A stretch of 63,245 nucleotides of DNA, counting the filler, from Pseudomonadota bacterium (GTDB taxonomy: Bacteria; Bdellovibrionota_F; JAHFAK01; JBDREC01), in NCBI GenBank assembly GCA_043820105.1. It is 4 parts of 4 records of this genome, joined end to end, with 100 filler letters (N's around TTAATTAATTAA, not from the genome) between each part and the next. Parts side by side here need not be neighbours in the genome. Positions count along the whole stretch, not along the records: positions 1 to 29,429 come from JBDREC010000092.1; 3 more parts are not named here. One strand, written 5' to 3'. Position numbers and translations under genes: made by a program. Below, in pieces: positions 1-63,245 of the stretch. Under the pieces are notes generated by a model. The model had not been told where the DNA came from, ran no database searches, and worked only from the letters and a program-made list of their open reading frames with translations. Position 1 is the stretch's first letter. Every line of letters begins with the position of its first letter.

Positions 1-232
1 GCTGAAGTTAATGCCAGAGCACATTATGTGAGATTGATGCTTATTTAATCAATATTTCAATTTTGATAGCAGCTTCTCCGATTAAATCTAAATCAGTTTT
101 TATTTTATAACTGTTTTTATTTGAAATTAGGTAATGCTTAAATGATTTTATTTGATTTTAAAAACAGCTATATTATTGAATATATATTAGGTGCATGATT
201 GTTAATTAATTTAAGAGTAACATTACAACACT

Positions 233-880
233 TCAACCAGGGCAATATTTTTCAACCATATCTTTCACAAAATCAAAGGACCCGAAGAATCGGTTGTTAA
301 GCCCATATTTTGTTTTTTCCAATTCCTCTTCATGTTTTTCATAGTTTACCAAATCCAAAAATGCTCTGCGTCTGATTTCATCATTCTTTCCCATCGATAT
401 ATAATAAGAATCTTCTGTTAATACAATATCAACTCGTTTCCCGAAGGCATAAAAAGTAATAGTTGATGCATCATAATCTTCTGGATTAGTTGATATCCCC
501 GCTCTTACTGCATTGTTATAAATATAATGAATTGCTCTTTCATAATACTTTTCATCCTCTATTATCGAAGAATGATAGCGCTTCTCCCATAAATGGCCCG
601 TTCTTTTATTTAGCTTATTGTACCAAAGGGCTACGCGTGAATTTATATATTGAAAAGCCCTATCTATGTTTTCCCCAGCTGTTTGGCATAGCAAGTGATA
701 ATGGTTTGATAGTAAAATAAAATGAAATATTTTGATTTCATATTTCTTTGATGCCTCAAAAATAACTTTAGCAAAAGCTTTGATAACTTTCTTTTTATTA
801 ACAAATCGAAATTCCCTGTTATTAGTCCTTGTAGTAATGTGATATGGAAATTCATCCTGCTTAACCCTATGTGGTCGCAC
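233..880 (-). mobile_element. REP-associated tyrosine transposase (RAYT, Y1/HUH family)
   Basis: YHITTRTNNR, HUH motif SNHYHLL, GHLWEKRY, YIYNNAVRAG; start moved to GTG at 880 preceded by GGAG. Confidence 0.85.
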
Positions 881-1082
881 AATTAGCTCCTTGTTGTAAA
901 ACACATAATTCTTTGAAAAATAATCACTAACACCAATAAGAAAAAGAAAATACATGCAAAAAGTGTGCAAAATTATGTGAGATGCAATTACAGATAGTTA
1001 CAAGACAGTATGCTTTTATTTCTTTCTGTATTCTAGAAATTGAATTTATTATTTGGAAATAAATTAACTGTGAAAAGCTATT

Positions 1083-1292
1083 TTAATATGCTCTGTCACC
1101 ATTATTATTAAATCCTGGATTAATTGCCTTTAAATAATCTGTAATTCCATTAACGTGTCTATGTCCAATTACAACATAAAGATCTTTCTGCGCTTTCACA
1201 GCAGAACAATAGATTTTAGAAATTTCAACAGCTGAATTTTCATCTCTATAAGGCCTGATTGTATTGTAAAATATTTTTGGGAAAATATTGTC
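1083..1292 (-). pseudogene. C-terminal remnant resembling TraB/PrgY/GumN family
   Basis: Own translation: DNIFPKIFYNTIRPYRDENSAVEI...YVVIGHRHVNGITDYL; no start codon, in-frame TGA upstream. Confidence 0.4.
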
Positions 1293-1327
1293 TCAATTTT
1301 TAGGAGTTTTATTTATAGAAATTTTGT

Positions 1328-2293
1328 TTAAATAGACTCTTTAATTCGTTCTAATTCAATTTTTCTTTGCCTTAAACGGGCTATGGCTTTATTGCACCAG
1401 GAATCATTTCTGCATTCTGAGAATTCTTCTATTGCACTTTCTATTTTATCTTCTTTTTCATATAAAACACCAATATTATGGTGAATTGCTGCTTCATCTT
1501 CAGGAAGCAAGCCTTCGCCTTTTAATATTTCTTCCCAAAGGATTTTTGCCCCTTTTAGATCACCATTTTCTGCAATTTCGCCAGCCTCTTTAATTCTTGA
1601 ATCTTCTCCATTTCTAAACTTCCTTTTTACCTTTACAAAATATGGAAGGATATCACTCATAATTTTAGGCATTAAATCTTGAATCATGTCTTCTGTTACA
1701 TATTCCCAATTATCAAAGGTCTTAGCAACTTCATATTCATTTTTACCAGTAGCATAATCAGATTTATATTTTCTATGAACATTGGCGCCTGCTAGCTTTC
1801 CTTTACCGACAAATACAACTTCATATCTTAGATTTAAATCATATTCGCGTCTGACTTCCCAATATTTTTTCTTACCAATAACTCTACCATCTTTATAAAC
1901 ATCTTCTGTTTTTCTTTCCTTTGAATCTTGCACCTCAATTTCACCGGATAAATCTATCTTATATTTTGCATTATGTTTATAAGTTGCAAATTGATTTTGA
2001 GCAATCTCACTTCTCATTATTTGCTCAAGTGATTTTTTTAATTCTTCTGAGCCTGACCAAGTTTCAAGGGCGTTTCCAGCTACAGCACCAACAGCTCCCC
2101 AAAAGCCTTTGCCTTGTTTTTTTAGAAGATGAAGTTTTGGGTGAACTGCAACTTTGCCAATTTTAAAACTTGGTTCTTTGCCAAGAGAAAAGCGAGCAGG
2201 TTTTAGCTGATGGTATTTAATTGAAGGAGCACAAGAAAAAAGAAATAAGCAAAAGAAAAGTGCAAATGATATTTGCATAAATAATTTATTCAT
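1328..2293 (-). CDS. Lipoprotein with C-terminal TPR-like repeat
   Basis: Lipobox FLFSC; AAIHHNIGVLYEKE TPR-like helix. Confidence 0.7.
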   Translation of the reverse strand: MNKLFMQISFALFFCLFLFSCAPSIKYHQLKPARFSLGKEPSFKIGKVAVHPKLHLLKKQGKGFWGAVGAVAGNALETWSGSEELKKSLEQIMRSEIAQNQFATYKHNAKYKIDLSGEIEVQDSKERKTEDVYKDGRVIGKKKYWEVRREYDLNLRYEVVFVGKGKLAGANVHRKYKSDYATGKNEYEVAKTFDNWEYVTEDMIQDLMPKIMSDILPYFVKVKRKFRNGEDSRIKEAGEIAENGDLKGAKILWEEILKGEGLLPEDEAAIHHNIGVLYEKEDKIESAIEEFSECRNDSWCNKAIARLRQRKIELERIKESI

Positions 2294-2367
2294 ATTGGGC
2301 TCATAAATATGATTATTATTAACATGATTTTTATGTTTTTTATTTAGGCAGTCAAGGAAAAGATAAA

Positions 2368-2526
2368 TTAGAAGTTAGATTCAAGATCAAAATTAGCGCA
2401 AACAATACAACTATTAGGTGCTTGAATTTGAAAAGAGGAAAGTTCTGAGTAGAAAGCTAAAGAAATGAGAATAGCAGATGTGAGAATTAGCAAAGAGATA
2501 AAAATCTGACTAATAAATTTATTCAT
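2368..2526 (-). CDS. Small (52 aa) membrane/secreted protein with CxxC
   Basis: Own translation MNKFISQIFISLLILTSAILISLAFYSELSSFQIQAPNSCIVCANFDLESNF; GGAGA RBS upstream. Confidence 0.45.
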   Translation of the reverse strand: MNKFISQIFISLLILTSAILISLAFYSELSSFQIQAPNSCIVCANFDLESNF

Positions 2527-2702
2527 AACAAAGTCTCCCAACCATATTGAATTGGGATATTTTATAGCTTAAGTTTTTGTGAAATACAAGTAGAAATACC
2601 TAAGTTGTGAAAATTATACTTTTATCCCTTGTCTGTATTGTCAAGTATTTATCCTAAATAGTTGAGCACAGATTTCCAGGACACTAGTCTCCAGTTTATT
2701 TG

Positions 2703-2742
2703 GAGAACAAGAGCGCAAGGGAACAGGGGGACAAGAGAACAA
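2703..2742 (+). repeat. Degenerate 8-bp tandem repeat (GRGMRCAA), 5 units
   Basis: gagaacaa gagcgcaa gggaacag ggggacaa gagaacaa. Confidence 0.8.
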
Positions 2743-2804
2743 TAAATAAAAAAATCATTATTGTTCATGATTAAGTGTAAAAAAACAATTGTTACAGGAT
2801 TGAG

Positions 2805-3431
2805 CTAAATTTTAAAGTATGCTTTTATTCCTTGTAATATGTACTCAGTTGCAATTGAAGCAAGGATCAAACCCATGACCCTTGTGACAATGTTTAAACC
2901 GGTTTGGCCTAAAAACTTAAAAAGCTTTTCACTTAAGAATAAGATTAAGTAAAGAATAAGTGATGAAAGAGCTATACATAGAATTAAAATTGTCCAATGG
3001 CTAAATGTTGTTGTTTCACTGGAAATTAAGACAAGGGTTGAAATTGTACCAGGGCCCGCTATCATGGGTATGGCGAGTGGAAAAATTGAGACGTCATCTT
3101 TATCAAGGCTTTCTCTGTGTTCATCTGGGGTAACACGCACTTTGGATCTTTTGGCTTGTAACATGTTTATGGCCATTAAAATTAGCAGCAATCCACCCGC
3201 TATTCTAAAAGAGTTTATAGTGATACCAAATAATTTAAAAAGCGAAGTTCCAAAAAAAGCGAATACTATGCACAAAAGAAATGAAGTTGTGATTGTTTTT
3301 CTTATGATTTTTAATTTCTCTTCTTCAGTATTATTTTCTGTTAATGAAATGAATATTGGGATTATAGAAAATGGACCCATAATAATAAAAATTGTGGTAA
3401 AGGTTTTAACAGCATATAATAAAATATCCAT
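2805..3431 (-). CDS. marC: MarC family membrane protein
   Basis: FRIAGGLLL, FPLAIPMIAGPGTI, VTRVMGLIL motifs. Confidence 0.9.
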   Translation of the reverse strand: MDILLYAVKTFTTIFIIMGPFSIIPIFISLTENNTEEEKLKIIRKTITTSFLLCIVFAFFGTSLFKLFGITINSFRIAGGLLLILMAINMLQAKRSKVRVTPDEHRESLDKDDVSIFPLAIPMIAGPGTISTLVLISSETTTFSHWTILILCIALSSLILYLILFLSEKLFKFLGQTGLNIVTRVMGLILASIATEYILQGIKAYFKI

Positions 3432-3803
3432 AATTTATCCTGATTATTCTTGTAAACAAAAAACAATAAATGAGAAATTCAAATTATTTTGTTATATTGT
3501 AAGCATTATTACTATTTTTGCAATAGCAGATATCTAATAAAAATTAATATAAGTATCAAAAAGAGGATATATTTTCTGGATAGTATCTTTATGTATCTAA
3601 ATTAATCATGCTTTTCACACTTGGAAAACGGTCTAAGGCCATGAAATCAAAGGGAACTATCGCTTGCCAAAGCTTTGGTATGTATTTTAATATTTAAAAG
3701 GTGTAAATTAATATATCTTAAACCAAATTTTAATTAGTAAGCATTTTATTGAAACATGGCTAAATAATACAAATTTTTTACTTTGGTGGGATAACATGAT
3801 TTC

Positions 3804-4841
3804 ATGTTATCAACTGCAAAGATTTTTGAATATACAGCAAGTCCAATTATTTATAAGCCAAGAGACAATAGATTGCCCATCCTAAGCTTAACAGCACCTG
3901 GTTTGGTTGGTTCTGTTATTGCAATGAATATTAAAAACGTGGCAATAGCTGTGAACATGGTTCCTGGTAATAGTAGTAATCCAGACAGACCTGGGATGAA
4001 TTCTTCAATTCTCGCTCGCCATATTCCTCATGTTTCTAATACTTCTTTGGAGGCTGCTGAAAATATAAGAAAAACTCAAAGAGGGGTTTCATGGCTTTAT
4101 ATTGTTGGAGATGGAAAAGATCAGACATCTTTTGTAGCAGAAACTGGAATGAAGAAAGATAATTTTAATCCACTTAATTACACTAAAGAATCGCTAAAAA
4201 AGAAATCACTTTTGCCAAGTCTTAGTTTCTTAAATTTTTACCAAGACAAAGGTCATGATGAAGGTTTGGTTTTTAGATGGAGTGACTATAAATATCCACT
4301 TGTCTTTCAAGCTTTTAATGAAGGTCTTTTCAACGATTATGGCAAAATATCAGAGCCTTCATATTTCTATGACAACTTAGGATTTATTAATAAAAGTTAT
4401 AATGAAGAAAATTGTCCGCGTTCTTATTATTTTCCACCACAAAGAGAAGATAAAGATGATGTGATATTAATGACAAATCATTTTATAAGTCCTTCAATGA
4501 GATTAACAAGTATGAATCCATGGACTGTTATGCTTACCAAGAAAAGACATGATGAAAGTCAGTGGCGTTATGATGAAGTAAATAAGCTTTTGCTAGATAA
4601 TTATGGAAACATTGATGAAAAAAAGGCAATTGAAATTTTAGATTTATTAAGTCCCTATGGAAAATTTCCTAACTACTATCTGGATATGAAAGCTGAAACA
4701 ACTTATAATTCATCAGATGGCAGAACAAGACTTATAAGAGGTTCTTTAGCACTGTGCGATTTAACAGATGGAATTATGCATATTCATGTTGGATTCTATG
4801 CAGATCATTGGATTAATGTTTCTCTTTTGAATTATTTTTAG
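3804..4841 (+). pseudogene. C45 family (Ntn-hydrolase) peptidase/acyltransferase, probably 5'-truncated
   Basis: PGLVGSVIAMN, MTNHF, SQWRY motifs; no N-terminal region with the catalytic Cys. Confidence 0.5.
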
Positions 4842-5305
4842 TCAAAATCCGAAGGTAATTCATCAGCTTCTCTAATGACAAGAGCTTCAGGAGTAGATAG
4901 GCCTGTGCTTGAAAATGAAGCACTTGAGACAGTAGTATTAGCAGAAGAGCAGTCATCACCCCAAAGGGCTGTTTCATTATCTTCTTCTAATAAGCAAAAT
5001 GGATTTGCATATTCTGATAAATCAGGAACATAATCATCAGTTATTCCATAGGTATCAAAAAAATTTGCCATTGCGTAGGTCTCAAAAGCTTCATCAGTAA
5101 TGGCGTCTTGTGTTCTGAGCATTATAGCTGGTTCAACCTTAGAGGCTGTATCATTGCCAGCAAACCTGGTAATAATATTTGCAGCTGAAGCATCAGAGCC
5201 AGCATCTGTGCATGTAAGTTCATCATCAATATCCCACCATCTTGGATTATACATGTGTGCTCCACCAATCCAAAGACCATCTGTTTTTGCAATATAAATT
5301 TCCAT
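4838..5305 (-). CDS. Hypothetical acidic protein, possibly a C-terminal fragment
   Basis: 155-aa ORF, no recognisable motif, no clear RBS. Confidence 0.4.
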   Translation of the reverse strand: MEIYIAKTDGLWIGGAHMYNPRWWDIDDELTCTDAGSDASAANIITRFAGNDTASKVEPAIMLRTQDAITDEAFETYAMANFFDTYGITDDYVPDLSEYANPFCLLEEDNETALWGDDCSSANTTVSSASFSSTGLSTPEALVIREADELPSDFD

Positions 5306-5548
5306 CTTTTCTGGTTTGCCTAAATCATTTTCATCACATTATGTTATTGATAACTATTATGTCAAGTATGTTGATTTTAGTGCAGTATTTTGGCCCTAGC
5401 TTCTAAATTATTTCCTAAATTATATTGCCTTATTTATCTGTTAATTATAACAATCTTTTATGTTTTTAAAATGGTTAGGTTCCAGATATTATTATGCTGT
5501 TTTTACAGCCTGCCATAGATCTTAATTTGAGTTTTGAGAAAAAATAAA

Positions 5549-6736
5549 ATGCATAAAAATTATTTAAAACATTTCCAGTTGAATCCTGAAATAACTTTTC
5601 TGAATCACGGATCTTTTGGTGCTTGTCCTTATAAAATATTGGAGAAACAGATAGAATTTAGGAATAAGCTGGAGCGTGAGCCGGTGCAATTCTTTACTAA
5701 AGAATTTGAGCACCTACTTGACGCTTCATTAAAAGTTCTTGCTGACTTTATGGGAGCCTCTTTTGATGATATTGTTTTTATAAGAAATACAACAAGCGGA
5801 ATTAACACCGTACTTCGTTCTTTTAATTTAAAACAGGGTGATGAAGTTATTGTAACAGATCATGAATATAACGCTTGTCGCAATGTACTTGATTTTCTTT
5901 CAAAGAAACAAAGATTTGATATAGTCGTTGCTAAAATTCCATTTCCTTTGGACAATTCTAATCAGGTAACCCAGATATTAACCTCTTGTATTACAAAAAA
6001 AACGAAATTGCTGCTTATAGATCATATTACAAGTTCTTCAGCTTTGATTTTTCCAATTGAAGAAATACTTAAATCTTTTAATGAAAGAAATATTGATGTC
6101 CTGGTGGATGGTGCACATGCACCGGGCATGCTTGATCTTGATATGAAGAAATTGAAGCCTGCTTTCTATACAGGAAATTGTCATAAGTGGATGTCTGCTC
6201 CAAAGGGAGTAGCGTTTTTATATGTGAGGGAAGATAAGCAAGATATTATTCAACCACTTTCTATTAGTCATGGGTATAACTCCAAAAGGCTTGATAAATC
6301 AAGATTTAAGCTTGCTTTTGAATGGACTGGTACAGAAGATTATTCACCTTATCTTTGCATTCCCATTCTCCTGGAATTTTTTAATAAACTTATTAACGGT
6401 GGTTTAGAACAAATAAAAAAAGATAGTAAGAAAAAAATTATTAATGCCCGTGATTATTTATGTGATTCTATGGAAATTGAAGCTCCAGCTCCTGATAATA
6501 TGATAGGCTCAATGGTATCGTTGATATTGCCAGAACAATTGGATCTAGGTGAAGCTAAAGATCCTAGGTCTCATGATCCTCTCCAGGAATTACTATATAA
6601 AAGATACAAAATCGAGGTGCCTGTGATTAGTCTTCCTGCAATTGGCAAAAAATTACTTAGGATTTCTGCGTTTATCTATAATAATGAAGAAGATTATATT
6701 ATGCTTTCTCAAGCATTAAAGGAAATTTCTAGATAA
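5549..6736 (+). CDS. Class V PLP-dependent aminotransferase (isopenicillin-N epimerase/cysteine lyase-like)
   Basis: FLNHGSFGACP, VDGAHAPG, GNCHKWMSAPKG PLP-lysine motif, WTGTEDYS. Confidence 0.85.
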   Translation: MHKNYLKHFQLNPEITFLNHGSFGACPYKILEKQIEFRNKLEREPVQFFTKEFEHLLDASLKVLADFMGASFDDIVFIRNTTSGINTVLRSFNLKQGDEVIVTDHEYNACRNVLDFLSKKQRFDIVVAKIPFPLDNSNQVTQILTSCITKKTKLLLIDHITSSSALIFPIEEILKSFNERNIDVLVDGAHAPGMLDLDMKKLKPAFYTGNCHKWMSAPKGVAFLYVREDKQDIIQPLSISHGYNSKRLDKSRFKLAFEWTGTEDYSPYLCIPILLEFFNKLINGGLEQIKKDSKKKIINARDYLCDSMEIEAPAPDNMIGSMVSLILPEQLDLGEAKDPRSHDPLQELLYKRYKIEVPVISLPAIGKKLLRISAFIYNNEEDYIMLSQALKEISR

Positions 6737-6741
6737 AAATG

Positions 6742-7764
6742 TTATTGGCAATCATCAAGCGAGGCAATTGCTTGAACTGTTCTTTCATACATAGTCCATT
6801 CACTTGCAACTTCGCCTGTTTCATAATCAAAACCAGCGATTTCAATTGTAAAGTAATTATCAGTTTGATCGCTAGCATCATCTAGGTCAAATTCATTGTC
6901 ATCTATTATTATTTCTATTGTTCCATTAACATAATTGCTATCAGCGCTTCTAAAAAAAGATCTTTCAGCGAAAATAAATTCAAATTCAGATTCAAGGCTT
7001 CCATTATCTGACATTTGAACAAAAGCTCTTTTAAATGTTTGACCTTGTAAAGAGTCAATAAGGTAATATTGAAAAGGGTTTCCGCCTTCTGAGGTAAATG
7101 TTTTTTCAAGTCTGATTATATAATATTGGAGACCATTTCCTGAAAAACTTATTCTTGTACCAGGAGAACCTGCACTATATCCAAACTTACCTTGTCCTGT
7201 ATTTGAATAAGAATCAATTGTACTTTTACATAATGATATATCATCAACTGGACAAATTTCATCGAAACCATCTGAGTCCTGATCAATACCATCACCGCAA
7301 ATTTCAATAGCACCTGGATATTTGCTAGCTTCAGTATCATCAGTGTCAGTATTGTCAGTAATATATCCGCTTGGTGCAAGACAAGCAGCTACTGAAGAAT
7401 TGGGATCACCAAAACCATCTTGATCTACATCTGCAAAAAAATCTATTACATCTTGTGCGTCTTCATCAATTTCACCATTACAGTTATTATCAATTTCATC
7501 ACAAAGTTCACTTGCTTCAGGATTTATTTCAATATTTGCATCATCACAATCACCTTCTGCTTCAGTATAACCATCTAAATCATTATCAATTAAACTTTCA
7601 TCAACAACCGCCTCTGGAGGAGTGTTATCGTCGATTGTGATTATCTCATCTGTGCTTTTATCTATAACTTCTTCTTCACCACCACATGAAATTATAATTA
7701 GTGATGCAAAAGTTAATAAAAGTATTATTGAAAAATAGAAAATAAGTTTTTGTAAGATATTCAT
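6742..7764 (-). CDS. Lipoprotein with putative metal-binding (MopE-like) repeats
   Basis: Lipobox IISC; DCDD..NPEASELCDEIDNNCNGEIDE and PGAIEICGDGIDQD repeats. Confidence 0.75.
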   Translation of the reverse strand: MNILQKLIFYFSIILLLTFASLIIISCGGEEEVIDKSTDEIITIDDNTPPEAVVDESLIDNDLDGYTEAEGDCDDANIEINPEASELCDEIDNNCNGEIDEDAQDVIDFFADVDQDGFGDPNSSVAACLAPSGYITDNTDTDDTEASKYPGAIEICGDGIDQDSDGFDEICPVDDISLCKSTIDSYSNTGQGKFGYSAGSPGTRISFSGNGLQYYIIRLEKTFTSEGGNPFQYYLIDSLQGQTFKRAFVQMSDNGSLESEFEFIFAERSFFRSADSNYVNGTIEIIIDDNEFDLDDASDQTDNYFTIEIAGFDYETGEVASEWTMYERTVQAIASLDDCQ

Positions 7765-7802
7765 TGGAATCCTCCTTGATTAAATCATCAAATATAATTT
7801 AA

Positions 7803-7818
7803 TGCTATAAAAATGCCA
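7803..7818 (-). promoter_or_regulatory. sigma54-like promoter
   Basis: TGGCAT-N5-TAGCA on minus strand upstream of 6742-7764. Confidence 0.5.
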
Positions 7819-7957
7819 AAATCTTATGTTTAGACTAAATTGTGTTATATCAATGCCTTAATGGTGTTTGGTCTTGTTTTTATAAATCTAAAAAAAGAGA
7901 AGTTTTTCCTTTTTTTACAAATTTATTAACAATTTCTTGACCTGTGCTTATATTTTT

Positions 7958-7989
7958 CTTACCACTTACAGCTTACCACTTACTACTTA
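7958..7989 (+). repeat. 7-bp tandem repeat CTTACCA, about 4 units
   Basis: cttacca cttacag cttacca cttacta ctta. Confidence 0.75.
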
Positions 7990-8005
7990 ATAAAGGAGTT
8001 CTCAT

Positions 8006-8386
8006 ATGAAAAAATTATTAGCAGTTTCAATTTTTTCGATTCTCTTATTATCAAGCCTTGGCCTGGCTCAGGCAAACATTGATGGCGTTTATTCATTTAA
8101 GGCTAGGTTCATTGATGGGAAAGCAGACATGGAAAATTGGTGGGGTGTTATGGTTATTACTAATCCTACTATGAGCAGATTCTTTTTATCACCTGATAAG
8201 AAAACAGAAAAGTATTATGTTGGTACTATGAAAAATGATGGTAAATTTGTGAATCTCACTTTAACTTATTCTTATAAGGCCATGTATGTTGGCAATGTTC
8301 ACAAGAATATGTTTTACATGCAAGGCACTGATTTTGTAATTGAAAGCGAGGATAAAAAGTTTAAAGAAGTTTGGGTGAAAAAATAG
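8006..8386 (+). CDS. Hypothetical secreted protein
   Basis: AAGGAG RBS, signal peptide ending AQA. Confidence 0.7.
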   Translation: MKKLLAVSIFSILLLSSLGLAQANIDGVYSFKARFIDGKADMENWWGVMVITNPTMSRFFLSPDKKTEKYYVGTMKNDGKFVNLTLTYSYKAMYVGNVHKNMFYMQGTDFVIESEDKKFKEVWVKK

Positions 8387-8394
8387 ACTTTGAA

Positions 8395-8727
8395 TTAAAG
8401 TAAATCTTCAAGACTCTTAGTTTCTTCATTTTCTTGGATTTCCTTTTTTAACATTTCAAAGGTTTCTAAAGTTTCCTTTTTGAATTCTTCAAGAAGGTTT
8501 TGGGTGTTTGCACCTGAGGACATTCTTCTTTCGTGAAGTAATCTTAAAAATGATTTATAAAAGTCATGGCTAACGTAGTTTTTGAGATTATATCTGGCTA
8601 CAAAAGTTTTGCAATTTGCACACTCTACATATATTTCAATATCTTTTCCTGGTTCAACGTGAACATAGTTGGTAGATGTTGTGTTTTTGCATTTTGGACA
8701 ATGTTCTCTTTTTGTTGAGCCTCTCAT
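8395..8727 (-). CDS. Hypothetical zinc-ribbon protein
   Basis: CPKC and CANC pairs. Confidence 0.65.
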   Translation of the reverse strand: MRGSTKREHCPKCKNTTSTNYVHVEPGKDIEIYVECANCKTFVARYNLKNYVSHDFYKSFLRLLHERRMSSGANTQNLLEEFKKETLETFEMLKKEIQENEETKSLEDLL

Positions 8728-8744
8728 TATAAACTCTGCCTTTC

Positions 8745-9635
8745 TTAAAAAAAGTTGGAGATTAAATAATATTCATAAAAAACTGTTAATAAAACTGCAA
8801 TTATTGATATGATTATGCCTGCTTTTATCATATCTTTAATTTTTATAAGCTCAGAGCCATAGGCAATTGCATTCGGTGGTGTACTTATAGGCAAGGCCAT
8901 TCCATAGGATGCACAAATTCCAGTAACAATAGCAATAAGCGCTGGATTGCCTGGAAAAAGTGAAATAGAAAGAGGAACAAGTAAGTTAGCGCTAGCTGTA
9001 TGGCTCATAAAAGTCCCCATGATTACTGTTACAGTTCCAAAGATTAGGGCAATTGTCAAATAGCTAAACTTATTTAAATCTAAAAATGAAATTATATAAT
9101 CACTTAATCCAGTGCTTGTTATAGCAATGCCCATTGAAATTCCACCACCAACTAAAATTAATATTTCCCAGGAAATATCTCTGAAATCTCTTTTCCCACT
9201 GATCCTTGCCATAAGAAAAACTAGCATTGGAATTAATGCTATCAATGAAGAATGAATTCCATGAATCGAATCTGTTAGCCAAAGTAAAATAGTTATGCAA
9301 ATCGTAGAATAAATTAATATGTGATGCTTAGTCCTGCTATCATCAACTAGAATTTTTTCTAAATCAAGTTTCTTAACTTTTGGAGGAAATAATATTAATA
9401 AAATTCCCCATAAAACAAATATCAATACAAGCATAGGTGGAAAGGCAGCGAGCATCCATTTTATGAAACTTATATTTATTCCTTTATCCGAAAGAAGGCC
9501 TAAAACAATAGCATTTGGAGGAGTACCTATAGGAGTTGCTATGCCACCAATATTAGCTGAAAATGGAATGCCTAATAAAAGTGCTTTTATTATATTTGAT
9601 CCCTTTGGAATCTTTTTAACAATAGGTAAAATAGT
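8745..9635 (-). pseudogene. DASS/SLC13 anion symporter, 5'-truncated
   Basis: Frame extends beyond the ORF-track start through SANIGGIATPIGTPPNAI to stops at about 9636; second repeat motif FMSHTA...PISTPPNAIAY; N-terminal part absent. Confidence 0.8.
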
Positions 9636-9641
9636 TTATCA

Positions 9642-10406
9642 ATTAACCTAAAAAGAATCATTCAAATATCATTATTAAGCTTATTATTATTTTCCTTAAC
9701 AGTCTTTGGCATAAGTAAAACAAATACACTTTTGGGTCAGGTTCCTGTTGTATCTGATAGGCATACAGAAGTCGAATCAAGTAGTGCACAAGGAACAAAT
9801 TATGGAGAACTTCTTGCATTATTAGAAAGCAAGCAGGGTTTTGAAAATGTTATTCAAGTTTTGGATATTGCTTTAGATATGGTAAGTAAAGGTGAAGAAA
9901 AAATAGATGAAATTCGTGAAATAGTTTTTACAATTGATTATGAAAAATTTAGTGGCCTGGAGAAAAAAACAGTAGTTTATTATTTAGTTGAAATTATCTA
10001 TGAAGCTAAATTTGTTGGTGGAGATGTAATCAGCTTGATTACTAGCGTTTATGATATGTATGATGAATATGCAATCACTGTAGCAAGAATTCTAACCTTG
10101 CCAGGTAATGATTCGGCAAGTTCTCAGCAAGTATTAATTACTAAAGGTCTTACACATGAATTAAAAGATGTCAGACTTTTATCTGCATTTGCACTTTCAC
10201 TTTCTGGTAACTACAGACCTGGTACAGTGGAAGCCTTAACGGACGAGTGTCAGGGGGTTAATGATGCTGATCTAGAAGTAGTTGCTCAATCAAAAGAAAC
10301 TTTAAGACTAATTGAAGAAGAAACCGGAAAATCTCTAGCCTCGCTCTACCAATATGATGTTCCTTTTAACAATAGCTGTGAAGGTAATATTTGTTCTGTA
10401 GAATAG
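9642..10406 (+). CDS. Hypothetical secreted helical (HEAT-like) protein, start codon apparently lost
   Basis: Open frame from 9642 encodes signal-like LKRIIQISLLSLLLFSLTVFG without ATG; DVRLLSAFALS HEAT-like. Confidence 0.5.
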   Translation: MNLKRIIQISLLSLLLFSLTVFGISKTNTLLGQVPVVSDRHTEVESSSAQGTNYGELLALLESKQGFENVIQVLDIALDMVSKGEEKIDEIREIVFTIDYEKFSGLEKKTVVYYLVEIIYEAKFVGGDVISLITSVYDMYDEYAITVARILTLPGNDSASSQQVLITKGLTHELKDVRLLSAFALSLSGNYRPGTVEALTDECQGVNDADLEVVAQSKETLRLIEEETGKSLASLYQYDVPFNNSCEGNICSVE

Positions 10407-10507
10407 TTTTTTAAAAAAAAATACAAAATATCACATCTCTAAGTTTCTTTTGACATCAATCATCTAAATAAGTATTAAAATTATATTCCTTATATATAGA
10501 TCAGGAT

Positions 10508-11503
10508 ATGCAAATGTTTGAAAATATACTTAAAGCAAAAGAAAGACTAAATGGTATTGTAAACAAAACTCCAGTAATGACTTCTAAAACACTGAATGAA
10601 AAATATAAAAGCCAATTTTATTTTAAATGTGAAAATTTCCAAAAGGTAGGAGCTTTCAAATTTCGCGGTGCTTATAATGCTATTGTTCAGCTCAGTGATG
10701 AAGAAAAAGCAAGGGGAGTTTTAACTTATTCTTCTGGCAACCATGCTCAAGCTGTTGCATTAGTTTGTAAAATGTTAGGCATAAAAGCTACAATTGTAAT
10801 GCCACATAATGCTCCCATTACTAAACTTGAAGCAACCCGAGATTATGGAGCTCAAATTATTAAATTTGATCCAGATGAAACTAGCAGGGAAAATTTAGCT
10901 AAAGATATTCAAAAAGAACATTCATACACTATCATTCCCCCATTTGATCATATCAATATTGTTGCAGGGCAGGGAACAGCTGCTCTTGAGCTTTTTGAGG
11001 AATATAAGGATATAGATATGCTTATAATTCCCTGTGGGGGTGGTGGCTTAATAAGTGGCTCAGCTATCACAGCAAAAGCAATGAACCCAAATTGCATAGT
11101 TATAGGCATTGAACCAGAATGCGCTGATGATGCATGCAGGTCCTTTCACACTAAAACCTTACACACTGTTAAAAATCCACCAACAATAGCAGATGGCGCA
11201 AGAACTCCTTCTTTAGGTAAAGTCACTTTCCCTTTAGTATTAGAATATGTTGATGATATACAAACCGTAACAGAAGAATCCATCAAAGAAGCAGTGCGAT
11301 TTTTCTTTTATCGCATGAAACTAGTTATAGAACCTTCAGGAGCTTTAGGTTTAGCCGCTATATTAGAAGGTAAGGTTAAAGCAAAAGGCAAAATCGGAAT
11401 TATCTTAAGTGGTGGAAATGTAGATGCAAAGACTATGGGTTTGATTTTGCATGGGAACAAGAGCACAAGAGCGCAAGGGATCAAGAGCACAAGGGAACAC
11501 TGA
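10508..11503 (+). CDS. PLP-dependent serine/threonine dehydratase family (hydroxyaspartate ammonia-lyase-like)
   Basis: KCENFQKVGAFKFRGA, SSGNHAQA, GGGGLISG, LSGGN. Confidence 0.9.
   Translation: MQMFENILKAKERLNGIVNKTPVMTSKTLNEKYKSQFYFKCENFQKVGAFKFRGAYNAIVQLSDEEKARGVLTYSSGNHAQAVALVCKMLGIKATIVMPHNAPITKLEATRDYGAQIIKFDPDETSRENLAKDIQKEHSYTIIPPFDHINIVAGQGTAALELFEEYKDIDMLIIPCGGGGLISGSAITAKAMNPNCIVIGIEPECADDACRSFHTKTLHTVKNPPTIADGARTPSLGKVTFPLVLEYVDDIQTVTEESIKEAVRFFFYRMKLVIEPSGALGLAAILEGKVKAKGKIGIILSGGNVDAKTMGLILHGNKSTRAQGIKSTREH
11453..11500 (+). repeat. 8-bp tandem repeat, 6 units, inside the dehydratase 3' end
   Basis: gggaacaa gagcacaa gagcgcaa gggatcaa gagcacaa gggaacac. Confidence 0.85.
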
Positions 11504-11618
11504 ATACCAAATACCAATTGTAAAGCAGCGTTGCATTTTCATCGTCTTTTAACATAAAAAACAAAAAAACAAATTTCTAAACCATTGAAATTAAAGCAAA
11601 ATAAAAACAAACCCTTTT

Positions 11619-11634
11619 TGGCACACTTCTTCCA
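11619..11634 (+). promoter_or_regulatory. sigma54-like promoter
   Basis: TGGCAC-N5-TTCCA (one mismatch at -12). Confidence 0.45.
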
Positions 11635-11698
11635 ATATTATCTTTACAACAATAAAATTTGTATTATGTTTTTTTATTATAAGGTAGGAGGTTCCACA

Positions 11699-12742
11699 AT
11701 GAAAAGTAAAATATCAACAATTACTTTCCTGTTTGTCTTTATCGCTTTTACAGCCCAATCAATTTTCGCATCAGTTTGCGGAAAAGAAGATTTTGGCAAA
11801 GGAAATGAATTTAGTGTAAGAAAAGCAGCTAAATTTATGAAAAATGATCCAAGTAGCTTAAATGTAGACGACCTTAAATGTTTTTATAGAGGTCTTATTG
11901 GGATACAATCATATATTCAAGAGCAAAGAGTTAAAGATTTGTCACCTGAAGAACTAGCTGAACTTGATGAATTTGAAAGAACATTTAATTTAGTAAATAG
12001 AGCTTCGAAATCAGTAATGGAAGAACATTGTTCAGCAGTCTCATGTTTAGATAATCTTGAAGAAACACAATGCGCTGATTGGTCAGGATATTTAGCATTT
12101 GAAGATAACAGAAGTCTTGCAGATAAAAGAGAAGAAAAAAGAGATGCAAGATTAGCTGCAGCAAGATTTGCTGATAAACATACAAGAGAGTCTTATGATA
12201 GAGAAGTTGAAGAAAGACTTGCTGCAAATCAAGCAGTAGTTAATCAAACACAAATGGATCTAATGGCAGCAATGGATGAAGATAGAGCTGCAAGACAATC
12301 AGGTGATCCTGCTAGAATGGCTTCAGCAATGATGAATCTTTCTAGAGCACAAAATAGATATGACCTTGCTAAAGCTGGCAAACTAGGAGCTGATGACCAA
12401 GCTGTAGCATCAGCATCAGGAATTTTAGGCGCTGATTTTTCATCTGAAGTTTTCACTAGACAATCTTCAGCACTTGCTGCCTGGAATGCACAACATGGTA
12501 AACAAGCTCCAGTAGTTGCTCAGCCTACTATCATAGAAGGAAGACCAGATGCTGATATCGGCGATTTGCCTTTAGCAACTGGTGGAACAGTTACAATTAC
12601 TGATGCTCCTCAAATAGTGATTGAAGGCCGTGAAACTGAAGAAGAAAGATTTGCAAGACTTAATATTTGGGACAATATTGAAGAAGAATACAATACGGAT
12701 TCACAAGATCAAGGACAAGAAGTAGCTACAGAAAGTAACTAA
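11699..12742 (+). CDS. Hypothetical secreted protein with coiled-coil
   Basis: GGAGG RBS before ATG 11699; signal peptide MKSKIS...SIFA. Confidence 0.7.
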   Translation: MKSKISTITFLFVFIAFTAQSIFASVCGKEDFGKGNEFSVRKAAKFMKNDPSSLNVDDLKCFYRGLIGIQSYIQEQRVKDLSPEELAELDEFERTFNLVNRASKSVMEEHCSAVSCLDNLEETQCADWSGYLAFEDNRSLADKREEKRDARLAAARFADKHTRESYDREVEERLAANQAVVNQTQMDLMAAMDEDRAARQSGDPARMASAMMNLSRAQNRYDLAKAGKLGADDQAVASASGILGADFSSEVFTRQSSALAAWNAQHGKQAPVVAQPTIIEGRPDADIGDLPLATGGTVTITDAPQIVIEGRETEEERFARLNIWDNIEEEYNTDSQDQGQEVATESN

Positions 12743-12745
12743 TCT

Positions 12746-14251
12746 TTATAAGTTCGCATACCTTTCCATAAAACGATAACAATACATCAATTCAATATCA
12801 TCATTTACAAAAACAGCATTTTCAATTTTAATATCTTCATTTATAATTTCATTTAATTCATGTATGATGCTTTTTAAGTCAAAGGACTGGTCAGCAGTAT
12901 CATGATCACTACTATAATCAATTGTTATTGAATCTTGGGCATCTAGATTTAAAGATATATCAGCAATTATACCAACATTCTGCGGAGAATGTCCTGATGG
13001 TAAATAGTAAAAACCTTTTGTAATGAGCAGCATTCCCCAATAGTTAAGATAATTATTTTTCTTTGAAATCATGATTCCATTTTGGAAGCTGCCTTTTCCA
13101 AAGGTTGTTTTATTTTCAACACTTTTTCCAGCAATCAAAGCAAGATCATAATCTTTTAAAATTCCGCTAAAAATTTCAGCTGAACTCGCTGTGTTTTGAT
13201 TAACTAGCACTATAATTTTCTTATCCTCAAAAATATCCCAATATTCAATTTCTTTGTAAACCTTAATGTTATCAAATGCACTTGCCAAACTAATATCACT
13301 ATATATTTTTGTTAGTAAAAGGGCATCATTTTCCTTGATAAAAAGGCTAGCCACTTTTAAAGCTTCTTCAATATATCCACCAGGATTATTTCTTAAGTCT
13401 ATAATCAGACCTTCATGTTTTCTAAGCGCTTCTTCATGGGTGGAAACCTTGCTAACAAAGCTATCAAATAGACCATCTGAAAAAGCCTTAATTTTAATGT
13501 AAGAAGTATTATATTTTTCAAAGAATTCAATGTCTATAAAACCTGATTTTGATATTACTTCCTGAAATTCTTTTCCATTTCTTCTAATTTTAAATTTTAT
13601 GGTATCTTCATTATCTATCATGTCATTAAAACTTGTTAAGGTTAGTTGATTGCTTTTTAGTTCATTGATACTTAATATTATGTCACCTTTTAAGATTTTG
13701 CCATGAAATGGGCTGATTACGCTAATATAAGTAATCTCAAATCCATCGTCTACCATTTTTATTGCAAAGCCTTTTGAGGACGAAAACTCAGCTTTTGTGC
13801 ATTCTGAAAAAAACATGGAATGTGAATCCAGGTTTTTTAAGTAAAGATTTAACACCTCGATAATAAAGTCATTATACTTTTGATCATTATAAACATCATC
13901 ATAAAGCTTAAAAAAATTTTCAATGGCATAAGGAAAATCAATTATTCCATCATTAATTAGTTGTTTTTGATAAATTAAATTACAAATCTCATTATTGGGA
14001 TCATATTTTTCAAAAAGACTAAGTAATGAGTTTTCATAGGCTTTTGCAATTTTATTTTCATTTATTTCAAAGTGATTTTTATTAACAGTATCAAGTGCAA
14101 ATGACAAAAACTCAATTCCGTACTCATATAGTTGAGATTTCAACAAATTTCTTTCAAAAGCTGGGGTTTTATCTACAATTGAGAAAATATTTGTTGAAAT
14201 AAGCGCTAAAAGAATTATTAGAATAAGAAAATGTCTTTGCAATGTTTCCAA
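12746..14251 (-). CDS. S41 family C-terminal processing peptidase with PDZ domain
   Basis: IIDLRNNPGG, TASSAEIFSG, TFGKGSFQ, YYLPSG. Confidence 0.85.
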   Translation of the reverse strand: METLQRHFLILIILLALISTNIFSIVDKTPAFERNLLKSQLYEYGIEFLSFALDTVNKNHFEINENKIAKAYENSLLSLFEKYDPNNEICNLIYQKQLINDGIIDFPYAIENFFKLYDDVYNDQKYNDFIIEVLNLYLKNLDSHSMFFSECTKAEFSSSKGFAIKMVDDGFEITYISVISPFHGKILKGDIILSINELKSNQLTLTSFNDMIDNEDTIKFKIRRNGKEFQEVISKSGFIDIEFFEKYNTSYIKIKAFSDGLFDSFVSKVSTHEEALRKHEGLIIDLRNNPGGYIEEALKVASLFIKENDALLLTKIYSDISLASAFDNIKVYKEIEYWDIFEDKKIIVLVNQNTASSAEIFSGILKDYDLALIAGKSVENKTTFGKGSFQNGIMISKKNNYLNYWGMLLITKGFYYLPSGHSPQNVGIIADISLNLDAQDSITIDYSSDHDTADQSFDLKSIIHELNEIINEDIKIENAVFVNDDIELMYCYRFMERYANL

Positions 14252-14298
14252 TATAAAATATCCTCTTTTTATTTTAACCTGGAGATCATACGAATCTC

Positions 14299-14314
14299 TG
14301 CAATAATGATGCCA
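14299..14314 (-). promoter_or_regulatory. sigma54 promoter
   Basis: TGGCAT-N5-TTGCA on minus strand upstream of the S41 peptidase. Confidence 0.65.
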
Positions 14315-14725
14315 TGCGTTAGTTATGCAATTATTGAATGATTCTTATTCCTTAATTGATTTCATATTATGCTTTTTATGTTAAATGATAGAATTTTAGA
14401 TTAACTCTATTATTCTTGGGTCAATTGTGCCCTGGTTTTAATATAAACTCTAACCTAATTTATCAAGCTTCAATGTATCAAAGCAATAAGATAATCATGT
14501 AATCTAATAACTATATTTTAGTTCAAAAATATTTAGGAGCTATTGTTTAGAATAATGTCTGAGGGGATAAATTAGTCTATATTTGATATTAGAGCCTCTG
14601 GGTGATATTGATGTCATTTTGGCTACAGTAAAATGAAATTTTATATCTTTTGAATTTTATGTTATATTCTTTAAATCTTAATTATAACCAATAGTTAAAC
14701 AATCATTATTAGCATTTTCTGCTTT

Positions 14726-14741
14726 TGGCACATATTTTGAT
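14726..14741 (+). promoter_or_regulatory. sigma54-like promoter
   Basis: TGGCAC-N5-TTGAT upstream of 14850. Confidence 0.4.
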
Positions 14742-14849
14742 AGTTAATCTTAAAGCAATCACATCATGTTTATCAAAAAAAACCAAATTTTACTATGGGT
14801 TCAATAGCATATTATTTTAGTCTTTTTTAATTCTTGTAGGAGACTTGCT

Positions 14850-15512
14850 ATGAATTCGTTAATTAAATTTGTTGCTTACGCGGTTTGTTCATTTTTTACA
14901 TTAAGTTCTTTCTTGTTTTCATTTGAAATAGACTTCCTCAAACAGCCTGATACCTTTATTTTTGATAATAGTTATGACTTGCTTGAGGCTTTTAATGGAA
15001 TTGCTAGTTCTGATTATTTAAATGAAACTTATGAGGATGATGAAGGCCTTTTGAGAAATGACTATCGTTTCATGGTCATTTGTTCATCCTTTAGAGTATT
15101 TGATTTTGATATTAATAGCATTGAAGACGCTTTAGATATTGATTCTGAATATTTTCTTTGGTTTTTGGGAAAAAATGTTTCCAAAGAGGATGAGTATTTT
15201 CATGAAGAAATCAAGGTGGCTTTTGTTAACTTGGCTGATGTTAGTTTTTTAGCCAGATCTCAAATTGTGGAAGCTGCAGATGGCTTTGTTGCCAGTATTG
15301 ATCTATATGATTTTTCACATATTTTCAAACAAGTAATGACTAATATTTACATTACAAAAAAAAGAGCTGCATATCAAGTAGAAATCTTTCAACTAGCTTT
15401 AATTAAAGGATCTTCTGTTGATAAGCTTGAAAAACTGCATCTAACTAAGCTTTTTTACACATCTGTTGAAAATAAGTTCAATCATATGCTCGATGTCTTG
15501 GAGGATATGTAA
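14850..15512 (+). CDS. Hypothetical secreted protein
   Basis: GGAGA RBS, hydrophobic N-terminus. Confidence 0.65.
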   Translation: MNSLIKFVAYAVCSFFTLSSFLFSFEIDFLKQPDTFIFDNSYDLLEAFNGIASSDYLNETYEDDEGLLRNDYRFMVICSSFRVFDFDINSIEDALDIDSEYFLWFLGKNVSKEDEYFHEEIKVAFVNLADVSFLARSQIVEAADGFVASIDLYDFSHIFKQVMTNIYITKKRAAYQVEIFQLALIKGSSVDKLEKLHLTKLFYTSVENKFNHMLDVLEDM

Positions 15513-15513
15513 G

Positions 15514-16698
15514 ATGAGGAATATTGTATTTTTCTTAATTATTATTATTAGCCTTAAAGTATTTTCCTTTGAAATAATAAAAGACTGTGAATTGAATCCT
15601 TATATAGGATATTTATATCAGCAAAAAAGGCCTAGTAAAAATGATTTGGCAGGTGATTATGCCCTTTTTGGTCTTGGTGAGCTTAGAGTGAAAATATTAA
15701 AAGATTTTATAGGCATAGAAAAATTTGCAGAACGTCACATAAGTCATGAGGCTAATATTGAATGGCTAAAGTCTAACTGTGATTTGGAAGACGAAGGTTT
15801 TCTAAAAAGAACAGAATTAAGGCATGAATCCACCTCCGTACTGCATGCTTTTGAGGATCCAGGTGAAGTTTTTGACAAGCTATGTGTTGAAAATAACATG
15901 GAAATTAGGGGCAAGAAGGCTCCTTTTAAAACAAGAAATTTTTTAAATATGTTCAAGCAAGTAATTTATGAAGAATCTATTAATGGTATAATACCTTATA
16001 TTAGTTCTCCACACCTTTGGTCCACGGAAATTGATACGACCTTTAGGAATTATAATAGATATCGAAAAATTTCAAAACTTTTATGGGTGCTTGCAAATGG
16101 TGTAAGTTCCAGGTTTATGATAACTGGAAAAGAAGAAGAATTACTTGATTATATTTTAGCATCTGAAGATGAGGCAATACTGCCTGCTGATCTTTTTCGA
16201 GTTTCATATGTTTTGAATAATGGAGATTTATATTTTACCTTTTTGAGTATTGAGAATGTGCTTTCAAGACAATGGTTAAATGAAGACAGGCAAAATTTAC
16301 TTTTTATTTCTAAGCTTTCATCCATAGTAAATTATTGTGGAGATAAACTTGGAGAGTTTTATGAAGATCGATTTGGAAGCTGGTATCATCTTTTTGGTAT
16401 AATGCTCTATGGTTTAATGTCTGGAGCACAAAAGGGTTTAGCAGTGGGAACTATTGAAGGTTTGGGAGGCAGGCTTTTTGAAGTTAAGAATGATATCAGG
16501 CCTGTGGATAAGTTTAAAACAATTGTATTTGGTCAAGATAAGCAAGAAGAAAAGTTGAATCGCAGAGGAGGAATAGTTGGTGGAAAATTAAGGTTATATA
16601 TTCTAAAAGAAAGATATAAAAATTTTCAGGCAGACTCAGCTTACTTGGATCCGGCTTATTACATGAACCTAAATGAAGATTTTTCAAAGGAGTTTTAA
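15514..16698 (+). CDS. Hypothetical secreted protein
   Basis: ATG 15514 just after upstream stop; signal MRNIVFFLIIIISLKVFS; SWYHLFG motif. Confidence 0.65.
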   Translation: MRNIVFFLIIIISLKVFSFEIIKDCELNPYIGYLYQQKRPSKNDLAGDYALFGLGELRVKILKDFIGIEKFAERHISHEANIEWLKSNCDLEDEGFLKRTELRHESTSVLHAFEDPGEVFDKLCVENNMEIRGKKAPFKTRNFLNMFKQVIYEESINGIIPYISSPHLWSTEIDTTFRNYNRYRKISKLLWVLANGVSSRFMITGKEEELLDYILASEDEAILPADLFRVSYVLNNGDLYFTFLSIENVLSRQWLNEDRQNLLFISKLSSIVNYCGDKLGEFYEDRFGSWYHLFGIMLYGLMSGAQKGLAVGTIEGLGGRLFEVKNDIRPVDKFKTIVFGQDKQEEKLNRRGGIVGGKLRLYILKERYKNFQADSAYLDPAYYMNLNEDFSKEF

Positions 16699-16743
16699 CA
16701 TAATTAGCTTGTAAGTTAATTATTTTTAATATCTAGTCTCGCC

Positions 16744-18273
16744 ATGAAAAATAACATAATAAACATTCAAATTCCAATTAAAGATCAAGGCTATATTGAT
16801 GTAGATAAATACCTCGAGAAGCACCTTTGCTCAAGTGAATTTCTGATATTACGAAAATCAATTGATGCCAGAAGAAAGAATCAAATTAAAATTGTGCTAT
16901 CAGTATCAGTAATGCAGCACGGAGGTGAGGATCTTGAGAAATTTGAAATAAAGTACAAAAAGAAAAAAAACATTAAAATTCCAATAATTGGCTCAGGTCC
17001 CGCTGGTTTGTTTGCAGCTTTGGGCTTGATTGAAAATGGTTATACTCCCATAATTTTTGAAAGAGGAAGTGATCTTGAAACTCGAGTAAAAGATGTGTTT
17101 TCCTTTTGGGATGGAGGTTTATTAAAAGAAGCTTCAAATATTCAATTCGGAGCAGGGGGTGCTGGAACCTTTTCTGATGGCAAATTAACCTCAAGGTCAA
17201 AAGATAAAGAATTAAAGCAAAAAGTTTTAGCTTACTTTGTGAAATTTGGAGCACTAGAAAAAATTTTATATGAAAATAAGCCACACATTGGATCCGATAA
17301 ACTCAGACAGATAGTTGCCAATATTATCAAATATATAGGTGAATATGGAGGTGAGGTTCATTTTTTATCAAAAATGACAGGGCTTTGTTTAGAAGCAAAT
17401 CATGATAAATTTAAATTAAAAGGCTTTAAGCTTGAAAATGGCAGTACCTTTGATTGTGAAAAACTTATTTTAGCACTGGGCCACTCAGCGAGGGATACCT
17501 TTTTTGCACTTGAAGATGAATCTGTGGCTCTAGAGGCAAAAGATTTTGCAATTGGTTTAAGAGTTGAACATGAACAGGAATTAATAAATAAAAATCAATA
17601 TGGTGACTTTTATAAGCATCCAAATTTACCTCCAGCTGAATATTTTATGACTTTTAAAAAGGGCAATCATTCAGTTTATACTTTTTGTATGTCCCCTGGC
17701 GGAAAAGTTATTAACGCAAGTTCTGAAGCCAATCATCTTGTTACAAATGGCATGAGCTTCCAAAAAAGAAATTCTGCTTTTGCCAATTCTGCAGTTTTAA
17801 TTAATATTCCCAAAGATTTGTTTTTCAAAAATAAAGCAACAGATGGAATTTTATTTCAAAGGCAGATTGAAAAAATGGCTTTTGAATTAGGTGATAATTG
17901 CTATATGGCGCCTGCTCAATATGTGCAAGATTTTCTAAATAATCATCCAACAAAATCCATAAAACCTGCTTATACATTTAAGCCTGATTTAGTGCCAGGC
18001 ACAGTCAAGCCATTGATTCCAAAGGAATTAGTTTCTATATTTAAAAAAGGTTTGATTAGTTTTGATAAAAAATTAAATGGATTTTCAAAGCAGAATGCGC
18101 TCTTAATTGGTCCTGAAACTAGAACTTCCTCTACTATTAGAGTTCTAAGAAATAAAGAAAACTTAGAATCTATAAATGTGTCTGGACTTTTTCCAATCGG
18201 AGAAGGAGCAGGATATGCTGGTGGAATTATTAGTTCAGCCATTGACGGTTTAAAAACAGGATTTCTCCTATAA
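16744..18273 (+). CDS. Uncharacterised FAD-dependent oxidoreductase
   Basis: IGSGPAGLFAA, GGAGTFSDGKL, ETRTSS, GEGAGYAGGIISSAIDG. Confidence 0.9.
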   Translation: MKNNIINIQIPIKDQGYIDVDKYLEKHLCSSEFLILRKSIDARRKNQIKIVLSVSVMQHGGEDLEKFEIKYKKKKNIKIPIIGSGPAGLFAALGLIENGYTPIIFERGSDLETRVKDVFSFWDGGLLKEASNIQFGAGGAGTFSDGKLTSRSKDKELKQKVLAYFVKFGALEKILYENKPHIGSDKLRQIVANIIKYIGEYGGEVHFLSKMTGLCLEANHDKFKLKGFKLENGSTFDCEKLILALGHSARDTFFALEDESVALEAKDFAIGLRVEHEQELINKNQYGDFYKHPNLPPAEYFMTFKKGNHSVYTFCMSPGGKVINASSEANHLVTNGMSFQKRNSAFANSAVLINIPKDLFFKNKATDGILFQRQIEKMAFELGDNCYMAPAQYVQDFLNNHPTKSIKPAYTFKPDLVPGTVKPLIPKELVSIFKKGLISFDKKLNGFSKQNALLIGPETRTSSTIRVLRNKENLESINVSGLFPIGEGAGYAGGIISSAIDGLKTGFLL

Positions 18274-18337
18274 CAAATGTCTTTTTTGAATTTCATGACG
18301 CTTTGCTATTGCTGACAAATACTGAGTTGAAGGCGAT

Positions 18338-18438
18338 TGACAAAAATTGTCACCCTGCGCGCACGAAAATCTCGTTTAAAAACATGGACTTAAAAAAAAG
18401 GTGACAAAAATTGTCGGCGAGCTTGACAAAAATTGTCA
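18338..18438 (+). promoter_or_regulatory. Three palindromic TGACAA-N3-TTGTCA sites, probable activator (PilR-type) binding sites
   Basis: Copies at 18338, 18402 and 18424 upstream of the pilin sigma54 promoter. Confidence 0.7.
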
Positions 18439-18531
18439 CTTTTTGTTTTAAACTAAGATTTTCAAAAAGGCCAATTTTAAAATGTTCAATTAAATTAAAT
18501 GCTTATAAAATATGATAATTTGCTTGAAATT

Positions 18532-18547
18532 TGGCATAGAACTTGCT
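18532..18547 (+). promoter_or_regulatory. sigma54 promoter of pilin
   Basis: TGGCAT-N5-TTGCT. Confidence 0.8.
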
Positions 18548-18643
18548 ATAGAAAGAACTGCTTTGGTCTTTTTGTTGAATTGGCAAGGTGCCTATTCAAT
18601 TGAAAAAGATTTAACATTAATTTTTATTTAAGGAGATCGGACT

Positions 18644-19141
18644 ATGAAGAAAAAAGGCTTTACATTAGTTGAACTAATGATCGTTGTTGCTATTATTGGT
18701 ATCTTAGCAGCAATCGCAATTCCATCTTTTATGGCTTATATTAAAAAGTCAAAAAAATCAGAAGTTAATTCAGTAATCAATGGTGTATTTGCAGCAGAAG
18801 CTGATTACAACATTGACAATGCAAAATTTCACGTTTGTGCTGTTAAACCTTTAGCAGCAACTGGAAATAACTACAATGGATACAAAGTTTCTGGATCTCA
18901 AGGAATTTTTGCTGCTGATGGACCTGGTTTCAAAATCATTGGTTATGTTCCTGATCAAGATCTTTTATCTGGTGTTGCAGTTACATCCTCAGCCATTACT
19001 ACAGATGGTATAGTTCATGTATATCAAGATTTAGATGATGATGATACCCTCGGACATTATGAACAAGTATTTAAAAGAGATAAACTTGGTAGCGCAGATG
19101 CTTACAAACAAGGAGCAATGACAACAACAACAGAAGATTAA
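18644..19141 (+). CDS. pilA: Type IVa major pilin
   Basis: [25 protein letters not shown] prepilin motif; AGGAGA RBS. Confidence 0.9.
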
Positions 19142-19164
19142 ACATTTAAAAAACGTTCAAAAAT

Positions 19165-19205
19165 AAAAAAGGGATGCTGGCATTTATGCAAGTGTCCCTT
19201 TTTTT
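19165..19205. terminator. Bidirectional intrinsic terminator
   Basis: A6-GGGATGC...GTGTCCC-T7 between convergent genes. Confidence 0.75.
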
Positions 19206-19230
19206 ATGCCTAAAATTATCTTTATATATA

Positions 19231-21393
19231 TTACCAGCAATAAAAATAAGAATCTGGAATTTCAAATGATTGAGATATGATAAATTCAATATCATCGATT
19301 TGATTAACCATTATGCCACCCTCTGAAAGGGTGTAGATATAATCTTCAATGAAGTGACTTCTGCTTGGTGATAAAGTGTAATATGTATAACAGTTATCTT
19401 CAGGAGGGCTTATAAAATCAGCGTGAGAGATTATCCCAATTTCTTCAAATCCATTTTCAATTGTGACATTGTAAACATAGATGCCTGATAATATATCTGA
19501 AGATCCATAATCCCAGCTATATAAAGGTATAGCTAAAATATTTTTTGTTGGAAAATATGAAAATGCTTTATGATTGTAAAGTGCTTCTGAATAAGTCCAG
19601 CCTGTGCCAATAATTTCTTCTGCTTTAATTGTTGGATTTGCAAAATCACTAACATCAAATATTGAAAGTTTAATTTCGCCTGTTAATCTTCCGTCATTAT
19701 CCGCTACTTGACCTATTGCCAAAATATGATCAGCATCCATAGCTTGAAGATATGTAGAATATCCTGGCATTTCCAGTTCTCCGACTAAAGAAGGAGCTGT
19801 TGGATCGCTTAGGTCAATTGTAAATAAGGGGTCAGTTCTTTCAAAAGTTACTAAAAAGCCTTTATCTTCCACAAAGCGTGCTGCATAAATTTCTTCTCCA
19901 GGTGCTATGTCATTTATTTCTCCAACTTTTTCCAAGACTCCATTTCCATTGTTTTTTAAAACAAAAACATGATTTTTCTTTTCCTCATCTGCTTGCTGGC
20001 TATCCCACCAGCTCCAAAAGGTGAATCTGTCTGTTGTTGTAGCTACACGCAAATAGCCATCATGCTCATCCATTGAAAATTGATTTAAAATGTAACCCTC
20101 AACTTCTCCGCTAGCAGTGTATTCAACACTTGCTTCAGCACTTTTTAACTCGAATTCATGAATAGCAGAATAATCGTTAAAACTTGAGTAAAGACTATAA
20201 TACCAAAAATACCAAGCATATGAGCTTTCAATATAAAGCTTGTTTTCAGACATAAATACAATATCAGCATCAGCTATTAGGCTCACAGTGTTTTGCATAT
20301 CACTTGATTTGCTTGAATCCAGTGAAACAATAGTAAATAAACCAAAGCTATTTGGTGTTTGGGGTTTGTAAATGTTATTGCATGCTGTTAATAATGCTGC
20401 TTCAGAGTTATCTTCTATATAAAGAGGAAGGAAATCAGTAATATCTAGTGCGTCAATTATATCTAAATTTTCCTGTCTAAGTTCTTCATAGTCCTTGGAA
20501 AGACTGCCTGTATCACAATTATTACTATCATAATCATAATAATCCCAATAACTGAGATAGGTGTCAATTCCAAGGTCATAAGTTGAAATGCTATGCTCTA
20601 AGACTATATATACATTGTCACTAATTCTTCGTGAAGTGTTGTATTGACCCTGATAAAAAAGTTCTTTTGTTAAGCTTAAGCTTTCCTTATTTGAAATATC
20701 CAATATAGTGACTTTCGTGACATAATAATTATTTTCAAAGAGACTGGAAATATCTTCATTTGTATTTTCTGAGCTTGAACTGCCACCATTATCATAATCA
20801 TAAGCGATGTCTTCTGAACCCAGACTTGTTTCATATGAATATATGTTTGAAAAGATTATGGCTTTATTATCAGTGATGAACATTTCAAGCGCTTCACCTT
20901 CAAGTTCATAGGTGGCAAGTTCAGTTGTTTCACTAGCTGGCCAGGCTTTTAAAAGGCGAAAGCTATTTCCAGCAATTGCATATAAATAATCGCCATCTGT
21001 TTTAAAAATATCAGCCTCATCTACACCATCAACTTGAGTGTTTGTCTCAGAATATTCATTATCACTATCAGAAGATCTTGATTGTGTATCAGAAGATTCA
21101 TTCGCGTCATCAGATGTTGTATCTGCTCCTGATAATTCAGCTGTATCTTCTGCATATATTTCAACATCACATCCATTTTCAATCTGTCTATTGATTTCAT
21201 TTTCAACATACTTTGTTAAAAGGTCTTTATAGTAGTTTTCAAGGTCTTGGCAAGATTCTAATAAGGATAGTTTGTAACCAAGTGTTTTTCCAACAGTGTC
21301 ATCAGTATTATCATCATCATTGCCCAAAAAAGGGAAATTACATGAGGCTGTAAAAAATAAAAATAATAGGATGATTATAAATTTTATCTTCAC
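19231..21393 (-). CDS. Secreted beta-propeller domain lipoprotein
   Basis: YSETNTQVDGVDEADIFKTDG, LNQFSMDE, LVTFERTDPLF, PGYSTYL; GTG start at 21393 with GGAG; lipobox TASC. Confidence 0.85.
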   Translation of the reverse strand: MKIKFIIILLFLFFTASCNFPFLGNDDDNTDDTVGKTLGYKLSLLESCQDLENYYKDLLTKYVENEINRQIENGCDVEIYAEDTAELSGADTTSDDANESSDTQSRSSDSDNEYSETNTQVDGVDEADIFKTDGDYLYAIAGNSFRLLKAWPASETTELATYELEGEALEMFITDNKAIIFSNIYSYETSLGSEDIAYDYDNGGSSSSENTNEDISSLFENNYYVTKVTILDISNKESLSLTKELFYQGQYNTSRRISDNVYIVLEHSISTYDLGIDTYLSYWDYYDYDSNNCDTGSLSKDYEELRQENLDIIDALDITDFLPLYIEDNSEAALLTACNNIYKPQTPNSFGLFTIVSLDSSKSSDMQNTVSLIADADIVFMSENKLYIESSYAWYFWYYSLYSSFNDYSAIHEFELKSAEASVEYTASGEVEGYILNQFSMDEHDGYLRVATTTDRFTFWSWWDSQQADEEKKNHVFVLKNNGNGVLEKVGEINDIAPGEEIYAARFVEDKGFLVTFERTDPLFTIDLSDPTAPSLVGELEMPGYSTYLQAMDADHILAIGQVADNDGRLTGEIKLSIFDVSDFANPTIKAEEIIGTGWTYSEALYNHKAFSYFPTKNILAIPLYSWDYGSSDILSGIYVYNVTIENGFEEIGIISHADFISPPEDNCYTYYTLSPSRSHFIEDYIYTLSEGGIMVNQIDDIEFIISQSFEIPDSYFYCW

Positions 21394-21461
21394 AATAAAA
21401 CTCCTTTGTATTTTATTTATTATATTAATCATAATAAAACTAATTATGTTAGTCAAAAACA

Positions 21462-22808
21462 TTAAGCTTCATGAGGTAAGGGTCTTCTTTTGGGTCTGAA
21501 ATAGTGTCTGGGTGAATAATCAATTAAATCTGAAACTTTGCTCATGTAAATACAAGCATATCTTTCGATTTGATTAGCTATTCTGCTTGGTTCTTGCCCA
21601 GCTCTCATTAAAGGTCCCCAGAATTTATTGAAATTTTTTTCATATTCAACAATTAAAGATGAAATTTTTTCATCTATATTTTTTACTTTTTTAAAAATTG
21701 CATTTGATTCTGCATCGCTTTGTTTTTTAAATAAGAGTTGTTCCAAGGCTTCTTTTTCAATCATAAGCTTTGTTATCATTTCATGATTTTTTTGGCCTTT
21801 ATTTATTGCATTAATTTCTTCAGCGATTTCTTCTACTACTAGAGCCGTTCTCCAATTGCAAGATTTCTTAAGAGTTACCACATCTCCATAGATATGATCT
21901 CCCAGATATAGAATCTCATCTCCTTTTAAACCTAAATACTTTTCTACTGAAACACTGTTTCCTCCCTGGAAAACGCCACTTTCTAAGTTTCCAAAATGAT
22001 TTGTCATGCTAGCGTCTGAAATATTTACTTTGAGAAATTTGCGATTTGAAGTAAAAAAACTAGGTTTTTCTGATTGAGTAATAACTAAATCAAAAATATC
22101 AAGCCAGGTTCTGTTTTTATCAAGAAATGAATTTATGGTGTAATCCATTAATAATTTTGTGTAATGATAATCAGAATTAGTTATTATTTGCAAAGATTTG
22201 CCACTTGCTTTTAATTTTTCAAGGACTTTGACTAAGTTTTCATCCTTTATAATATATTTTTCAGTATTTTTTTTAACTTTATCTTTTAATGATCCATCAA
22301 TATGAGCTAAATCAATCATTTGAAAAATATCCATTGCAAGATCAGCATAATTGGGCTTATAATCTGAAAACAAATTGGAATTTGAATCAATAAAATCTAC
22401 TAATTGCAAATATAAAGAAGAAGCTGATATGGAAAATGTAGTATCAATTGATTCATATCTTTCCTCTCTTACATCAACTGATAGTTCTCTGTAGATCTTT
22501 GATGTATCTTTATAAAAAAGCTGTAGAGAGCCATGATAACATTTTTTAACTTTACCAAATAAACTTAATTTTAGTAAATTACCTAATTTTTTATCAATAA
22601 CCAGGCCCTTAATTACTTTATCATAATCAAATTTGAATTCTAGGATTTGACCTGGGTAATTTTTAATTTCTACAAGTTTTTTTAACATCTCATGGTAAGC
22701 CATGGTTTCAAACATTTTTGAATTATAGCGCACCAAAGTATAGTCCATGTCAAAGCCAATTGCTTTTATCTTTTTAAAATCCAAGACGCGATTAGTGTAA
22801 ATATTCAT
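21462..22808 (-). CDS. HAD-IG family 5'-nucleotidase (cN-II-like)
   Basis: GFDMDYTL motif I, ITNS, KPSFF, YLGDHIYGDV. Confidence 0.9.
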   Translation of the reverse strand: MNIYTNRVLDFKKIKAIGFDMDYTLVRYNSKMFETMAYHEMLKKLVEIKNYPGQILEFKFDYDKVIKGLVIDKKLGNLLKLSLFGKVKKCYHGSLQLFYKDTSKIYRELSVDVREERYESIDTTFSISASSLYLQLVDFIDSNSNLFSDYKPNYADLAMDIFQMIDLAHIDGSLKDKVKKNTEKYIIKDENLVKVLEKLKASGKSLQIITNSDYHYTKLLMDYTINSFLDKNRTWLDIFDLVITQSEKPSFFTSNRKFLKVNISDASMTNHFGNLESGVFQGGNSVSVEKYLGLKGDEILYLGDHIYGDVVTLKKSCNWRTALVVEEIAEEINAINKGQKNHEMITKLMIEKEALEQLLFKKQSDAESNAIFKKVKNIDEKISSLIVEYEKNFNKFWGPLMRAGQEPSRIANQIERYACIYMSKVSDLIDYSPRHYFRPKRRPLPHEA

Positions 22809-22976
22809 AAAATTGATTTCCTTTTTTCGTTTTTATACCTGTTTAACTTGTTAATTCTAATTAATCTAATTTACAATATAAATAATAATCTGTTTTTAAT
22901 ATGCTTTAATGATGACATTCTCATTAAAAGAATATCTTAATCTGAAAATAATAATTCAAGATCGGATTATTTACTT

Positions 22977-23915
22977 ATGGAACAATATTTTATTAATTAT
23001 GCTAGTCTTGATCAGCAACGTTGGATGGTATCTGACAAACCTCGCACAGATGCTTTTGCAAGAGCAATAGCTGAAGTTGTAAAACCAGGTGATTTTGTTA
23101 TTGATGTTGGGGCAGGTACGGGTGTTCTATCTCTATTAGCCGCAAAAGCAGGGGCTAATCGTGTGATTGGTGTTGAACAATCAGAGATAGCTAATTTTGC
23201 AAAAGAACTCATTTTGCATAATAATTTTGATTCTAAAATAGAAATTATTCAAAGTAATGCCTTTAAATTGCAGCTTGATGAGCCTGCTGATTTAATTGTT
23301 AGTGAATGGTTGGGGCATATGGCTTATGTGGAAAACATGTTTCGCTCTGTCATTCATGTTCGTGATGCTTGGCTTAAACCTCAAGGGACCATGATTCCTT
23401 ATTCTGTGGATGTAATGCTAGCTCCAATTGATGATGTGGAATTTTACAATGAGCATGGTCCTGGATATTGGGAAAAAAGCAATATCTATGATATTGATTT
23501 TTCTTGTTTTACACAAAAAGAATTGCAAATGGGGCATTCAAGTAAAATGCTTATTCCTGATAAATTTCTTCTAGCAAAAGGAAAATCTATTCATCACCTG
23601 AATTGTATTGATGCAAAACCTAATGATGAGTGGTGCCTGGGATCAGTTGAATATGAAATTGAGCGTGATGGTATGATAAATGGATTCGCAGGTTGGTTTA
23701 GCTCCTTACTATCCCCAAATGTTATTTTAGATACAGCACCAAATTGTCCACGAACTCATTGGGAACAGACTTATTTTCCATTTTATCCCATGGAGGTAAA
23801 GGCTGGTCAAATTATTAAGCTAGATTATCGAATGGATGAACCTTATGAGGACTCACGTTTAATGGAACTAGCTTTGCGTATTGGTAAGAAAGAAATTAAT
23901 TATATAATTGATTGA
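22977..23915 (+). CDS. Type I protein arginine N-methyltransferase-like enzyme
   Basis: YFxxY, DxxRT, VIDVGAGTGVLS, double-E loop SEWLGHMAYVE, THWEQ loop. Confidence 0.8.
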   Translation: MEQYFINYASLDQQRWMVSDKPRTDAFARAIAEVVKPGDFVIDVGAGTGVLSLLAAKAGANRVIGVEQSEIANFAKELILHNNFDSKIEIIQSNAFKLQLDEPADLIVSEWLGHMAYVENMFRSVIHVRDAWLKPQGTMIPYSVDVMLAPIDDVEFYNEHGPGYWEKSNIYDIDFSCFTQKELQMGHSSKMLIPDKFLLAKGKSIHHLNCIDAKPNDEWCLGSVEYEIERDGMINGFAGWFSSLLSPNVILDTAPNCPRTHWEQTYFPFYPMEVKAGQIIKLDYRMDEPYEDSRLMELALRIGKKEINYIID

Positions 23916-23921
23916 TCAGCG

Positions 23922-23936
23922 GAGCCTGTCTCAAAA
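23922..23936. mobile_element. Possible isolated IS terminal repeat
   Basis: GAGCCTGTCTCAAAA resembles IS1182/IS5-type ends; no transposase nearby. Confidence 0.3.
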
Positions 23937-24106
23937 TAATCACCAAATTTCCAAGACAAGTAAGTAATGTTAGATAATATTAACAAAGCAAAAAAAATAT
24001 AATATTGAAAAAATTTAATTTTATATGTATTTTTCAATAGTTAAAAATAATAACTTTAATTGGAGTGTATTGTCTGAATATTCAAGAATAAATCCAAGGA
24101 GAGAAA

Positions 24107-24820
24107 ATGATAAAATTTAATTTGGAAGATCTGGACGATATTAAACAAAAAGGTTTATACTTGAAGCTCGAGGATTCTACTACTTTAGAGCTTTCCCAAA
24201 GTGTAATAGAAGAAAAATATAATAATTTTATTCAAGATCCATCTTTATTTACAGAGGAAATGAAGGAGATATCACAATTTAGAAAATGTGCTGTATGTCC
24301 ATATAAAGACGATAAAAAGGTTGTTTGTACAGCTTTAAAACCGATAATTCCTTTTCTACATATTGTAGATAAATATGTATCCTTTAATAAGATTTTCGCA
24401 ATCTATAAATATGATGAAACAAAATCATTTGACTTAGCTATAACTGATATGCAAAGTGGAATAAAGTATTTATCTGTTCTTTCTCTTTTTTATTATTGTT
24501 CAGCAGGTCTTAAGTATTGGAAGTATTTTGCGGGTATTAAGCCACTTATGAAAGTTGAAGAGATTGCTATAAAATTATATTTAAATATTTATCAACATTG
24601 TGGTGGAAATAAAAATATGATTGATGATTTGCTTGCTAAATTTATGTTTGATATAAAAATCATTAATAAAGATATTGTACATAGATTAAGACTAATATGT
24701 AAGAACGATGTTTTTTATAATTCTTTTGTAAGTGCCCAGGTAATACCCGAGTTTTTAACACTTGATATTGATGAAATAGTTAAAAAACATTTTATTGAAC
24801 ATGAGAAAAAAGCTTTTTAA
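24107..24820 (+). CDS. Hypothetical Cys-containing protein (possibly DUF6901-like) upstream of sensor kinase
   Basis: CAVCPY...C; AAGGAGA RBS; family call tentative. Confidence 0.55.
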   Translation: MIKFNLEDLDDIKQKGLYLKLEDSTTLELSQSVIEEKYNNFIQDPSLFTEEMKEISQFRKCAVCPYKDDKKVVCTALKPIIPFLHIVDKYVSFNKIFAIYKYDETKSFDLAITDMQSGIKYLSVLSLFYYCSAGLKYWKYFAGIKPLMKVEEIAIKLYLNIYQHCGGNKNMIDDLLAKFMFDIKIINKDIVHRLRLICKNDVFYNSFVSAQVIPEFLTLDIDEIVKKHFIEHEKKAF

Positions 24821-24846
24821 ATTCGAAAAATTCATAAGGAAGTGCA

Positions 24847-27321
24847 ATGGAAAAACATATTAGAAGAAAGATAATTTTTCCTTTTGTGATTATTATGCTT
24901 TTGGTTTCATCAGTTTTATTTTATACAACATATAAGCATGAAGTTGATGATTTAAATGAAAATATTTCGCACAGATCACAAATGATTAAGCATCATTTTA
25001 ATCATTTTCTATTAAAAGACGCTGAAGTTATGAGTGGATTAATGGATTTGCTTGTCCATGATAAAACAATATTAAAAACCTTCGAAGAAAATGATCGAGG
25101 CAAGTTATTAGATTTATCCTTGCCTTTATTTAATATGTTTAAGTCAAAGTATAGAGTAAGTCATTTTTATTTTATTGATACAAGTGGAAAATGTTTTTTA
25201 AGAGTTCATAATCCTGGGAAATATGGGGATGTAATAAATAGATTTACATTTAAAGAATCACAAAAAACTGGAAAGAGTGTTTATGGTATTGAACTTGGAA
25301 TTTTTGGGACCTTTACTCTTCGAAATGTTTTCCCTGTTAAAGTTAATTCAAAAATAATAGGTTACTTAGAACTTGGAGAAGAAATTGAGCATATTTCCCC
25401 GATGCTTAAAGGCTTTTCAGAAACAGATCTTCTTTTTGTAATAAAAAAATCCTTTATAAATAAAGATAAGTGGGAAGAAGGCCTTGAAATGCTCGGCAAA
25501 ATAGGATATTGGGATAATTTAAAAGATTATGTAATAATTGATCAAACAATTCATGATGTATCTTTGGTATTTAAAGAGAAAATAATGTCTGTTGTAGAAG
25601 GAAACTCTAAAAAATTAAATATATATGAAATTGACGATAGAAAATACTCAATATCCAGTGTAAAATTAATGGATGCTGGTGAGCAGGATATAGGTGCTAT
25701 TATAATTCTGCATGATATTACAAAAAATATAATGCAGAAAAAAAGAGATATATTTTTAGTTGGGATAATTTATGTTTTTGGCTTGTTATTAATAGTTGCA
25801 GTTTTCTATATCTATTTAGGAAGGCTGCAAAAAAGCTTGACCATAGCTGGAGAGAAAATAAAAGATGCCAGTCATGTATGGCAAAAAACTTTTGATAGTA
25901 TTTCAGAACTTGTTTTTATTCTTGATAAGGATCACAGTTTTATTAAAGCAAATAAAGCAGCATACGATGTTCTGGGGGTTACGCAGGCTGACCTGGCAGG
26001 GAAGAAGTGCTATGAGGTCATACATAAATCAGATCTGCCATGGCATAATTGTCCCTTTGAAAAGTCTATGAAAGATGGCTTGCCCCACTCAGCTGAGGTT
26101 ATTGATGAAAGTCTAGGATGTCCTTTGTTAGTTAGTACCTCCCCGATTTTTAATGACAAGAATGAAATAATTGGAGGTGTTCATATTGCCAAAGACATTA
26201 CTAAAATAAAAGAATACGAAGAATCATTAAAAAGTGCAAAAGAATATGCAGAACTTATTTTTCAAGTTACACCCAGTGCAATATTTACAATTGATAAAAA
26301 CCAAATAGTTACTAGTTGGAACAAAACAGCTGAAAGTCTAACTGGTTTTAAAAAAGATGAAATGCTTGGAAAAAAATGCACAGAATTTGCATTGTTTCCT
26401 TGTTCAGAAGTCTGTGGCTTGTTTTCAGATAAGCTTGAAAAACCACTTGTTGCGAGAGAGTGTACGATAAAAACAAAAAGTGGGCTAGTTAAAAGTATTT
26501 CAAAAAATGCTGACTTGTTACATGATTCAAAGGGGAATTTCATTGGTGGAATTGAAAGTTTTGAAGATATTACAGATAGAAAGAAAGCTGAAATAGCCAT
26601 CAAAGAAGCCGCTGAAATGAAAACTCAGTTTGCTTCAATGGTATCACATGAATTGAGAACCCCATTAGGGCCAATTAAAGAAGGTGTAAGCATTGTTTTG
26701 GATGGCTTAACTGGAGAGATAAATGAAGAACAAATAGATCTTTTATCTACAGTAAGAAGAAATGCTGAAAGATTAAATAGACTAATAAATAGCGTACTTG
26801 ATTATCAAAAACTGCAAGCAGGGAGAATGAGATTTGATATTAAAGAAAATAATTTAAATAAAGTTATTGAAGAAACTCATAAATCAATGGTTTTAGTTAC
26901 AAATAAAAAAGGATTGGATTTTCAACTAAACTTAGATCAGGATATACCAAAAGTATTTTTTGATAGTGACAAAATAACACAGGTTTTAATAAATTTAACC
27001 AATAATGCTATTAAATTTACTGAAAAGGGGAGTATAAAATTCATTACAAAGTTAGAAAATTATAAAGTTGTTATAAGAGTTGAAGATACAGGGCCAGGGA
27101 TAAGAGAAGATGAGTTTCATAAATTATTCCAAAGTTTCGTTCAGCTTAGTCATTCAAAAGAAAATAAAATCAAAGGAACGGGTCTTGGCTTAGTGATAAG
27201 TAAAGAGATTGTCGAACATCACAAAGGAAAAATGTGGGTAGAATCTGAATTTGGAAAAGGATCTTGTTTCTGTTTTAGTCTTCCAATTAATAGTAAAGGA
27301 GATGAAAAAAATGAGTCATAA
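24847..27321 (+). CDS. Sensor histidine kinase (Cache, two PAS, HisKA, HATPase)
   Basis: Two TM segments, FLRVHNP Cache motif, SHELRTPL, NLTNNAIKFT, DTGPGI, GTGLGL. Confidence 0.9.
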   Translation: MEKHIRRKIIFPFVIIMLLVSSVLFYTTYKHEVDDLNENISHRSQMIKHHFNHFLLKDAEVMSGLMDLLVHDKTILKTFEENDRGKLLDLSLPLFNMFKSKYRVSHFYFIDTSGKCFLRVHNPGKYGDVINRFTFKESQKTGKSVYGIELGIFGTFTLRNVFPVKVNSKIIGYLELGEEIEHISPMLKGFSETDLLFVIKKSFINKDKWEEGLEMLGKIGYWDNLKDYVIIDQTIHDVSLVFKEKIMSVVEGNSKKLNIYEIDDRKYSISSVKLMDAGEQDIGAIIILHDITKNIMQKKRDIFLVGIIYVFGLLLIVAVFYIYLGRLQKSLTIAGEKIKDASHVWQKTFDSISELVFILDKDHSFIKANKAAYDVLGVTQADLAGKKCYEVIHKSDLPWHNCPFEKSMKDGLPHSAEVIDESLGCPLLVSTSPIFNDKNEIIGGVHIAKDITKIKEYEESLKSAKEYAELIFQVTPSAIFTIDKNQIVTSWNKTAESLTGFKKDEMLGKKCTEFALFPCSEVCGLFSDKLEKPLVARECTIKTKSGLVKSISKNADLLHDSKGNFIGGIESFEDITDRKKAEIAIKEAAEMKTQFASMVSHELRTPLGPIKEGVSIVLDGLTGEINEEQIDLLSTVRRNAERLNRLINSVLDYQKLQAGRMRFDIKENNLNKVIEETHKSMVLVTNKKGLDFQLNLDQDIPKVFFDSDKITQVLINLTNNAIKFTEKGSIKFITKLENYKVVIRVEDTGPGIREDEFHKLFQSFVQLSHSKENKIKGTGLGLVISKEIVEHHKGKMWVESEFGKGSCFCFSLPINSKGDEKNES

Positions 27322-27673
27322 AATATTAATTATTGATGATGAAGTTGATGTAATGAAAATGGTAGTTTATAGATTAAAAGCTAAAAACTATGAAGTTTTT
27401 ACAGCAACAGATGGAAAAAGCGGGATAGAACTTGCAAAAGAAATAAAACCCGATCTTATAATACTTGATTACCATCTGCCTGATATGATGGCGTCCGAAA
27501 TATCTAAGATTATAAAAAGTGAAGAATCCCTGAAAGATGTTGAAATTATTTTAGTATCCGCAAGCGTTGAATACCTTAGCGATAAAGCAAAAGAATGTCT
27601 TGCAGCTGCATTTATTCCCAAACCCATAGAACCTGAAGAGCTTTATGAGAAAGTTGAAAAGTATATTAAATAA
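27311..27673 (+). CDS. Single-domain response regulator
   Basis: ILIIDDE, PDLIILD, PKP; ATG at 27311 overlaps kinase end. Confidence 0.9.
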   Translation: MSHKILIIDDEVDVMKMVVYRLKAKNYEVFTATDGKSGIELAKEIKPDLIILDYHLPDMMASEISKIIKSEESLKDVEIILVSASVEYLSDKAKECLAAAFIPKPIEPEELYEKVEKYIK

Positions 27674-27941
27674 TACATTTTTTTTTCGACCTGGGCCCAT
27701 CTTAAATTTGCTCTGCCTAGTTGTATACTATTATTTGTTGACTTTGCTTTTCATAGACAATACATGGAATATGATCTTAATACGAATGATGTTTATAAAG
27801 TAGGTTCAATGTTTCCAGCCCTTGGCAAGGGAGTTTGTAAATAAGGTTACAGCTTCAAGCTACATTCACATATAAATATATATAAGTTTCCAATCTACGC
27901 TTTAGATTTGTATGTATGTCTGGATAGTGGGAATATGATTT

Positions 27942-28268
27942 TTATTCTATATTTGCACTGACAACAGCGGCCATCTGCATCATGTCGATCGTTTGGCCTT
28001 CTTTAAGCTTAGTAAGGTTAGTGACCTTGCCGGATTTGCTTTTGGAATTTGTATTTTTGAAAATCGAGAGCAATTTTGCATCTGCAACAATGAACTTGCC
28101 AGCGTTTTCAGGCTTTCCATTTACAATCTTTGTCTGAAGTTTGTTTGCTTTAATATAGTCCCATAGTTTTTTAGTAATCTCTGTTCTTGGAAGTTCTTTT
28201 GCCCCCAGAAACACAGCTAGATCACTTTTTAATTTTACAGGTTTACTTAATCCTTTTGCTTCTGCCAT
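27942..28268 (-). CDS. Stand-alone SWIB/MDM2-domain protein
   Basis: LPRTEITKKLWDYIKANKLQ...IVADAKL; AAGGAG RBS before ATG 28268. Confidence 0.85.
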   Translation of the reverse strand: MAEAKGLSKPVKLKSDLAVFLGAKELPRTEITKKLWDYIKANKLQTKIVNGKPENAGKFIVADAKLLSIFKNTNSKSKSGKVTNLTKLKEGQTIDMMQMAAVVSANIE

Positions 28269-28399
28269 TTTTATCTCCTTCATAATTAGATATAAATTAA
28301 ATTATCAGATTATATTATTGTTCCTATAAACATTTATTAACAATAACAATCAAGTTAATAAATTCAATCGAATTTAATATTAAAGGACACTAATTTGGT

Positions 28400-29290
28400 T
28401 TAATAATCTAAATTCACGCAATAATCAATAAAGTCTTTTTTAAAAGCTTTAATAAGTGGAGATTCATATTTTTCATTTCTTGATATTATATATGCAGGTC
28501 TGTTAATGTTAAAGCCGGGAAGACCCACAAGCTTCTTGTTGTCAAGCTCTGATTTAATATACATTTTTGCAACAAAAGAGACACCAAGACCTTCTAAGAC
28601 ATGTGCTTTGCAAGCTTCCATGTCATTTAGAAAAACATCACCAATATCTTTTTCAGATGGATATCCAAGCTCTTTTGCTATTGATTTTATTGTTCGTGAG
28701 TGTGCTTCAGCATGTGAAAATATTCTAGCTTTATCAAGATCTTTTCTTGTAATAGTTTTTTTTTTAGCCAGGAAATAATCTTTTGAGCAGACCATTAATA
28801 TGTGATTTTCACATAATTTCTGAATTCTTAAAGAATCTCTTTTGCATTTTCCAATAATAATTCCAATATCAGATTTTGCCGTAACTAAGCTCTCCTCCAC
28901 ATATTCTGAAATTTTAGCATCTTTAACAGTGAACTTTGCTTCTGGATATTTATTCCAAAAGAGTTTCAAAAATTTAGGAAAAACATATGTTATAAAACTT
29001 GAAACAGTGGTGATATGAATATGCCCTGTAACCCGCGATTTTCTGTCTGTTATCCAATTGTCTAATCTATCGAGCTCTTGTTTCATGTTTTGACATAAGT
29101 CTAAAAATTCTTCACCAGAACGATTAAGCTCCATACCAGATCTTTTTCTGTTAAATAACGATTCACCAATATAATTTTCTAATATCTTTATTTTTTGGCT
29201 AACACCAGGTTGTGTAATTCGAAGGTTTTTGGACGCTTTTAGAATATTGCCAGTTTTGGCAACTTCGAGAAAAACTTTTATATAATTAAT
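28400..29290 (-). CDS. LysR family transcriptional regulator lacking a canonical start codon
   Basis: Frame extends through HTH YIKVFLEVAKTGNILKASKNLRITQPGVSQKIKILE; only ATT/ATA available before in-frame TAA at 29309-29311. Confidence 0.8.
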   Translation of the reverse strand: MNYIKVFLEVAKTGNILKASKNLRITQPGVSQKIKILENYIGESLFNRKRSGMELNRSGEEFLDLCQNMKQELDRLDNWITDRKSRVTGHIHITTVSSFITYVFPKFLKLFWNKYPEAKFTVKDAKISEYVEESLVTAKSDIGIIIGKCKRDSLRIQKLCENHILMVCSKDYFLAKKKTITRKDLDKARIFSHAEAHSRTIKSIAKELGYPSEKDIGDVFLNDMEACKAHVLEGLGVSFVAKMYIKSELDNKKLVGLPGFNINRPAYIISRNEKYESPLIKAFKKDFIDYCVNLDY

Positions 29291-29429
29291 ACCTAAACAA
29301 GGCGATTCTTAATAAAAGAGAAGAATAGAAAACAGAGCAAACCAAGATAAGGTCGGGATATTAAGCAAAAGATTACTATTTTTATAAATAACCCAATGGG
29401 TGCACACTCCAATATTCAATAAAAAGTAA

Positions 29430-29529
29430 NNNNNNNNNNNNNNNNNNNNNNNNNNNNNNNNNNNNNNNNNNNNTTAATTAATTAANNNNNNNNNNNNNNN
29501 NNNNNNNNNNNNNNNNNNNNNNNNNNNNN
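29430..29529. other. Artificial contig spacer
   Basis: N-run with TTAATTAATTAA six-frame stop linker. Confidence 0.98.
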
Positions 29530-29718
29530 GAAATCCTGAATGATGATATTAAAAAGCACTATGAGGCACAACTAGATTACATCTCAGATCTTTTATCACA
29601 TGAAAATCCAAGCATTCTTTTTAATAAAGATAATATTGAAGATACTTATTTGAAGACTAACTCCTTCCAAGAGGGAAACAATCAATTCAAAAAACAAATA
29701 AGGAACCAAATTAATTAA
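29530..29718 (+). CDS. 3' end of a hypothetical gene cut by the contig edge
   Basis: Open frame EILNDDIKKHY...QIRNQIN* from contig start. Confidence 0.45.
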   Translation, partial: EILNDDIKKHYEAQLDYISDLLSHENPSILFNKDNIEDTYLKTNSFQEGNNQFKKQIRNQIN

Positions 29719-29726
29719 ACATCCAT

Positions 29727-29945
29727 TTAAAGCTTGATCAAAACCTCTAAAAGCTTAACCATAGCCAAAGTCTCCAGCCCACAGTATATAAGCAGATCCT
29801 TATATATTTTTTCTTTTGCTTCCTGTGGCAAATCTTCTTTTAATGTTTTAAAATACTCGCGCATGGCTTTACCACCCTCACCTATATCAAGACCTGCATA
29901 TAACATATCAGGCACAAGGGCTGGTAATACCTTTTTAATGGAAGC
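29727..29945 (-). pseudogene. C-terminal remnant of DUF2779-type nuclease-fold protein
   Basis: SIKKVLPALVPDMLY..LDIGEGGKAM...LLIYCGLETLAMV; in-frame TGA upstream. Confidence 0.6.
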
Positions 29946-29979
29946 TCAACATTTCAGGATAATAAACATGCTTTTTCCT

Positions 29980-30086
29980 CTTGTAGCTGGTAGCTGGTAG
30001 CTGGTAGTTAATATTAAAAAAACGAAACGCTTGTAGAAATATCTTTAAAAAGTCCTAATCTTCCTTACAAGCTACTAGCAACAAGC
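29980..30086. repeat. 7-bp repeat GCTKGTA arrays in inverted orientation
   Basis: (gctggta)x3 at 29986-30006 and tacaagc tactagc aacaagc at 30066-30086. Confidence 0.7.
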
Positions 30087-30090
30087 TCAA

Positions 30091-31584
30091 TTAAACTCCT
30101 TCACCGACTTCCTTGTCGCTAAAAGTTTTTCCATCCCATTTAATGAGATATTTTTTATTTTCAACCTTTGTTGCTAAATTAACCGGTCTTTTCCAAATAG
30201 CGGCAATATTTTTCATTGTATCTTGAGCATATTTAAAATCAAGATCCACTCCTTCATGCCTGTGTTTTAATAATAGTTCGCCTCTATTTGCAAAATTGGC
30301 ATCTTCAACCAAAATTATAGGTTGTCCAAAGTTTGTTAGACTAAATAAAAGTTGTTGTTTTACTTTTTCAAAATCTCTGCTAGTTATTTCATATCTGCTG
30401 GTTCTTTTGTTAAAAGCATAAACAAAGAATTTATTTTCCCGACAAAACTCATCCGTAAGAAATTCATCTAAAAAAGTAATGTCATTGTATAATTTTCTAA
30501 CTTCGAATATTTTTTCAATTCCTAAACCAAGCTTCTTATCCCATTTCTTTCTTTGAGCCATATCATCGCAATCATTATACTCTTTACCAAATTTACCTTT
30601 GTCCCATCTGTCTTTAATATCTCTGAAAAGCTCTAAACCAATTTTATAAGGATTTATTGATCCTGGGTTCATTGCAACGGTGCCAGAGTGATGATCAGCA
30701 TAATCAATAACCTCTGAATCATCTAGCACTTTTTCAGTCATAATCCTTGAATGCCAAAAAGTAGCCCAGCCCTCATTCATTATTTTTGTTTGACCCTGTG
30801 GTGCAAAATAATAGCTTTCTTCTCTAACAATTGAAAGAATATCTCTTTGCCAGGGTTCCAGAGGCGCATAGCTCATGAGAAAATTTAAAATATCTTTTTG
30901 TGATTCTTTTGGAAATTTTCCCTTTATCTTATCTTTTTCTACTAGCTCTTTTTTTTGTTTGTCTAAAAAATCATCTGGATTAACAAAGGTATCCATGTAA
31001 TCTTTTGTTTTTATTTTTTTAATTCTAGCATCTAAATCTAATGATGAATGAGGCTCTTCTTCTTCTTGAATTGAACCGCGTTTTATAAATGGCAGATGAT
31101 AATCAATAAGATTTTCAATGGACAAACATTTATCCATAAAATCCTCAACTGGCTCAATTCCAATACGATCGCTGTAGCGTCTTATTCTTGTGCCATGGTT
31201 TGCCATTTCATCAATCATTTTTCGATTTGTTTTAGAAAACCAATAATTATTCTTAAAGAAATCACAGTGTCCGTAAACATGCGCCATAACAAGCTTTTGA
31301 TCAACTTCTGTATTGCATTCTAAAAGATATGCATAACATGGATTATTGTTAATAACCATTTCATAAATTCGAGATAAACCATAGGCATAGCTTTTTGAAA
31401 GTGATTCATATTCCATGCCAAATTTCCAGTGAGGATATCGAGTTGGATAACCGCCATAGCTTGCAACTTGATTTATCATCTCATAGTTCATTACTTCAAA
31501 AATTGTGGGAAAGAAATCAAGACCAAAGTCCTTGGCGATCTCTCCAATTTCATAAGCTAATCTCTTTAACTTTGATAAATCCAA
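30091..31584 (-). CDS. spoVR: SpoVR family protein
   Basis: YPHWKFG, IYEMVIN, HVYGHCDFFKNN, TKIMNEGWA. Confidence 0.95.
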   Translation of the reverse strand: MDLSKLKRLAYEIGEIAKDFGLDFFPTIFEVMNYEMINQVASYGGYPTRYPHWKFGMEYESLSKSYAYGLSRIYEMVINNNPCYAYLLECNTEVDQKLVMAHVYGHCDFFKNNYWFSKTNRKMIDEMANHGTRIRRYSDRIGIEPVEDFMDKCLSIENLIDYHLPFIKRGSIQEEEEPHSSLDLDARIKKIKTKDYMDTFVNPDDFLDKQKKELVEKDKIKGKFPKESQKDILNFLMSYAPLEPWQRDILSIVREESYYFAPQGQTKIMNEGWATFWHSRIMTEKVLDDSEVIDYADHHSGTVAMNPGSINPYKIGLELFRDIKDRWDKGKFGKEYNDCDDMAQRKKWDKKLGLGIEKIFEVRKLYNDITFLDEFLTDEFCRENKFFVYAFNKRTSRYEITSRDFEKVKQQLLFSLTNFGQPIILVEDANFANRGELLLKHRHEGVDLDFKYAQDTMKNIAAIWKRPVNLATKVENKKYLIKWDGKTFSDKEVGEGV

Positions 31585-31585
31585 G

Positions 31586-32689
31586 CTACTTACCCTTTCC
31601 CAAGAATACTTTTATTGATTCAAATATTTTAGATTTGTCTTCTATTTTGCTCATTGCAACTTGCTCATTATCAACAAAATGTTTTTCAATATCATTGTAA
31701 AACTGACCGCTTCCATATTTACTTTCAACCTGGCCATAGCAAAATAAATTTGCAGCTGGAATAAGCTCTTCTTTTAATAAATTCATACAAACAGTGGTGT
31801 CATCACCTGACCAATTATCACCATCAGAGAAATGAAAAAGATAAATATTGTAATCCATGGGATTATATTCAGTTGTAATCAAGTGATGGCAAAGCTTATA
31901 AGCTGAAGAAATAATAGTGCCGCCAGATTCTTTAGTGTGAAAAAAGGTCTCTTCATCAACTTCTCTTGCTGTTGCATCGTGAATTATAAACTTTCTATCA
32001 ACACCCTTGTACTGTGATTTAATCCAGGTATCAATCCAGAATGCTTCAATTCTGACAATTTCTTTTTGTTCTTCACCCATTGATCCTGAAACATCCATCA
32101 TGTAAATAATGACAGCGTTGCTTTCTGGAACTTTATGCATTTTCCAGGAACGATACCTTGTGTCTTCTTTAACTGGAATGATTATTGGATTGCTTGGATT
32201 ATAAGCGCCACTTAAAATCTGTCTTTTTAAAGCTTCTTTGTAAGTTCGCTTGAAATGTCTTAATGATTCTGGACCTGATTTATGAATCCCTGTATATTTT
32301 GTTTTCAAAGTATGAATATTTTTCTTGCCCTTTTTATCAATACGAGGAAGCTCAAGTTCTTCGCCCATGATTTCAGCAAGCTCTTCTAAAGTAACATCCA
32401 TTTCTAAAACATGCTGTCCAGGCATATTTCCAGCTTTTCCTTCACCTTCTTGAGGTTCACCTCCAAGTGGTTGTCCAACTTGTCCCTCTCCTTGACCCAC
32501 ACCACCTTGCTGTTTTTTGCCATATTTAAACCTGGGTATGTCTATGTGAGGAATAGGAATGGAAATAAGTTTTTTTCCCTGCCTTCCAATGAGTTCACCT
32601 GTAGACATATACTTCTTAAGGTTTTCTTTTATTTTTCCTCTAACGATCTGTCTAAATCGCTGATGATCTGAATCAATTTTTAAAGGCAC
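31586..32689 (-). CDS. yeaH: YeaH/YhbH (DUF444) vWA-like protein
   Basis: [22 protein letters not shown]; between prkA and spoVR. Confidence 0.9.
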
Positions 32690-32698
32690 CTTTTTCTC

Positions 32699-34789
32699 CT
32701 ATTGCTTCACATCACCACGTGCAAAAATAGATGCAACATAATTCAAAACATCAGTCGCGCAAATATCACAATATCCATAGTTTTTAATCATTCTACTTTT
32801 CACAATATCAATTTTTTCCTGAGTTTCTTTGTCCACAACAGATGAAACTAAAGTTGTAAGTTTAATCGAATCTTTTTGATCTTCAAAAAGTTTAAGTTCC
32901 AATGCCTTATGGAGTCTTTCATTTGTTTTATAATTAAACTTTCTCTCTTCCACGGCAAGGGCACCAATATAATTCATAATTTCTCTTCTAAAATCATCTT
33001 TTCTAGACTCAGGAATTTCAATTTTCTCTTCAATTGATCTCATTAATCTTTCATCTGGCTCTTCATCTTGACCAGTATATTTGTTTCTAACTTTTTCTTT
33101 TTGTGTATAAGCTTTTACATTATCAATATAGTTAGAACATAGTTTTGAAATTGCATCTTCATCAGCACAAATTGCCCTTTGAACTTCATTTTTTGTAACA
33201 TCTTCATACTCAGATCTAACAACATTAATCAGCTCAAGATATTTTTTTCTCAATTCTTCTGTTGCTATTAAAGAATGGTTTTTCAACCCGCCACCAAGCT
33301 CATTTAAAACCATAAATGGGTTTACGCAAGTGCCTGCTTTGTCACTAACAAGAGCATTAGAGATTTTATCTTGAATGTATCTTGGTGAGATACCTTCCAT
33401 ACCCTCTCTTTTTGCTGATTTCCTGAGTTCTTTAATTGTATCTTCAGTAAATCCAGTTAATGTCTTGCCATTATAGAGTTTCAATTTTTGGAGCATCGTA
33501 ATTTGAGCTTTTTTAGGCTCTTCAAGCCTTGTTAAAATCGCCCACATGGCAGCCATTTCAAGAGTATGAGGTGCAATATGTTTTCCTCTAACATGTTCTT
33601 CATTAAAATCTCTTTCATATATTCTGATTTCTTCAGCTAATCTTGTAATATAAGGAATATCTATTTTTATTGTTCTGTCTCGCAGGGCTTCCATGAATTC
33701 ATTGTTCTGAAGTTTTTTATATTCTGGCTCATTTGTATGCCCAATAATTACTTCATCTATATCTGTTTGAGCAAACTTTTTTGGTTTAACAACATGTTCT
33801 TGTGAAGCACCTAAAAGGTCATATAAAAAGGCCACATCAAGCTTTAAAACTTCAATAAATTCAATTAGACCTCTGTTGGCAATATTAAATTCACCATCAA
33901 AATTAAATGCCCTGGGATCTGACTCTCTTCCATAGATAGCAATTTTTCTATAATTTATATCGCCTGTTAATTCTGTTGAATCTTGATTTTTTTCATCTTT
34001 AGGTTGAAAAGTTCCAATTCCTACTCTGTCTTTTTCTGAAAGAAGTAATCTTCGAACTTTAATGTTCTTAATAAGCTGTGTCCAATCCCCTTTACATTTC
34101 TCCATTAAAAGCTTGTAAACCTGTCTGCAAGCAGGACACAGATCACCTTCAATAAATATTTTTTTTTCTTCTGGCTTATCAATATTAAGTTGGGCTAAAA
34201 CCTTTTTCCTCATATCAAGGGGAATTAAGTGCAAGGGTTCTTCATGCATAGGACATGGCATTTCATTTTCAGTAATTATCTTTTCATCCTTATACCCATC
34301 AATTAGTACCCAGGAGTAAGTATACAAGGCCCCGGCTTCGGTTCTTGAATAGGCTTGCAAGCCTTTTTTTAGCAACCTCACAATTGTACTTTTTGAACTT
34401 CCTACAGGTCCATGTAAAAGCATTACTCTTTTTTCAGTACCATACCTTTTTGCAGCTGACTTAAAAACATTAACAAGTCTCATTAGAGGAATATCTAGAC
34501 CATAGATAGAATCTCTACCATTTTCAAAGGGATCTTGAAAAAAAGGATATTTAAACAATTTCTTTTTAACATCAATATATTCTTCAACACCATAAGAAAT
34601 AATCATATTGTAAATTCGTTGAAAGGCTGTAGATGTAACTTCAGGTCGCTTTCTTACTATTTCTAAATAATCTTCAAAATCACCTTCCCAATGCAAGTTT
34701 TCATATTGTTTAGTGTCCTGCCCATCTTTTATAAGCTTAAATATATTGTCTTGCTTAGTAGTTTTTGCAGTTTTGCCTTTTTCAGCCAT
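32699..34789 (-). CDS. prkA: PrkA/YeaG AAA+ serine protein kinase
   Basis: [31 protein letters not shown]. Confidence 0.95.
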
Positions 34790-34909
34790 TTATAACTCCT
34801 TTAAAAGTATATTTGCATATTAAATTTTGCGAATATTCTAAAACCTCTACCTTGATAAGTCAAACAATCTATAAAGGCTTATGTAAGAATTTTTGACGTA
34901 TTTTATTTA

Positions 34910-37237
34910 TTATTCCTGGGCTCTACTATTTTGCCCAATTAAAACTTCTCTTTGGCGAACACCATCACTTGGTCCAACAATGCCTTCTGCTTCCATTTTT
35001 TCTATCATTCGAGCAGCTCTGTTATAACCAATTCTTAATCTTCTTTGAATCATTGAAATAGAAGCCTTTCCAGTTTCAGATACAAACTCTACGGCTTTTT
35101 TATAAATCTCAATATCCTCATCAAATTCATCAAAATTCATCTCAAAGCCTTCAGAAGAATATGCTTCTTCAACAAGCTTAACCTCTTTATATTCAGGAGC
35201 TTTTTGGTCTTTTAAAAAGTTGACAACATCTGCAATTTCTCTATCTGAAATATATGTACCATGATGTCGATCAAGCTTTGATGTTCCAGGAGGAAGATAA
35301 AGCATATCCCCTGACCCAAGTAAACTTTCAGAACCAATTGTATCAAGAATTGTCCTTGAATCATATTTTGAAGCCACTTGAAAAGAAATTCTAGCCGGAA
35401 AGTTTGCCTTAATAAGACCAGTAATAACATCTGTTGATGGTCTTTGTGTTGCAAGTATTAAATGAATACCAGAGGCTCTGGCCATTTGAGCAAGGCGAGT
35501 TATTAATTCTTCAATTTCCTTACCAGCTACCATAATAAGATCAGCGAGTTCATCTACAATAACTACAATAAATGGCATCTTCACAAGCTCATTATTTGGA
35601 GAGTTCTCAATTAAATACTGGAGACCAATGGACTCAAGCTCTTTTTCTCTTTCTTGCAGGGGTAATTTGTTAATTGCATCAATCTTCTTATTGCACCCAT
35701 TAATATTTCTAGCTCCTAGCTTAGACATAAGATTATATCGCTCTTCCATTTCCTTTGTAGCCCAGCGCAGAGCAGCAACAGCTTTTTTTGCATCTGTAAC
35801 AACAGGCAAAAGCATATGCGGTATTTTATTATAAATAGAAAGCTCTAACATTTTTGGATCAATCAAAATAAATCTCAAAGTTAAAGCTGTATGAGAATAT
35901 AATATTGATGTAATTACAGAATTAATAAATACAGATTTTCCTGAACCAGTAGCTCCAGCCACAAGCAAATGAGGCATTCTACAAAGATCATCATAAACAG
36001 GAGATCCTTCTGTGTCTTTTCCAATTACAAAGTTAATTTTTGAATCATCTGGTTCAAATTCAGTGTTTTTTATCAAATCACTAAAAAACACTGTTTCTCT
36101 TCTGTTATTAGGTATCTCTATTCCTACAACAGACTTACCAGGTATTGGAGCAATAATTCTGATAGATAAAGCTCTCATGGCCATTGCCAAATCATCACTT
36201 AAAGATACAATTTTATTAAGTTTTATTCCAGGCGCTGGTTCAAACTCATACATGGTAATAATTGGTCCTGGTTTAATTTCAGTAATTTTTCCTTCAACTC
36301 CAAAGTCAGCAAGCTTTTTTTCAACTAGTCTCGAGTTTTTAACTAAACTTTCATCATCCACTTTTATTGTGCCCGGAGGAGGAGTATCCAATAAAGACGC
36401 AGGTGGTAATTTATATCCATAATCACTGTCAATAAAAGGCAGTTTATTTTGAACTGGTTGTTTCTTTACCTCTTTTGCTTGAGCTTGTTTTCTGGTAACC
36501 TTTTTAACAACTTTTTCTTCATTATTACTAGGCAAGATTACTTCTTTTATTTCTGAAATAAAGTTTTTAGAAAGTATTTTGCGATCTTTATGTTTTCTTA
36601 TTAATAGGTTCTTTTTAATGATAATTGCTTGAAATGTTTTTAAAACAAATTCAAAAACTGAAAGCACTACGAAGGAAATGATTAAATAAAATGAAAACTG
36701 AAAAGTAAGCAATATTCCAATTGATAAAAACATGAACAAGAGTATTAGACTTCCTACATATCCAAAAAAAGCAAAAAATGCGGAAGTAATGCTTACACCA
36801 ATTATACCTCCAGACTCAATAACAGTTCCATAAAACTGCAGCTCAGGATATAGGGCTGAACACAAGGAAGAGATACTAAAGAGCAAAAAAATAAGCCCCA
36901 TGAAACGCATTCCAACAAAATTAATGGGTCTTTTAAAAAATAGCATTAGTCCAAAAACATAAATTAAAGCTATTAAAAAGTAAGCTGATAAGCCAACTGT
37001 TTGCATTAGAATATCAGCAAAATAAGCACCTAAAATACCAGTAAGGTTTGAGACATTATTATTAATTTCAAATTTATTAACCCAAATAGTACTAATAGAA
37101 GGATCGTGAGGATTATAGGTCACAAGTGAAAATGTACAAAAAATTGCTATACCTAAAAGCAAAAGGCTGACAATTTCTCTAAAAGAGCCAGTCAAGTGAA
37201 ACCTTGTTGTATTTAATTTTTTCATTGATTTAGTCAA
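34910..37237 (-). CDS. ftsK: DNA translocase FtsK
   Basis: N-terminal TMs, MPHLLVAGATGSGKS, ATQRPS, gamma domain IGYNRAAR. Confidence 0.95.
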   Translation of the reverse strand: MTKSMKKLNTTRFHLTGSFREIVSLLLLGIAIFCTFSLVTYNPHDPSISTIWVNKFEINNNVSNLTGILGAYFADILMQTVGLSAYFLIALIYVFGLMLFFKRPINFVGMRFMGLIFLLFSISSLCSALYPELQFYGTVIESGGIIGVSITSAFFAFFGYVGSLILLFMFLSIGILLTFQFSFYLIISFVVLSVFEFVLKTFQAIIIKKNLLIRKHKDRKILSKNFISEIKEVILPSNNEEKVVKKVTRKQAQAKEVKKQPVQNKLPFIDSDYGYKLPPASLLDTPPPGTIKVDDESLVKNSRLVEKKLADFGVEGKITEIKPGPIITMYEFEPAPGIKLNKIVSLSDDLAMAMRALSIRIIAPIPGKSVVGIEIPNNRRETVFFSDLIKNTEFEPDDSKINFVIGKDTEGSPVYDDLCRMPHLLVAGATGSGKSVFINSVITSILYSHTALTLRFILIDPKMLELSIYNKIPHMLLPVVTDAKKAVAALRWATKEMEERYNLMSKLGARNINGCNKKIDAINKLPLQEREKELESIGLQYLIENSPNNELVKMPFIVVIVDELADLIMVAGKEIEELITRLAQMARASGIHLILATQRPSTDVITGLIKANFPARISFQVASKYDSRTILDTIGSESLLGSGDMLYLPPGTSKLDRHHGTYISDREIADVVNFLKDQKAPEYKEVKLVEEAYSSEGFEMNFDEFDEDIEIYKKAVEFVSETGKASISMIQRRLRIGYNRAARMIEKMEAEGIVGPSDGVRQREVLIGQNSRAQE

Positions 37238-37431
37238 GTAGACTCCTTGAAAAATATAAAAATGTTGTAAAATTTGTATTCATAATCGCAAGCATTATAC
37301 ATATTTTTATTCATCCTGTCAAAAATATAAGGCATAGAATTGGCAATATCCCCTTATTTTTTCTATTTTATTGAAAATTTCAAATCCTTATTATAGTATT
37401 TAACCTCAAATTCCAAAAAAAAGGATACTAA

Positions 37432-37815
37432 ATGTTTCTCAAAAAAACCGCTCTAATAAGTTTCATATTTCTTATTTCTTTTTTCGTACTTTCTTCATGT
37501 GTTTCAAGATATGAAGACCTACAACTAGCACTGACAAAACATTACAGTACACTTCAATGGGGTGAGCCTGAATCAGCCTCTATCAATGTTGATCCAAAAA
37601 TAAAAGAAGAATTCATTTCGGAATGGGAAAAACGTTTTAAAGACAATAAGATAGCTGGATATGAATTAAAAAGAATTTCAATTGCTGAAGATGGAATCAG
37701 GGCAATTGTTAAAATTGAATTCATGTTATATTCTGAAAAAACCATGGTAGCAAAACATGAAACAGAAGTCCACCTTTGGGAAATGAAAAATAATATTTGG
37801 TATAGAGTGAAATAA
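37432..37815 (+). CDS. Hypothetical lipoprotein
   Basis: Lipobox LSSC. Confidence 0.7.
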   Translation: MFLKKTALISFIFLISFFVLSSCVSRYEDLQLALTKHYSTLQWGEPESASINVDPKIKEEFISEWEKRFKDNKIAGYELKRISIAEDGIRAIVKIEFMLYSEKTMVAKHETEVHLWEMKNNIWYRVK

Positions 37816-37978
37816 ATTTATTCAAGCCCTTGACTTATCCAATATAATGATTAACTTCCCTTTAACCAAGCAAATATTTTGGGAAATCTAACTTAAAACA
37901 GAGATAACAGCTTAATATTTAAAGTGATAATTCACATCACAGTAGCTTAAAGCCAATAGCTACATTATGGAGGTTAAA

Positions 37979-39910
37979 ATGAGTAAAATAATTGGTATTG
38001 ACCTTGGAACAACAAATTCAGTTGTTGCAATAATGGAAGGTGGCGATCCTAAGGTAATTACAAATGAAGAAGGCGGAAGAACTACCCCATCAGTTGTTGC
38101 AATAACAAAAGATGGTGAAAGATTAACTGGGCAGATTGCAAGAAGACAAGCAGTTACTAATCCTGAAAATACAATATATTCTATAAAAAGATTCATGGGA
38201 AGAAGATATTCAGAAGTTCCTGAAGAAATAAGCATTGTCCCTTACAAGGTAACACAAGGACCTAATAACGATGTAAGAGTTTCAATGAATAACAAAGAAT
38301 ATTCTCCTCCTGAGGTTTCTGCAATGATACTTCAAAAACTTAAAAAAGCTGCTGAAGATTATCTTGGTCAAACAGTTACAGAAGCTGTTATTACAGTTCC
38401 TGCTTATTTTAATGACAGCCAAAGACAAGCTACTAAAGACGCTGGAAAAATCGCTGGCCTTGAAGTTAAAAGAATTATTAATGAACCTACAGCAGCAGCC
38501 CTTGCCTATGGTCTGGATAAAAAGAAAGATGAAACCATTGCAGTATTTGACTTTGGTGGTGGTACTTTTGATATTTCTATTTTAGAAGTTGGTGACAATG
38601 TTGTTGAAGTTAAATCAACCAATGGTGATACCCATCTAGGTGGTGACAATTTAGACCAAACCATAATTAATTGGTTAATAAGCGAATTCAAAAAAGATCA
38701 AGGAATTGATGTTTCTTCTGATAAAATGGTTATTCAAAGATTAAAGGAAGCTGCTGAAAAAGCAAAAATTGAACTTTCTTCAACTATTGAAACAGATATT
38801 AATCTTCCATTTTTAACAGCTGATGCTTCTGGTCCTAAACATTTGAATATTAAATTAACAAGAGCTAAATTTGAACACCTTGTTGGCGATTTACTTGAAA
38901 GAACCCTGGAACCTTGTAAGCGAGCAGTCGCTGATGCTGGAATTTTAGCAAATAGCGTTGATGAAGTTGTTCTAGTTGGTGGATCAACCAGAATTCCAAA
39001 AGTCCAAGAACTAGTTAAAGGCTTTTTTGGAAAAGAACCTCATAAAGGTGTAAACCCTGATGAAGTTGTAGCCCTCGGTGCTGCAGTTCAAGGTGGCGTT
39101 TTAGCAGGGGACGTTAAAGATGTGCTCTTATTAGATGTTACCCCATTATCACTTGGAATTGAAACCCTTGGTTCAGTTATGACAAAACTTATTGAAAGAA
39201 ACACCACAATTCCAACCAAGAAAAGCCAAATCTTCTCAACAGCTGCTGACAATCAAACGGCTGTTGATATCCATGTTTTACAAGGTGAAAGAGAAATGGC
39301 AGCTAACAATAGAACTTTAGGCAAATTTCAGTTAACAGGCATTCCATCAGCACCTAGAGGAATTCCTCAAATTGAGGTTACTTTTGATATTGATGCAAAT
39401 GGAATTGTTCATGTAACAGCACAAGACAAAGCAACAAACAAAGTTCAAGATATAACCATCACATCTTCAAGTGGTTTATCAGAAAGTGAAATCAACAACA
39501 TGGTTAAGGATGCAGAAGTTCACGCAGAAGAAGATAAAAAGAAGAAAGAAGAAATTGAAATTAAAAACAATGCGGATAACCTGGTTTTCTCAACAGAAAA
39601 AATCCTCAAAGAAAACAAAGAAAAGCTTCCACCTGAAGAAGTAACAAAAGTTGAAGAAGCTTTAGCAAATTGTAAAAAAGCAGTTGAAAGTGGAAACATT
39701 GAAGAAATTAAAACTAAATCTGAAGCACTAACTCATGCATCTCATAAACTAGCTGAAATTATGTATCAAAAAGCTCAAACTCAAGGCGCTAATCCTAATG
39801 AACAACAAGCCAGTGAACCTGATGCTCAAAATCCAAACATGGGTTCTGATTTTACTGCTAAAAAGAAAGATGACAATGTTGTTGATGCTGAATTTGAGGA
39901 AACCAATTAA
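37979..39910 (+). CDS. dnaK: Chaperone DnaK
   Basis: [28 protein letters not shown] tail; GGAGG RBS. Confidence 0.99.
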
Positions 39911-39913
39911 CAC

Positions 39914-41029
39914 ATGATAAAAAAAGATTATTACGAGGTTTTGGGTGTCGCCAAAAATGCGACACCCGACCAAATTAAAAAAGTTTACAGAAAACTTGCC
40001 CTACAACATCATCCCGATAGAAATCCAGGAAACAAAGAAGCTGAAGAAACATTTAAAGAAGCATCTGAAGCCTATGAAGTTCTCAAGGATCCAGAAAAAA
40101 GAACCATCTATGATAATTATGGTCATGCAGGCTTAAGCGGTTCAGGCTTTTCCGGATTTTCAGGTGTTGAAGACATCTTCTCAAGCTTTTCTGATATCTT
40201 TGAAGACTTTTTTGGATTTGGTGGATCTTCTTTCGGCTCCTCAAGAAGAAATAGAGCCTATAGAGGAGAAGATTTAAGAGTTGATGTGGAAATTGATTTT
40301 CATGAGGCCGCAAATGGTGTAAAAAAAGATGTTGAATTTAAACGATCAGAACCATGTTCAATGTGCAGAGGAACCGGTGCCAAAGCAGGAACAAGTCCTG
40401 AAACCTGTCCTCATTGTCACGGCAGAGGCCAGGTAGCACACAGACAGGGCTTTTTTACAATAAGCACAACATGTAATAATTGCAAAGGTGAAGGTAAAAT
40501 TATTAAAGAATTTTGTGTGAAATGTAGTGGTGCAGGTGAAAACATTCGCAGTAAAAAAATCAGTGTAAAAATTCCAGCAGGTGTGAATGATCAATCAAGG
40601 TTGAGACTTCTTGGTGAAGGCCAGCCAGGAAAAGGTGGTGGTCCAGGTGGAGATTTATACGTTTTTATAAACCTTAAACCTCATGCCTTTTTAAAAAGAG
40701 ATGAAGCAAATACCTTTTGTGAAATTCCAATATCAATTGTAGATGCATCCTTAGGCACTGAAATAATGGTGGAAACTTTAGAAGGTCAAAGAAATTTAAA
40801 AATACCAAAGGGATCTCAACCGGGCGATATCTTAAAAATTAGAAACGTTGGTTTTCCTGACATGAAAGGCTACGGTAAAGGTGACCAGTTCTGCAAATTG
40901 GAAGTCACTGTTCCAACTTCTCTGACCAAAAAGGCAATTCAGCATTTAAAAGATTTTGAAAAAGAAATGGGAGACAAATTAAAGCCAAAAGAAAAAAAAG
41001 AATCCTTTTTTGATAAAATAATGAATTAA
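39914..41029 (+). CDS. dnaJ: Chaperone DnaJ
   Basis: HPD J-domain, four CxxCxGxG repeats. Confidence 0.98.
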
Positions 41030-41051
41030 TAATTTCCTTTAAAGGAAAATC

Positions 41052-41867
41052 ATGGAAAAAATCATTTCAGATAAGCTTGAGCAGCTAATAATTAATCTAA
41101 AAAAACATAAAACAGTTTTAGTTGCCTTTTCTGGAGGAGTTGATTCTACTCTATTATTAAAAGTAGCGCTTGATACACTAGGAAGAGAAAACGTCATTGC
41201 AGTTACTATAGATTCCGATCTTCACGGCCAAAGAGAATCATCCCTTGCAAAGGACATCGCAAAAAACCTAAATGCAGTCCATGAAAAAGTTAAAATAAAT
41301 ATCCTGGAAAGTGAAGAAATATTAAATAATAATACAGATAGATGTTATGTTTGCAAAAAACAAATTTTTCTTAGACTAGTTGAAATGGCAAAACAGTGGG
41401 ATTTAAATAAAGTTGTAGAAGGGTCAAACTTTGATGACCTGTCTGACTTTAGACCTGGAATGAAGGCTCTTTCAGAATTAGGCATAGAATCACCTTTAAA
41501 AAATGCCAAGCTTTTAAAAGATGAAATAAGAAAAATATCTGCCTCCTTTGGTTTAGAAACAGCAAATAAACCATCAAGTCCTTGCCTGGCCACTAGAATT
41601 CCCTTTGGAAAAAAAATTACAAAAGAAAAACTTGTGCAAATTGAAAAAGCTGAAGATTTCTTGCATGAAATGGGAATCAGTCCCATAAGAGTAAGACATC
41701 ACAATCAAATAGCGAGAATCGAAGTGCATCCAAAAGATTTTGACTTAATTCTTAACAAGGAAAATTCTCAAAAAATTTTAAGCCATTTTAATCAAATTGG
41801 TTACAATTTTATTACACTTGATATTCAAGGTTACAAGCAAGGAAACATGAATAAAGGCATCAAATAA
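41052..41867 (+). CDS. larE: ATP-dependent sulfur transferase LarE
   Basis: AFSGGVDS PP-loop, RCYVCK, DDLSDFRPG, PCLATRIP, RVRHH. Confidence 0.9.
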   Translation: MEKIISDKLEQLIINLKKHKTVLVAFSGGVDSTLLLKVALDTLGRENVIAVTIDSDLHGQRESSLAKDIAKNLNAVHEKVKINILESEEILNNNTDRCYVCKKQIFLRLVEMAKQWDLNKVVEGSNFDDLSDFRPGMKALSELGIESPLKNAKLLKDEIRKISASFGLETANKPSSPCLATRIPFGKKITKEKLVQIEKAEDFLHEMGISPIRVRHHNQIARIEVHPKDFDLILNKENSQKILSHFNQIGYNFITLDIQGYKQGNMNKGIK

Positions 41868-41936
41868 TCATTTAATTTGACTATAAGTTATTATTTCGTA
41901 TATCTTACGTTTTTATTATAGATTTGTTTAGGCAAT

Positions 41937-44099
41937 ATGTTTACTAAAGACCCCAAATTTAAAGAACTATTTGAAAAAATTAAAGCCTATAATCCAAATT
42001 TTGAAAATTCTTCAATTGAAAGAGCATATAAATTCGCGCAACTAGTCCATAAAGACCAAAAAAGGAAATCCGGGGAACCCTTTTTTGTTCATCCTGTTGA
42101 AGTATCTCTAATCCTGGCCCAACTAAAACTTGACCCAACAACTATAGAAGCTGCCCTTTTACATGACACAGTTGAAGATACAAGTGTAACCATTGATGAT
42201 ATTAAAGAAAACTTTGGCAATGAAACAGCTGAAATTGTTGAAGGTCTGACTAAAATATCTAAAATGAACTTTTCTTCCAGGCATGAAAACCAGGCTGAAA
42301 ATTTCAGAAAAATGCTTTTAGCAATGGCAAAGGACCTAAGGGTTCTTCTTATTAAACTTGCAGATAGACTTCATAACATGCGTACACTGGAACACATGCA
42401 TGAAAGTAAGCAAAGAAGAATAGCAGAAGAAACCCTTGATATTTATGCACCCCTTGCTAACAGACTTGGTATTTCATGGATTAAATTAGAGTTAGAAGAT
42501 CTATGTTTAAGATATTTAAAACCTGAAACATATTATAAATTAGTTGAAAAAATAAATAAGACCAGGAAGGAAAGAGATCGATATATTCACGAAGTTATCA
42601 ATATTTTAGATAAAGAAGTAAAAAAATATAAAATTAAAGCAGAGATTTCTGGAAGACCAAAACACTTTTATAGTATTTATAGAAAAATGGAAACTCGTAA
42701 TCTTGAATTTGAGCAAATTCACGATTTAATTGCATTTAGAGCTGTAGTTGATAATATTACAGAATGCTACGAAGTGCTTGGTGTTTTACACTCAATCTGG
42801 AAACCTGTACCTGGCCGCTTTAAAGATTATATAGCTATTCCCAAGCCAAACCTTTATCAATCTCTGCACACGACCTTGATTGGACCACATGGAGAAAGGG
42901 TTGAAGTTCAAATTAGAACAGGGGATATGCATGACATCGCTGAAGTTGGTGTTGCTGCTCACTGGGCTTATAAAGAAGGCAAAAATACTGTAAAAAAAGA
43001 AAAGAACATGAAACTAGGCTGGTTAAACCAGCTCATGGAATGGCAATCAGATCTTGAAGATCCGACAGAATTTTTACAAACAGTGAAAGTTGATTTGTTT
43101 CCAGAGGAAGTTTATGTCTTTACTCCAAGAGGTGAAGTTAAAGATTTTCCAAAGGGTGCAACCCCAATAGATTTTGCCTATTCGGTTCATAGTGACGTTG
43201 GTTATAAATGTACTGGAGCTAAAGTTAATGGAAGAATAGTACCATTAAAATACAAGCTTCAAAATGGTGAAACCATTGAAATCTTAACCAGTGAACATCA
43301 GAAACCAAATAAGGATTGGCTTTCATTTGTAGTTACATCAAAGGCAAAAACAAAAATTCGCCAGGTTATAAAATCAGAACAGCGAGACAGAAGCAAAGCC
43401 CTGGGAAAAGAAATCCTTGATAGGGAATTGAGAAAATTTAGTCATTCTTTACCAAAACTTGAAAAAGCTGGTGAAATCAATAAAATTGCAAGCCAATTCA
43501 AACTAACAACCCAGGATGAAATTTACATTGCCCTGGGATATGGAAAAATTCAAGCAGATTCAGTTGTCAAAAAACTCTATCCTGAAGATTATATTGAAAA
43601 AGCTGAAGAAGAACATTCATTTATAAAAGACATCATTAAAAAGGTTTCAAAAAAACAAAAATCCTCTATTGTGATAACAGGCATAGATGATATTCTAACT
43701 AGATTTGGAAAATGCTGTAATCCAGTTTATGGTGATGCAATAGTCGGATACATTACACGAGGTCGTGGTGTTACAATCCATACAACAGATTGCTCAAAAG
43801 CCTTAGAAATTGATCCAGCAAGAAAAATTGACATCCAATGGAATGAAAAAATAAAAACCGCAAGAAATGTTAAGATAAGAGTAGTCTCAATTGACACTGC
43901 TGGCCTCCTTGCAAAGATGACAAAGGCAATCAGCAATCATCATGGCAATATAGTCCAGGCAAATATTCGAACAACCAAGGACAAAAAAGCTATAAATACC
44001 TTTGAAATTAATATTAAAGATACTTCCGCACTTTACAGTATGCTCAAGGATCTTGAAAAGATTAATGGTATCATTTCAGCTGAAAGAGTGAAAAATTAA
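41937..44099 (+). CDS. rel: Bifunctional (p)ppGpp synthetase/hydrolase
   Basis: LLHDTVED hydrolase, RFKDYI, YQSLHT, TGS and ACT domains. Confidence 0.95.
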   Translation: MFTKDPKFKELFEKIKAYNPNFENSSIERAYKFAQLVHKDQKRKSGEPFFVHPVEVSLILAQLKLDPTTIEAALLHDTVEDTSVTIDDIKENFGNETAEIVEGLTKISKMNFSSRHENQAENFRKMLLAMAKDLRVLLIKLADRLHNMRTLEHMHESKQRRIAEETLDIYAPLANRLGISWIKLELEDLCLRYLKPETYYKLVEKINKTRKERDRYIHEVINILDKEVKKYKIKAEISGRPKHFYSIYRKMETRNLEFEQIHDLIAFRAVVDNITECYEVLGVLHSIWKPVPGRFKDYIAIPKPNLYQSLHTTLIGPHGERVEVQIRTGDMHDIAEVGVAAHWAYKEGKNTVKKEKNMKLGWLNQLMEWQSDLEDPTEFLQTVKVDLFPEEVYVFTPRGEVKDFPKGATPIDFAYSVHSDVGYKCTGAKVNGRIVPLKYKLQNGETIEILTSEHQKPNKDWLSFVVTSKAKTKIRQVIKSEQRDRSKALGKEILDRELRKFSHSLPKLEKAGEINKIASQFKLTTQDEIYIALGYGKIQADSVVKKLYPEDYIEKAEEEHSFIKDIIKKVSKKQKSSIVITGIDDILTRFGKCCNPVYGDAIVGYITRGRGVTIHTTDCSKALEIDPARKIDIQWNEKIKTARNVKIRVVSIDTAGLLAKMTKAISNHHGNIVQANIRTTKDKKAINTFEINIKDTSALYSMLKDLEKINGIISAERVKN

Positions 44100-44326
44100 A
44101 ATTAATGAGTAAGGATTTGTGGATCATCTCCAATCTGAGGACCTAAGCTCTAAACTGAGTATATAAAACAGTCTTTTTTCCGAATTAAAAATGGGAAATA
44201 CATACACTTAATGCTAACCTAGAGGTTTTTTTTTATGTATAGAAATATTTATTTTAATTTGAATATCATGGAATAGATGGATTGGTATTGTTTTTTTAGA
44301 GTTAAGATAGAAGATAAAGATCTTTC

Positions 44327-45013
44327 TTAAACTTCTTCGAGTTGGCACTCAGAAAGAAGATTATCCGGATTTTGCTCCCCAATATATTTACCAACAGAGA
44401 CCCTAGCCGGCCTAACAACCATGTCTTCCATCAAATATCCATCTTGATGTATATTTAAAACAATATCATCGTCTTCTTCTTTCTGACTGGGAACAACATC
44501 TATTGCTTCTGAAGTTTTTGGGTCAAATTTTTGGCCAGCAAGTTCCATTTTTTGGATTTTATTATCTTTTAGTTTTTCCATAAACTGAGATTGAATCATT
44601 TTTATGCCGCTTAAAAAATCCTCGAAGTTTTGATTTTTATCAGCGAATTCAATGGAGCGATCCAAATTATCGATCAGATTTAATAATGATTGAAAAAACC
44701 CTGCCTTGCTTTGATTTACTTGTTTTTCAAGATATCTTTCTTGTCTTTTTCGTACTTGATCTTGTTCATTTTTGAAAGCTCTAAATTGATTTAGGCATTC
44801 TTGAAGCTTTTGATCTTTTGCTTTGTTTTCTTCAATTAATTTTTCGACATATTTGGGAAATTTTTTCTTTTGTGAAGCGTCAGTTTTTGTATCTTTATCT
44901 TCATTTTCATTTACCCAAAATCTTTTATCAGAAACAGTAAAGCTCTTTTTTACTTCAGCTTCTATCATTTCTTTCATCTTGTTTTTCTTTTTTTCTTTTT
45001 TCTTCATAATCAA
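44327..45013 (-). CDS. grpE: Nucleotide exchange factor GrpE
   Basis: DNLDRSI, FDP, GYLMEDMVVRPARVSV; exact start uncertain. Confidence 0.9.
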   Translation of the reverse strand: MIMKKKEKKKNKMKEMIEAEVKKSFTVSDKRFWVNENEDKDTKTDASQKKKFPKYVEKLIEENKAKDQKLQECLNQFRAFKNEQDQVRKRQERYLEKQVNQSKAGFFQSLLNLIDNLDRSIEFADKNQNFEDFLSGIKMIQSQFMEKLKDNKIQKMELAGQKFDPKTSEAIDVVPSQKEEDDDIVLNIHQDGYLMEDMVVRPARVSVGKYIGEQNPDNLLSECQLEEV

Positions 45014-45031
45014 GGCTGCACCTGAAAAAAT

Positions 45032-45421
45032 TTATTTTATTGCTGGAATAATAAACTTAAAAATTTTACCTGTTAAATTATTTTGCTGAAAAAAAACTTC
45101 AGTTTTATGCTTATTTTGCAAAAAATCAGATGGAACACAGGTTATTCTTAATAAGTTTTGTTGTTTGTGGCGTTCAATACTTGGAAATTGAGCCGTTTTC
45201 TCTTCTTCATCCTCAAAAATAAACTCTTCTTTAAATTTAGAGTAAATATAATTAGAAAGCAACGAGTTGAAATAATTGCTTTTTTTAGAATATACCGGCA
45301 GATTAACCTTTTCACCAAACAAACTCTTGGCAAGGCTTTCCTTTTCTTCTTTAAATAGATTTTTATCTATAACAACTTCTATAATTGAAATATTTTCCAT
45401 AATAATATGGTAAATAATCAT
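45032..45421 (-). CDS. Hypothetical protein
   Basis: 129-aa ORF co-oriented with neighbours. Confidence 0.45.
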   Translation of the reverse strand: MIIYHIIMENISIIEVVIDKNLFKEEKESLAKSLFGEKVNLPVYSKKSNYFNSLLSNYIYSKFKEEFIFEDEEEKTAQFPSIERHKQQNLLRITCVPSDFLQNKHKTEVFFQQNNLTGKIFKFIIPAIK

Positions 45422-45466
45422 TATATGGAATAAGTCAACTGATTAAGATTAAGTTTATGAATAAGA

Positions 45467-45973
45467 TTATGATTTATATGCCTTACCTAAGTTGACATAC
45501 TCTGCTGCGTTTTCTTTAATCATTGCGACGGCTCCATTACCCAGCGTTTTCACGACTTTGCCTGGAACTCCGACAACAAGGCTATTGTCTTCTATTTTTG
45601 ACTTTGGAGCAAGAACTGCGCCTGAGCCAATTACACAGTTTCTTCCAATCACACAACCATCATTTAACACAGCACCCATCCCAATCAAAGTATTATCACC
45701 AATTATGGAGCCATGAACAACTGCATTGTGGCCAACCGTTACATACTCACCAAGCTTTGTTTTAAATTCATTGCTAACATGAATGCATGCACAATCTTGA
45801 ACATTTGAATTAGCTCCAATTTCAATTTCATTTATATCAGCACGCAGGACAGCATTAAACCAAATTGTAGCGCCAGCTGCTACTTTAACATTACCTATTA
45901 AAGCAGCTCCATCAGCCACAAATGCCTTATCATTAATTTCAGGTTTTGTTTCCTTAAAAACATGAAGTGCCAT
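45467..45973 (-). CDS. Gamma carbonic anhydrase family protein
   Basis: Hexapeptide repeats, NVQD..IH, TVGHNAVVHG. Confidence 0.9.
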   Translation of the reverse strand: MALHVFKETKPEINDKAFVADGAALIGNVKVAAGATIWFNAVLRADINEIEIGANSNVQDCACIHVSNEFKTKLGEYVTVGHNAVVHGSIIGDNTLIGMGAVLNDGCVIGRNCVIGSGAVLAPKSKIEDNSLVVGVPGKVVKTLGNGAVAMIKENAAEYVNLGKAYKS

Positions 45974-46003
45974 GATTTTACCTCCATTTTTAATAATTTA
46001 TTG

Positions 46004-46402
46004 TTATTCCGAATTTGTTTCAGAATCTAGTTTCTTAATAATAAAATAATAGATATACACACCCAAAACCCCGCCAATTGCATCAAATACCATATCAACT
46101 ATACTAAAATATCTTCCTGGAACAAAAAACTGGTGCACTTCATCACTAATACCATATAATGTAGTAATCAAGATCGTATATTGAGGAAGGCGAATATTTG
46201 GAAAGCTAAATCTTAATGCTCTAACTAAAAGAAATGAAAAAACTGCATATTCAATAAAATGATAAAGCTTGTCTGCATTCCAAAATTCAAAAGGTACTGG
46301 TGGACGTTCAAGGCTAGAAAGATAAAAAATTAGTCCTGCGTAAGCTAAAATTGGAAACCAAAACCATAGAAGGGTTTTACATTTTATATTTACCAAATTC
46401 AT
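46004..46402 (-). CDS. VanZ family membrane protein
   Basis: DKLYHFIEY, DEVHQFFVPGR. Confidence 0.85.
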   Translation of the reverse strand: MNLVNIKCKTLLWFWFPILAYAGLIFYLSSLERPPVPFEFWNADKLYHFIEYAVFSFLLVRALRFSFPNIRLPQYTILITTLYGISDEVHQFFVPGRYFSIVDMVFDAIGGVLGVYIYYFIIKKLDSETNSE

Positions 46403-46868
46403 TCTCCGAAAGTTCTTTTAATAGATCTCTCCATTTAGCTGCATCCTGAGATCTTCCTGCTTTTTTAGGATCTACCGGTTTATCAAATGTTAAAAGCTTT
46501 TTATTTACTAATATTTCAGCCTTTTCCCTTAAGGCAATTGCAATTGCATCAGATGGTCTTAAATCAAGGCGTATTTTTTTTCTGCCTTTTTTTAAATTAA
46601 TAAATGCATAGTAAGTATTATCAAGAATGTCAGCAATTTCAACTGACTCAACGTTTACTTCTAATTTATTTAGCATCGTCTTAATAAAATCATGAGTCAT
46701 TGGTCTTTCAAGCTTAATATCTTCAAGCACAGTGGCAATTGCGCTTGCTTCAAACAAACCGATCCAAATTGGAATTGTAAATTTTCCACTTTTATTTGCT
46801 AATAAAACAAAGGGGATATTTGTAACCGGGTCAACTGAAAGTTCGATGGCTTTCATTTTTATAAACAT
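46377..46868 (-). CDS. Bifunctional nuclease family (DUF151)
   Basis: IPIWIG.FEA, RPMTHD, RPSDAIAIA. Confidence 0.9.
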   Translation of the reverse strand: MFIKMKAIELSVDPVTNIPFVLLANKSGKFTIPIWIGLFEASAIATVLEDIKLERPMTHDFIKTMLNKLEVNVESVEIADILDNTYYAFINLKKGRKKIRLDLRPSDAIAIALREKAEILVNKKLLTFDKPVDPKKAGRSQDAAKWRDLLKELSENEFGKYKM

Positions 46869-46883
46869 TTAGGGCTCCTTTTA

Positions 46884-46907
46884 GAGAACAAGAGAACAAG
46901 GGAACAG
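46884..46907 (+). repeat. 8-bp tandem repeat, 3 units
   Basis: gagaacaa gagaacaa gggaacag. Confidence 0.7.
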
Positions 46908-46929
46908 GGAAAGATGAAGAGCTAAAACC

Positions 46930-46954
46930 GTCATCCTGAACTTGTTTCAGGATC
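46930..46954 (+). repeat. 25-bp REP-like palindrome, copy 1
   Basis: GTCATCCTGAACTTGTTTCAGGATC; exact reverse complement at 53871-53895. Confidence 0.85.
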
Positions 46955-48277
46955 CAGTGCCTTTCCAAACAAAGAATGATTGTTCACTTGTGTAATTTCA
47001 CACTTAATAACTTGTCCAATTAGTTCTTTATTTCCTGCAAAATTTACTATTTTATTTGTATCTGTTCGTCCTGTCAGTTCTTCTTTATTTAATTTACTTG
47101 TGTTTTCAACTAAAACTTCAACTGTCTTTTTTAAATATTTTCGATCAACTTCATTTGTTATTTCATCTTGAATATTGTGTATTTTTTCAAGTCTTTGCTT
47201 TTTTTTGCCAAGATCTAATTCATCTTTAAAGCCAAAAGCCTTTGTATTCTTTCTTGGAGAATAAACAAATGAAAAAATATTATCAAATCTTACTTGCTTT
47301 AAAAGATCACAAGTCGCTTGGAAATCTTCATCTGTCTCGCCAGGGAAAGCGACAATAATATCGGTTGTAATAGCAATATCAGGTCTATTGGCTCTTAACT
47401 TATCAATAATTTTAAAATAATCTGCTGATTTATATTTTCTATTCATAAGCTCAAGAATTCTATCTGATCCTGATTGGACAGGAAGATGGATGGCACTTGC
47501 TAGCTTATTGTTTGTAGAAAACAAACTAATCAATTCATCTGAAATATCCTTTGGATGGCTTGTTACAAAACGAATTCGCAAAAGGCCATCAATTTCTGAA
47601 ATTAAAGATATTAGCTCAGGAAACCTTGTGATTGATCCATTCTCAGAGGACCTATATGAATTAACGTTCTGGCCAAGCAAGGTTACTTCACGAGTACCAA
47701 GACTTACCATTTTTTTAACTTCCTCAACAATTTCATTTGAATTTCTACTAATTTCAAGACCTCTAACATAAGGCACAATGCAATAGCTACAGTAATTATT
47801 ACAGCCATGCATAATTGAAATCATTTCAGATGTTTTTGCTGTGCGCTCAATAGGATTAAACTTGGAAAAAGAAAATTCATCTGCTTTCATTTCTAAAATT
47901 ACTGTCTTTTTACTAGCTTTTTCATGCTTAGCTACAATCTCAGAAAGCCTATGAAGCTGATGCGTTCCCAAAACAAAATTAACATAAGGATATTTTTCAA
48001 TAACCTGCTTGCCCTCTTCTTGTGCTACACAACCTGCAAAACCTATTATTAAATCTTTTCTATCCTCTTTTATTTGTTTTGCACGACCTAAAAAAGAAAA
48101 AGCTTTGTGAGCTGCCTTTTCACGGATGCTACAAGTATTTAACAATACAAGATCAGCCTCAGAAGGCCTCCCACACAAAACATAATCATCTTTAGCAAGA
48201 ATCTGAAACATCCGCTCAGAATCCAAATCATTCATCTGACAGCCAAATGTTTTTATATAAACCTTTTTCATTTTCAT
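46931..48277 (-). CDS. miaB: tRNA-2-methylthio-N6-dimethylallyladenosine synthase
   Basis: TFGCQMN, NTCSIRE, GCNNYCSYC radical-SAM motif, TRAM domain. Confidence 0.95.
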   Translation of the reverse strand: MKMKKVYIKTFGCQMNDLDSERMFQILAKDDYVLCGRPSEADLVLLNTCSIREKAAHKAFSFLGRAKQIKEDRKDLIIGFAGCVAQEEGKQVIEKYPYVNFVLGTHQLHRLSEIVAKHEKASKKTVILEMKADEFSFSKFNPIERTAKTSEMISIMHGCNNYCSYCIVPYVRGLEISRNSNEIVEEVKKMVSLGTREVTLLGQNVNSYRSSENGSITRFPELISLISEIDGLLRIRFVTSHPKDISDELISLFSTNNKLASAIHLPVQSGSDRILELMNRKYKSADYFKIIDKLRANRPDIAITTDIIVAFPGETDEDFQATCDLLKQVRFDNIFSFVYSPRKNTKAFGFKDELDLGKKKQRLEKIHNIQDEITNEVDRKYLKKTVEVLVENTSKLNKEELTGRTDTNKIVNFAGNKELIGQVIKCEITQVNNHSLFGKALDPETSSG

Positions 48278-48388
48278 CTAATTTCAATCAGTTAAAAGCC
48301 TTTTGTTGTCTACACTTTATAGGAAATGAGTCAAGGAAAAATAGTTGCTGGTAGCTTGTAGGAATCGTTCACAATCAGATATTATCCC

Positions 48389-48450
48389 TTGTTCTCTTGT
48401 TCTCTTGTTCTCTTGTGCTCTTGTTCCCTTGTTCCCTTGCGCCCTTGTAC
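48389..48450 (-). repeat. 8-bp tandem repeat, 7-8 units (reverse orientation)
   Basis: (ttgttctc)x3 ttgtgctc (ttgttccc)x2 ttgcgccc. Confidence 0.9.
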
Positions 48451-48569
48451 TTCAACTTGACTGGTCACTGGCGCCCTGGCAACTGGCGCGCCTTGTCATT
48501 TTACCATTGACACTCATTGCGCATGGTGTTATTAGCTCATCTATCATTAACCGAACTATGGGGCGTACT

Positions 48570-49172
48570 ATGAAAATTATCATTACTAGAATTCTATTAT
48601 TTCTAAGCTTAGCATTTTCTTTTATTCCATTTTTAGCACTAAGCATGGAAAAACCAACTTTTCCTGAAGAATGCACCGATTTTTCAGGCATTTATGAAAT
48701 GACCGAAGATTGCGAATTCGTTGGCGATAAAGGAAAACCCTGGCCAAAAGTCTGGATTATTATTCAAGATGGATGCAATAGTGTTTCATGGATATATGCA
48801 GGGCTAGATGAAGGAACAGTTACAGGTGGTGGAACAATTGGCTTTCCCTTTGTCGGAATCGCTCCTTTAATTGGAATAATTTATCCGGCATTAAAAGTTA
48901 AATCTAATTCTAAATGGCTAGATGCTAATGCAACTGAAATTGCCTATTCAATGGCCTTTTCTAAAAATATTCCAATAGATGGATTTGATTTTGATAAATA
49001 TACAATGGTTGGGAAATGGTCCATGGAAAATGGATTATTTGTAAACACCATGGTGGAATTAACTGAAGATAAAGTTGATTTATTAGAGCTAGAAGGCAAA
49101 GAATCTATTACCTGCAAATATGCTCCTGCTAATATTTCAAATGATTTAATTAAGCTTGTGGGAAAAAACTAG
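48570..49172 (+). CDS. Hypothetical secreted protein
   Basis: Signal peptide MKIIITRILLF...ALS; longer ORF-track start runs through the tandem repeat. Confidence 0.65.
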   Translation: MKIIITRILLFLSLAFSFIPFLALSMEKPTFPEECTDFSGIYEMTEDCEFVGDKGKPWPKVWIIIQDGCNSVSWIYAGLDEGTVTGGGTIGFPFVGIAPLIGIIYPALKVKSNSKWLDANATEIAYSMAFSKNIPIDGFDFDKYTMVGKWSMENGLFVNTMVELTEDKVDLLELEGKESITCKYAPANISNDLIKLVGKN

Positions 49173-49193
49173 TATTGATTTATATAAGACAAA

Positions 49194-49388
49194 CTATAAC
49201 CAAATAGCGAATAAGGCCATATAAATAAGGCCAGCTCCAATAAAAATACCTGCTGAAAAACTATTGCCATATGAAAAAATTACTTCGCATTTGATTCAAT
49301 AGTTTTTCATAAAATGAAACATGATACCTAAAAAAACGATAAAATACATTAAGATATTCGCCAGATAAAAGGTCATTGTTATGTTCAT
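49194..49388 (-). pseudogene. ZIP-family metal transporter N-terminal remnant
   Basis: Own translation with internal TGA at 49296-49298; SYGNSFSAGIFIGAGLIYM resembles ZIP TM2. Confidence 0.4.
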
Positions 49389-49504
49389 AATGATCTGAAT
49401 CTAAACAATAATCATTTTAAACCTTAGTGCAATTAAAATTAAAAAAGTATGTGTTCCCCTTATTTATTTTGTAAGCAAAATGCCAAGTTCGCCACTGAGT
49501 GACT

Positions 49505-49547
49505 CGGGACATAGTTTACACTTTATACCGGGCACATAGTTTACACT
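49505..49547. mobile_element. Direct repeat pair resembling an IS481-family end
   Basis: ACATAGTTTACACT twice (reverse TGTAAACTATGT); no transposase. Confidence 0.45.
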
Positions 49548-49618
49548 CACTATATATAATTTTCTGAAGATTTAGATAAAACTTGTCTAATAATTATCCA
49601 ATTAGGATTATTTAATCA

Positions 49619-50623
49619 CTAATTTAAAGCCAAAGGTAAGACCTTTTTTCCTGAAATCTGGCCAATTTTTCTCGATGAAAATATCATATCTACAGTTTCA
49701 AGAATCGGTGAATAATCACGAGCAATCAACTCCCCTTCTTGAATATCAAACAATTCATAATAAAGTTCCATTAAACAAAATACCGAATCCCCAACAGGCT
49801 CATGCTTGTGAGAAACACCAACAATATCCTTGCCTTCTTTATTGTTATCAAGCCTCAAGTATGTCTTCATTGATAGCGAGTTACATTTAAAACTGCCATT
49901 TCCATCCAATTCATGCTTCCTACATAGAGATTGTAAATCTGTGCATAAATTATTAAGAGTATCAAAAAGCTTAAGACTTGAATTCAGGATGTCCAGGCTA
50001 TTATCAAAAGAAAAAATAAATCCCAAAACTTCTTGATCTGGAAAAATAAAACAGCCTTTTTTCAGCATTAAATTATGATAAATATACTCTTGAATATTAT
50101 GGATATAAAATGTTTTAATTTTAGCCTTGGTGAAAAAAGAAGAAAACTCAGGGGCGAAGTCTCTAATCTCAGGTACAAATGACTTAATAGGATCATCCTT
50201 AATTTCTTTTAAACTTATTGTAATATCATATCTTCCAATATCAGTAGGATTCATAATACATGGATCTTTTTTAATATCTTTAAATATCACTCTTTTCTTT
50301 TTTGGTGTGTGAGTCAGATGAATTGTCATTGTATTGGGGACTGAGAAACGTGAAAACCCTAAAACAGCGATTTCAAGTTCGTGATCAATAGTATCACACA
50401 GGCTTTTTAAGGCTTCAATAGCCGTATCATTAGAGATATTATTTTTACGCAAAAATCTTGATGCCTTTTTATCAATCTCAATTGGGTAGGTGCACCCTTC
50501 TAATAAAAATCTCTCCTTAAGTTGACCTGTATTATCTTGTACTTTTTCTTTTTCTAGTGAAAAAGCTTGGTATGAATAAAATAAAAAAACAAAGCCTAAT
50601 AAATATATTAATTTCTTTGTCAT
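49619..50623 (-). CDS. Hypothetical secreted protein
   Basis: GGAG RBS, signal peptide ending AFS; sigma54-like TGGTAT-N5-TGGCT at 50694-50709. Confidence 0.65.
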   Translation of the reverse strand: MTKKLIYLLGFVFLFYSYQAFSLEKEKVQDNTGQLKERFLLEGCTYPIEIDKKASRFLRKNNISNDTAIEALKSLCDTIDHELEIAVLGFSRFSVPNTMTIHLTHTPKKKRVIFKDIKKDPCIMNPTDIGRYDITISLKEIKDDPIKSFVPEIRDFAPEFSSFFTKAKIKTFYIHNIQEYIYHNLMLKKGCFIFPDQEVLGFIFSFDNSLDILNSSLKLFDTLNNLCTDLQSLCRKHELDGNGSFKCNSLSMKTYLRLDNNKEGKDIVGVSHKHEPVGDSVFCLMELYYELFDIQEGELIARDYSPILETVDMIFSSRKIGQISGKKVLPLALN

Positions 50624-50887
50624 AAATGCTCCTAAATCTTAGATAATAAAAACAGCCTAATATCTTTTTAAATAAGGCTATATAAATGAATATAGCCAAA
50701 AACATACCAAAAAAGACACCAAAGATAAGCTACTAAAACTTAAGGCTTTATTAAAACAAACAGATAATTCTTTTTTTCAAAAGAAGTAATATCTCTATTT
50801 TCTTGATAAAAGATGTCGCATTAAGGACAACCCAAACTACAGATAGAAAGCAAAACCGCCTGCAAAAAGTAATTTTTCCACTTTATT

Positions 50888-52147
50888 TTATAAATTAAAA
50901 AATCGTTTAAAAGCCTCTAAATATCTTGCAGAATCTGATTCTTTGCTTGTTTCTTTTAGTTTTGTAATAGGATCGTGTGAGATTTTTTTTGTAAGAGATT
51001 TTGTTAGATAATCAATTTTTTCTTTATCATCTTCTGATAAATGAGAAAGTTTCGTAAATATTTTTTCAAGTTCATTTTCTCTGATCTGTGAAACCTTTTT
51101 TGAATAAGATAAAATCAATGGTGTAGCATCCAAAGTATCAAGCCAATCACAAAAGACCTGGACTTCAGTTTTAATAATTTCGTTTGCCTTATCAACTTCT
51201 TTGTTTCGCTCATTCATATTACCATTAATGATTTCCTTGAGATCATCAATGTTATATAAATATACGTTATCAATGTCATGAATACAGGGTTCTATATTTC
51301 GAGGAACCGAAATATCAATAAAAAACATTGGTCTTTGTTTTCTTTGCTTTATTATTTCTTTAATGTCTTCGCAATTAATTAGAAAATCAGAAGATCCTGT
51401 TGATGTTATGACAATATCTGATTCAAATAATTTATCTTTTATCTTTTCAAATTCAAATGCCCTTGCATTTATTTTCCGCGCTAGACTTTCAGCATTTTCA
51501 AATGTTCTGCTTGTTATAAAAATTTCAGAAAGATTCTTTTTAACCATGGAAGTTGCAATTATTTCAGCCATTTCCCCTGTTCCAATAAGACAAAGCTTTT
51601 TATCTGTAAAATCATCAAATAGCTGACAAGCCAAATTAACAGCAAGAGAACTTACTGATGCGCATGTTTCCCCAATCTTGGTTTCTGTTTTAACCCTTTT
51701 GCCAGTTGAGAAACTCTTTTCAAAAAGCTTTCTTAATAAAACACCAAGGCTTCCAAGGCTTGAAGCGTTTTTAAAGGCATCTTTTACTTGAGCAGTTATT
51801 TGAGTTTCACCAACAACCATAGAATCTATGCTCGATGTAACTTTAAAAATATGTTCAATACATTTTAGTCCCTCATGAATATAAAGATATGCACTTATTT
51901 CTTTTGAACTTAAGGAAGCTTTCTCCACCAAATGTAATAAAACAGCTCCTTGACTTGCTTCAATATTATTTGTTGAAAGATAAATCTCAAGCCTATTGCA
52001 GGTTAGCAAAACAAGTGCCTCATTAATAAAATCATTTTCTTTGAGATTTAAAAGAAGATTTTTTTGTTCTTCTTTGGAAAAAGCAAACCTCTCCCTTATA
52101 TCAACTGAAGCGCTTTTATGATTTAAACCAATAACAACTAATGACAT
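50888..52147 (-). CDS. hemA: Glutamyl-tRNA reductase
   Basis: GLNHKSA, TCNRLE, SMVVGETQI, DISVPRNI. Confidence 0.95.
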   Translation of the reverse strand: MSLVVIGLNHKSASVDIRERFAFSKEEQKNLLLNLKENDFINEALVLLTCNRLEIYLSTNNIEASQGAVLLHLVEKASLSSKEISAYLYIHEGLKCIEHIFKVTSSIDSMVVGETQITAQVKDAFKNASSLGSLGVLLRKLFEKSFSTGKRVKTETKIGETCASVSSLAVNLACQLFDDFTDKKLCLIGTGEMAEIIATSMVKKNLSEIFITSRTFENAESLARKINARAFEFEKIKDKLFESDIVITSTGSSDFLINCEDIKEIIKQRKQRPMFFIDISVPRNIEPCIHDIDNVYLYNIDDLKEIINGNMNERNKEVDKANEIIKTEVQVFCDWLDTLDATPLILSYSKKVSQIRENELEKIFTKLSHLSEDDKEKIDYLTKSLTKKISHDPITKLKETSKESDSARYLEAFKRFFNL

Positions 52148-52153
52148 AAGCAC

Positions 52154-52978
52154 CTAAAAAAACATATGCATTTGTGACATAAAATTTACGCAAAAAAGCG
52201 AAATTAAAATTACTATAAATCCAATTATTGAAGCAAGGGCTGCTTTTCTTCCTCTAAACCCCTTAGTAAACCTAAGATGCAGAATTAATAAATATATAAA
52301 CCAGGTCACAACAGAGATAACTTCTTTTGGATCCCAGCCCCATAGTCTTCCTAGAATGGAATTAGCCCACACAATGCCAGATACAATTCCAACGGTTAAA
52401 AAGATAAAACCTAATTTTAAGCTTTTATAATTCAGTTCATCTAACTTATTTACTGAAGGAAAATTTGCGGACAAAAACCCAAGAGGTTTTTTGCTTTTCA
52501 AACGCCTTTCATGGATAATATATGAAAAAGAATAAAATGTAGCTAAAGCAAAAAAGGTGTAGCCAATAAAAGCTGTAATCACATGAATCGGAAACCATAG
52601 ATTTTTAAAAATTGGATCAACATTTGCATTTGAGGGCTCCATGGTTAAAACAACAAAGAACATAAATATTATTACAAACAAACCCAAAAACAAATTTAAC
52701 ATAAAAGCTTTATAAAAATATTGTGTATAAAGATATGCACAAACCACTATAATAAGAAAAAACGAAACAGATTCAGGAAGGGTAATAACAGGAAGAACCG
52801 ATATATCCATCCATCTTAAAATAAAAGATATTAAGTGAAATAAAAGCCCAACATTTGTTGATATCTTTCCATATAACAAAACCTTTTCGCTTTTTGCCTT
52901 CAAATAAACAAATGAAGAAACAATATTAAGAACATAAAAGAAAAACGCCATTTTAATAAAAATTAAATCCAAAACCAA
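52154..52978 (-). CDS. ccsA: Cytochrome c biogenesis protein CcsA-like (hemA-linked paralog)
   Basis: WGWDPKE WWD motif, multiple TMs. Confidence 0.85.
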   Translation of the reverse strand: MVLDLIFIKMAFFFYVLNIVSSFVYLKAKSEKVLLYGKISTNVGLLFHLISFILRWMDISVLPVITLPESVSFFLIIVVCAYLYTQYFYKAFMLNLFLGLFVIIFMFFVVLTMEPSNANVDPIFKNLWFPIHVITAFIGYTFFALATFYSFSYIIHERRLKSKKPLGFLSANFPSVNKLDELNYKSLKLGFIFLTVGIVSGIVWANSILGRLWGWDPKEVISVVTWFIYLLILHLRFTKGFRGRKAALASIIGFIVILISLFCVNFMSQMHMFF

Positions 52979-53007
52979 TCCTATTATTACATCAATGTAT
53001 TCTCTTC

Positions 53008-53040
53008 ACGCCGTACGCCGTACGCTGTACGCTGTACGCT
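53008..53040. repeat. 7-bp tandem repeat ACGCYGT, about 4.7 units
   Basis: acgccgt acgccgt acgctgt acgctgt acgct, abutting the stop of 53041-53847. Confidence 0.85.
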
Positions 53041-53847
53041 CTATGCATAAGAATGCAATCCACTTAATAAAAAATTAACCCCAATATAAGTAAACAAAAC
53101 AAATATAAACCCAATCGTTGCAAAAACATTAATTATTATTAGCTTATATTTATTATCAATATTAAACTTTTTCATTACATTTGGCAAAGTCTTAGGAAGA
53201 TGCAAATAATTCAAATAAACTATCCAAGTAATCAAGGACCACATTTCTTTTGGATCCCAGCTCCAATAATCACCCCATGCCTCTTTTGCCCAAATTGAAC
53301 CAGTGACAAGACCAATGGTTAAAAAAGGAAATGCGAAAGAAATCAGTTTATATGTGATGTTATTAAAATCAATATCTTTGAAAACTTTCAGAAAAAATAG
53401 AATTGATGTAACAAAGGAAATAGCTAAAGCGCCATAGCCTATGAAATAAGAAACAACGTGAGTTATCAGCCAGTTACTTTGAAGAGCAGGAATAAGTGGC
53501 ATTACTTTATCGTCAGCAAAAAAAGAAGCATAGGCTATTGAAGATAGTGCTAACAAGGCTGAAAAAATCCCAATCTTTTTTAAATTATAAATCTTTTCAA
53601 AAATAATATGTATTAAGGCAATCGAAAACGCCCAAAAGAGCATTGTTTCATACATATTAGAAAACGGAGGATATCCAGAATCAAACCAACGTTTTGAAAT
53701 GGCAACTACATTAAAAGCAAAGCCATGAATAAAAGTAACATAAGCTAAAAAAGCCACTTTATTATTTTTAGATAAAACATAAAATAGATACAATATAACA
53801 GTTATTAAATATGCCAAAAATGTACTATTTACCAATGTAAGATTCAT
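53041..53847 (-). CDS. ccsA: Cytochrome c synthase CcsA/ResC (system II)
   Basis: PFSNMYE, PALQSNWL..H, WSWDPKE, GLHSYA. Confidence 0.9.
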   Translation of the reverse strand: MNLTLVNSTFLAYLITVILYLFYVLSKNNKVAFLAYVTFIHGFAFNVVAISKRWFDSGYPPFSNMYETMLFWAFSIALIHIIFEKIYNLKKIGIFSALLALSSIAYASFFADDKVMPLIPALQSNWLITHVVSYFIGYGALAISFVTSILFFLKVFKDIDFNNITYKLISFAFPFLTIGLVTGSIWAKEAWGDYWSWDPKEMWSLITWIVYLNYLHLPKTLPNVMKKFNIDNKYKLIIINVFATIGFIFVLFTYIGVNFLLSGLHSYA

Positions 53848-53870
53848 AAACTCCTCATCTTATAAAACTA

Positions 53871-53895
53871 GATCCTGAAACAAGTTCAGGATGAC
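53871..53895 (-). repeat. 25-bp REP-like palindrome, copy 2
   Basis: GATCCTGAAACAAGTTCAGGATGAC. Confidence 0.85.
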
Positions 53896-53900
53896 AATAA

Positions 53901-53925
53901 CTTACCACTTACCACTTACCACTTA
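53901..53925 (+). repeat. 7-bp tandem repeat CTTACCA overlapping the resB stop
   Basis: (cttacca)x3 ctta. Confidence 0.8.
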
Positions 53926-54910
53926 TAAGAGGTTTAACATAAAAAATAAAAACCACCCCAAGGCAAAGCAATAAAAACCCAAAATAAATTATCCAAAGCC
54001 CGGGATCTTTAACAACTTCAAGACCTGACCACAATTGACTTTCCTGGTCATAGCTATTCTGATAAAATCTATATCCTTTATATTCAAGGGGATCATTAAC
54101 CTCAATTGTTTTTCTTAAAACCTCTTTTTCGTCTTCTAATATTACCAGAGTACTTTTAAAGTCCTTTATCCTTGAAGGCCTTTGGTCTGTGAAATAAGCA
54201 ATATCCAATCCTGACCTATGTTCACTCATAGTCATGCCTGGAAACTTCGCAAATACCCACCTTTTTTCAACCTTATCACCCTCATGAATCTTAACATAAA
54301 TTGCAGGATTAACAGGATTTTCATCTCTGGAGCCAAATTCTTTTGTTTTAAGATCAATAAAAAAATGAGGTTCATAACGAACAATTTCTATGCTAGCCAT
54401 TTGATAAAAATCTATTTTTTTATTAATCTCAACATTTTCGGACACCTGTTTTTTTTCATCAGAAGTTCTAATAAAAATTCTTCCCAAAGATTTAGAGGCC
54501 ATATCTTCTTCATATCTTTCGAGCTTAAACTCTTCTAAAGCAATATGAAAATCTAGCTTAACAGGCTTTTTATCAATATAAAAATGATCAGACATTTCAT
54601 TTACTTCTAATGATAAAAAACCTTTTTGGCCAAAAACTGCGCCAACAATTCCACCAATTAAGATTATAATTACAGCAAGATGCGTAAGTAAAAACCCAAG
54701 ATTTCTAAATGTTAATTTTCTTTTATAAAAGGTGCAGACTAAGATATTTAAACCCAAAGCACCCAAGATAGAAATAAACCACCAGGAATGATAAACAAAT
54801 TTCAAGGCGTCTTGCTGATTTACCAGGGTTCCAGCAATTGAGCCAAAGATTAACAGAATAAATAATACAATTGTTAATTGTAAACTTGCTAAAAATTTAA
54901 TCATAAACAC
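53909..54910 (-). CDS. resB: Cytochrome c biogenesis protein ResB/Ccs1
   Basis: VYHSWWF, TH, IEVNDPL, FYQNSY, DPG. Confidence 0.9.
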   Translation of the reverse strand: MFMIKFLASLQLTIVLFILLIFGSIAGTLVNQQDALKFVYHSWWFISILGALGLNILVCTFYKRKLTFRNLGFLLTHLAVIIILIGGIVGAVFGQKGFLSLEVNEMSDHFYIDKKPVKLDFHIALEEFKLERYEEDMASKSLGRIFIRTSDEKKQVSENVEINKKIDFYQMASIEIVRYEPHFFIDLKTKEFGSRDENPVNPAIYVKIHEGDKVEKRWVFAKFPGMTMSEHRSGLDIAYFTDQRPSRIKDFKSTLVILEDEKEVLRKTIEVNDPLEYKGYRFYQNSYDQESQLWSGLEVVKDPGLWIIYFGFLLLCLGVVFIFYVKPLISGKW

Positions 54911-55072
54911 TTAATAACAATGAATTTTTTAGGTTTAATATATAGATTACAATACAATGTCAAACATATATATAGAATTCTGAGTTCTTGGCTCTATGTT
55001 CTTCTTTCTAATAAATTGATTTTTATTTTATATAATAATAAGTTTTATTAATAAAATTTACATGGAGACAAA

Positions 55073-56101
55073 ATGTCCTTTAATCATATTGAATGGCAAA
55101 ACGATTCCCTGGTTCTGCTTGATCAAAGAAAACTTCCTGTTTCTGAAGAATATATTACTTGTAAAAATTATGAAGATGTTGCAGTTTCAATTGAAAACAT
55201 GACAGTGAGGGGTGCGCCAGCCATTGGAGTTTGCGCTGCCTTTGGGATTACGGTGGCCTTTAATGAAAAACCTGCTGATGAGCTGGATATCTATTTTGAA
55301 AAAGTTCATGGCCGCCTGCACAGAACACGACCAACAGCTGTTAATCTGTTTTGGGCTCTAAAGAAAATGAGGCTTTGTTTTAATGAACACAAAAACAATT
55401 ATTTTGAAGCTTTAAAAAAAGCTTTACTAAAAGAAGCCTTAGATATTCAAACAAATGACATTGAAATGAACCATTGCATTGGCAAACATGGCAGCAAACT
55501 AATAAAAAATAATGATACTATTTTAACTATATGCAATGCAGGGGCGCTTGCTACAGCTGGTTTTGGCACAGCCCTTGGCGTTATTAGACAGGCACATATT
55601 GATGGAAAAAACATTAAAGTATATGCCTTAGAAACCAGACCTTTACTCCAAGGAGCTAGACTTACAGCCTGGGAACTGCAAAAAGATGGCATTGATGTAA
55701 CCTTAATAACAGATGGAATGGCAGGTCACTTAATGCAAAAGGGGGAAATAAATTGTGTTATTTGTGGCTCGGATAGAGTTGCAGCAAATGGTGATACTGC
55801 AAATAAAATTGGCACATATTCTCAAGCTGTGCTTGCTAAATATCATAAAATACCATTTTACCCTGCAATGCCTTCATCAACAATTGACTTAAATTGTCCC
55901 TGTGGCAGTGAAATTCCAATTGAAGAAAGAGAAAGAACCGAGATAACACACGTTTTTGGCAAACAAATAGCTCCAAAGGATATTAAAATCTATAATCCTG
56001 CCTTTGATGTTACACCAGCTGAGCTGATTACGGCACTTATAACTGAAAAGGGAGTGATTTATCCTCCATTTGAAAATAAGATAAGGGAGATATTTTGTTA
56101 A
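55073..56101 (+). CDS. mtnA: Methylthioribose-1-phosphate isomerase
   Basis: LLDQRKLP, VRGAPAIG, RPTAVNL, ETRPLLQGARLTAWE, NPAFDVTP. Confidence 0.95.
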   Translation: MSFNHIEWQNDSLVLLDQRKLPVSEEYITCKNYEDVAVSIENMTVRGAPAIGVCAAFGITVAFNEKPADELDIYFEKVHGRLHRTRPTAVNLFWALKKMRLCFNEHKNNYFEALKKALLKEALDIQTNDIEMNHCIGKHGSKLIKNNDTILTICNAGALATAGFGTALGVIRQAHIDGKNIKVYALETRPLLQGARLTAWELQKDGIDVTLITDGMAGHLMQKGEINCVICGSDRVAANGDTANKIGTYSQAVLAKYHKIPFYPAMPSSTIDLNCPCGSEIPIEERERTEITHVFGKQIAPKDIKIYNPAFDVTPAELITALITEKGVIYPPFENKIREIFC

Positions 56102-56523
56102 AAAAAAGTATGGCGTTTAATTTATTGGTGTTTTCTGTTTTATTTGTTTCTTGTGTTACTCATGTTGAAACTGGAAAGAATGGGGCTATTAGGGCAAATG
56201 CAATTATAAAAAGCACTAGACATGAAATACAAGCAGCCCTTAAAGAAACGATACAGGAAGAGCTTGGTTTTGAAGTTAATTATGCAGATTCTCTACATGG
56301 AAACCTCGCCACTACCTACAGGTATGACAATTCCAACAGAATTAGAATTTCACTTAATACAAGCATTAGAAAACTAAATGAAAATGAGTATTTTATTTCG
56401 GTTTATAAAAAAGAAGAACGACTTGCGGGGACGCCACAGAAATGGCTTCCAGTGCCCTCTGATGGCACCCTAGAAACAAAAATAATTGTGTCCCTTGAAA
56501 ATAAACTAAAGAAAGAGAAATAA
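56095..56523 (+). CDS. Hypothetical lipoprotein
   Basis: Lipobox FVSC. Confidence 0.65.
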   Translation: MLKKSMAFNLLVFSVLFVSCVTHVETGKNGAIRANAIIKSTRHEIQAALKETIQEELGFEVNYADSLHGNLATTYRYDNSNRIRISLNTSIRKLNENEYFISVYKKEERLAGTPQKWLPVPSDGTLETKIIVSLENKLKKEK

Positions 56524-56525
56524 AA

Positions 56526-58426
56526 ATGCCAAAAGTTTACAGAGAACCTTTAAAAAAAGATAAAAAAGAACCTGCAAAAAATATGCAAACAAAGAAATTC
56601 GATATTTATGATCATAAACCTGCTATTATTATTGCTTTTATTGTATTGGTTATTTTAGGTTTATTATTTTTAGTTACAAAATATTCAAAGAATTTCAGAA
56701 CAACTGACATTGAAGGAAATATTGTTAAAGAGCAGCTAGAGGAAATTGAAGAATTAGGAATACCTGAGCTATCATACGCTGACAAAGAATATTTAATTGC
56801 TACTTCAAAAAAAGCTATTAGCAATTTCCTTGAAAGCAATAAGCCTGATTCAAACTGGCCTGAAAAATACAATAACATGAAAAATAAGGTTTATGTTACA
56901 TTTAGAAATAAAGGAAATTTACTTAGCTCCTGGTCATCACAAAAAAATAATCTGGCTGAAACAATTTACAAGGCAACAACGGAAAACCTTCAATCTCTGG
57001 CATTAAAAACCAAGTTAAATGAAGATATGATAAAAAATGTGCAAATCCATATTCACATTTTAAGCAGCCAAAGGCCATTAGGCGCAGGCTATGTTCATGG
57101 CTTACACGGTTTGCAATTTAGCAAAGGCTCGTTATCAGCCACATATACAAACTCAAAAGCAATTGAAGGTAACTATAAAAAAGAAAAGCTTTTTGCAAAG
57201 TTATGTGAAAAAGCGCGGCTACCTGAAACTTGTCATAATGACCCAAGTGTCATTAAATATTATTTTGACACTCTTCACTTTGGAGAAGTTTTAACTTCCA
57301 ATAAAATTATCACCTTTTTTAAATCTTCGGTTCATGATGAAAACATTAATATAACTTATGATAAAATAAAAAACTCTTTAAATCTAGCTGAAAAGTGGTT
57401 AGTTGATAACCTTGAAGATACGGGTAAGTTTATTTATGTCTACAACCCATCTAATGGAACTTATTCCCAAAACAATAACATGATCAGGCAACTTATGGGT
57501 TCTCGTGCTCTAGCTGAAATGGCCATGAAAGATAAGAGCTTATTAAAAAAACATAAAAAGAATTTGGAATATATCTTCAAACATTGGTACTTTGAAGAAG
57601 GCGATAAAGGTTATATTTTATATAAAGACAAATCAAAATTAGGTGGAATCGCAATTGCCCTGAGAACCTTAATATATAGTCCCTATTTTGAGGATTACAA
57701 GGATAAAGCAAAAAAGCTATTCAAAACAATTTTATTCTTACAAAATGAAGATGGCTCATTTGAACCCTGGTATAAACTTCCTCATAATTATAATTATGAC
57801 AAGGAACGCTTGTTAAACTTTTATTCAGGTGAAGCGCTGCTTGCTATGACCGAGTATTATGAGAAAATAAAAGATCCTGCGATTTTAAAAGCCACAACAA
57901 GATCTCAAGATTTTTATATTGTTAGATATGTTAAGAATATGAAAAATTACTATTACCCAGCATATGTTCCATGGCACACACAATCTTTGAACAAGCTTTA
58001 CAAAATCACTAAGAACAAAAAATATGCAAAGGCTATCTTTATCATGAATGATGAGCTTTTAAAAATTCAGAATCAAAATGGAAAACCAACAAAAGATCTT
58101 TTAGGCAGATTTTACTCACCTGCCCATCCTCATTATGGAACGCCACACTCGGCATCTGATGGTGTTTATACTGAAGGTGTAGCCTATGCCTATGAAATTG
58201 CCAAAATAGAAAATGATGAATTTCATAAAAAGAAATATAAAGATGCCATAATCCTGGGTGTCCATAATCTAATAAATCTTCAATATGTTCCTCCTAAAAT
58301 GTATTATATGGAATATCCCGAGAGAGTCTATGGCGCTATTCGATTTAGAGCTTCAGACAACAGAATCCGAACAGATACAACTCAGCATATGATTGATGCT
58401 TTTACTCATATTTTAAAAGTTTTTAA
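56526..58426 (+). CDS. Membrane-anchored AMMECR1-like plus six-hairpin-like protein, cut by contig end
   Basis: TM near N-terminus; VYVTFRNKG...GLHGL...KLCEKA; FIYVYNP, YSGEALLA, RTDTTQH. Confidence 0.55.
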
Positions 58427-58526
58427 NNNNNNNNNNNNNNNNNNNNNNNNNNNNNNNNNNNNNNNNNNNNTTAATTAATTAANNNNNNNNNNNNNNNNNN
58501 NNNNNNNNNNNNNNNNNNNNNNNNNN
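58427..58526. other. Artificial contig spacer
   Basis: N-run with TTAATTAATTAA. Confidence 0.98.
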
Positions 58527-58714
58527 GGGAATACAATAAGCCTTTAATAATAAAATATTTTTATTGCTTGAATAAGGAGTGTGGGCATTAGCTTTTTGAA
58601 AAAGAGGTTTTGTAATGTTTTTTATGTGCCCGATCTATTGTTTAGGTATTCAAATTGGAGTTGATCCTTATTTTTAGACCCACTTTGTACTGGTCAATTT
58701 TGTAAGTAAGCTAA

Positions 58715-59008
58715 ATGGCCGGTTGGGACCCTGATACAGATAGCTATTTATCTGGAACTGGCTGGTACATTAATAGAAATAATATTTTCACAGATGGAAT
58801 TATATCTCTTGATTTAACAGGAGGTAGTGAACCTAATAAAACAGTTGGAATTTCTGTTTTTGATAAGACTCGGAATGTTGTTATGATAGATATTACAGAA
58901 TGTAGTGGACGAAAGATGATTTATTATTATGATTTAGATACTGGCTCTTTATATGAGTCTTCACCGACTTGTCCTCAAGATAAATCCATTGAACCTCAAA
59001 TATTTTAG
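58715..59008 (+). CDS. Hypothetical protein, possibly a fragment
   Basis: 97-aa ORF, no RBS or motif. Confidence 0.35.
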   Translation: MAGWDPDTDSYLSGTGWYINRNNIFTDGIISLDLTGGSEPNKTVGISVFDKTRNVVMIDITECSGRKMIYYYDLDTGSLYESSPTCPQDKSIEPQIF

Positions 59009-59079
59009 ATTAGCTTTGTCTTTATTTTATTCAACATATAAGAACATTTACAAAAATTGATAAATGTTCTTAACATTTA

Positions 59080-59592
59080 TCAGTTAACCCTTGGTTTAGC
59101 AATAGCCTGAAAACTATCTTGACTTTGTCTCCAGGCTGTTCTTGAAAAGCCTATTAAAGCACCATCTGATATCTTTGTTTCATCAACTCCCATTTCAGCA
59201 AGACTCCAGGTAACGGTGCTTCCTGAGATGCTTGCGGTGAAAAAGGCCCAGCTGCGATTGCCTGCACTTGTTTTGTCTGGTGCTTTTCCCATCATTGATA
59301 ATATCAAAATCTTGGGGCGTTCATCAAAACTTGGGTGCAAGAGGAGGGTGATTTTTGCTTTTAATAAAACATCATATGCAGTATAGCTTCCACCTGAAGG
59401 TAGTGTAATGATATTACAGTAATCTGATGCTGTTGAGTCATGCGAGTCAATTATCAAGCCGACTTGTATTCCTTCTTCTTGTGAGGAAGTTTTCAAATCA
59501 CTGACCAAGTTTTTACAATCTGCTGAATAAAGATTGTAGACGCAGAATAAAGATAAGATAAAAATAATAAATAAGTTTTGCAATTTAGACAT
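59080..59592 (-). CDS. Secreted DUF4430/transcobalamin C-terminal-like protein, putative B12-binding
   Basis: TAYDVL, ILSMMG, SWAFF, WSLAEMGVDETKISDG; downstream of a cobalamin riboswitch. Confidence 0.6.
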   Translation of the reverse strand: MSKLQNLFIIFILSLFCVYNLYSADCKNLVSDLKTSSQEEGIQVGLIIDSHDSTASDYCNIITLPSGGSYTAYDVLLKAKITLLLHPSFDERPKILILSMMGKAPDKTSAGNRSWAFFTASISGSTVTWSLAEMGVDETKISDGALIGFSRTAWRQSQDSFQAIAKPRVN

Positions 59593-59594
59593 AA

Positions 59595-60932
59595 TTAATT
59601 TTCTCCTGTATTTTGTTTATCTTTTGCTGTGTTAATTAATTCAACACTATCTATGTCAAAGCCTGGAAAATCTTCTTCAATATATTCCAGGGCCGCTTTA
59701 ACTTCTTCAGTCATTTGGAAGGCATCATGAATAATTATCTTTTTAGCAGCTGGCAAGTTTGTTACTGACAAATCAAATGGAATTTTAGCAGTTAAGCCAG
59801 TTATTAATCTTCCGAGTTTTACTAGTTCCCCATCCAGAGTAACAACAGACACATCTGCTTCTGATGAACTTGAGGAACTGGCTTCTGTAACAATAGAATG
59901 GATTATAAAATCAGGTCCCTCTTTATTAATAATAGCACCATTTTCTACATAAATTGTTAACTCTCCATTATAACCCAGGGCCTGAACTTTGGCTTTTTTA
60001 ATTTCAGGATCAAGTATTTTCATATCAACAGATAGGTTTGGAGCATTTGGAGGCCCTGATATGCGATTATAAATACTATCTTTATTGGAATTATCGCCTC
60101 TAAGGCCAATTCCTGCCTGAAAACCTTCTATAGAATACTCATATGACCCAAGTGCTTCTACTTTTTCTTCTTCTTCTTCTTCTTCTTTATTTTCCTCATC
60201 CTTTTCTTCATCTTTATCTAAATCATTATCTTCTTCTTTGTTTTCACTTTGATCATCATTAATACTAGTTTTAAAATAAGACTCAGGAATGAAATGAGCT
60301 AAATCGCTAAATTTTGTGTAGTTATTTTTTATTTCAGGATCAACTGGATTATTTTTAGCTTCAGCATTTCTAATATCCCTATGCTGTTTTATATTTTCAT
60401 GAGCTTCGTTTTTTGTGTTCGTCGAAGAATAGTATAGGTTGGAAAAATTATTTTTACTAGCTCCAGGTGTTTTTACCAAGGAATTATAATTTGAATTTAC
60501 TATGCGCTTTGTTGTTGCATAGGGCTCATGTCTATAATTAGCAATATTTTGAGAATTGCTTTTTTGTATTACATTTTCTTTTTTTAAAGATTGGATTATC
60601 CTATTTTCTTTTTCAGTATAGGTAAACATTTGCTTATTTTGAGAATTATTTGCTATTTTAATTTTTTCAGAATACTCGTTTTTGATTTTTTGGAAACGTT
60701 CATTCTTTTTAGAAAAAAGATCAGATACTGCATTTTCAGTTTTTTCTTTATTTGAGTCTAAAAGATGTTTTTCAGGATAATTTGAATTTGCTTCATCTAC
60801 TACATCAGAGGAAATATTTGATTTAAGGAGTCCAAATAACTTCGTTACTTCCATGGAATATTTTATTACAAGCAAAGAAGCAAAGAGACCTGCAGTAATT
60901 ATAAAGAAGAATTTGATTTTATGGAAAAACAA
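59595..60932 (-). CDS. Membrane-anchored surface protein, riboswitch-controlled
   Basis: TTG start with GGAGGA; N-terminal TM, low-complexity acidic linker, C-terminal GPDFII...FDL...GFDIDSV domain. Confidence 0.6.
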   Translation of the reverse strand: MFFHKIKFFFIITAGLFASLLVIKYSMEVTKLFGLLKSNISSDVVDEANSNYPEKHLLDSNKEKTENAVSDLFSKKNERFQKIKNEYSEKIKIANNSQNKQMFTYTEKENRIIQSLKKENVIQKSNSQNIANYRHEPYATTKRIVNSNYNSLVKTPGASKNNFSNLYYSSTNTKNEAHENIKQHRDIRNAEAKNNPVDPEIKNNYTKFSDLAHFIPESYFKTSINDDQSENKEEDNDLDKDEEKDEENKEEEEEEEKVEALGSYEYSIEGFQAGIGLRGDNSNKDSIYNRISGPPNAPNLSVDMKILDPEIKKAKVQALGYNGELTIYVENGAIINKEGPDFIIHSIVTEASSSSSSEADVSVVTLDGELVKLGRLITGLTAKIPFDLSVTNLPAAKKIIIHDAFQMTEEVKAALEYIEEDFPGFDIDSVELINTAKDKQNTGEN

Positions 60933-60951
60933 TTTTCCTCCGCGGGATTTT

Positions 60952-61045
60952 AGGCTTTGGCGAGTGGTCGGGCTTATAGAATATTTCTATTTACCGTTGC
61001 GGGACAGCACCGGATTCTCACCGGATTTTCCTCTATCCAAGCCAT
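60952..61045 (-). ncRNA. Cobalamin riboswitch
   Basis: Minus strand AGAGGAAAA-TCCGGTGAGAATCCGG-TGCTGTCCCGCAACGGTAA...AAGCCCGACCACTCGCC (B12-box). Confidence 0.9.
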
Positions 61046-61065
61046 TAGGTTTCAAAGTTGTTTCT

Positions 61066-61165
61066 NNNNNNNNNNNNNNNNNNNNNNNNNNNNNNNNNNN
61101 NNNNNNNNNTTAATTAATTAANNNNNNNNNNNNNNNNNNNNNNNNNNNNNNNNNNNNNNNNNNNN
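61066..61165. other. Artificial contig spacer
   Basis: N-run with TTAATTAATTAA. Confidence 0.98.
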
Positions 61166-61218
61166 AGTTCCTGTCGGAAAATTCCTTTTGTAATTGGAAT
61201 AACAGTTGCCAGTTTCAT
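61166..61218 (-). CDS. 5' end of a gene cut by the contig edge (possibly CPR-type PriA)
   Basis: MKLATVIPITKGIFRQE starts 3 bp after the PEGA gene stop; only 17 aa visible. Confidence 0.3.
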
Positions 61219-61221
61219 TTT

Positions 61222-62049
61222 TTATTCAAGTTTTATTTCCATTAGCGTATTTTCATCAATAACATAGACCGAGGGATCGGTTTTGTAAATAGTAAAAATT
61301 GGTTCCCTTCCTTTATAAATTGGCTGAAGCGTTCTGCCACCACGGCCGTCAATTTCAATCGCAAAAATTCCATTTTGAACCGCGACAATAATAACATCGC
61401 GTCGCCCCGGGAAAAAATCAACATTTCTGACAGGATAGATAGAATTGAGCACAAGAACTTTGTTTTCGCTTAAAAAATAGGGCCGTGAAGAATCATCTTT
61501 TAACCATTCTACCCAAATTTTATTTTCTCCTGGATTCCACCAAACTTTTTCTCTTTCATGGTTAGTGAATCTTTCTATAGTTGTGGTGGCGTTATGATTT
61601 GTTATTTTTTTAATTTGTTGGAGAGAGTCAATAATGGTTTCGTATTTTTCAATCTCTGAAGGGAATAGATCTTCTTGACGAAGAATTCTGCCCGTGGGTT
61701 CCATCGGAAGTATAAGAGCGCGAGCTTCTGACACCATTTGTTCTTTAACATCCAAATCTTTTTTCCAAGGCCAATATCCTTCTTTGGCAATCAATACAGA
61801 ATAATTGCCTGGTTTGAGATTTTGGAGAAAAAGTCCTGACTGGAGAAGATTGGTCGTTCTTTTTAGTGTGTTATTAACAAAAATTTGCGCGCCGGAAACA
61901 GGCGAGGCAACATATAATCCACCGGTTTGAGTAAGATGAAAATGTGAATCCAGCCGGTAGCCGTTGGAATATAACAACACAAATGGCGCAACTATCAAAA
62001 AAGCCAATACGCATAAAACCAAGATAATCCTTCTTTTTTTCAGAGTCAT
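61222..62049 (-). CDS. PEGA-domain membrane protein, Parcubacteria-type
   Basis: KRR-TM-LYSNGYRL, TGGLYVAS..GAQIFVN, LKPGNYSV.IAKEGY.PWKK. Confidence 0.75.
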   Translation of the reverse strand: MTLKKRRIILVLCVLAFLIVAPFVLLYSNGYRLDSHFHLTQTGGLYVASPVSGAQIFVNNTLKRTTNLLQSGLFLQNLKPGNYSVLIAKEGYWPWKKDLDVKEQMVSEARALILPMEPTGRILRQEDLFPSEIEKYETIIDSLQQIKKITNHNATTTIERFTNHEREKVWWNPGENKIWVEWLKDDSSRPYFLSENKVLVLNSIYPVRNVDFFPGRRDVIIVAVQNGIFAIEIDGRGGRTLQPIYKGREPIFTIYKTDPSVYVIDENTLMEIKLE

Positions 62050-62094
62050 ATTCTTATTTTTGCAAAAAAATCATCAAAAGTAAAGGGTAATTCC

Positions 62095-62130
62095 ATGTCA
62101 ACCTGCCACGTTGACGTGCCACGTTGACAT
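62095..62130 (+). repeat. 36-bp REP-like direct repeat, left copy
   Basis: ATGTCAACCTGCCACGTTGACGTGCCACGTTGACAT. Confidence 0.95.
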
Positions 62131-62139
62131 TGATATAAT
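62111..62139 (+). promoter_or_regulatory. sigma70 promoter overlapping the left repeat
   Basis: TTGACG-N17-TATAAT, ATG 9 bp after the -10 box. Confidence 0.7.
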
Positions 62140-62148
62140 AAATACAAT

Positions 62149-62784
62149 ATGAAAGGGGATATATACCATATATTAAATAGGGGGATAGAAAAAGGTATGA
62201 TATTTTATGAACCCAATGATTATAAAAGATTTATTTCGGGACTTTATAAATTTAATAATCAAGGTCCTGCATTGCGTTTAAGTGATGAATGCTTGTTTGA
62301 TAATTTGCCTGTGCAAAAAAAGATAGTTGAAATTTTGTCTTGGAGTCTGATGCCTAATCATTACCATTTATTATTACAGGAAAAAGTTGATGGTGGCGCC
62401 ATTAATTTTATTAAAAGAATCGGAAATGGGTATACGAAATATTTTAATATCAAAAATAATAGAAGCGGTTATTTGTTTCAGAATTCCGCAAAAATAATTT
62501 TAGTTGAAAGAAATGAACATTTTTTATATTTGCCATTTTATATAAACGCAAATCCGATAGATCTTATTGAGCCGGGGTGGGAAGGGAAAGGGATAAAAAA
62601 TAAAAATAAAGTGCTAGAATTTTTAGAAAAATATCAATGGTCTAGTTATCAAGATCATATTGGGACATTTAATCTTCCGCAGATTATAAATAAAGATTTA
62701 TTTTTTAATATTTTTGATATAAATTCTAATCAATATAAAAAGGATTTTCAAGAATGGTTAGGCAATGTCAACCTGCCACGTTGA
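62149..62784 (+). mobile_element. REP-associated tyrosine transposase (RAYT, Y1/HUH family)
   Basis: YHILNRG, LMPNHYHLLL, YTKYFN, RSGYLFQ, YINANP, YQWSSY. Confidence 0.9.
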
Positions 62785-62800
62785 CGTGCCACGTTGACAT
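62765..62800 (+). repeat. 36-bp REP-like direct repeat, right copy
   Basis: Identical to 62095-62130; supplies the RAYT stop codon. Confidence 0.95.
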
Positions 62801-62829
62801 AAAAAAGCTGGCTATTTAGGCCAGCTTTT
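62801..62829. terminator. Bidirectional intrinsic terminator
   Basis: AAAAAAGCTGGC-loop-GCCAGCTTTT between convergent genes. Confidence 0.75.
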
Positions 62830-62841
62830 AATACTTTCTTT

Positions 62842-63228
62842 TTAGGAAGTTTTTACTGTGTTGGGAAGTTTTTGCGGTGTAAAATTTCCATCTTTTGAGG
62901 ATTTAATTTCTCTTTCTTCTTTAATCATGATGATAAAATAAGTTTCTCCAATTTTCATTTCTGCGAGCGGTAAATCTTTTACAAGCCATTTTTTGCCGGT
63001 ATCAGGATCTTGAATCTCTGCGAGCACATTGCTATAAATGGAATATAATACAAAATCTTTTTCAAGTTTTAATTCATATATAGTTGCAGGCTTGCCCAAG
63101 ATTTCTCCCTTTACGAATGAACTGGTTGCTTTTATTGCGCCAAATAAGGTAATTAATATACAGATTAATAAAAGAAATGATCTTAAGGAACGATTTTTGT
63201 CTATAAGACTGGCAATTCCTAATCCCAA
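62842..63228 (-). CDS. Hypothetical membrane protein, probably cut by window end
   Basis: Hydrophobic segment; frame open toward the edge. Confidence 0.5.
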   Translation of the reverse strand: MGLGIASLIDKNRSLRSFLLLICILITLFGAIKATSSFVKGEILGKPATIYELKLEKDFVLYSIYSNVLAEIQDPDTGKKWLVKDLPLAEMKIGETYFIIMIKEEREIKSSKDGNFTPQKLPNTVKTS

Positions 63229-63245
63229 AAGACAAATTAAATACC

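Follow-up and report, generated by a model that had tools for sequence, protein, structure and literature searches.

A putative type I protein arginine methyltransferase from an old, all-bacterial branch of the PRMT superfamily

Results

Genomic context of the PRMT-like gene

The 63-kb stretch of DNA analysed here (63,245 nt; 'the window') contains a complete open reading frame (ORF) at nt 22977..23915 on the + strand, which starts with ATG and encodes 312 aa plus a stop. Its product is a PRMT-like methyltransferase reduced to the core, with neither an N-terminal targeting nor an adaptor domain; in 29 of 29 aligned homologues that have an N-terminus, the protein begins at the equivalent M-E/D-x-Y-F. 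The host is a groundwater bacterium. As the sequence-only reading that preceded this work had claimed, the ORF is uninterrupted and lies among bacterial genes: the window also encodes FtsK, PrkA/DUF444/SpoVR, a PAS histidine kinase, DnaK/DnaJ, RelA/SpoT, HemA and ResB, and it contains an AdoCbl riboswitch. This is an ordinary bacterial chromosome region with housekeeping neighbours. For FtsK, the best matches among the 8000 scored candidates with the most shared words are only 45-49% identical and bear names from Thermodesulfobacteriota, Geobacteraceae and Syntrophaceae. The GC3 of the gene (0.220) compares with a window mean of 0.216 ± 0.030, and its codon usage is within the range of the window genes. 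Zero-mismatch contigs from run X1, perhaps the source sample, tile the neighbouring 5'-nucleotidase gene into the start of the ORF (22435-22919 and 22908-23086); these contigs are short and of low depth, and the span that they cover, 22435-23086, is the 5' side of the ORF.

The adjoining gene, on the − strand and divergent from the PRMT-like gene, encodes a cN-II-type 5'-nucleotidase (Pfam), a mainly eukaryotic family. The two genes are separated by a divergent intergenic region of 168 bp (22809..22976), which presumably contains the promoter of the PRMT-like gene. Promoter-like hexamer pairs occur in it at 22848-22877 and 22924-22952, within a segment (22700-24200) in which promoter-like sites are at chance level (10, vs 7.7 ± 2.7 in shuffles) and in which the same scan found no terminator-like site.

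Sequence motifs and domain organization

All the type I PRMT motifs quoted in the sequence-only reading were located in the 312-aa ORF, on the + strand. The N-terminal helices (aa 3-34, 22983..23078; H3-8, H11-18 and H21-34 in the structural model) carry YFINY (aa 4-8, nt 22986-23000) and M17..D20..R23-T24; the helix with the latter residues is, in the PRMT1 literature, the one that folds over both SAM and the target arginine. The Rossmann-type SAM-binding domain (~aa 40-142, 23094..23402), recognized by Pfam class I methyltransferase models over aa 29-145, contains motif I, VIDVGAGTG (aa 41-49, nt 23097-23123), post-I, VIGVE (aa 63-67, nt 23163-23177), the double-E loop, SEWLGHMAYVENM (aa 109-121, nt 23301-23339), and motif III, RDAWLKP (aa 129-135, nt 23361-23381). 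The double-E loop sits between strand E104-109 and helix H122-132 of the model; its two glutamates, E110 and E119, are 8 residues apart, and E119 is followed by M121. The C-terminal β-barrel (PRMT_C; aa 143-312, 23403..23912), delimited by Pfam PF22528 and the model, is split by the dimerization arm (~aa 154-189, 23436..23543), a helical insert in the β-domain that includes GPGYWEKSNIYDIDFS, has helices H154-160, H164-167 and H177-184 in the model, and bears the arm-like motif YWEKSNIYDIDFS at aa 164-176. The strands of this all-β C-terminal domain extend from E143-151 to E305-311, and GFAGWF (aa 236-241) and the THW loop, THWEQ (aa 260-264, nt 23754-23768), complete the set of motifs.

An alignment of 30 family members (42-71% identity) shows M17, D20, R23, T24, G45, G47 and G49 to be invariant (30/30), together with S109, E110, W111, L112, G113, E119 and M121 of the double-E loop and T260, H261 and W262 of the THW loop; the arm residues G161, G163 and W165, in a 'GPGxW' stretch, are invariant within the clade. 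The listed residues outside the arm also occur in labelled eukaryotic PRMT6-like and PRMT3-type sequences, with M17, D20, R23, T24, E110, E119, M121, T260, H261 and W262 invariant in that alignment. M17 and M121 correspond to the type I specificity positions, and neither varies among the family members or the aligned eukaryotic type I sequences. Two methionines flanking the active site are, in the PRMT1 and PRMT5 literature, the product-specificity pattern of type I enzymes, type II enzymes having phenylalanine.

The similarity of the protein to PRMTs is far beyond chance. Searches of PDB sequences with phmmer matched CARM1 (2e-38, 135 bits, query 3-280), PRMT3 (3.8e-37, query 4-304) and PRMT2, PRMT6, PRMT1 and PRMT8 (6e-37 to 4e-36), PRMT7 (1.3e-17) and PRMT9 (4e-13) being far weaker than the type I enzymes; the best PDB matches, by sequence and by fold, are all PRMTs. 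Pfam PRMT_C (PF22528) was matched over aa 146-294 at 7.2e-12, with a modest 46 bits (cut-off 27), where the scanned eukaryotic sequences reach 127-147 bits. The Pfam models PRMT5 (20.2 bits; threshold 22.9) and PRMT5_C (23.8 bits; threshold 30.3) both stayed below cut-off, and membership of types II/III (PRMT5, PRMT7, PRMT9) was rejected, the type I scores of ~1e-36 to 1e-38 being far better. Pfam PrmA (PF06325) was also matched (1.1e-11), over aa 29-114 only, that is, the Rossmann core and profile positions 153-237 of 296, and the NCBIfam PrmA equivalogs reached 22-33 bits against cut-offs of 183-327 (29 vs 183.15 for TIGR00406, and 32.8 vs 188 for NF001785). The distinction from PrmA drawn in the sequence-only reading holds.

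Predicted fold, dimer and cellular location

An AF2 model of the protein (pLDDT 94.4, pTM 0.90) was aligned by Foldseek to PRMT3 cores with TM 0.91-0.92 and an r.m.s.d. of 2.0 Å over ~315 columns, and was also superimposed over its full length on CARM1, PRMT2 and PRMT6. The structure comparison proposed earlier thus recovers the PRMT fold, with Rossmann domain plus β-barrel.

Complex prediction gave the homodimer a score of 0.78, compared with 0.00 for the best of three controls, a pass that may reflect likeness to solved PRMT dimers, since PRMT dimers are solved. The mark applied is reached by 20/30 proteins solved as one-chain pairs and by 1/23 solved as single chains. The runs had a contact agreement of at least 96% and a partner pLDDT of at least 91, and bring the arm (159-189) of one copy into contact with its partner at residues 10-28, 48-57 and 74-82. 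The protein is thereby predicted to form the canonical arm-mediated head-to-tail homodimer.

A hydrophobic N-terminal stretch is absent, the top 15-residue Kyte-Doolittle mean being 1.05 for windows starting within the first 30 residues. This agrees with the earlier remark that no signal peptide is seen; the N-terminus forms catalytic helices instead. With a pI of 4.88 (5.00 is the family median), the protein is acidic.

Family membership and distribution

The PRMT-like gene is neither unique nor undescribed: it belongs to a large bacterial family. A word-indexed search returned 181 matches, and 601 cluster representatives match the protein at E ≤ 1e-30; there are also PRMT_C-bearing clusters in which Myxococcota, Acidobacteriota, Actinomycetota or Gemmatimonadota is the most frequent phylum. 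Orthologues (42-71% identical) have names from Bdellovibrionales, Myxococcales and Verrucomicrobiota, most of them under the mistaken label 'L11 methyltransferase'; some members are named 'type I protein arginine methyltransferase' or 'protein arginine N-methyltransferase 1' by JGI/NCBI. Some homologues are named after Pelagicoccus species or strains, among them P0055, P0089 and P0097 at 44-46% identity, many others are environmental MAGs, and members are found on contigs of up to 7.3 Mb. The family is widespread in bacteria and is generally misannotated as PrmA.

Orthologues are present in four bacterial genomes, with orthologue-level matches in 2/301 and 1/201 sampled genomes of two phyla, and a single-protein scan of genome contigs yielded three real loci. 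One Pseudomonas match (L004; 38% over just 51 residues) was rejected as spurious. At E ≤ 1e-20, 74 of the 301 sampled genomes of one phylum have a PRMT-like match, some not full-length. This patchy distribution indicates a dispensable, accessory function. A scan of 14 control genomes, all well known, found PRMT_C in none, a possible reason for the family having been overlooked.

These numbers show that two earlier statements went too far. The family is not 'essentially eukaryotic', as the matches and the spread of PRMT_C over several bacterial phyla attest, nor is the gene part of an 'undescribed system', since members already bear PRMT names and bacterial relatives were in print in 2012 (PMC3417536). 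A characterized bacterial PRMT-fold enzyme was not found in the literature searched, most subscription journals lying outside it.

Phylogeny

In both trees, which are unrooted, the window protein falls in an all-bacterial clade (16 rows at 99 in FastTree and 14 rows at 99 in IQ-TREE), and all labelled eukaryotic PRMTs fall in another (18 rows at 99 and 11 rows at 98, respectively). The two are separated with SH-like values of 99/99 (FastTree) and SH-aLRT values of 99/98 (IQ-TREE), and in neither tree does the PRMT-like protein group within the eukaryotic type I PRMT clade. The window clade is a bacterial sister lineage inside the PRMT superfamily and outside the eukaryotic subfamilies; its all-bacterial membership and its separation from the eukaryotic clade argue against a recent transfer from a eukaryote. 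The PRMT-like gene belongs to an old, patchily distributed bacterial clade of this superfamily. Several bacterial branches stand beside the single eukaryotic one, an arrangement that, although the trees are unrooted, fits the claim of the 2012 paper that eukaryotic PRMTs derive from within a bacterial radiation (PMC3417536).

Neighbouring genes and substrate clues

All-against-all BLASTP of the surrounding ORFs found no conserved neighbour common to the window and three other loci (L001, L003 and L019). What these four share is the PRMT-like gene itself plus one antisense shadow ORF, and the Pfam annotation of the neighbours differs at every locus compared. Biosynthetic genes (NRPS, dioxygenase, amine oxidase) do not flank the gene at any of the four, and no secretion-system family is present among the Pfam-annotated genes of the window.

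A search of the orthologue-bearing genomes G001, G002, G003 and G275 with a degenerate nucleotide pattern encoding three RGG units gave no usable lead to RGG substrates: counts were 12/10 in G001 (reversed-pattern control, 16/9) and 52/46 in G275 (control, 116/168), G002 was slightly above its control, and G003 had none. Within the window, no notable RG-rich protein is encoded; there is one weak RG-rich stretch, at 61225-62070.

Discussion

Taken together, the ORF probably encodes a cytoplasmic, SAM-dependent protein arginine N-methyltransferase of type I PRMT architecture. The predicted homodimeric enzyme most likely acts on the bacterium's own proteins. A cytoplasmic, endogenous role is suggested by the lack of a hydrophobic N-terminus, the acidic pI, the Pelagicoccus-named homologues and the lack of secretion-system neighbours. 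The sequence-only reading had offered two options, an endogenous system and an effector; endogenous arginine methylation is the best reading of the data, and the effector has no support in them, with neither a signal peptide nor, among the annotated genes nearby, a secretion-system family.

In the mechanism that we propose, the two subunits would pair head to tail, with each arm (aa ~154-189) packing on the SAM-binding domain of its partner. The Rossmann domain would bind SAM, with G45/G47/G49, R23 and the acidic VIGVE residue as the contacts, and the double-E loop (E110/E119) and the THW loop (H261) would grip the substrate guanidinium between them. Methylation would then fall on one terminal nitrogen, a single round yielding monomethyl-arginine and a second round probably the asymmetric dimethyl form; M17 and M121 would provide the two methionines of the type I pattern. 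Because the clade is separate from the eukaryotic PRMTs, product type and substrate class are here extrapolated across a deep split. A wider proposal, to which we would give slightly less than an even chance, is that the members of the clade are true type I PRMTs of bacteria, making ADMA on the bacteria's own proteins, and that the clade, with its sister bacterial clades, represents the prokaryotic stock of eukaryotic PRMTs.

The target might instead be a guanidino group off folded proteins, on free arginine, on a small metabolite, or on a peptide natural product of ribosomal or non-ribosomal origin, which would make the protein a 'peptide methylase' rather than a regulator of proteins. Such a substrate is conceivable because the closest bacterial sisters of PRMTs are described, in the 2012 paper, as peptide methylases of secondary-metabolite operons (PMC3417536); the patchy, accessory-like distribution of the family would fit it, as would the failure to detect RGG-type substrates. 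However, the four loci compared lack flanking biosynthetic genes, and the β-barrel, arm and N-terminal helices, which make up the protein-substrate groove of PRMTs, are kept and predicted to assemble as in PRMT1/3. We regard a non-protein target as unlikely.

Considerably less probable again is an effector sent into the cells of eukaryotic hosts or of eukaryotic or bacterial prey, where it would methylate proteins such as histones or RNA-binding proteins. The protein is strongly eukaryote-like, some close homologues are named for predatory lineages (Bdellovibrionales and Myxococcales), and the neighbouring cN-II-type 5'-nucleotidase is of a mainly eukaryotic family. Bacterial effectors that methylate host histones exist, reportedly including the Chlamydia SET protein NUE and Rv1988. 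Yet the PRMT-like protein has no signal peptide or extra targeting domain, its N-terminus being itself a catalytic helix; no secretion-system family accompanies it among the Pfam-scanned genes of the window, with the proviso that type III/IV/VI secretion signals can elude analysis of sequence alone; orthologues occur in named Pelagicoccus species and many environmental MAGs; and the clade is old and bacterial rather than a recent eukaryotic acquisition.

That the database label is correct, and the protein is PrmA (the ribosomal protein L11 lysine methyltransferase) or else some other ordinary class I methyltransferase, is very improbable. NCBI names many homologues '50S ribosomal protein L11 methyltransferase', and Pfam PrmA is matched; however, this match is confined to aa 29-114 and the equivalogs are far below their cut-offs, the C-terminal half outside it is a PRMT β-barrel with a THW loop, and the top PDB matches in sequence and fold are all PRMTs. 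There is scarcely any chance that the gene is a eukaryotic contaminant, sits in a chimeric assembly or was acquired very recently from a eukaryote, ideas prompted by its resemblance to eukaryotic sequences and by a metagenome assembly with thin independent coverage, whereas the single uninterrupted ORF amid bacterial genes, its GC3 and codon usage, the X1 contigs, best relatives that are bacterial (42-71% identity, vs 30-32% to eukaryotes) and the well-separated clades of both trees speak against them; as far as the present data go, eukaryotic contamination is excluded.

In the usual teaching, arginine methylation belongs to eukaryotes and PRMTs are its writers. Methyl-arginine has nevertheless been reported in bacterial proteomes, where it is called understudied (10.1101/2023.06.29.546327; PMC8466066). 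The gene described here and its family, which retain all the catalytic residues, a confident PRMT fold and, by prediction, the PRMT type of dimer, are candidates for the missing enzymes of bacterial arginine methylation. If this is true, a eukaryote-style regulatory modification would operate in free-living bacteria, and a characterized member would be the first PRMT-fold 'writer' of bacterial arginine methylation. The function of one member would also correct many 'L11 methyltransferase' annotations, and the trees, although unrooted, bear on the origin of eukaryotic PRMTs.

Among known systems, PrmA shares with the PRMT-like protein the class I Rossmann methyltransferase domain and motif I; there is no full-length match between them, and the PRMT-like protein has a PRMT-type β-barrel, double-E loop and THW loop instead. 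The bacterial 'PRMT-like peptide methylases' of Aravind, Abhiman and Iyer (2011; via PMC3417536) are, in the 2012 account, bacterial members of the PRMT radiation that lie in secondary-metabolite operons or are fused into peptide synthetases. They favour a superfamily that is largely bacterial and has the eukaryotic PRMTs as one of its branches, in agreement with the present trees. By that description of their setting the present gene is set apart from them, standing alone in a housekeeping region. Other bacterial PRMT-like clades possess the same PRMT core and PRMT_C, such as those of a Planctomycetota-named representative (P0243; 225.5 bits against the PRMT-like query), the Myxococcota genome paralogues L007-L018 (135-166 bits) and N-terminally extended proteins of 385-440 aa. 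These fall apart from the window clade in the trees, and many of their members carry ~100-aa extensions or lie in open frames of up to 1010 aa; in 10 proteins scanned, the extensions contained no Pfam domain except the PRMT3 zinc finger in eukaryote-type sequences.

The eukaryotic type I PRMTs (PRMT1/Hmt1, PRMT3, CARM1/PRMT4, PRMT6, PRMT8 and PRMT2) have the same domain order as the PRMT-like protein: N-terminal helices, the Rossmann SAM domain, and a β-barrel with a helical dimerization arm. Identity to them is only about 26-32%, and the bacterial protein differs in having no zinc finger, SH3 or PH-like adaptor domain, in the clade-specific invariant residues G161, G163 and W165, and in its lower PRMT_C score. 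Nevertheless, both possess YFxxY, M..D..RT, GxGxG, E-x8-E-x-M and THW, and the head-to-tail dimer of the eukaryotic enzymes is the one predicted for the bacterial protein.

Fold and catalytic residues

The PRMT-like gene (22977–23915, + strand) is a single uninterrupted ORF with an ATG start that encodes 312 amino acids, and all of the motifs quoted in the sequence-only reading were found in it: YFINY (amino acids 4–8), M17..D20..R23-T24, VIDVGAGTG (41–49), VIGVE (63–67), SEWLGHMAYVENM (109–121, in which eight residues separate E110 from E119), RDAWLKP (129–135), YWEKSNIYDIDFS (164–176), GFAGWF (236–241) and THWEQ (260–264). When the protein was aligned with 29 homologues (42–71% identity), out of 120 listed, M17, D20, R23, T24, G45, G47, G49, S109, E110, W111, L112, G113, E119, M121, T260, H261 and W262 were invariant in 30 of 30 sequences. 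The catalytic positions are also the same and invariant across bacterial and eukaryotic sequences in an alignment with mollusc and spider PRMT6-like proteins, a tick PRMT3 with a C2H2 zinc finger and one amoebozoan sequence. In PRMT1, the arginine of the RT pair binds the SAM carboxylate and the two glutamates bind the guanidinium; a His–Asp pair also has a role, and two methionines are type I determinants.

An AlphaFold2 model built from the 30-sequence family alignment (mean pLDDT 94.4, pTM 0.90) begins with N-terminal helices, followed by a Rossmann domain and an all-beta C-terminal domain, with a helical insert at amino acids 154–184. Foldseek superposed it on the PRMT3 cores 8shr, 2fyt and 1f3l from the PDB (TM 0.91–0.92, r.m.s.d. 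2.0 Å over ~315 columns, E about 1e-34), followed by CARM1, PRMT2, PRMT6 and Trypanosoma PRMT1. A homodimer was also predicted, with a score of 0.78 versus 0.00 for the best of three controls, at least 96% contact agreement between runs and a partner pLDDT of at least 91; among proteins of solved structure, 20 of 30 one-chain pairs reach the score mark, as does 1 of 23 single chains. The arm of one copy (159–189) packs against residues 10–28, 48–57 and 74–82 of the other, which we take to be the head-to-tail arrangement of PRMT1 and PRMT3. This result indicates likeness to PRMT dimers rather than binding, and may reflect memory of solved structures, because PRMT dimers of this kind have been solved.

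Sequence searches agree. PRMT_C (PF22528) matches amino acids 146–294 (7.2e-12, 46 bits versus a cut-off of 27), and 77 distinct chains among all PDB sequences match at E ≤ 0.001, headed by CARM1 (2e-38, query 3–280), with PRMT3 at 3.8e-37 (query 4–304), PRMT2, PRMT6, PRMT1 and PRMT8 at 6e-37 to 4e-36, and much weaker matches to PRMT7 (1.3e-17) and PRMT9 (4e-13). The PRMT fold and homology are near certain; the protein is very probably catalytically competent, and ADMA is somewhat favoured as its product.

Cellular role

No conserved neighbour was found among four orthologue loci with flanks, and no RGG-type substrate signal in the window or in the orthologue-bearing genomes scanned. Since, in addition, the protein is acidic (pI 4.88; family median 5.00) and lacks an N-terminal hydrophobic segment, we lean, on balance, towards a type I arginine methyltransferase that depends on SAM, works as a homodimer in the cytoplasm and modifies proteins of the bacterium itself; that its substrates are endogenous proteins is, taken separately, probable. 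The foremost alternative, a guanidino methylase of a peptide or small molecule, is unlikely: although PMC3417536, with reference to Aravind et al. 2011, assigns the closest bacterial sisters of PRMTs to operons for secondary metabolites, the four orthologue loci show neither such a setting nor a conserved neighbour. A secreted effector, which the sequence-only reading had entertained for a eukaryotic host or prey, is improbable for a protein in which, as that reading had noted, no signal peptide is evident.

Distribution in bacteria

A word-indexed search gave 181 proteins at E ≤ 0.001 among 1,366 candidates. Nearly all of the 120 listed are 311–312 amino acids long and 42–71% identical to the window protein, with names from Bdellovibrionales, Deltaproteobacteria, Myxococcales/Polyangiaceae, Opitutales/Puniceicoccaceae and several Pelagicoccus species. 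Their commonest given name is '50S ribosomal protein L11 methyltransferase', the reading as PrmA or a generic methyltransferase; generic class I models do match amino acids 29–145, but the Pfam PrmA model covers only 29–114 (profile positions 153–237 of 296), no NCBIfam model reaches its cut-off on the window protein, and the PrmA equivalogs score 22–33 bits versus cut-offs of 183–327, leaving this reading very unlikely. JGI names some of the listed homologues 'type I protein arginine methyltransferase'.

When 1.84 billion cluster representatives were searched exhaustively with phmmer, 11,088 matched at E ≤ 1e-3; of these, 5,630 reached E ≤ 1e-10 and 601 reached E ≤ 1e-30. In the ESM Atlas, PRMT_C-bearing clusters (307–326 amino acids) are listed with Myxococcota, Acidobacteriota, Actinomycetota and Gemmatimonadota as their commonest phyla; many metagenomic relatives carry an N-terminal extension of ~100 amino acids without a Pfam domain. 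Orthologue-level matches (E about 1e-143 to 1e-145) occur in 2 of 301 sampled genomes from the phylum of genome G001 and 1 of 201 from that of G003. More distant PRMT-like genes, many matching at full length, occur in 74 of those 301 (E ≤ 1e-20) and 7 of those 201 (E ≤ 1e-40), and none of 14 well-known control genomes gave a PRMT_C match. Distant paralogues with longer frames (465–477 amino acids, one of 1,010) lie in orthologue-bearing genomes at G001:C101:42464-43273, G002:C514:16238-17077 and G150:C1:8675516-8676346.

Relation to eukaryotic PRMTs

The window protein scores 135–166 bits against bacterial paralogues from the genomes searched and 119–135 against the listed eukaryotic type I PRMT chains from the PDB. 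A FastTree tree of 164 rows brought together the window protein, homologues from the alignment (11 of 29), database cluster representatives (142 of 149, after 7 below 285 amino acids were dropped) and genome paralogues (10 of 12, without L011 and L017). Of 30 representatives looked up by name, six bore a taxon: two bacterial (Planctomycetota, Myxococcota) and four eukaryotic (Dreissena, Ceratiomyxa, Ixodes, Uloborus). The window protein fell in an all-bacterial clade (16 rows, support 99), and the labelled eukaryotic sequences all fell in a separate clade (18 rows, support 99). A quick IQ-TREE tree (LG+C20+F+G4) of 50 rows picked to represent each clade agrees (window clade 14 rows, SH-aLRT 99; eukaryotic clade 11 rows, 98) and places the bacterial clade with the Planctomycetota sequence nearest to the window clade (88). 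As judged from these sequences, both trees exclude a position of the window gene inside the eukaryotic PRMTs. Both are unrooted, with an outgroup picked from the opposite half of the first tree, and by themselves do not fix the direction of deep PRMT history. In a 9.4-Mb bacterial genome, paralogue L015 (G150:C1:3448106-3449008) lies inside the otherwise eukaryotic clade in both trees, with a eukaryote-grade PRMT_C score of 135.6 bits versus 46–66 for the window clade; it may represent either the nearest bacterial sister of the eukaryotic enzymes or a gene passed from a eukaryote to a bacterium.

Genomic setting

As previously described, the intron-less ORF stands among bacterial genes: the window encodes FtsK, PrkA/DUF444/SpoVR, a dCache-PAS histidine kinase, a LysR-type protein, DnaK/DnaJ, RelA/SpoT, HemA, ResB, a MiaB-like radical-SAM enzyme, cysteine synthase and a pilin-like protein. 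Its GC is 0.360, where the window's genes average 0.326 ± 0.026, and its GC3 is 0.220 (mean 0.216 ± 0.030); in codon-usage distance it takes rank 25 of 28, with DnaJ and two other genes above it. Groundwater (X1, X2) and biofilm (X3) metagenome runs all contain pieces at ≥99%; two zero-mismatch contigs in X1 (22435–22919 and 22908–23086) together cover the stretch between the upstream gene and the beginning of the ORF, which lends weak support to a native gene, because X1 may be the source sample. Given this composition and the trees, contamination or recent transfer from a eukaryote is remote, despite the eukaryote-like motifs.

The divergent upstream neighbour (21462–22808, −) is a full-length cN-II-type 5'-nucleotidase (PF05761, E 1.3e-143), a family that we take to be mainly eukaryotic, so that two 'eukaryote-like' genes adjoin; the pairing is not kept in orthologue loci L001, L003 or L019. 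A 743-amino-acid Beta_propel protein (19231–21462, −; PF09826, E 5.5e-141), which has an LVIVD repeat match and a hydrophobic N-terminal segment, starts at the final base of the nucleotidase ORF (21462). Downstream, a 237-amino-acid ORF (24107–24820, +; DUF6901, 25.9 bits, just below the cut-off of 27) is followed by the 824-amino-acid dCache/PAS histidine kinase (24847–27321). Elsewhere lie a consecutive PrkA (AAA and kinase domains), DUF444 and SpoVR-like trio (30091–34789, −) and an AdoCbl riboswitch (60927–61056, −; 50.5 bits, gathering score 50) directly upstream of a 445-amino-acid ORF (59595–60932) with no Pfam match. A Na_sulph_symp/CitMHS transporter (8745–9455, −; profile positions 220–460 of 472 only) and a LysR substrate-binding domain protein called without an HTH (28400–29134, −) look N-terminally short; gene truncation, a frameshift or a wrongly called start could account for this. 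Because the best matches of FtsK (34910–37237, −) are only 45–49% identical among 8,000 candidates scored, the host seems to belong to a low-GC, poorly sampled lineage; the PRMT-like protein has relatives at 71%.

Comparison with known systems

No characterised bacterial PRMT-fold enzyme was found in the literature searched, mostly outside subscription journals, and no paper there brought up an arginine methyltransferase together with Myxococcus xanthus. The one paper there that speaks of bacterial PRMTs as such, PMC3417536, places the origin of eukaryotic PRMTs inside a bacterial radiation. 10.1101/2023.06.29.546327 and PMC8466066 describe methyl-arginine in bacterial proteomes and consider the field understudied. 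The sequence-only reading stands insofar as this is a real bacterial PRMT homologue, most likely serving the bacterium itself; its view of an undescribed system goes too far, since the protein is not unique, with at least 181 relatives, some already named as type I enzymes. The window protein belongs to a bacterial PRMT branch that is experimentally unexplored and computationally recognised.
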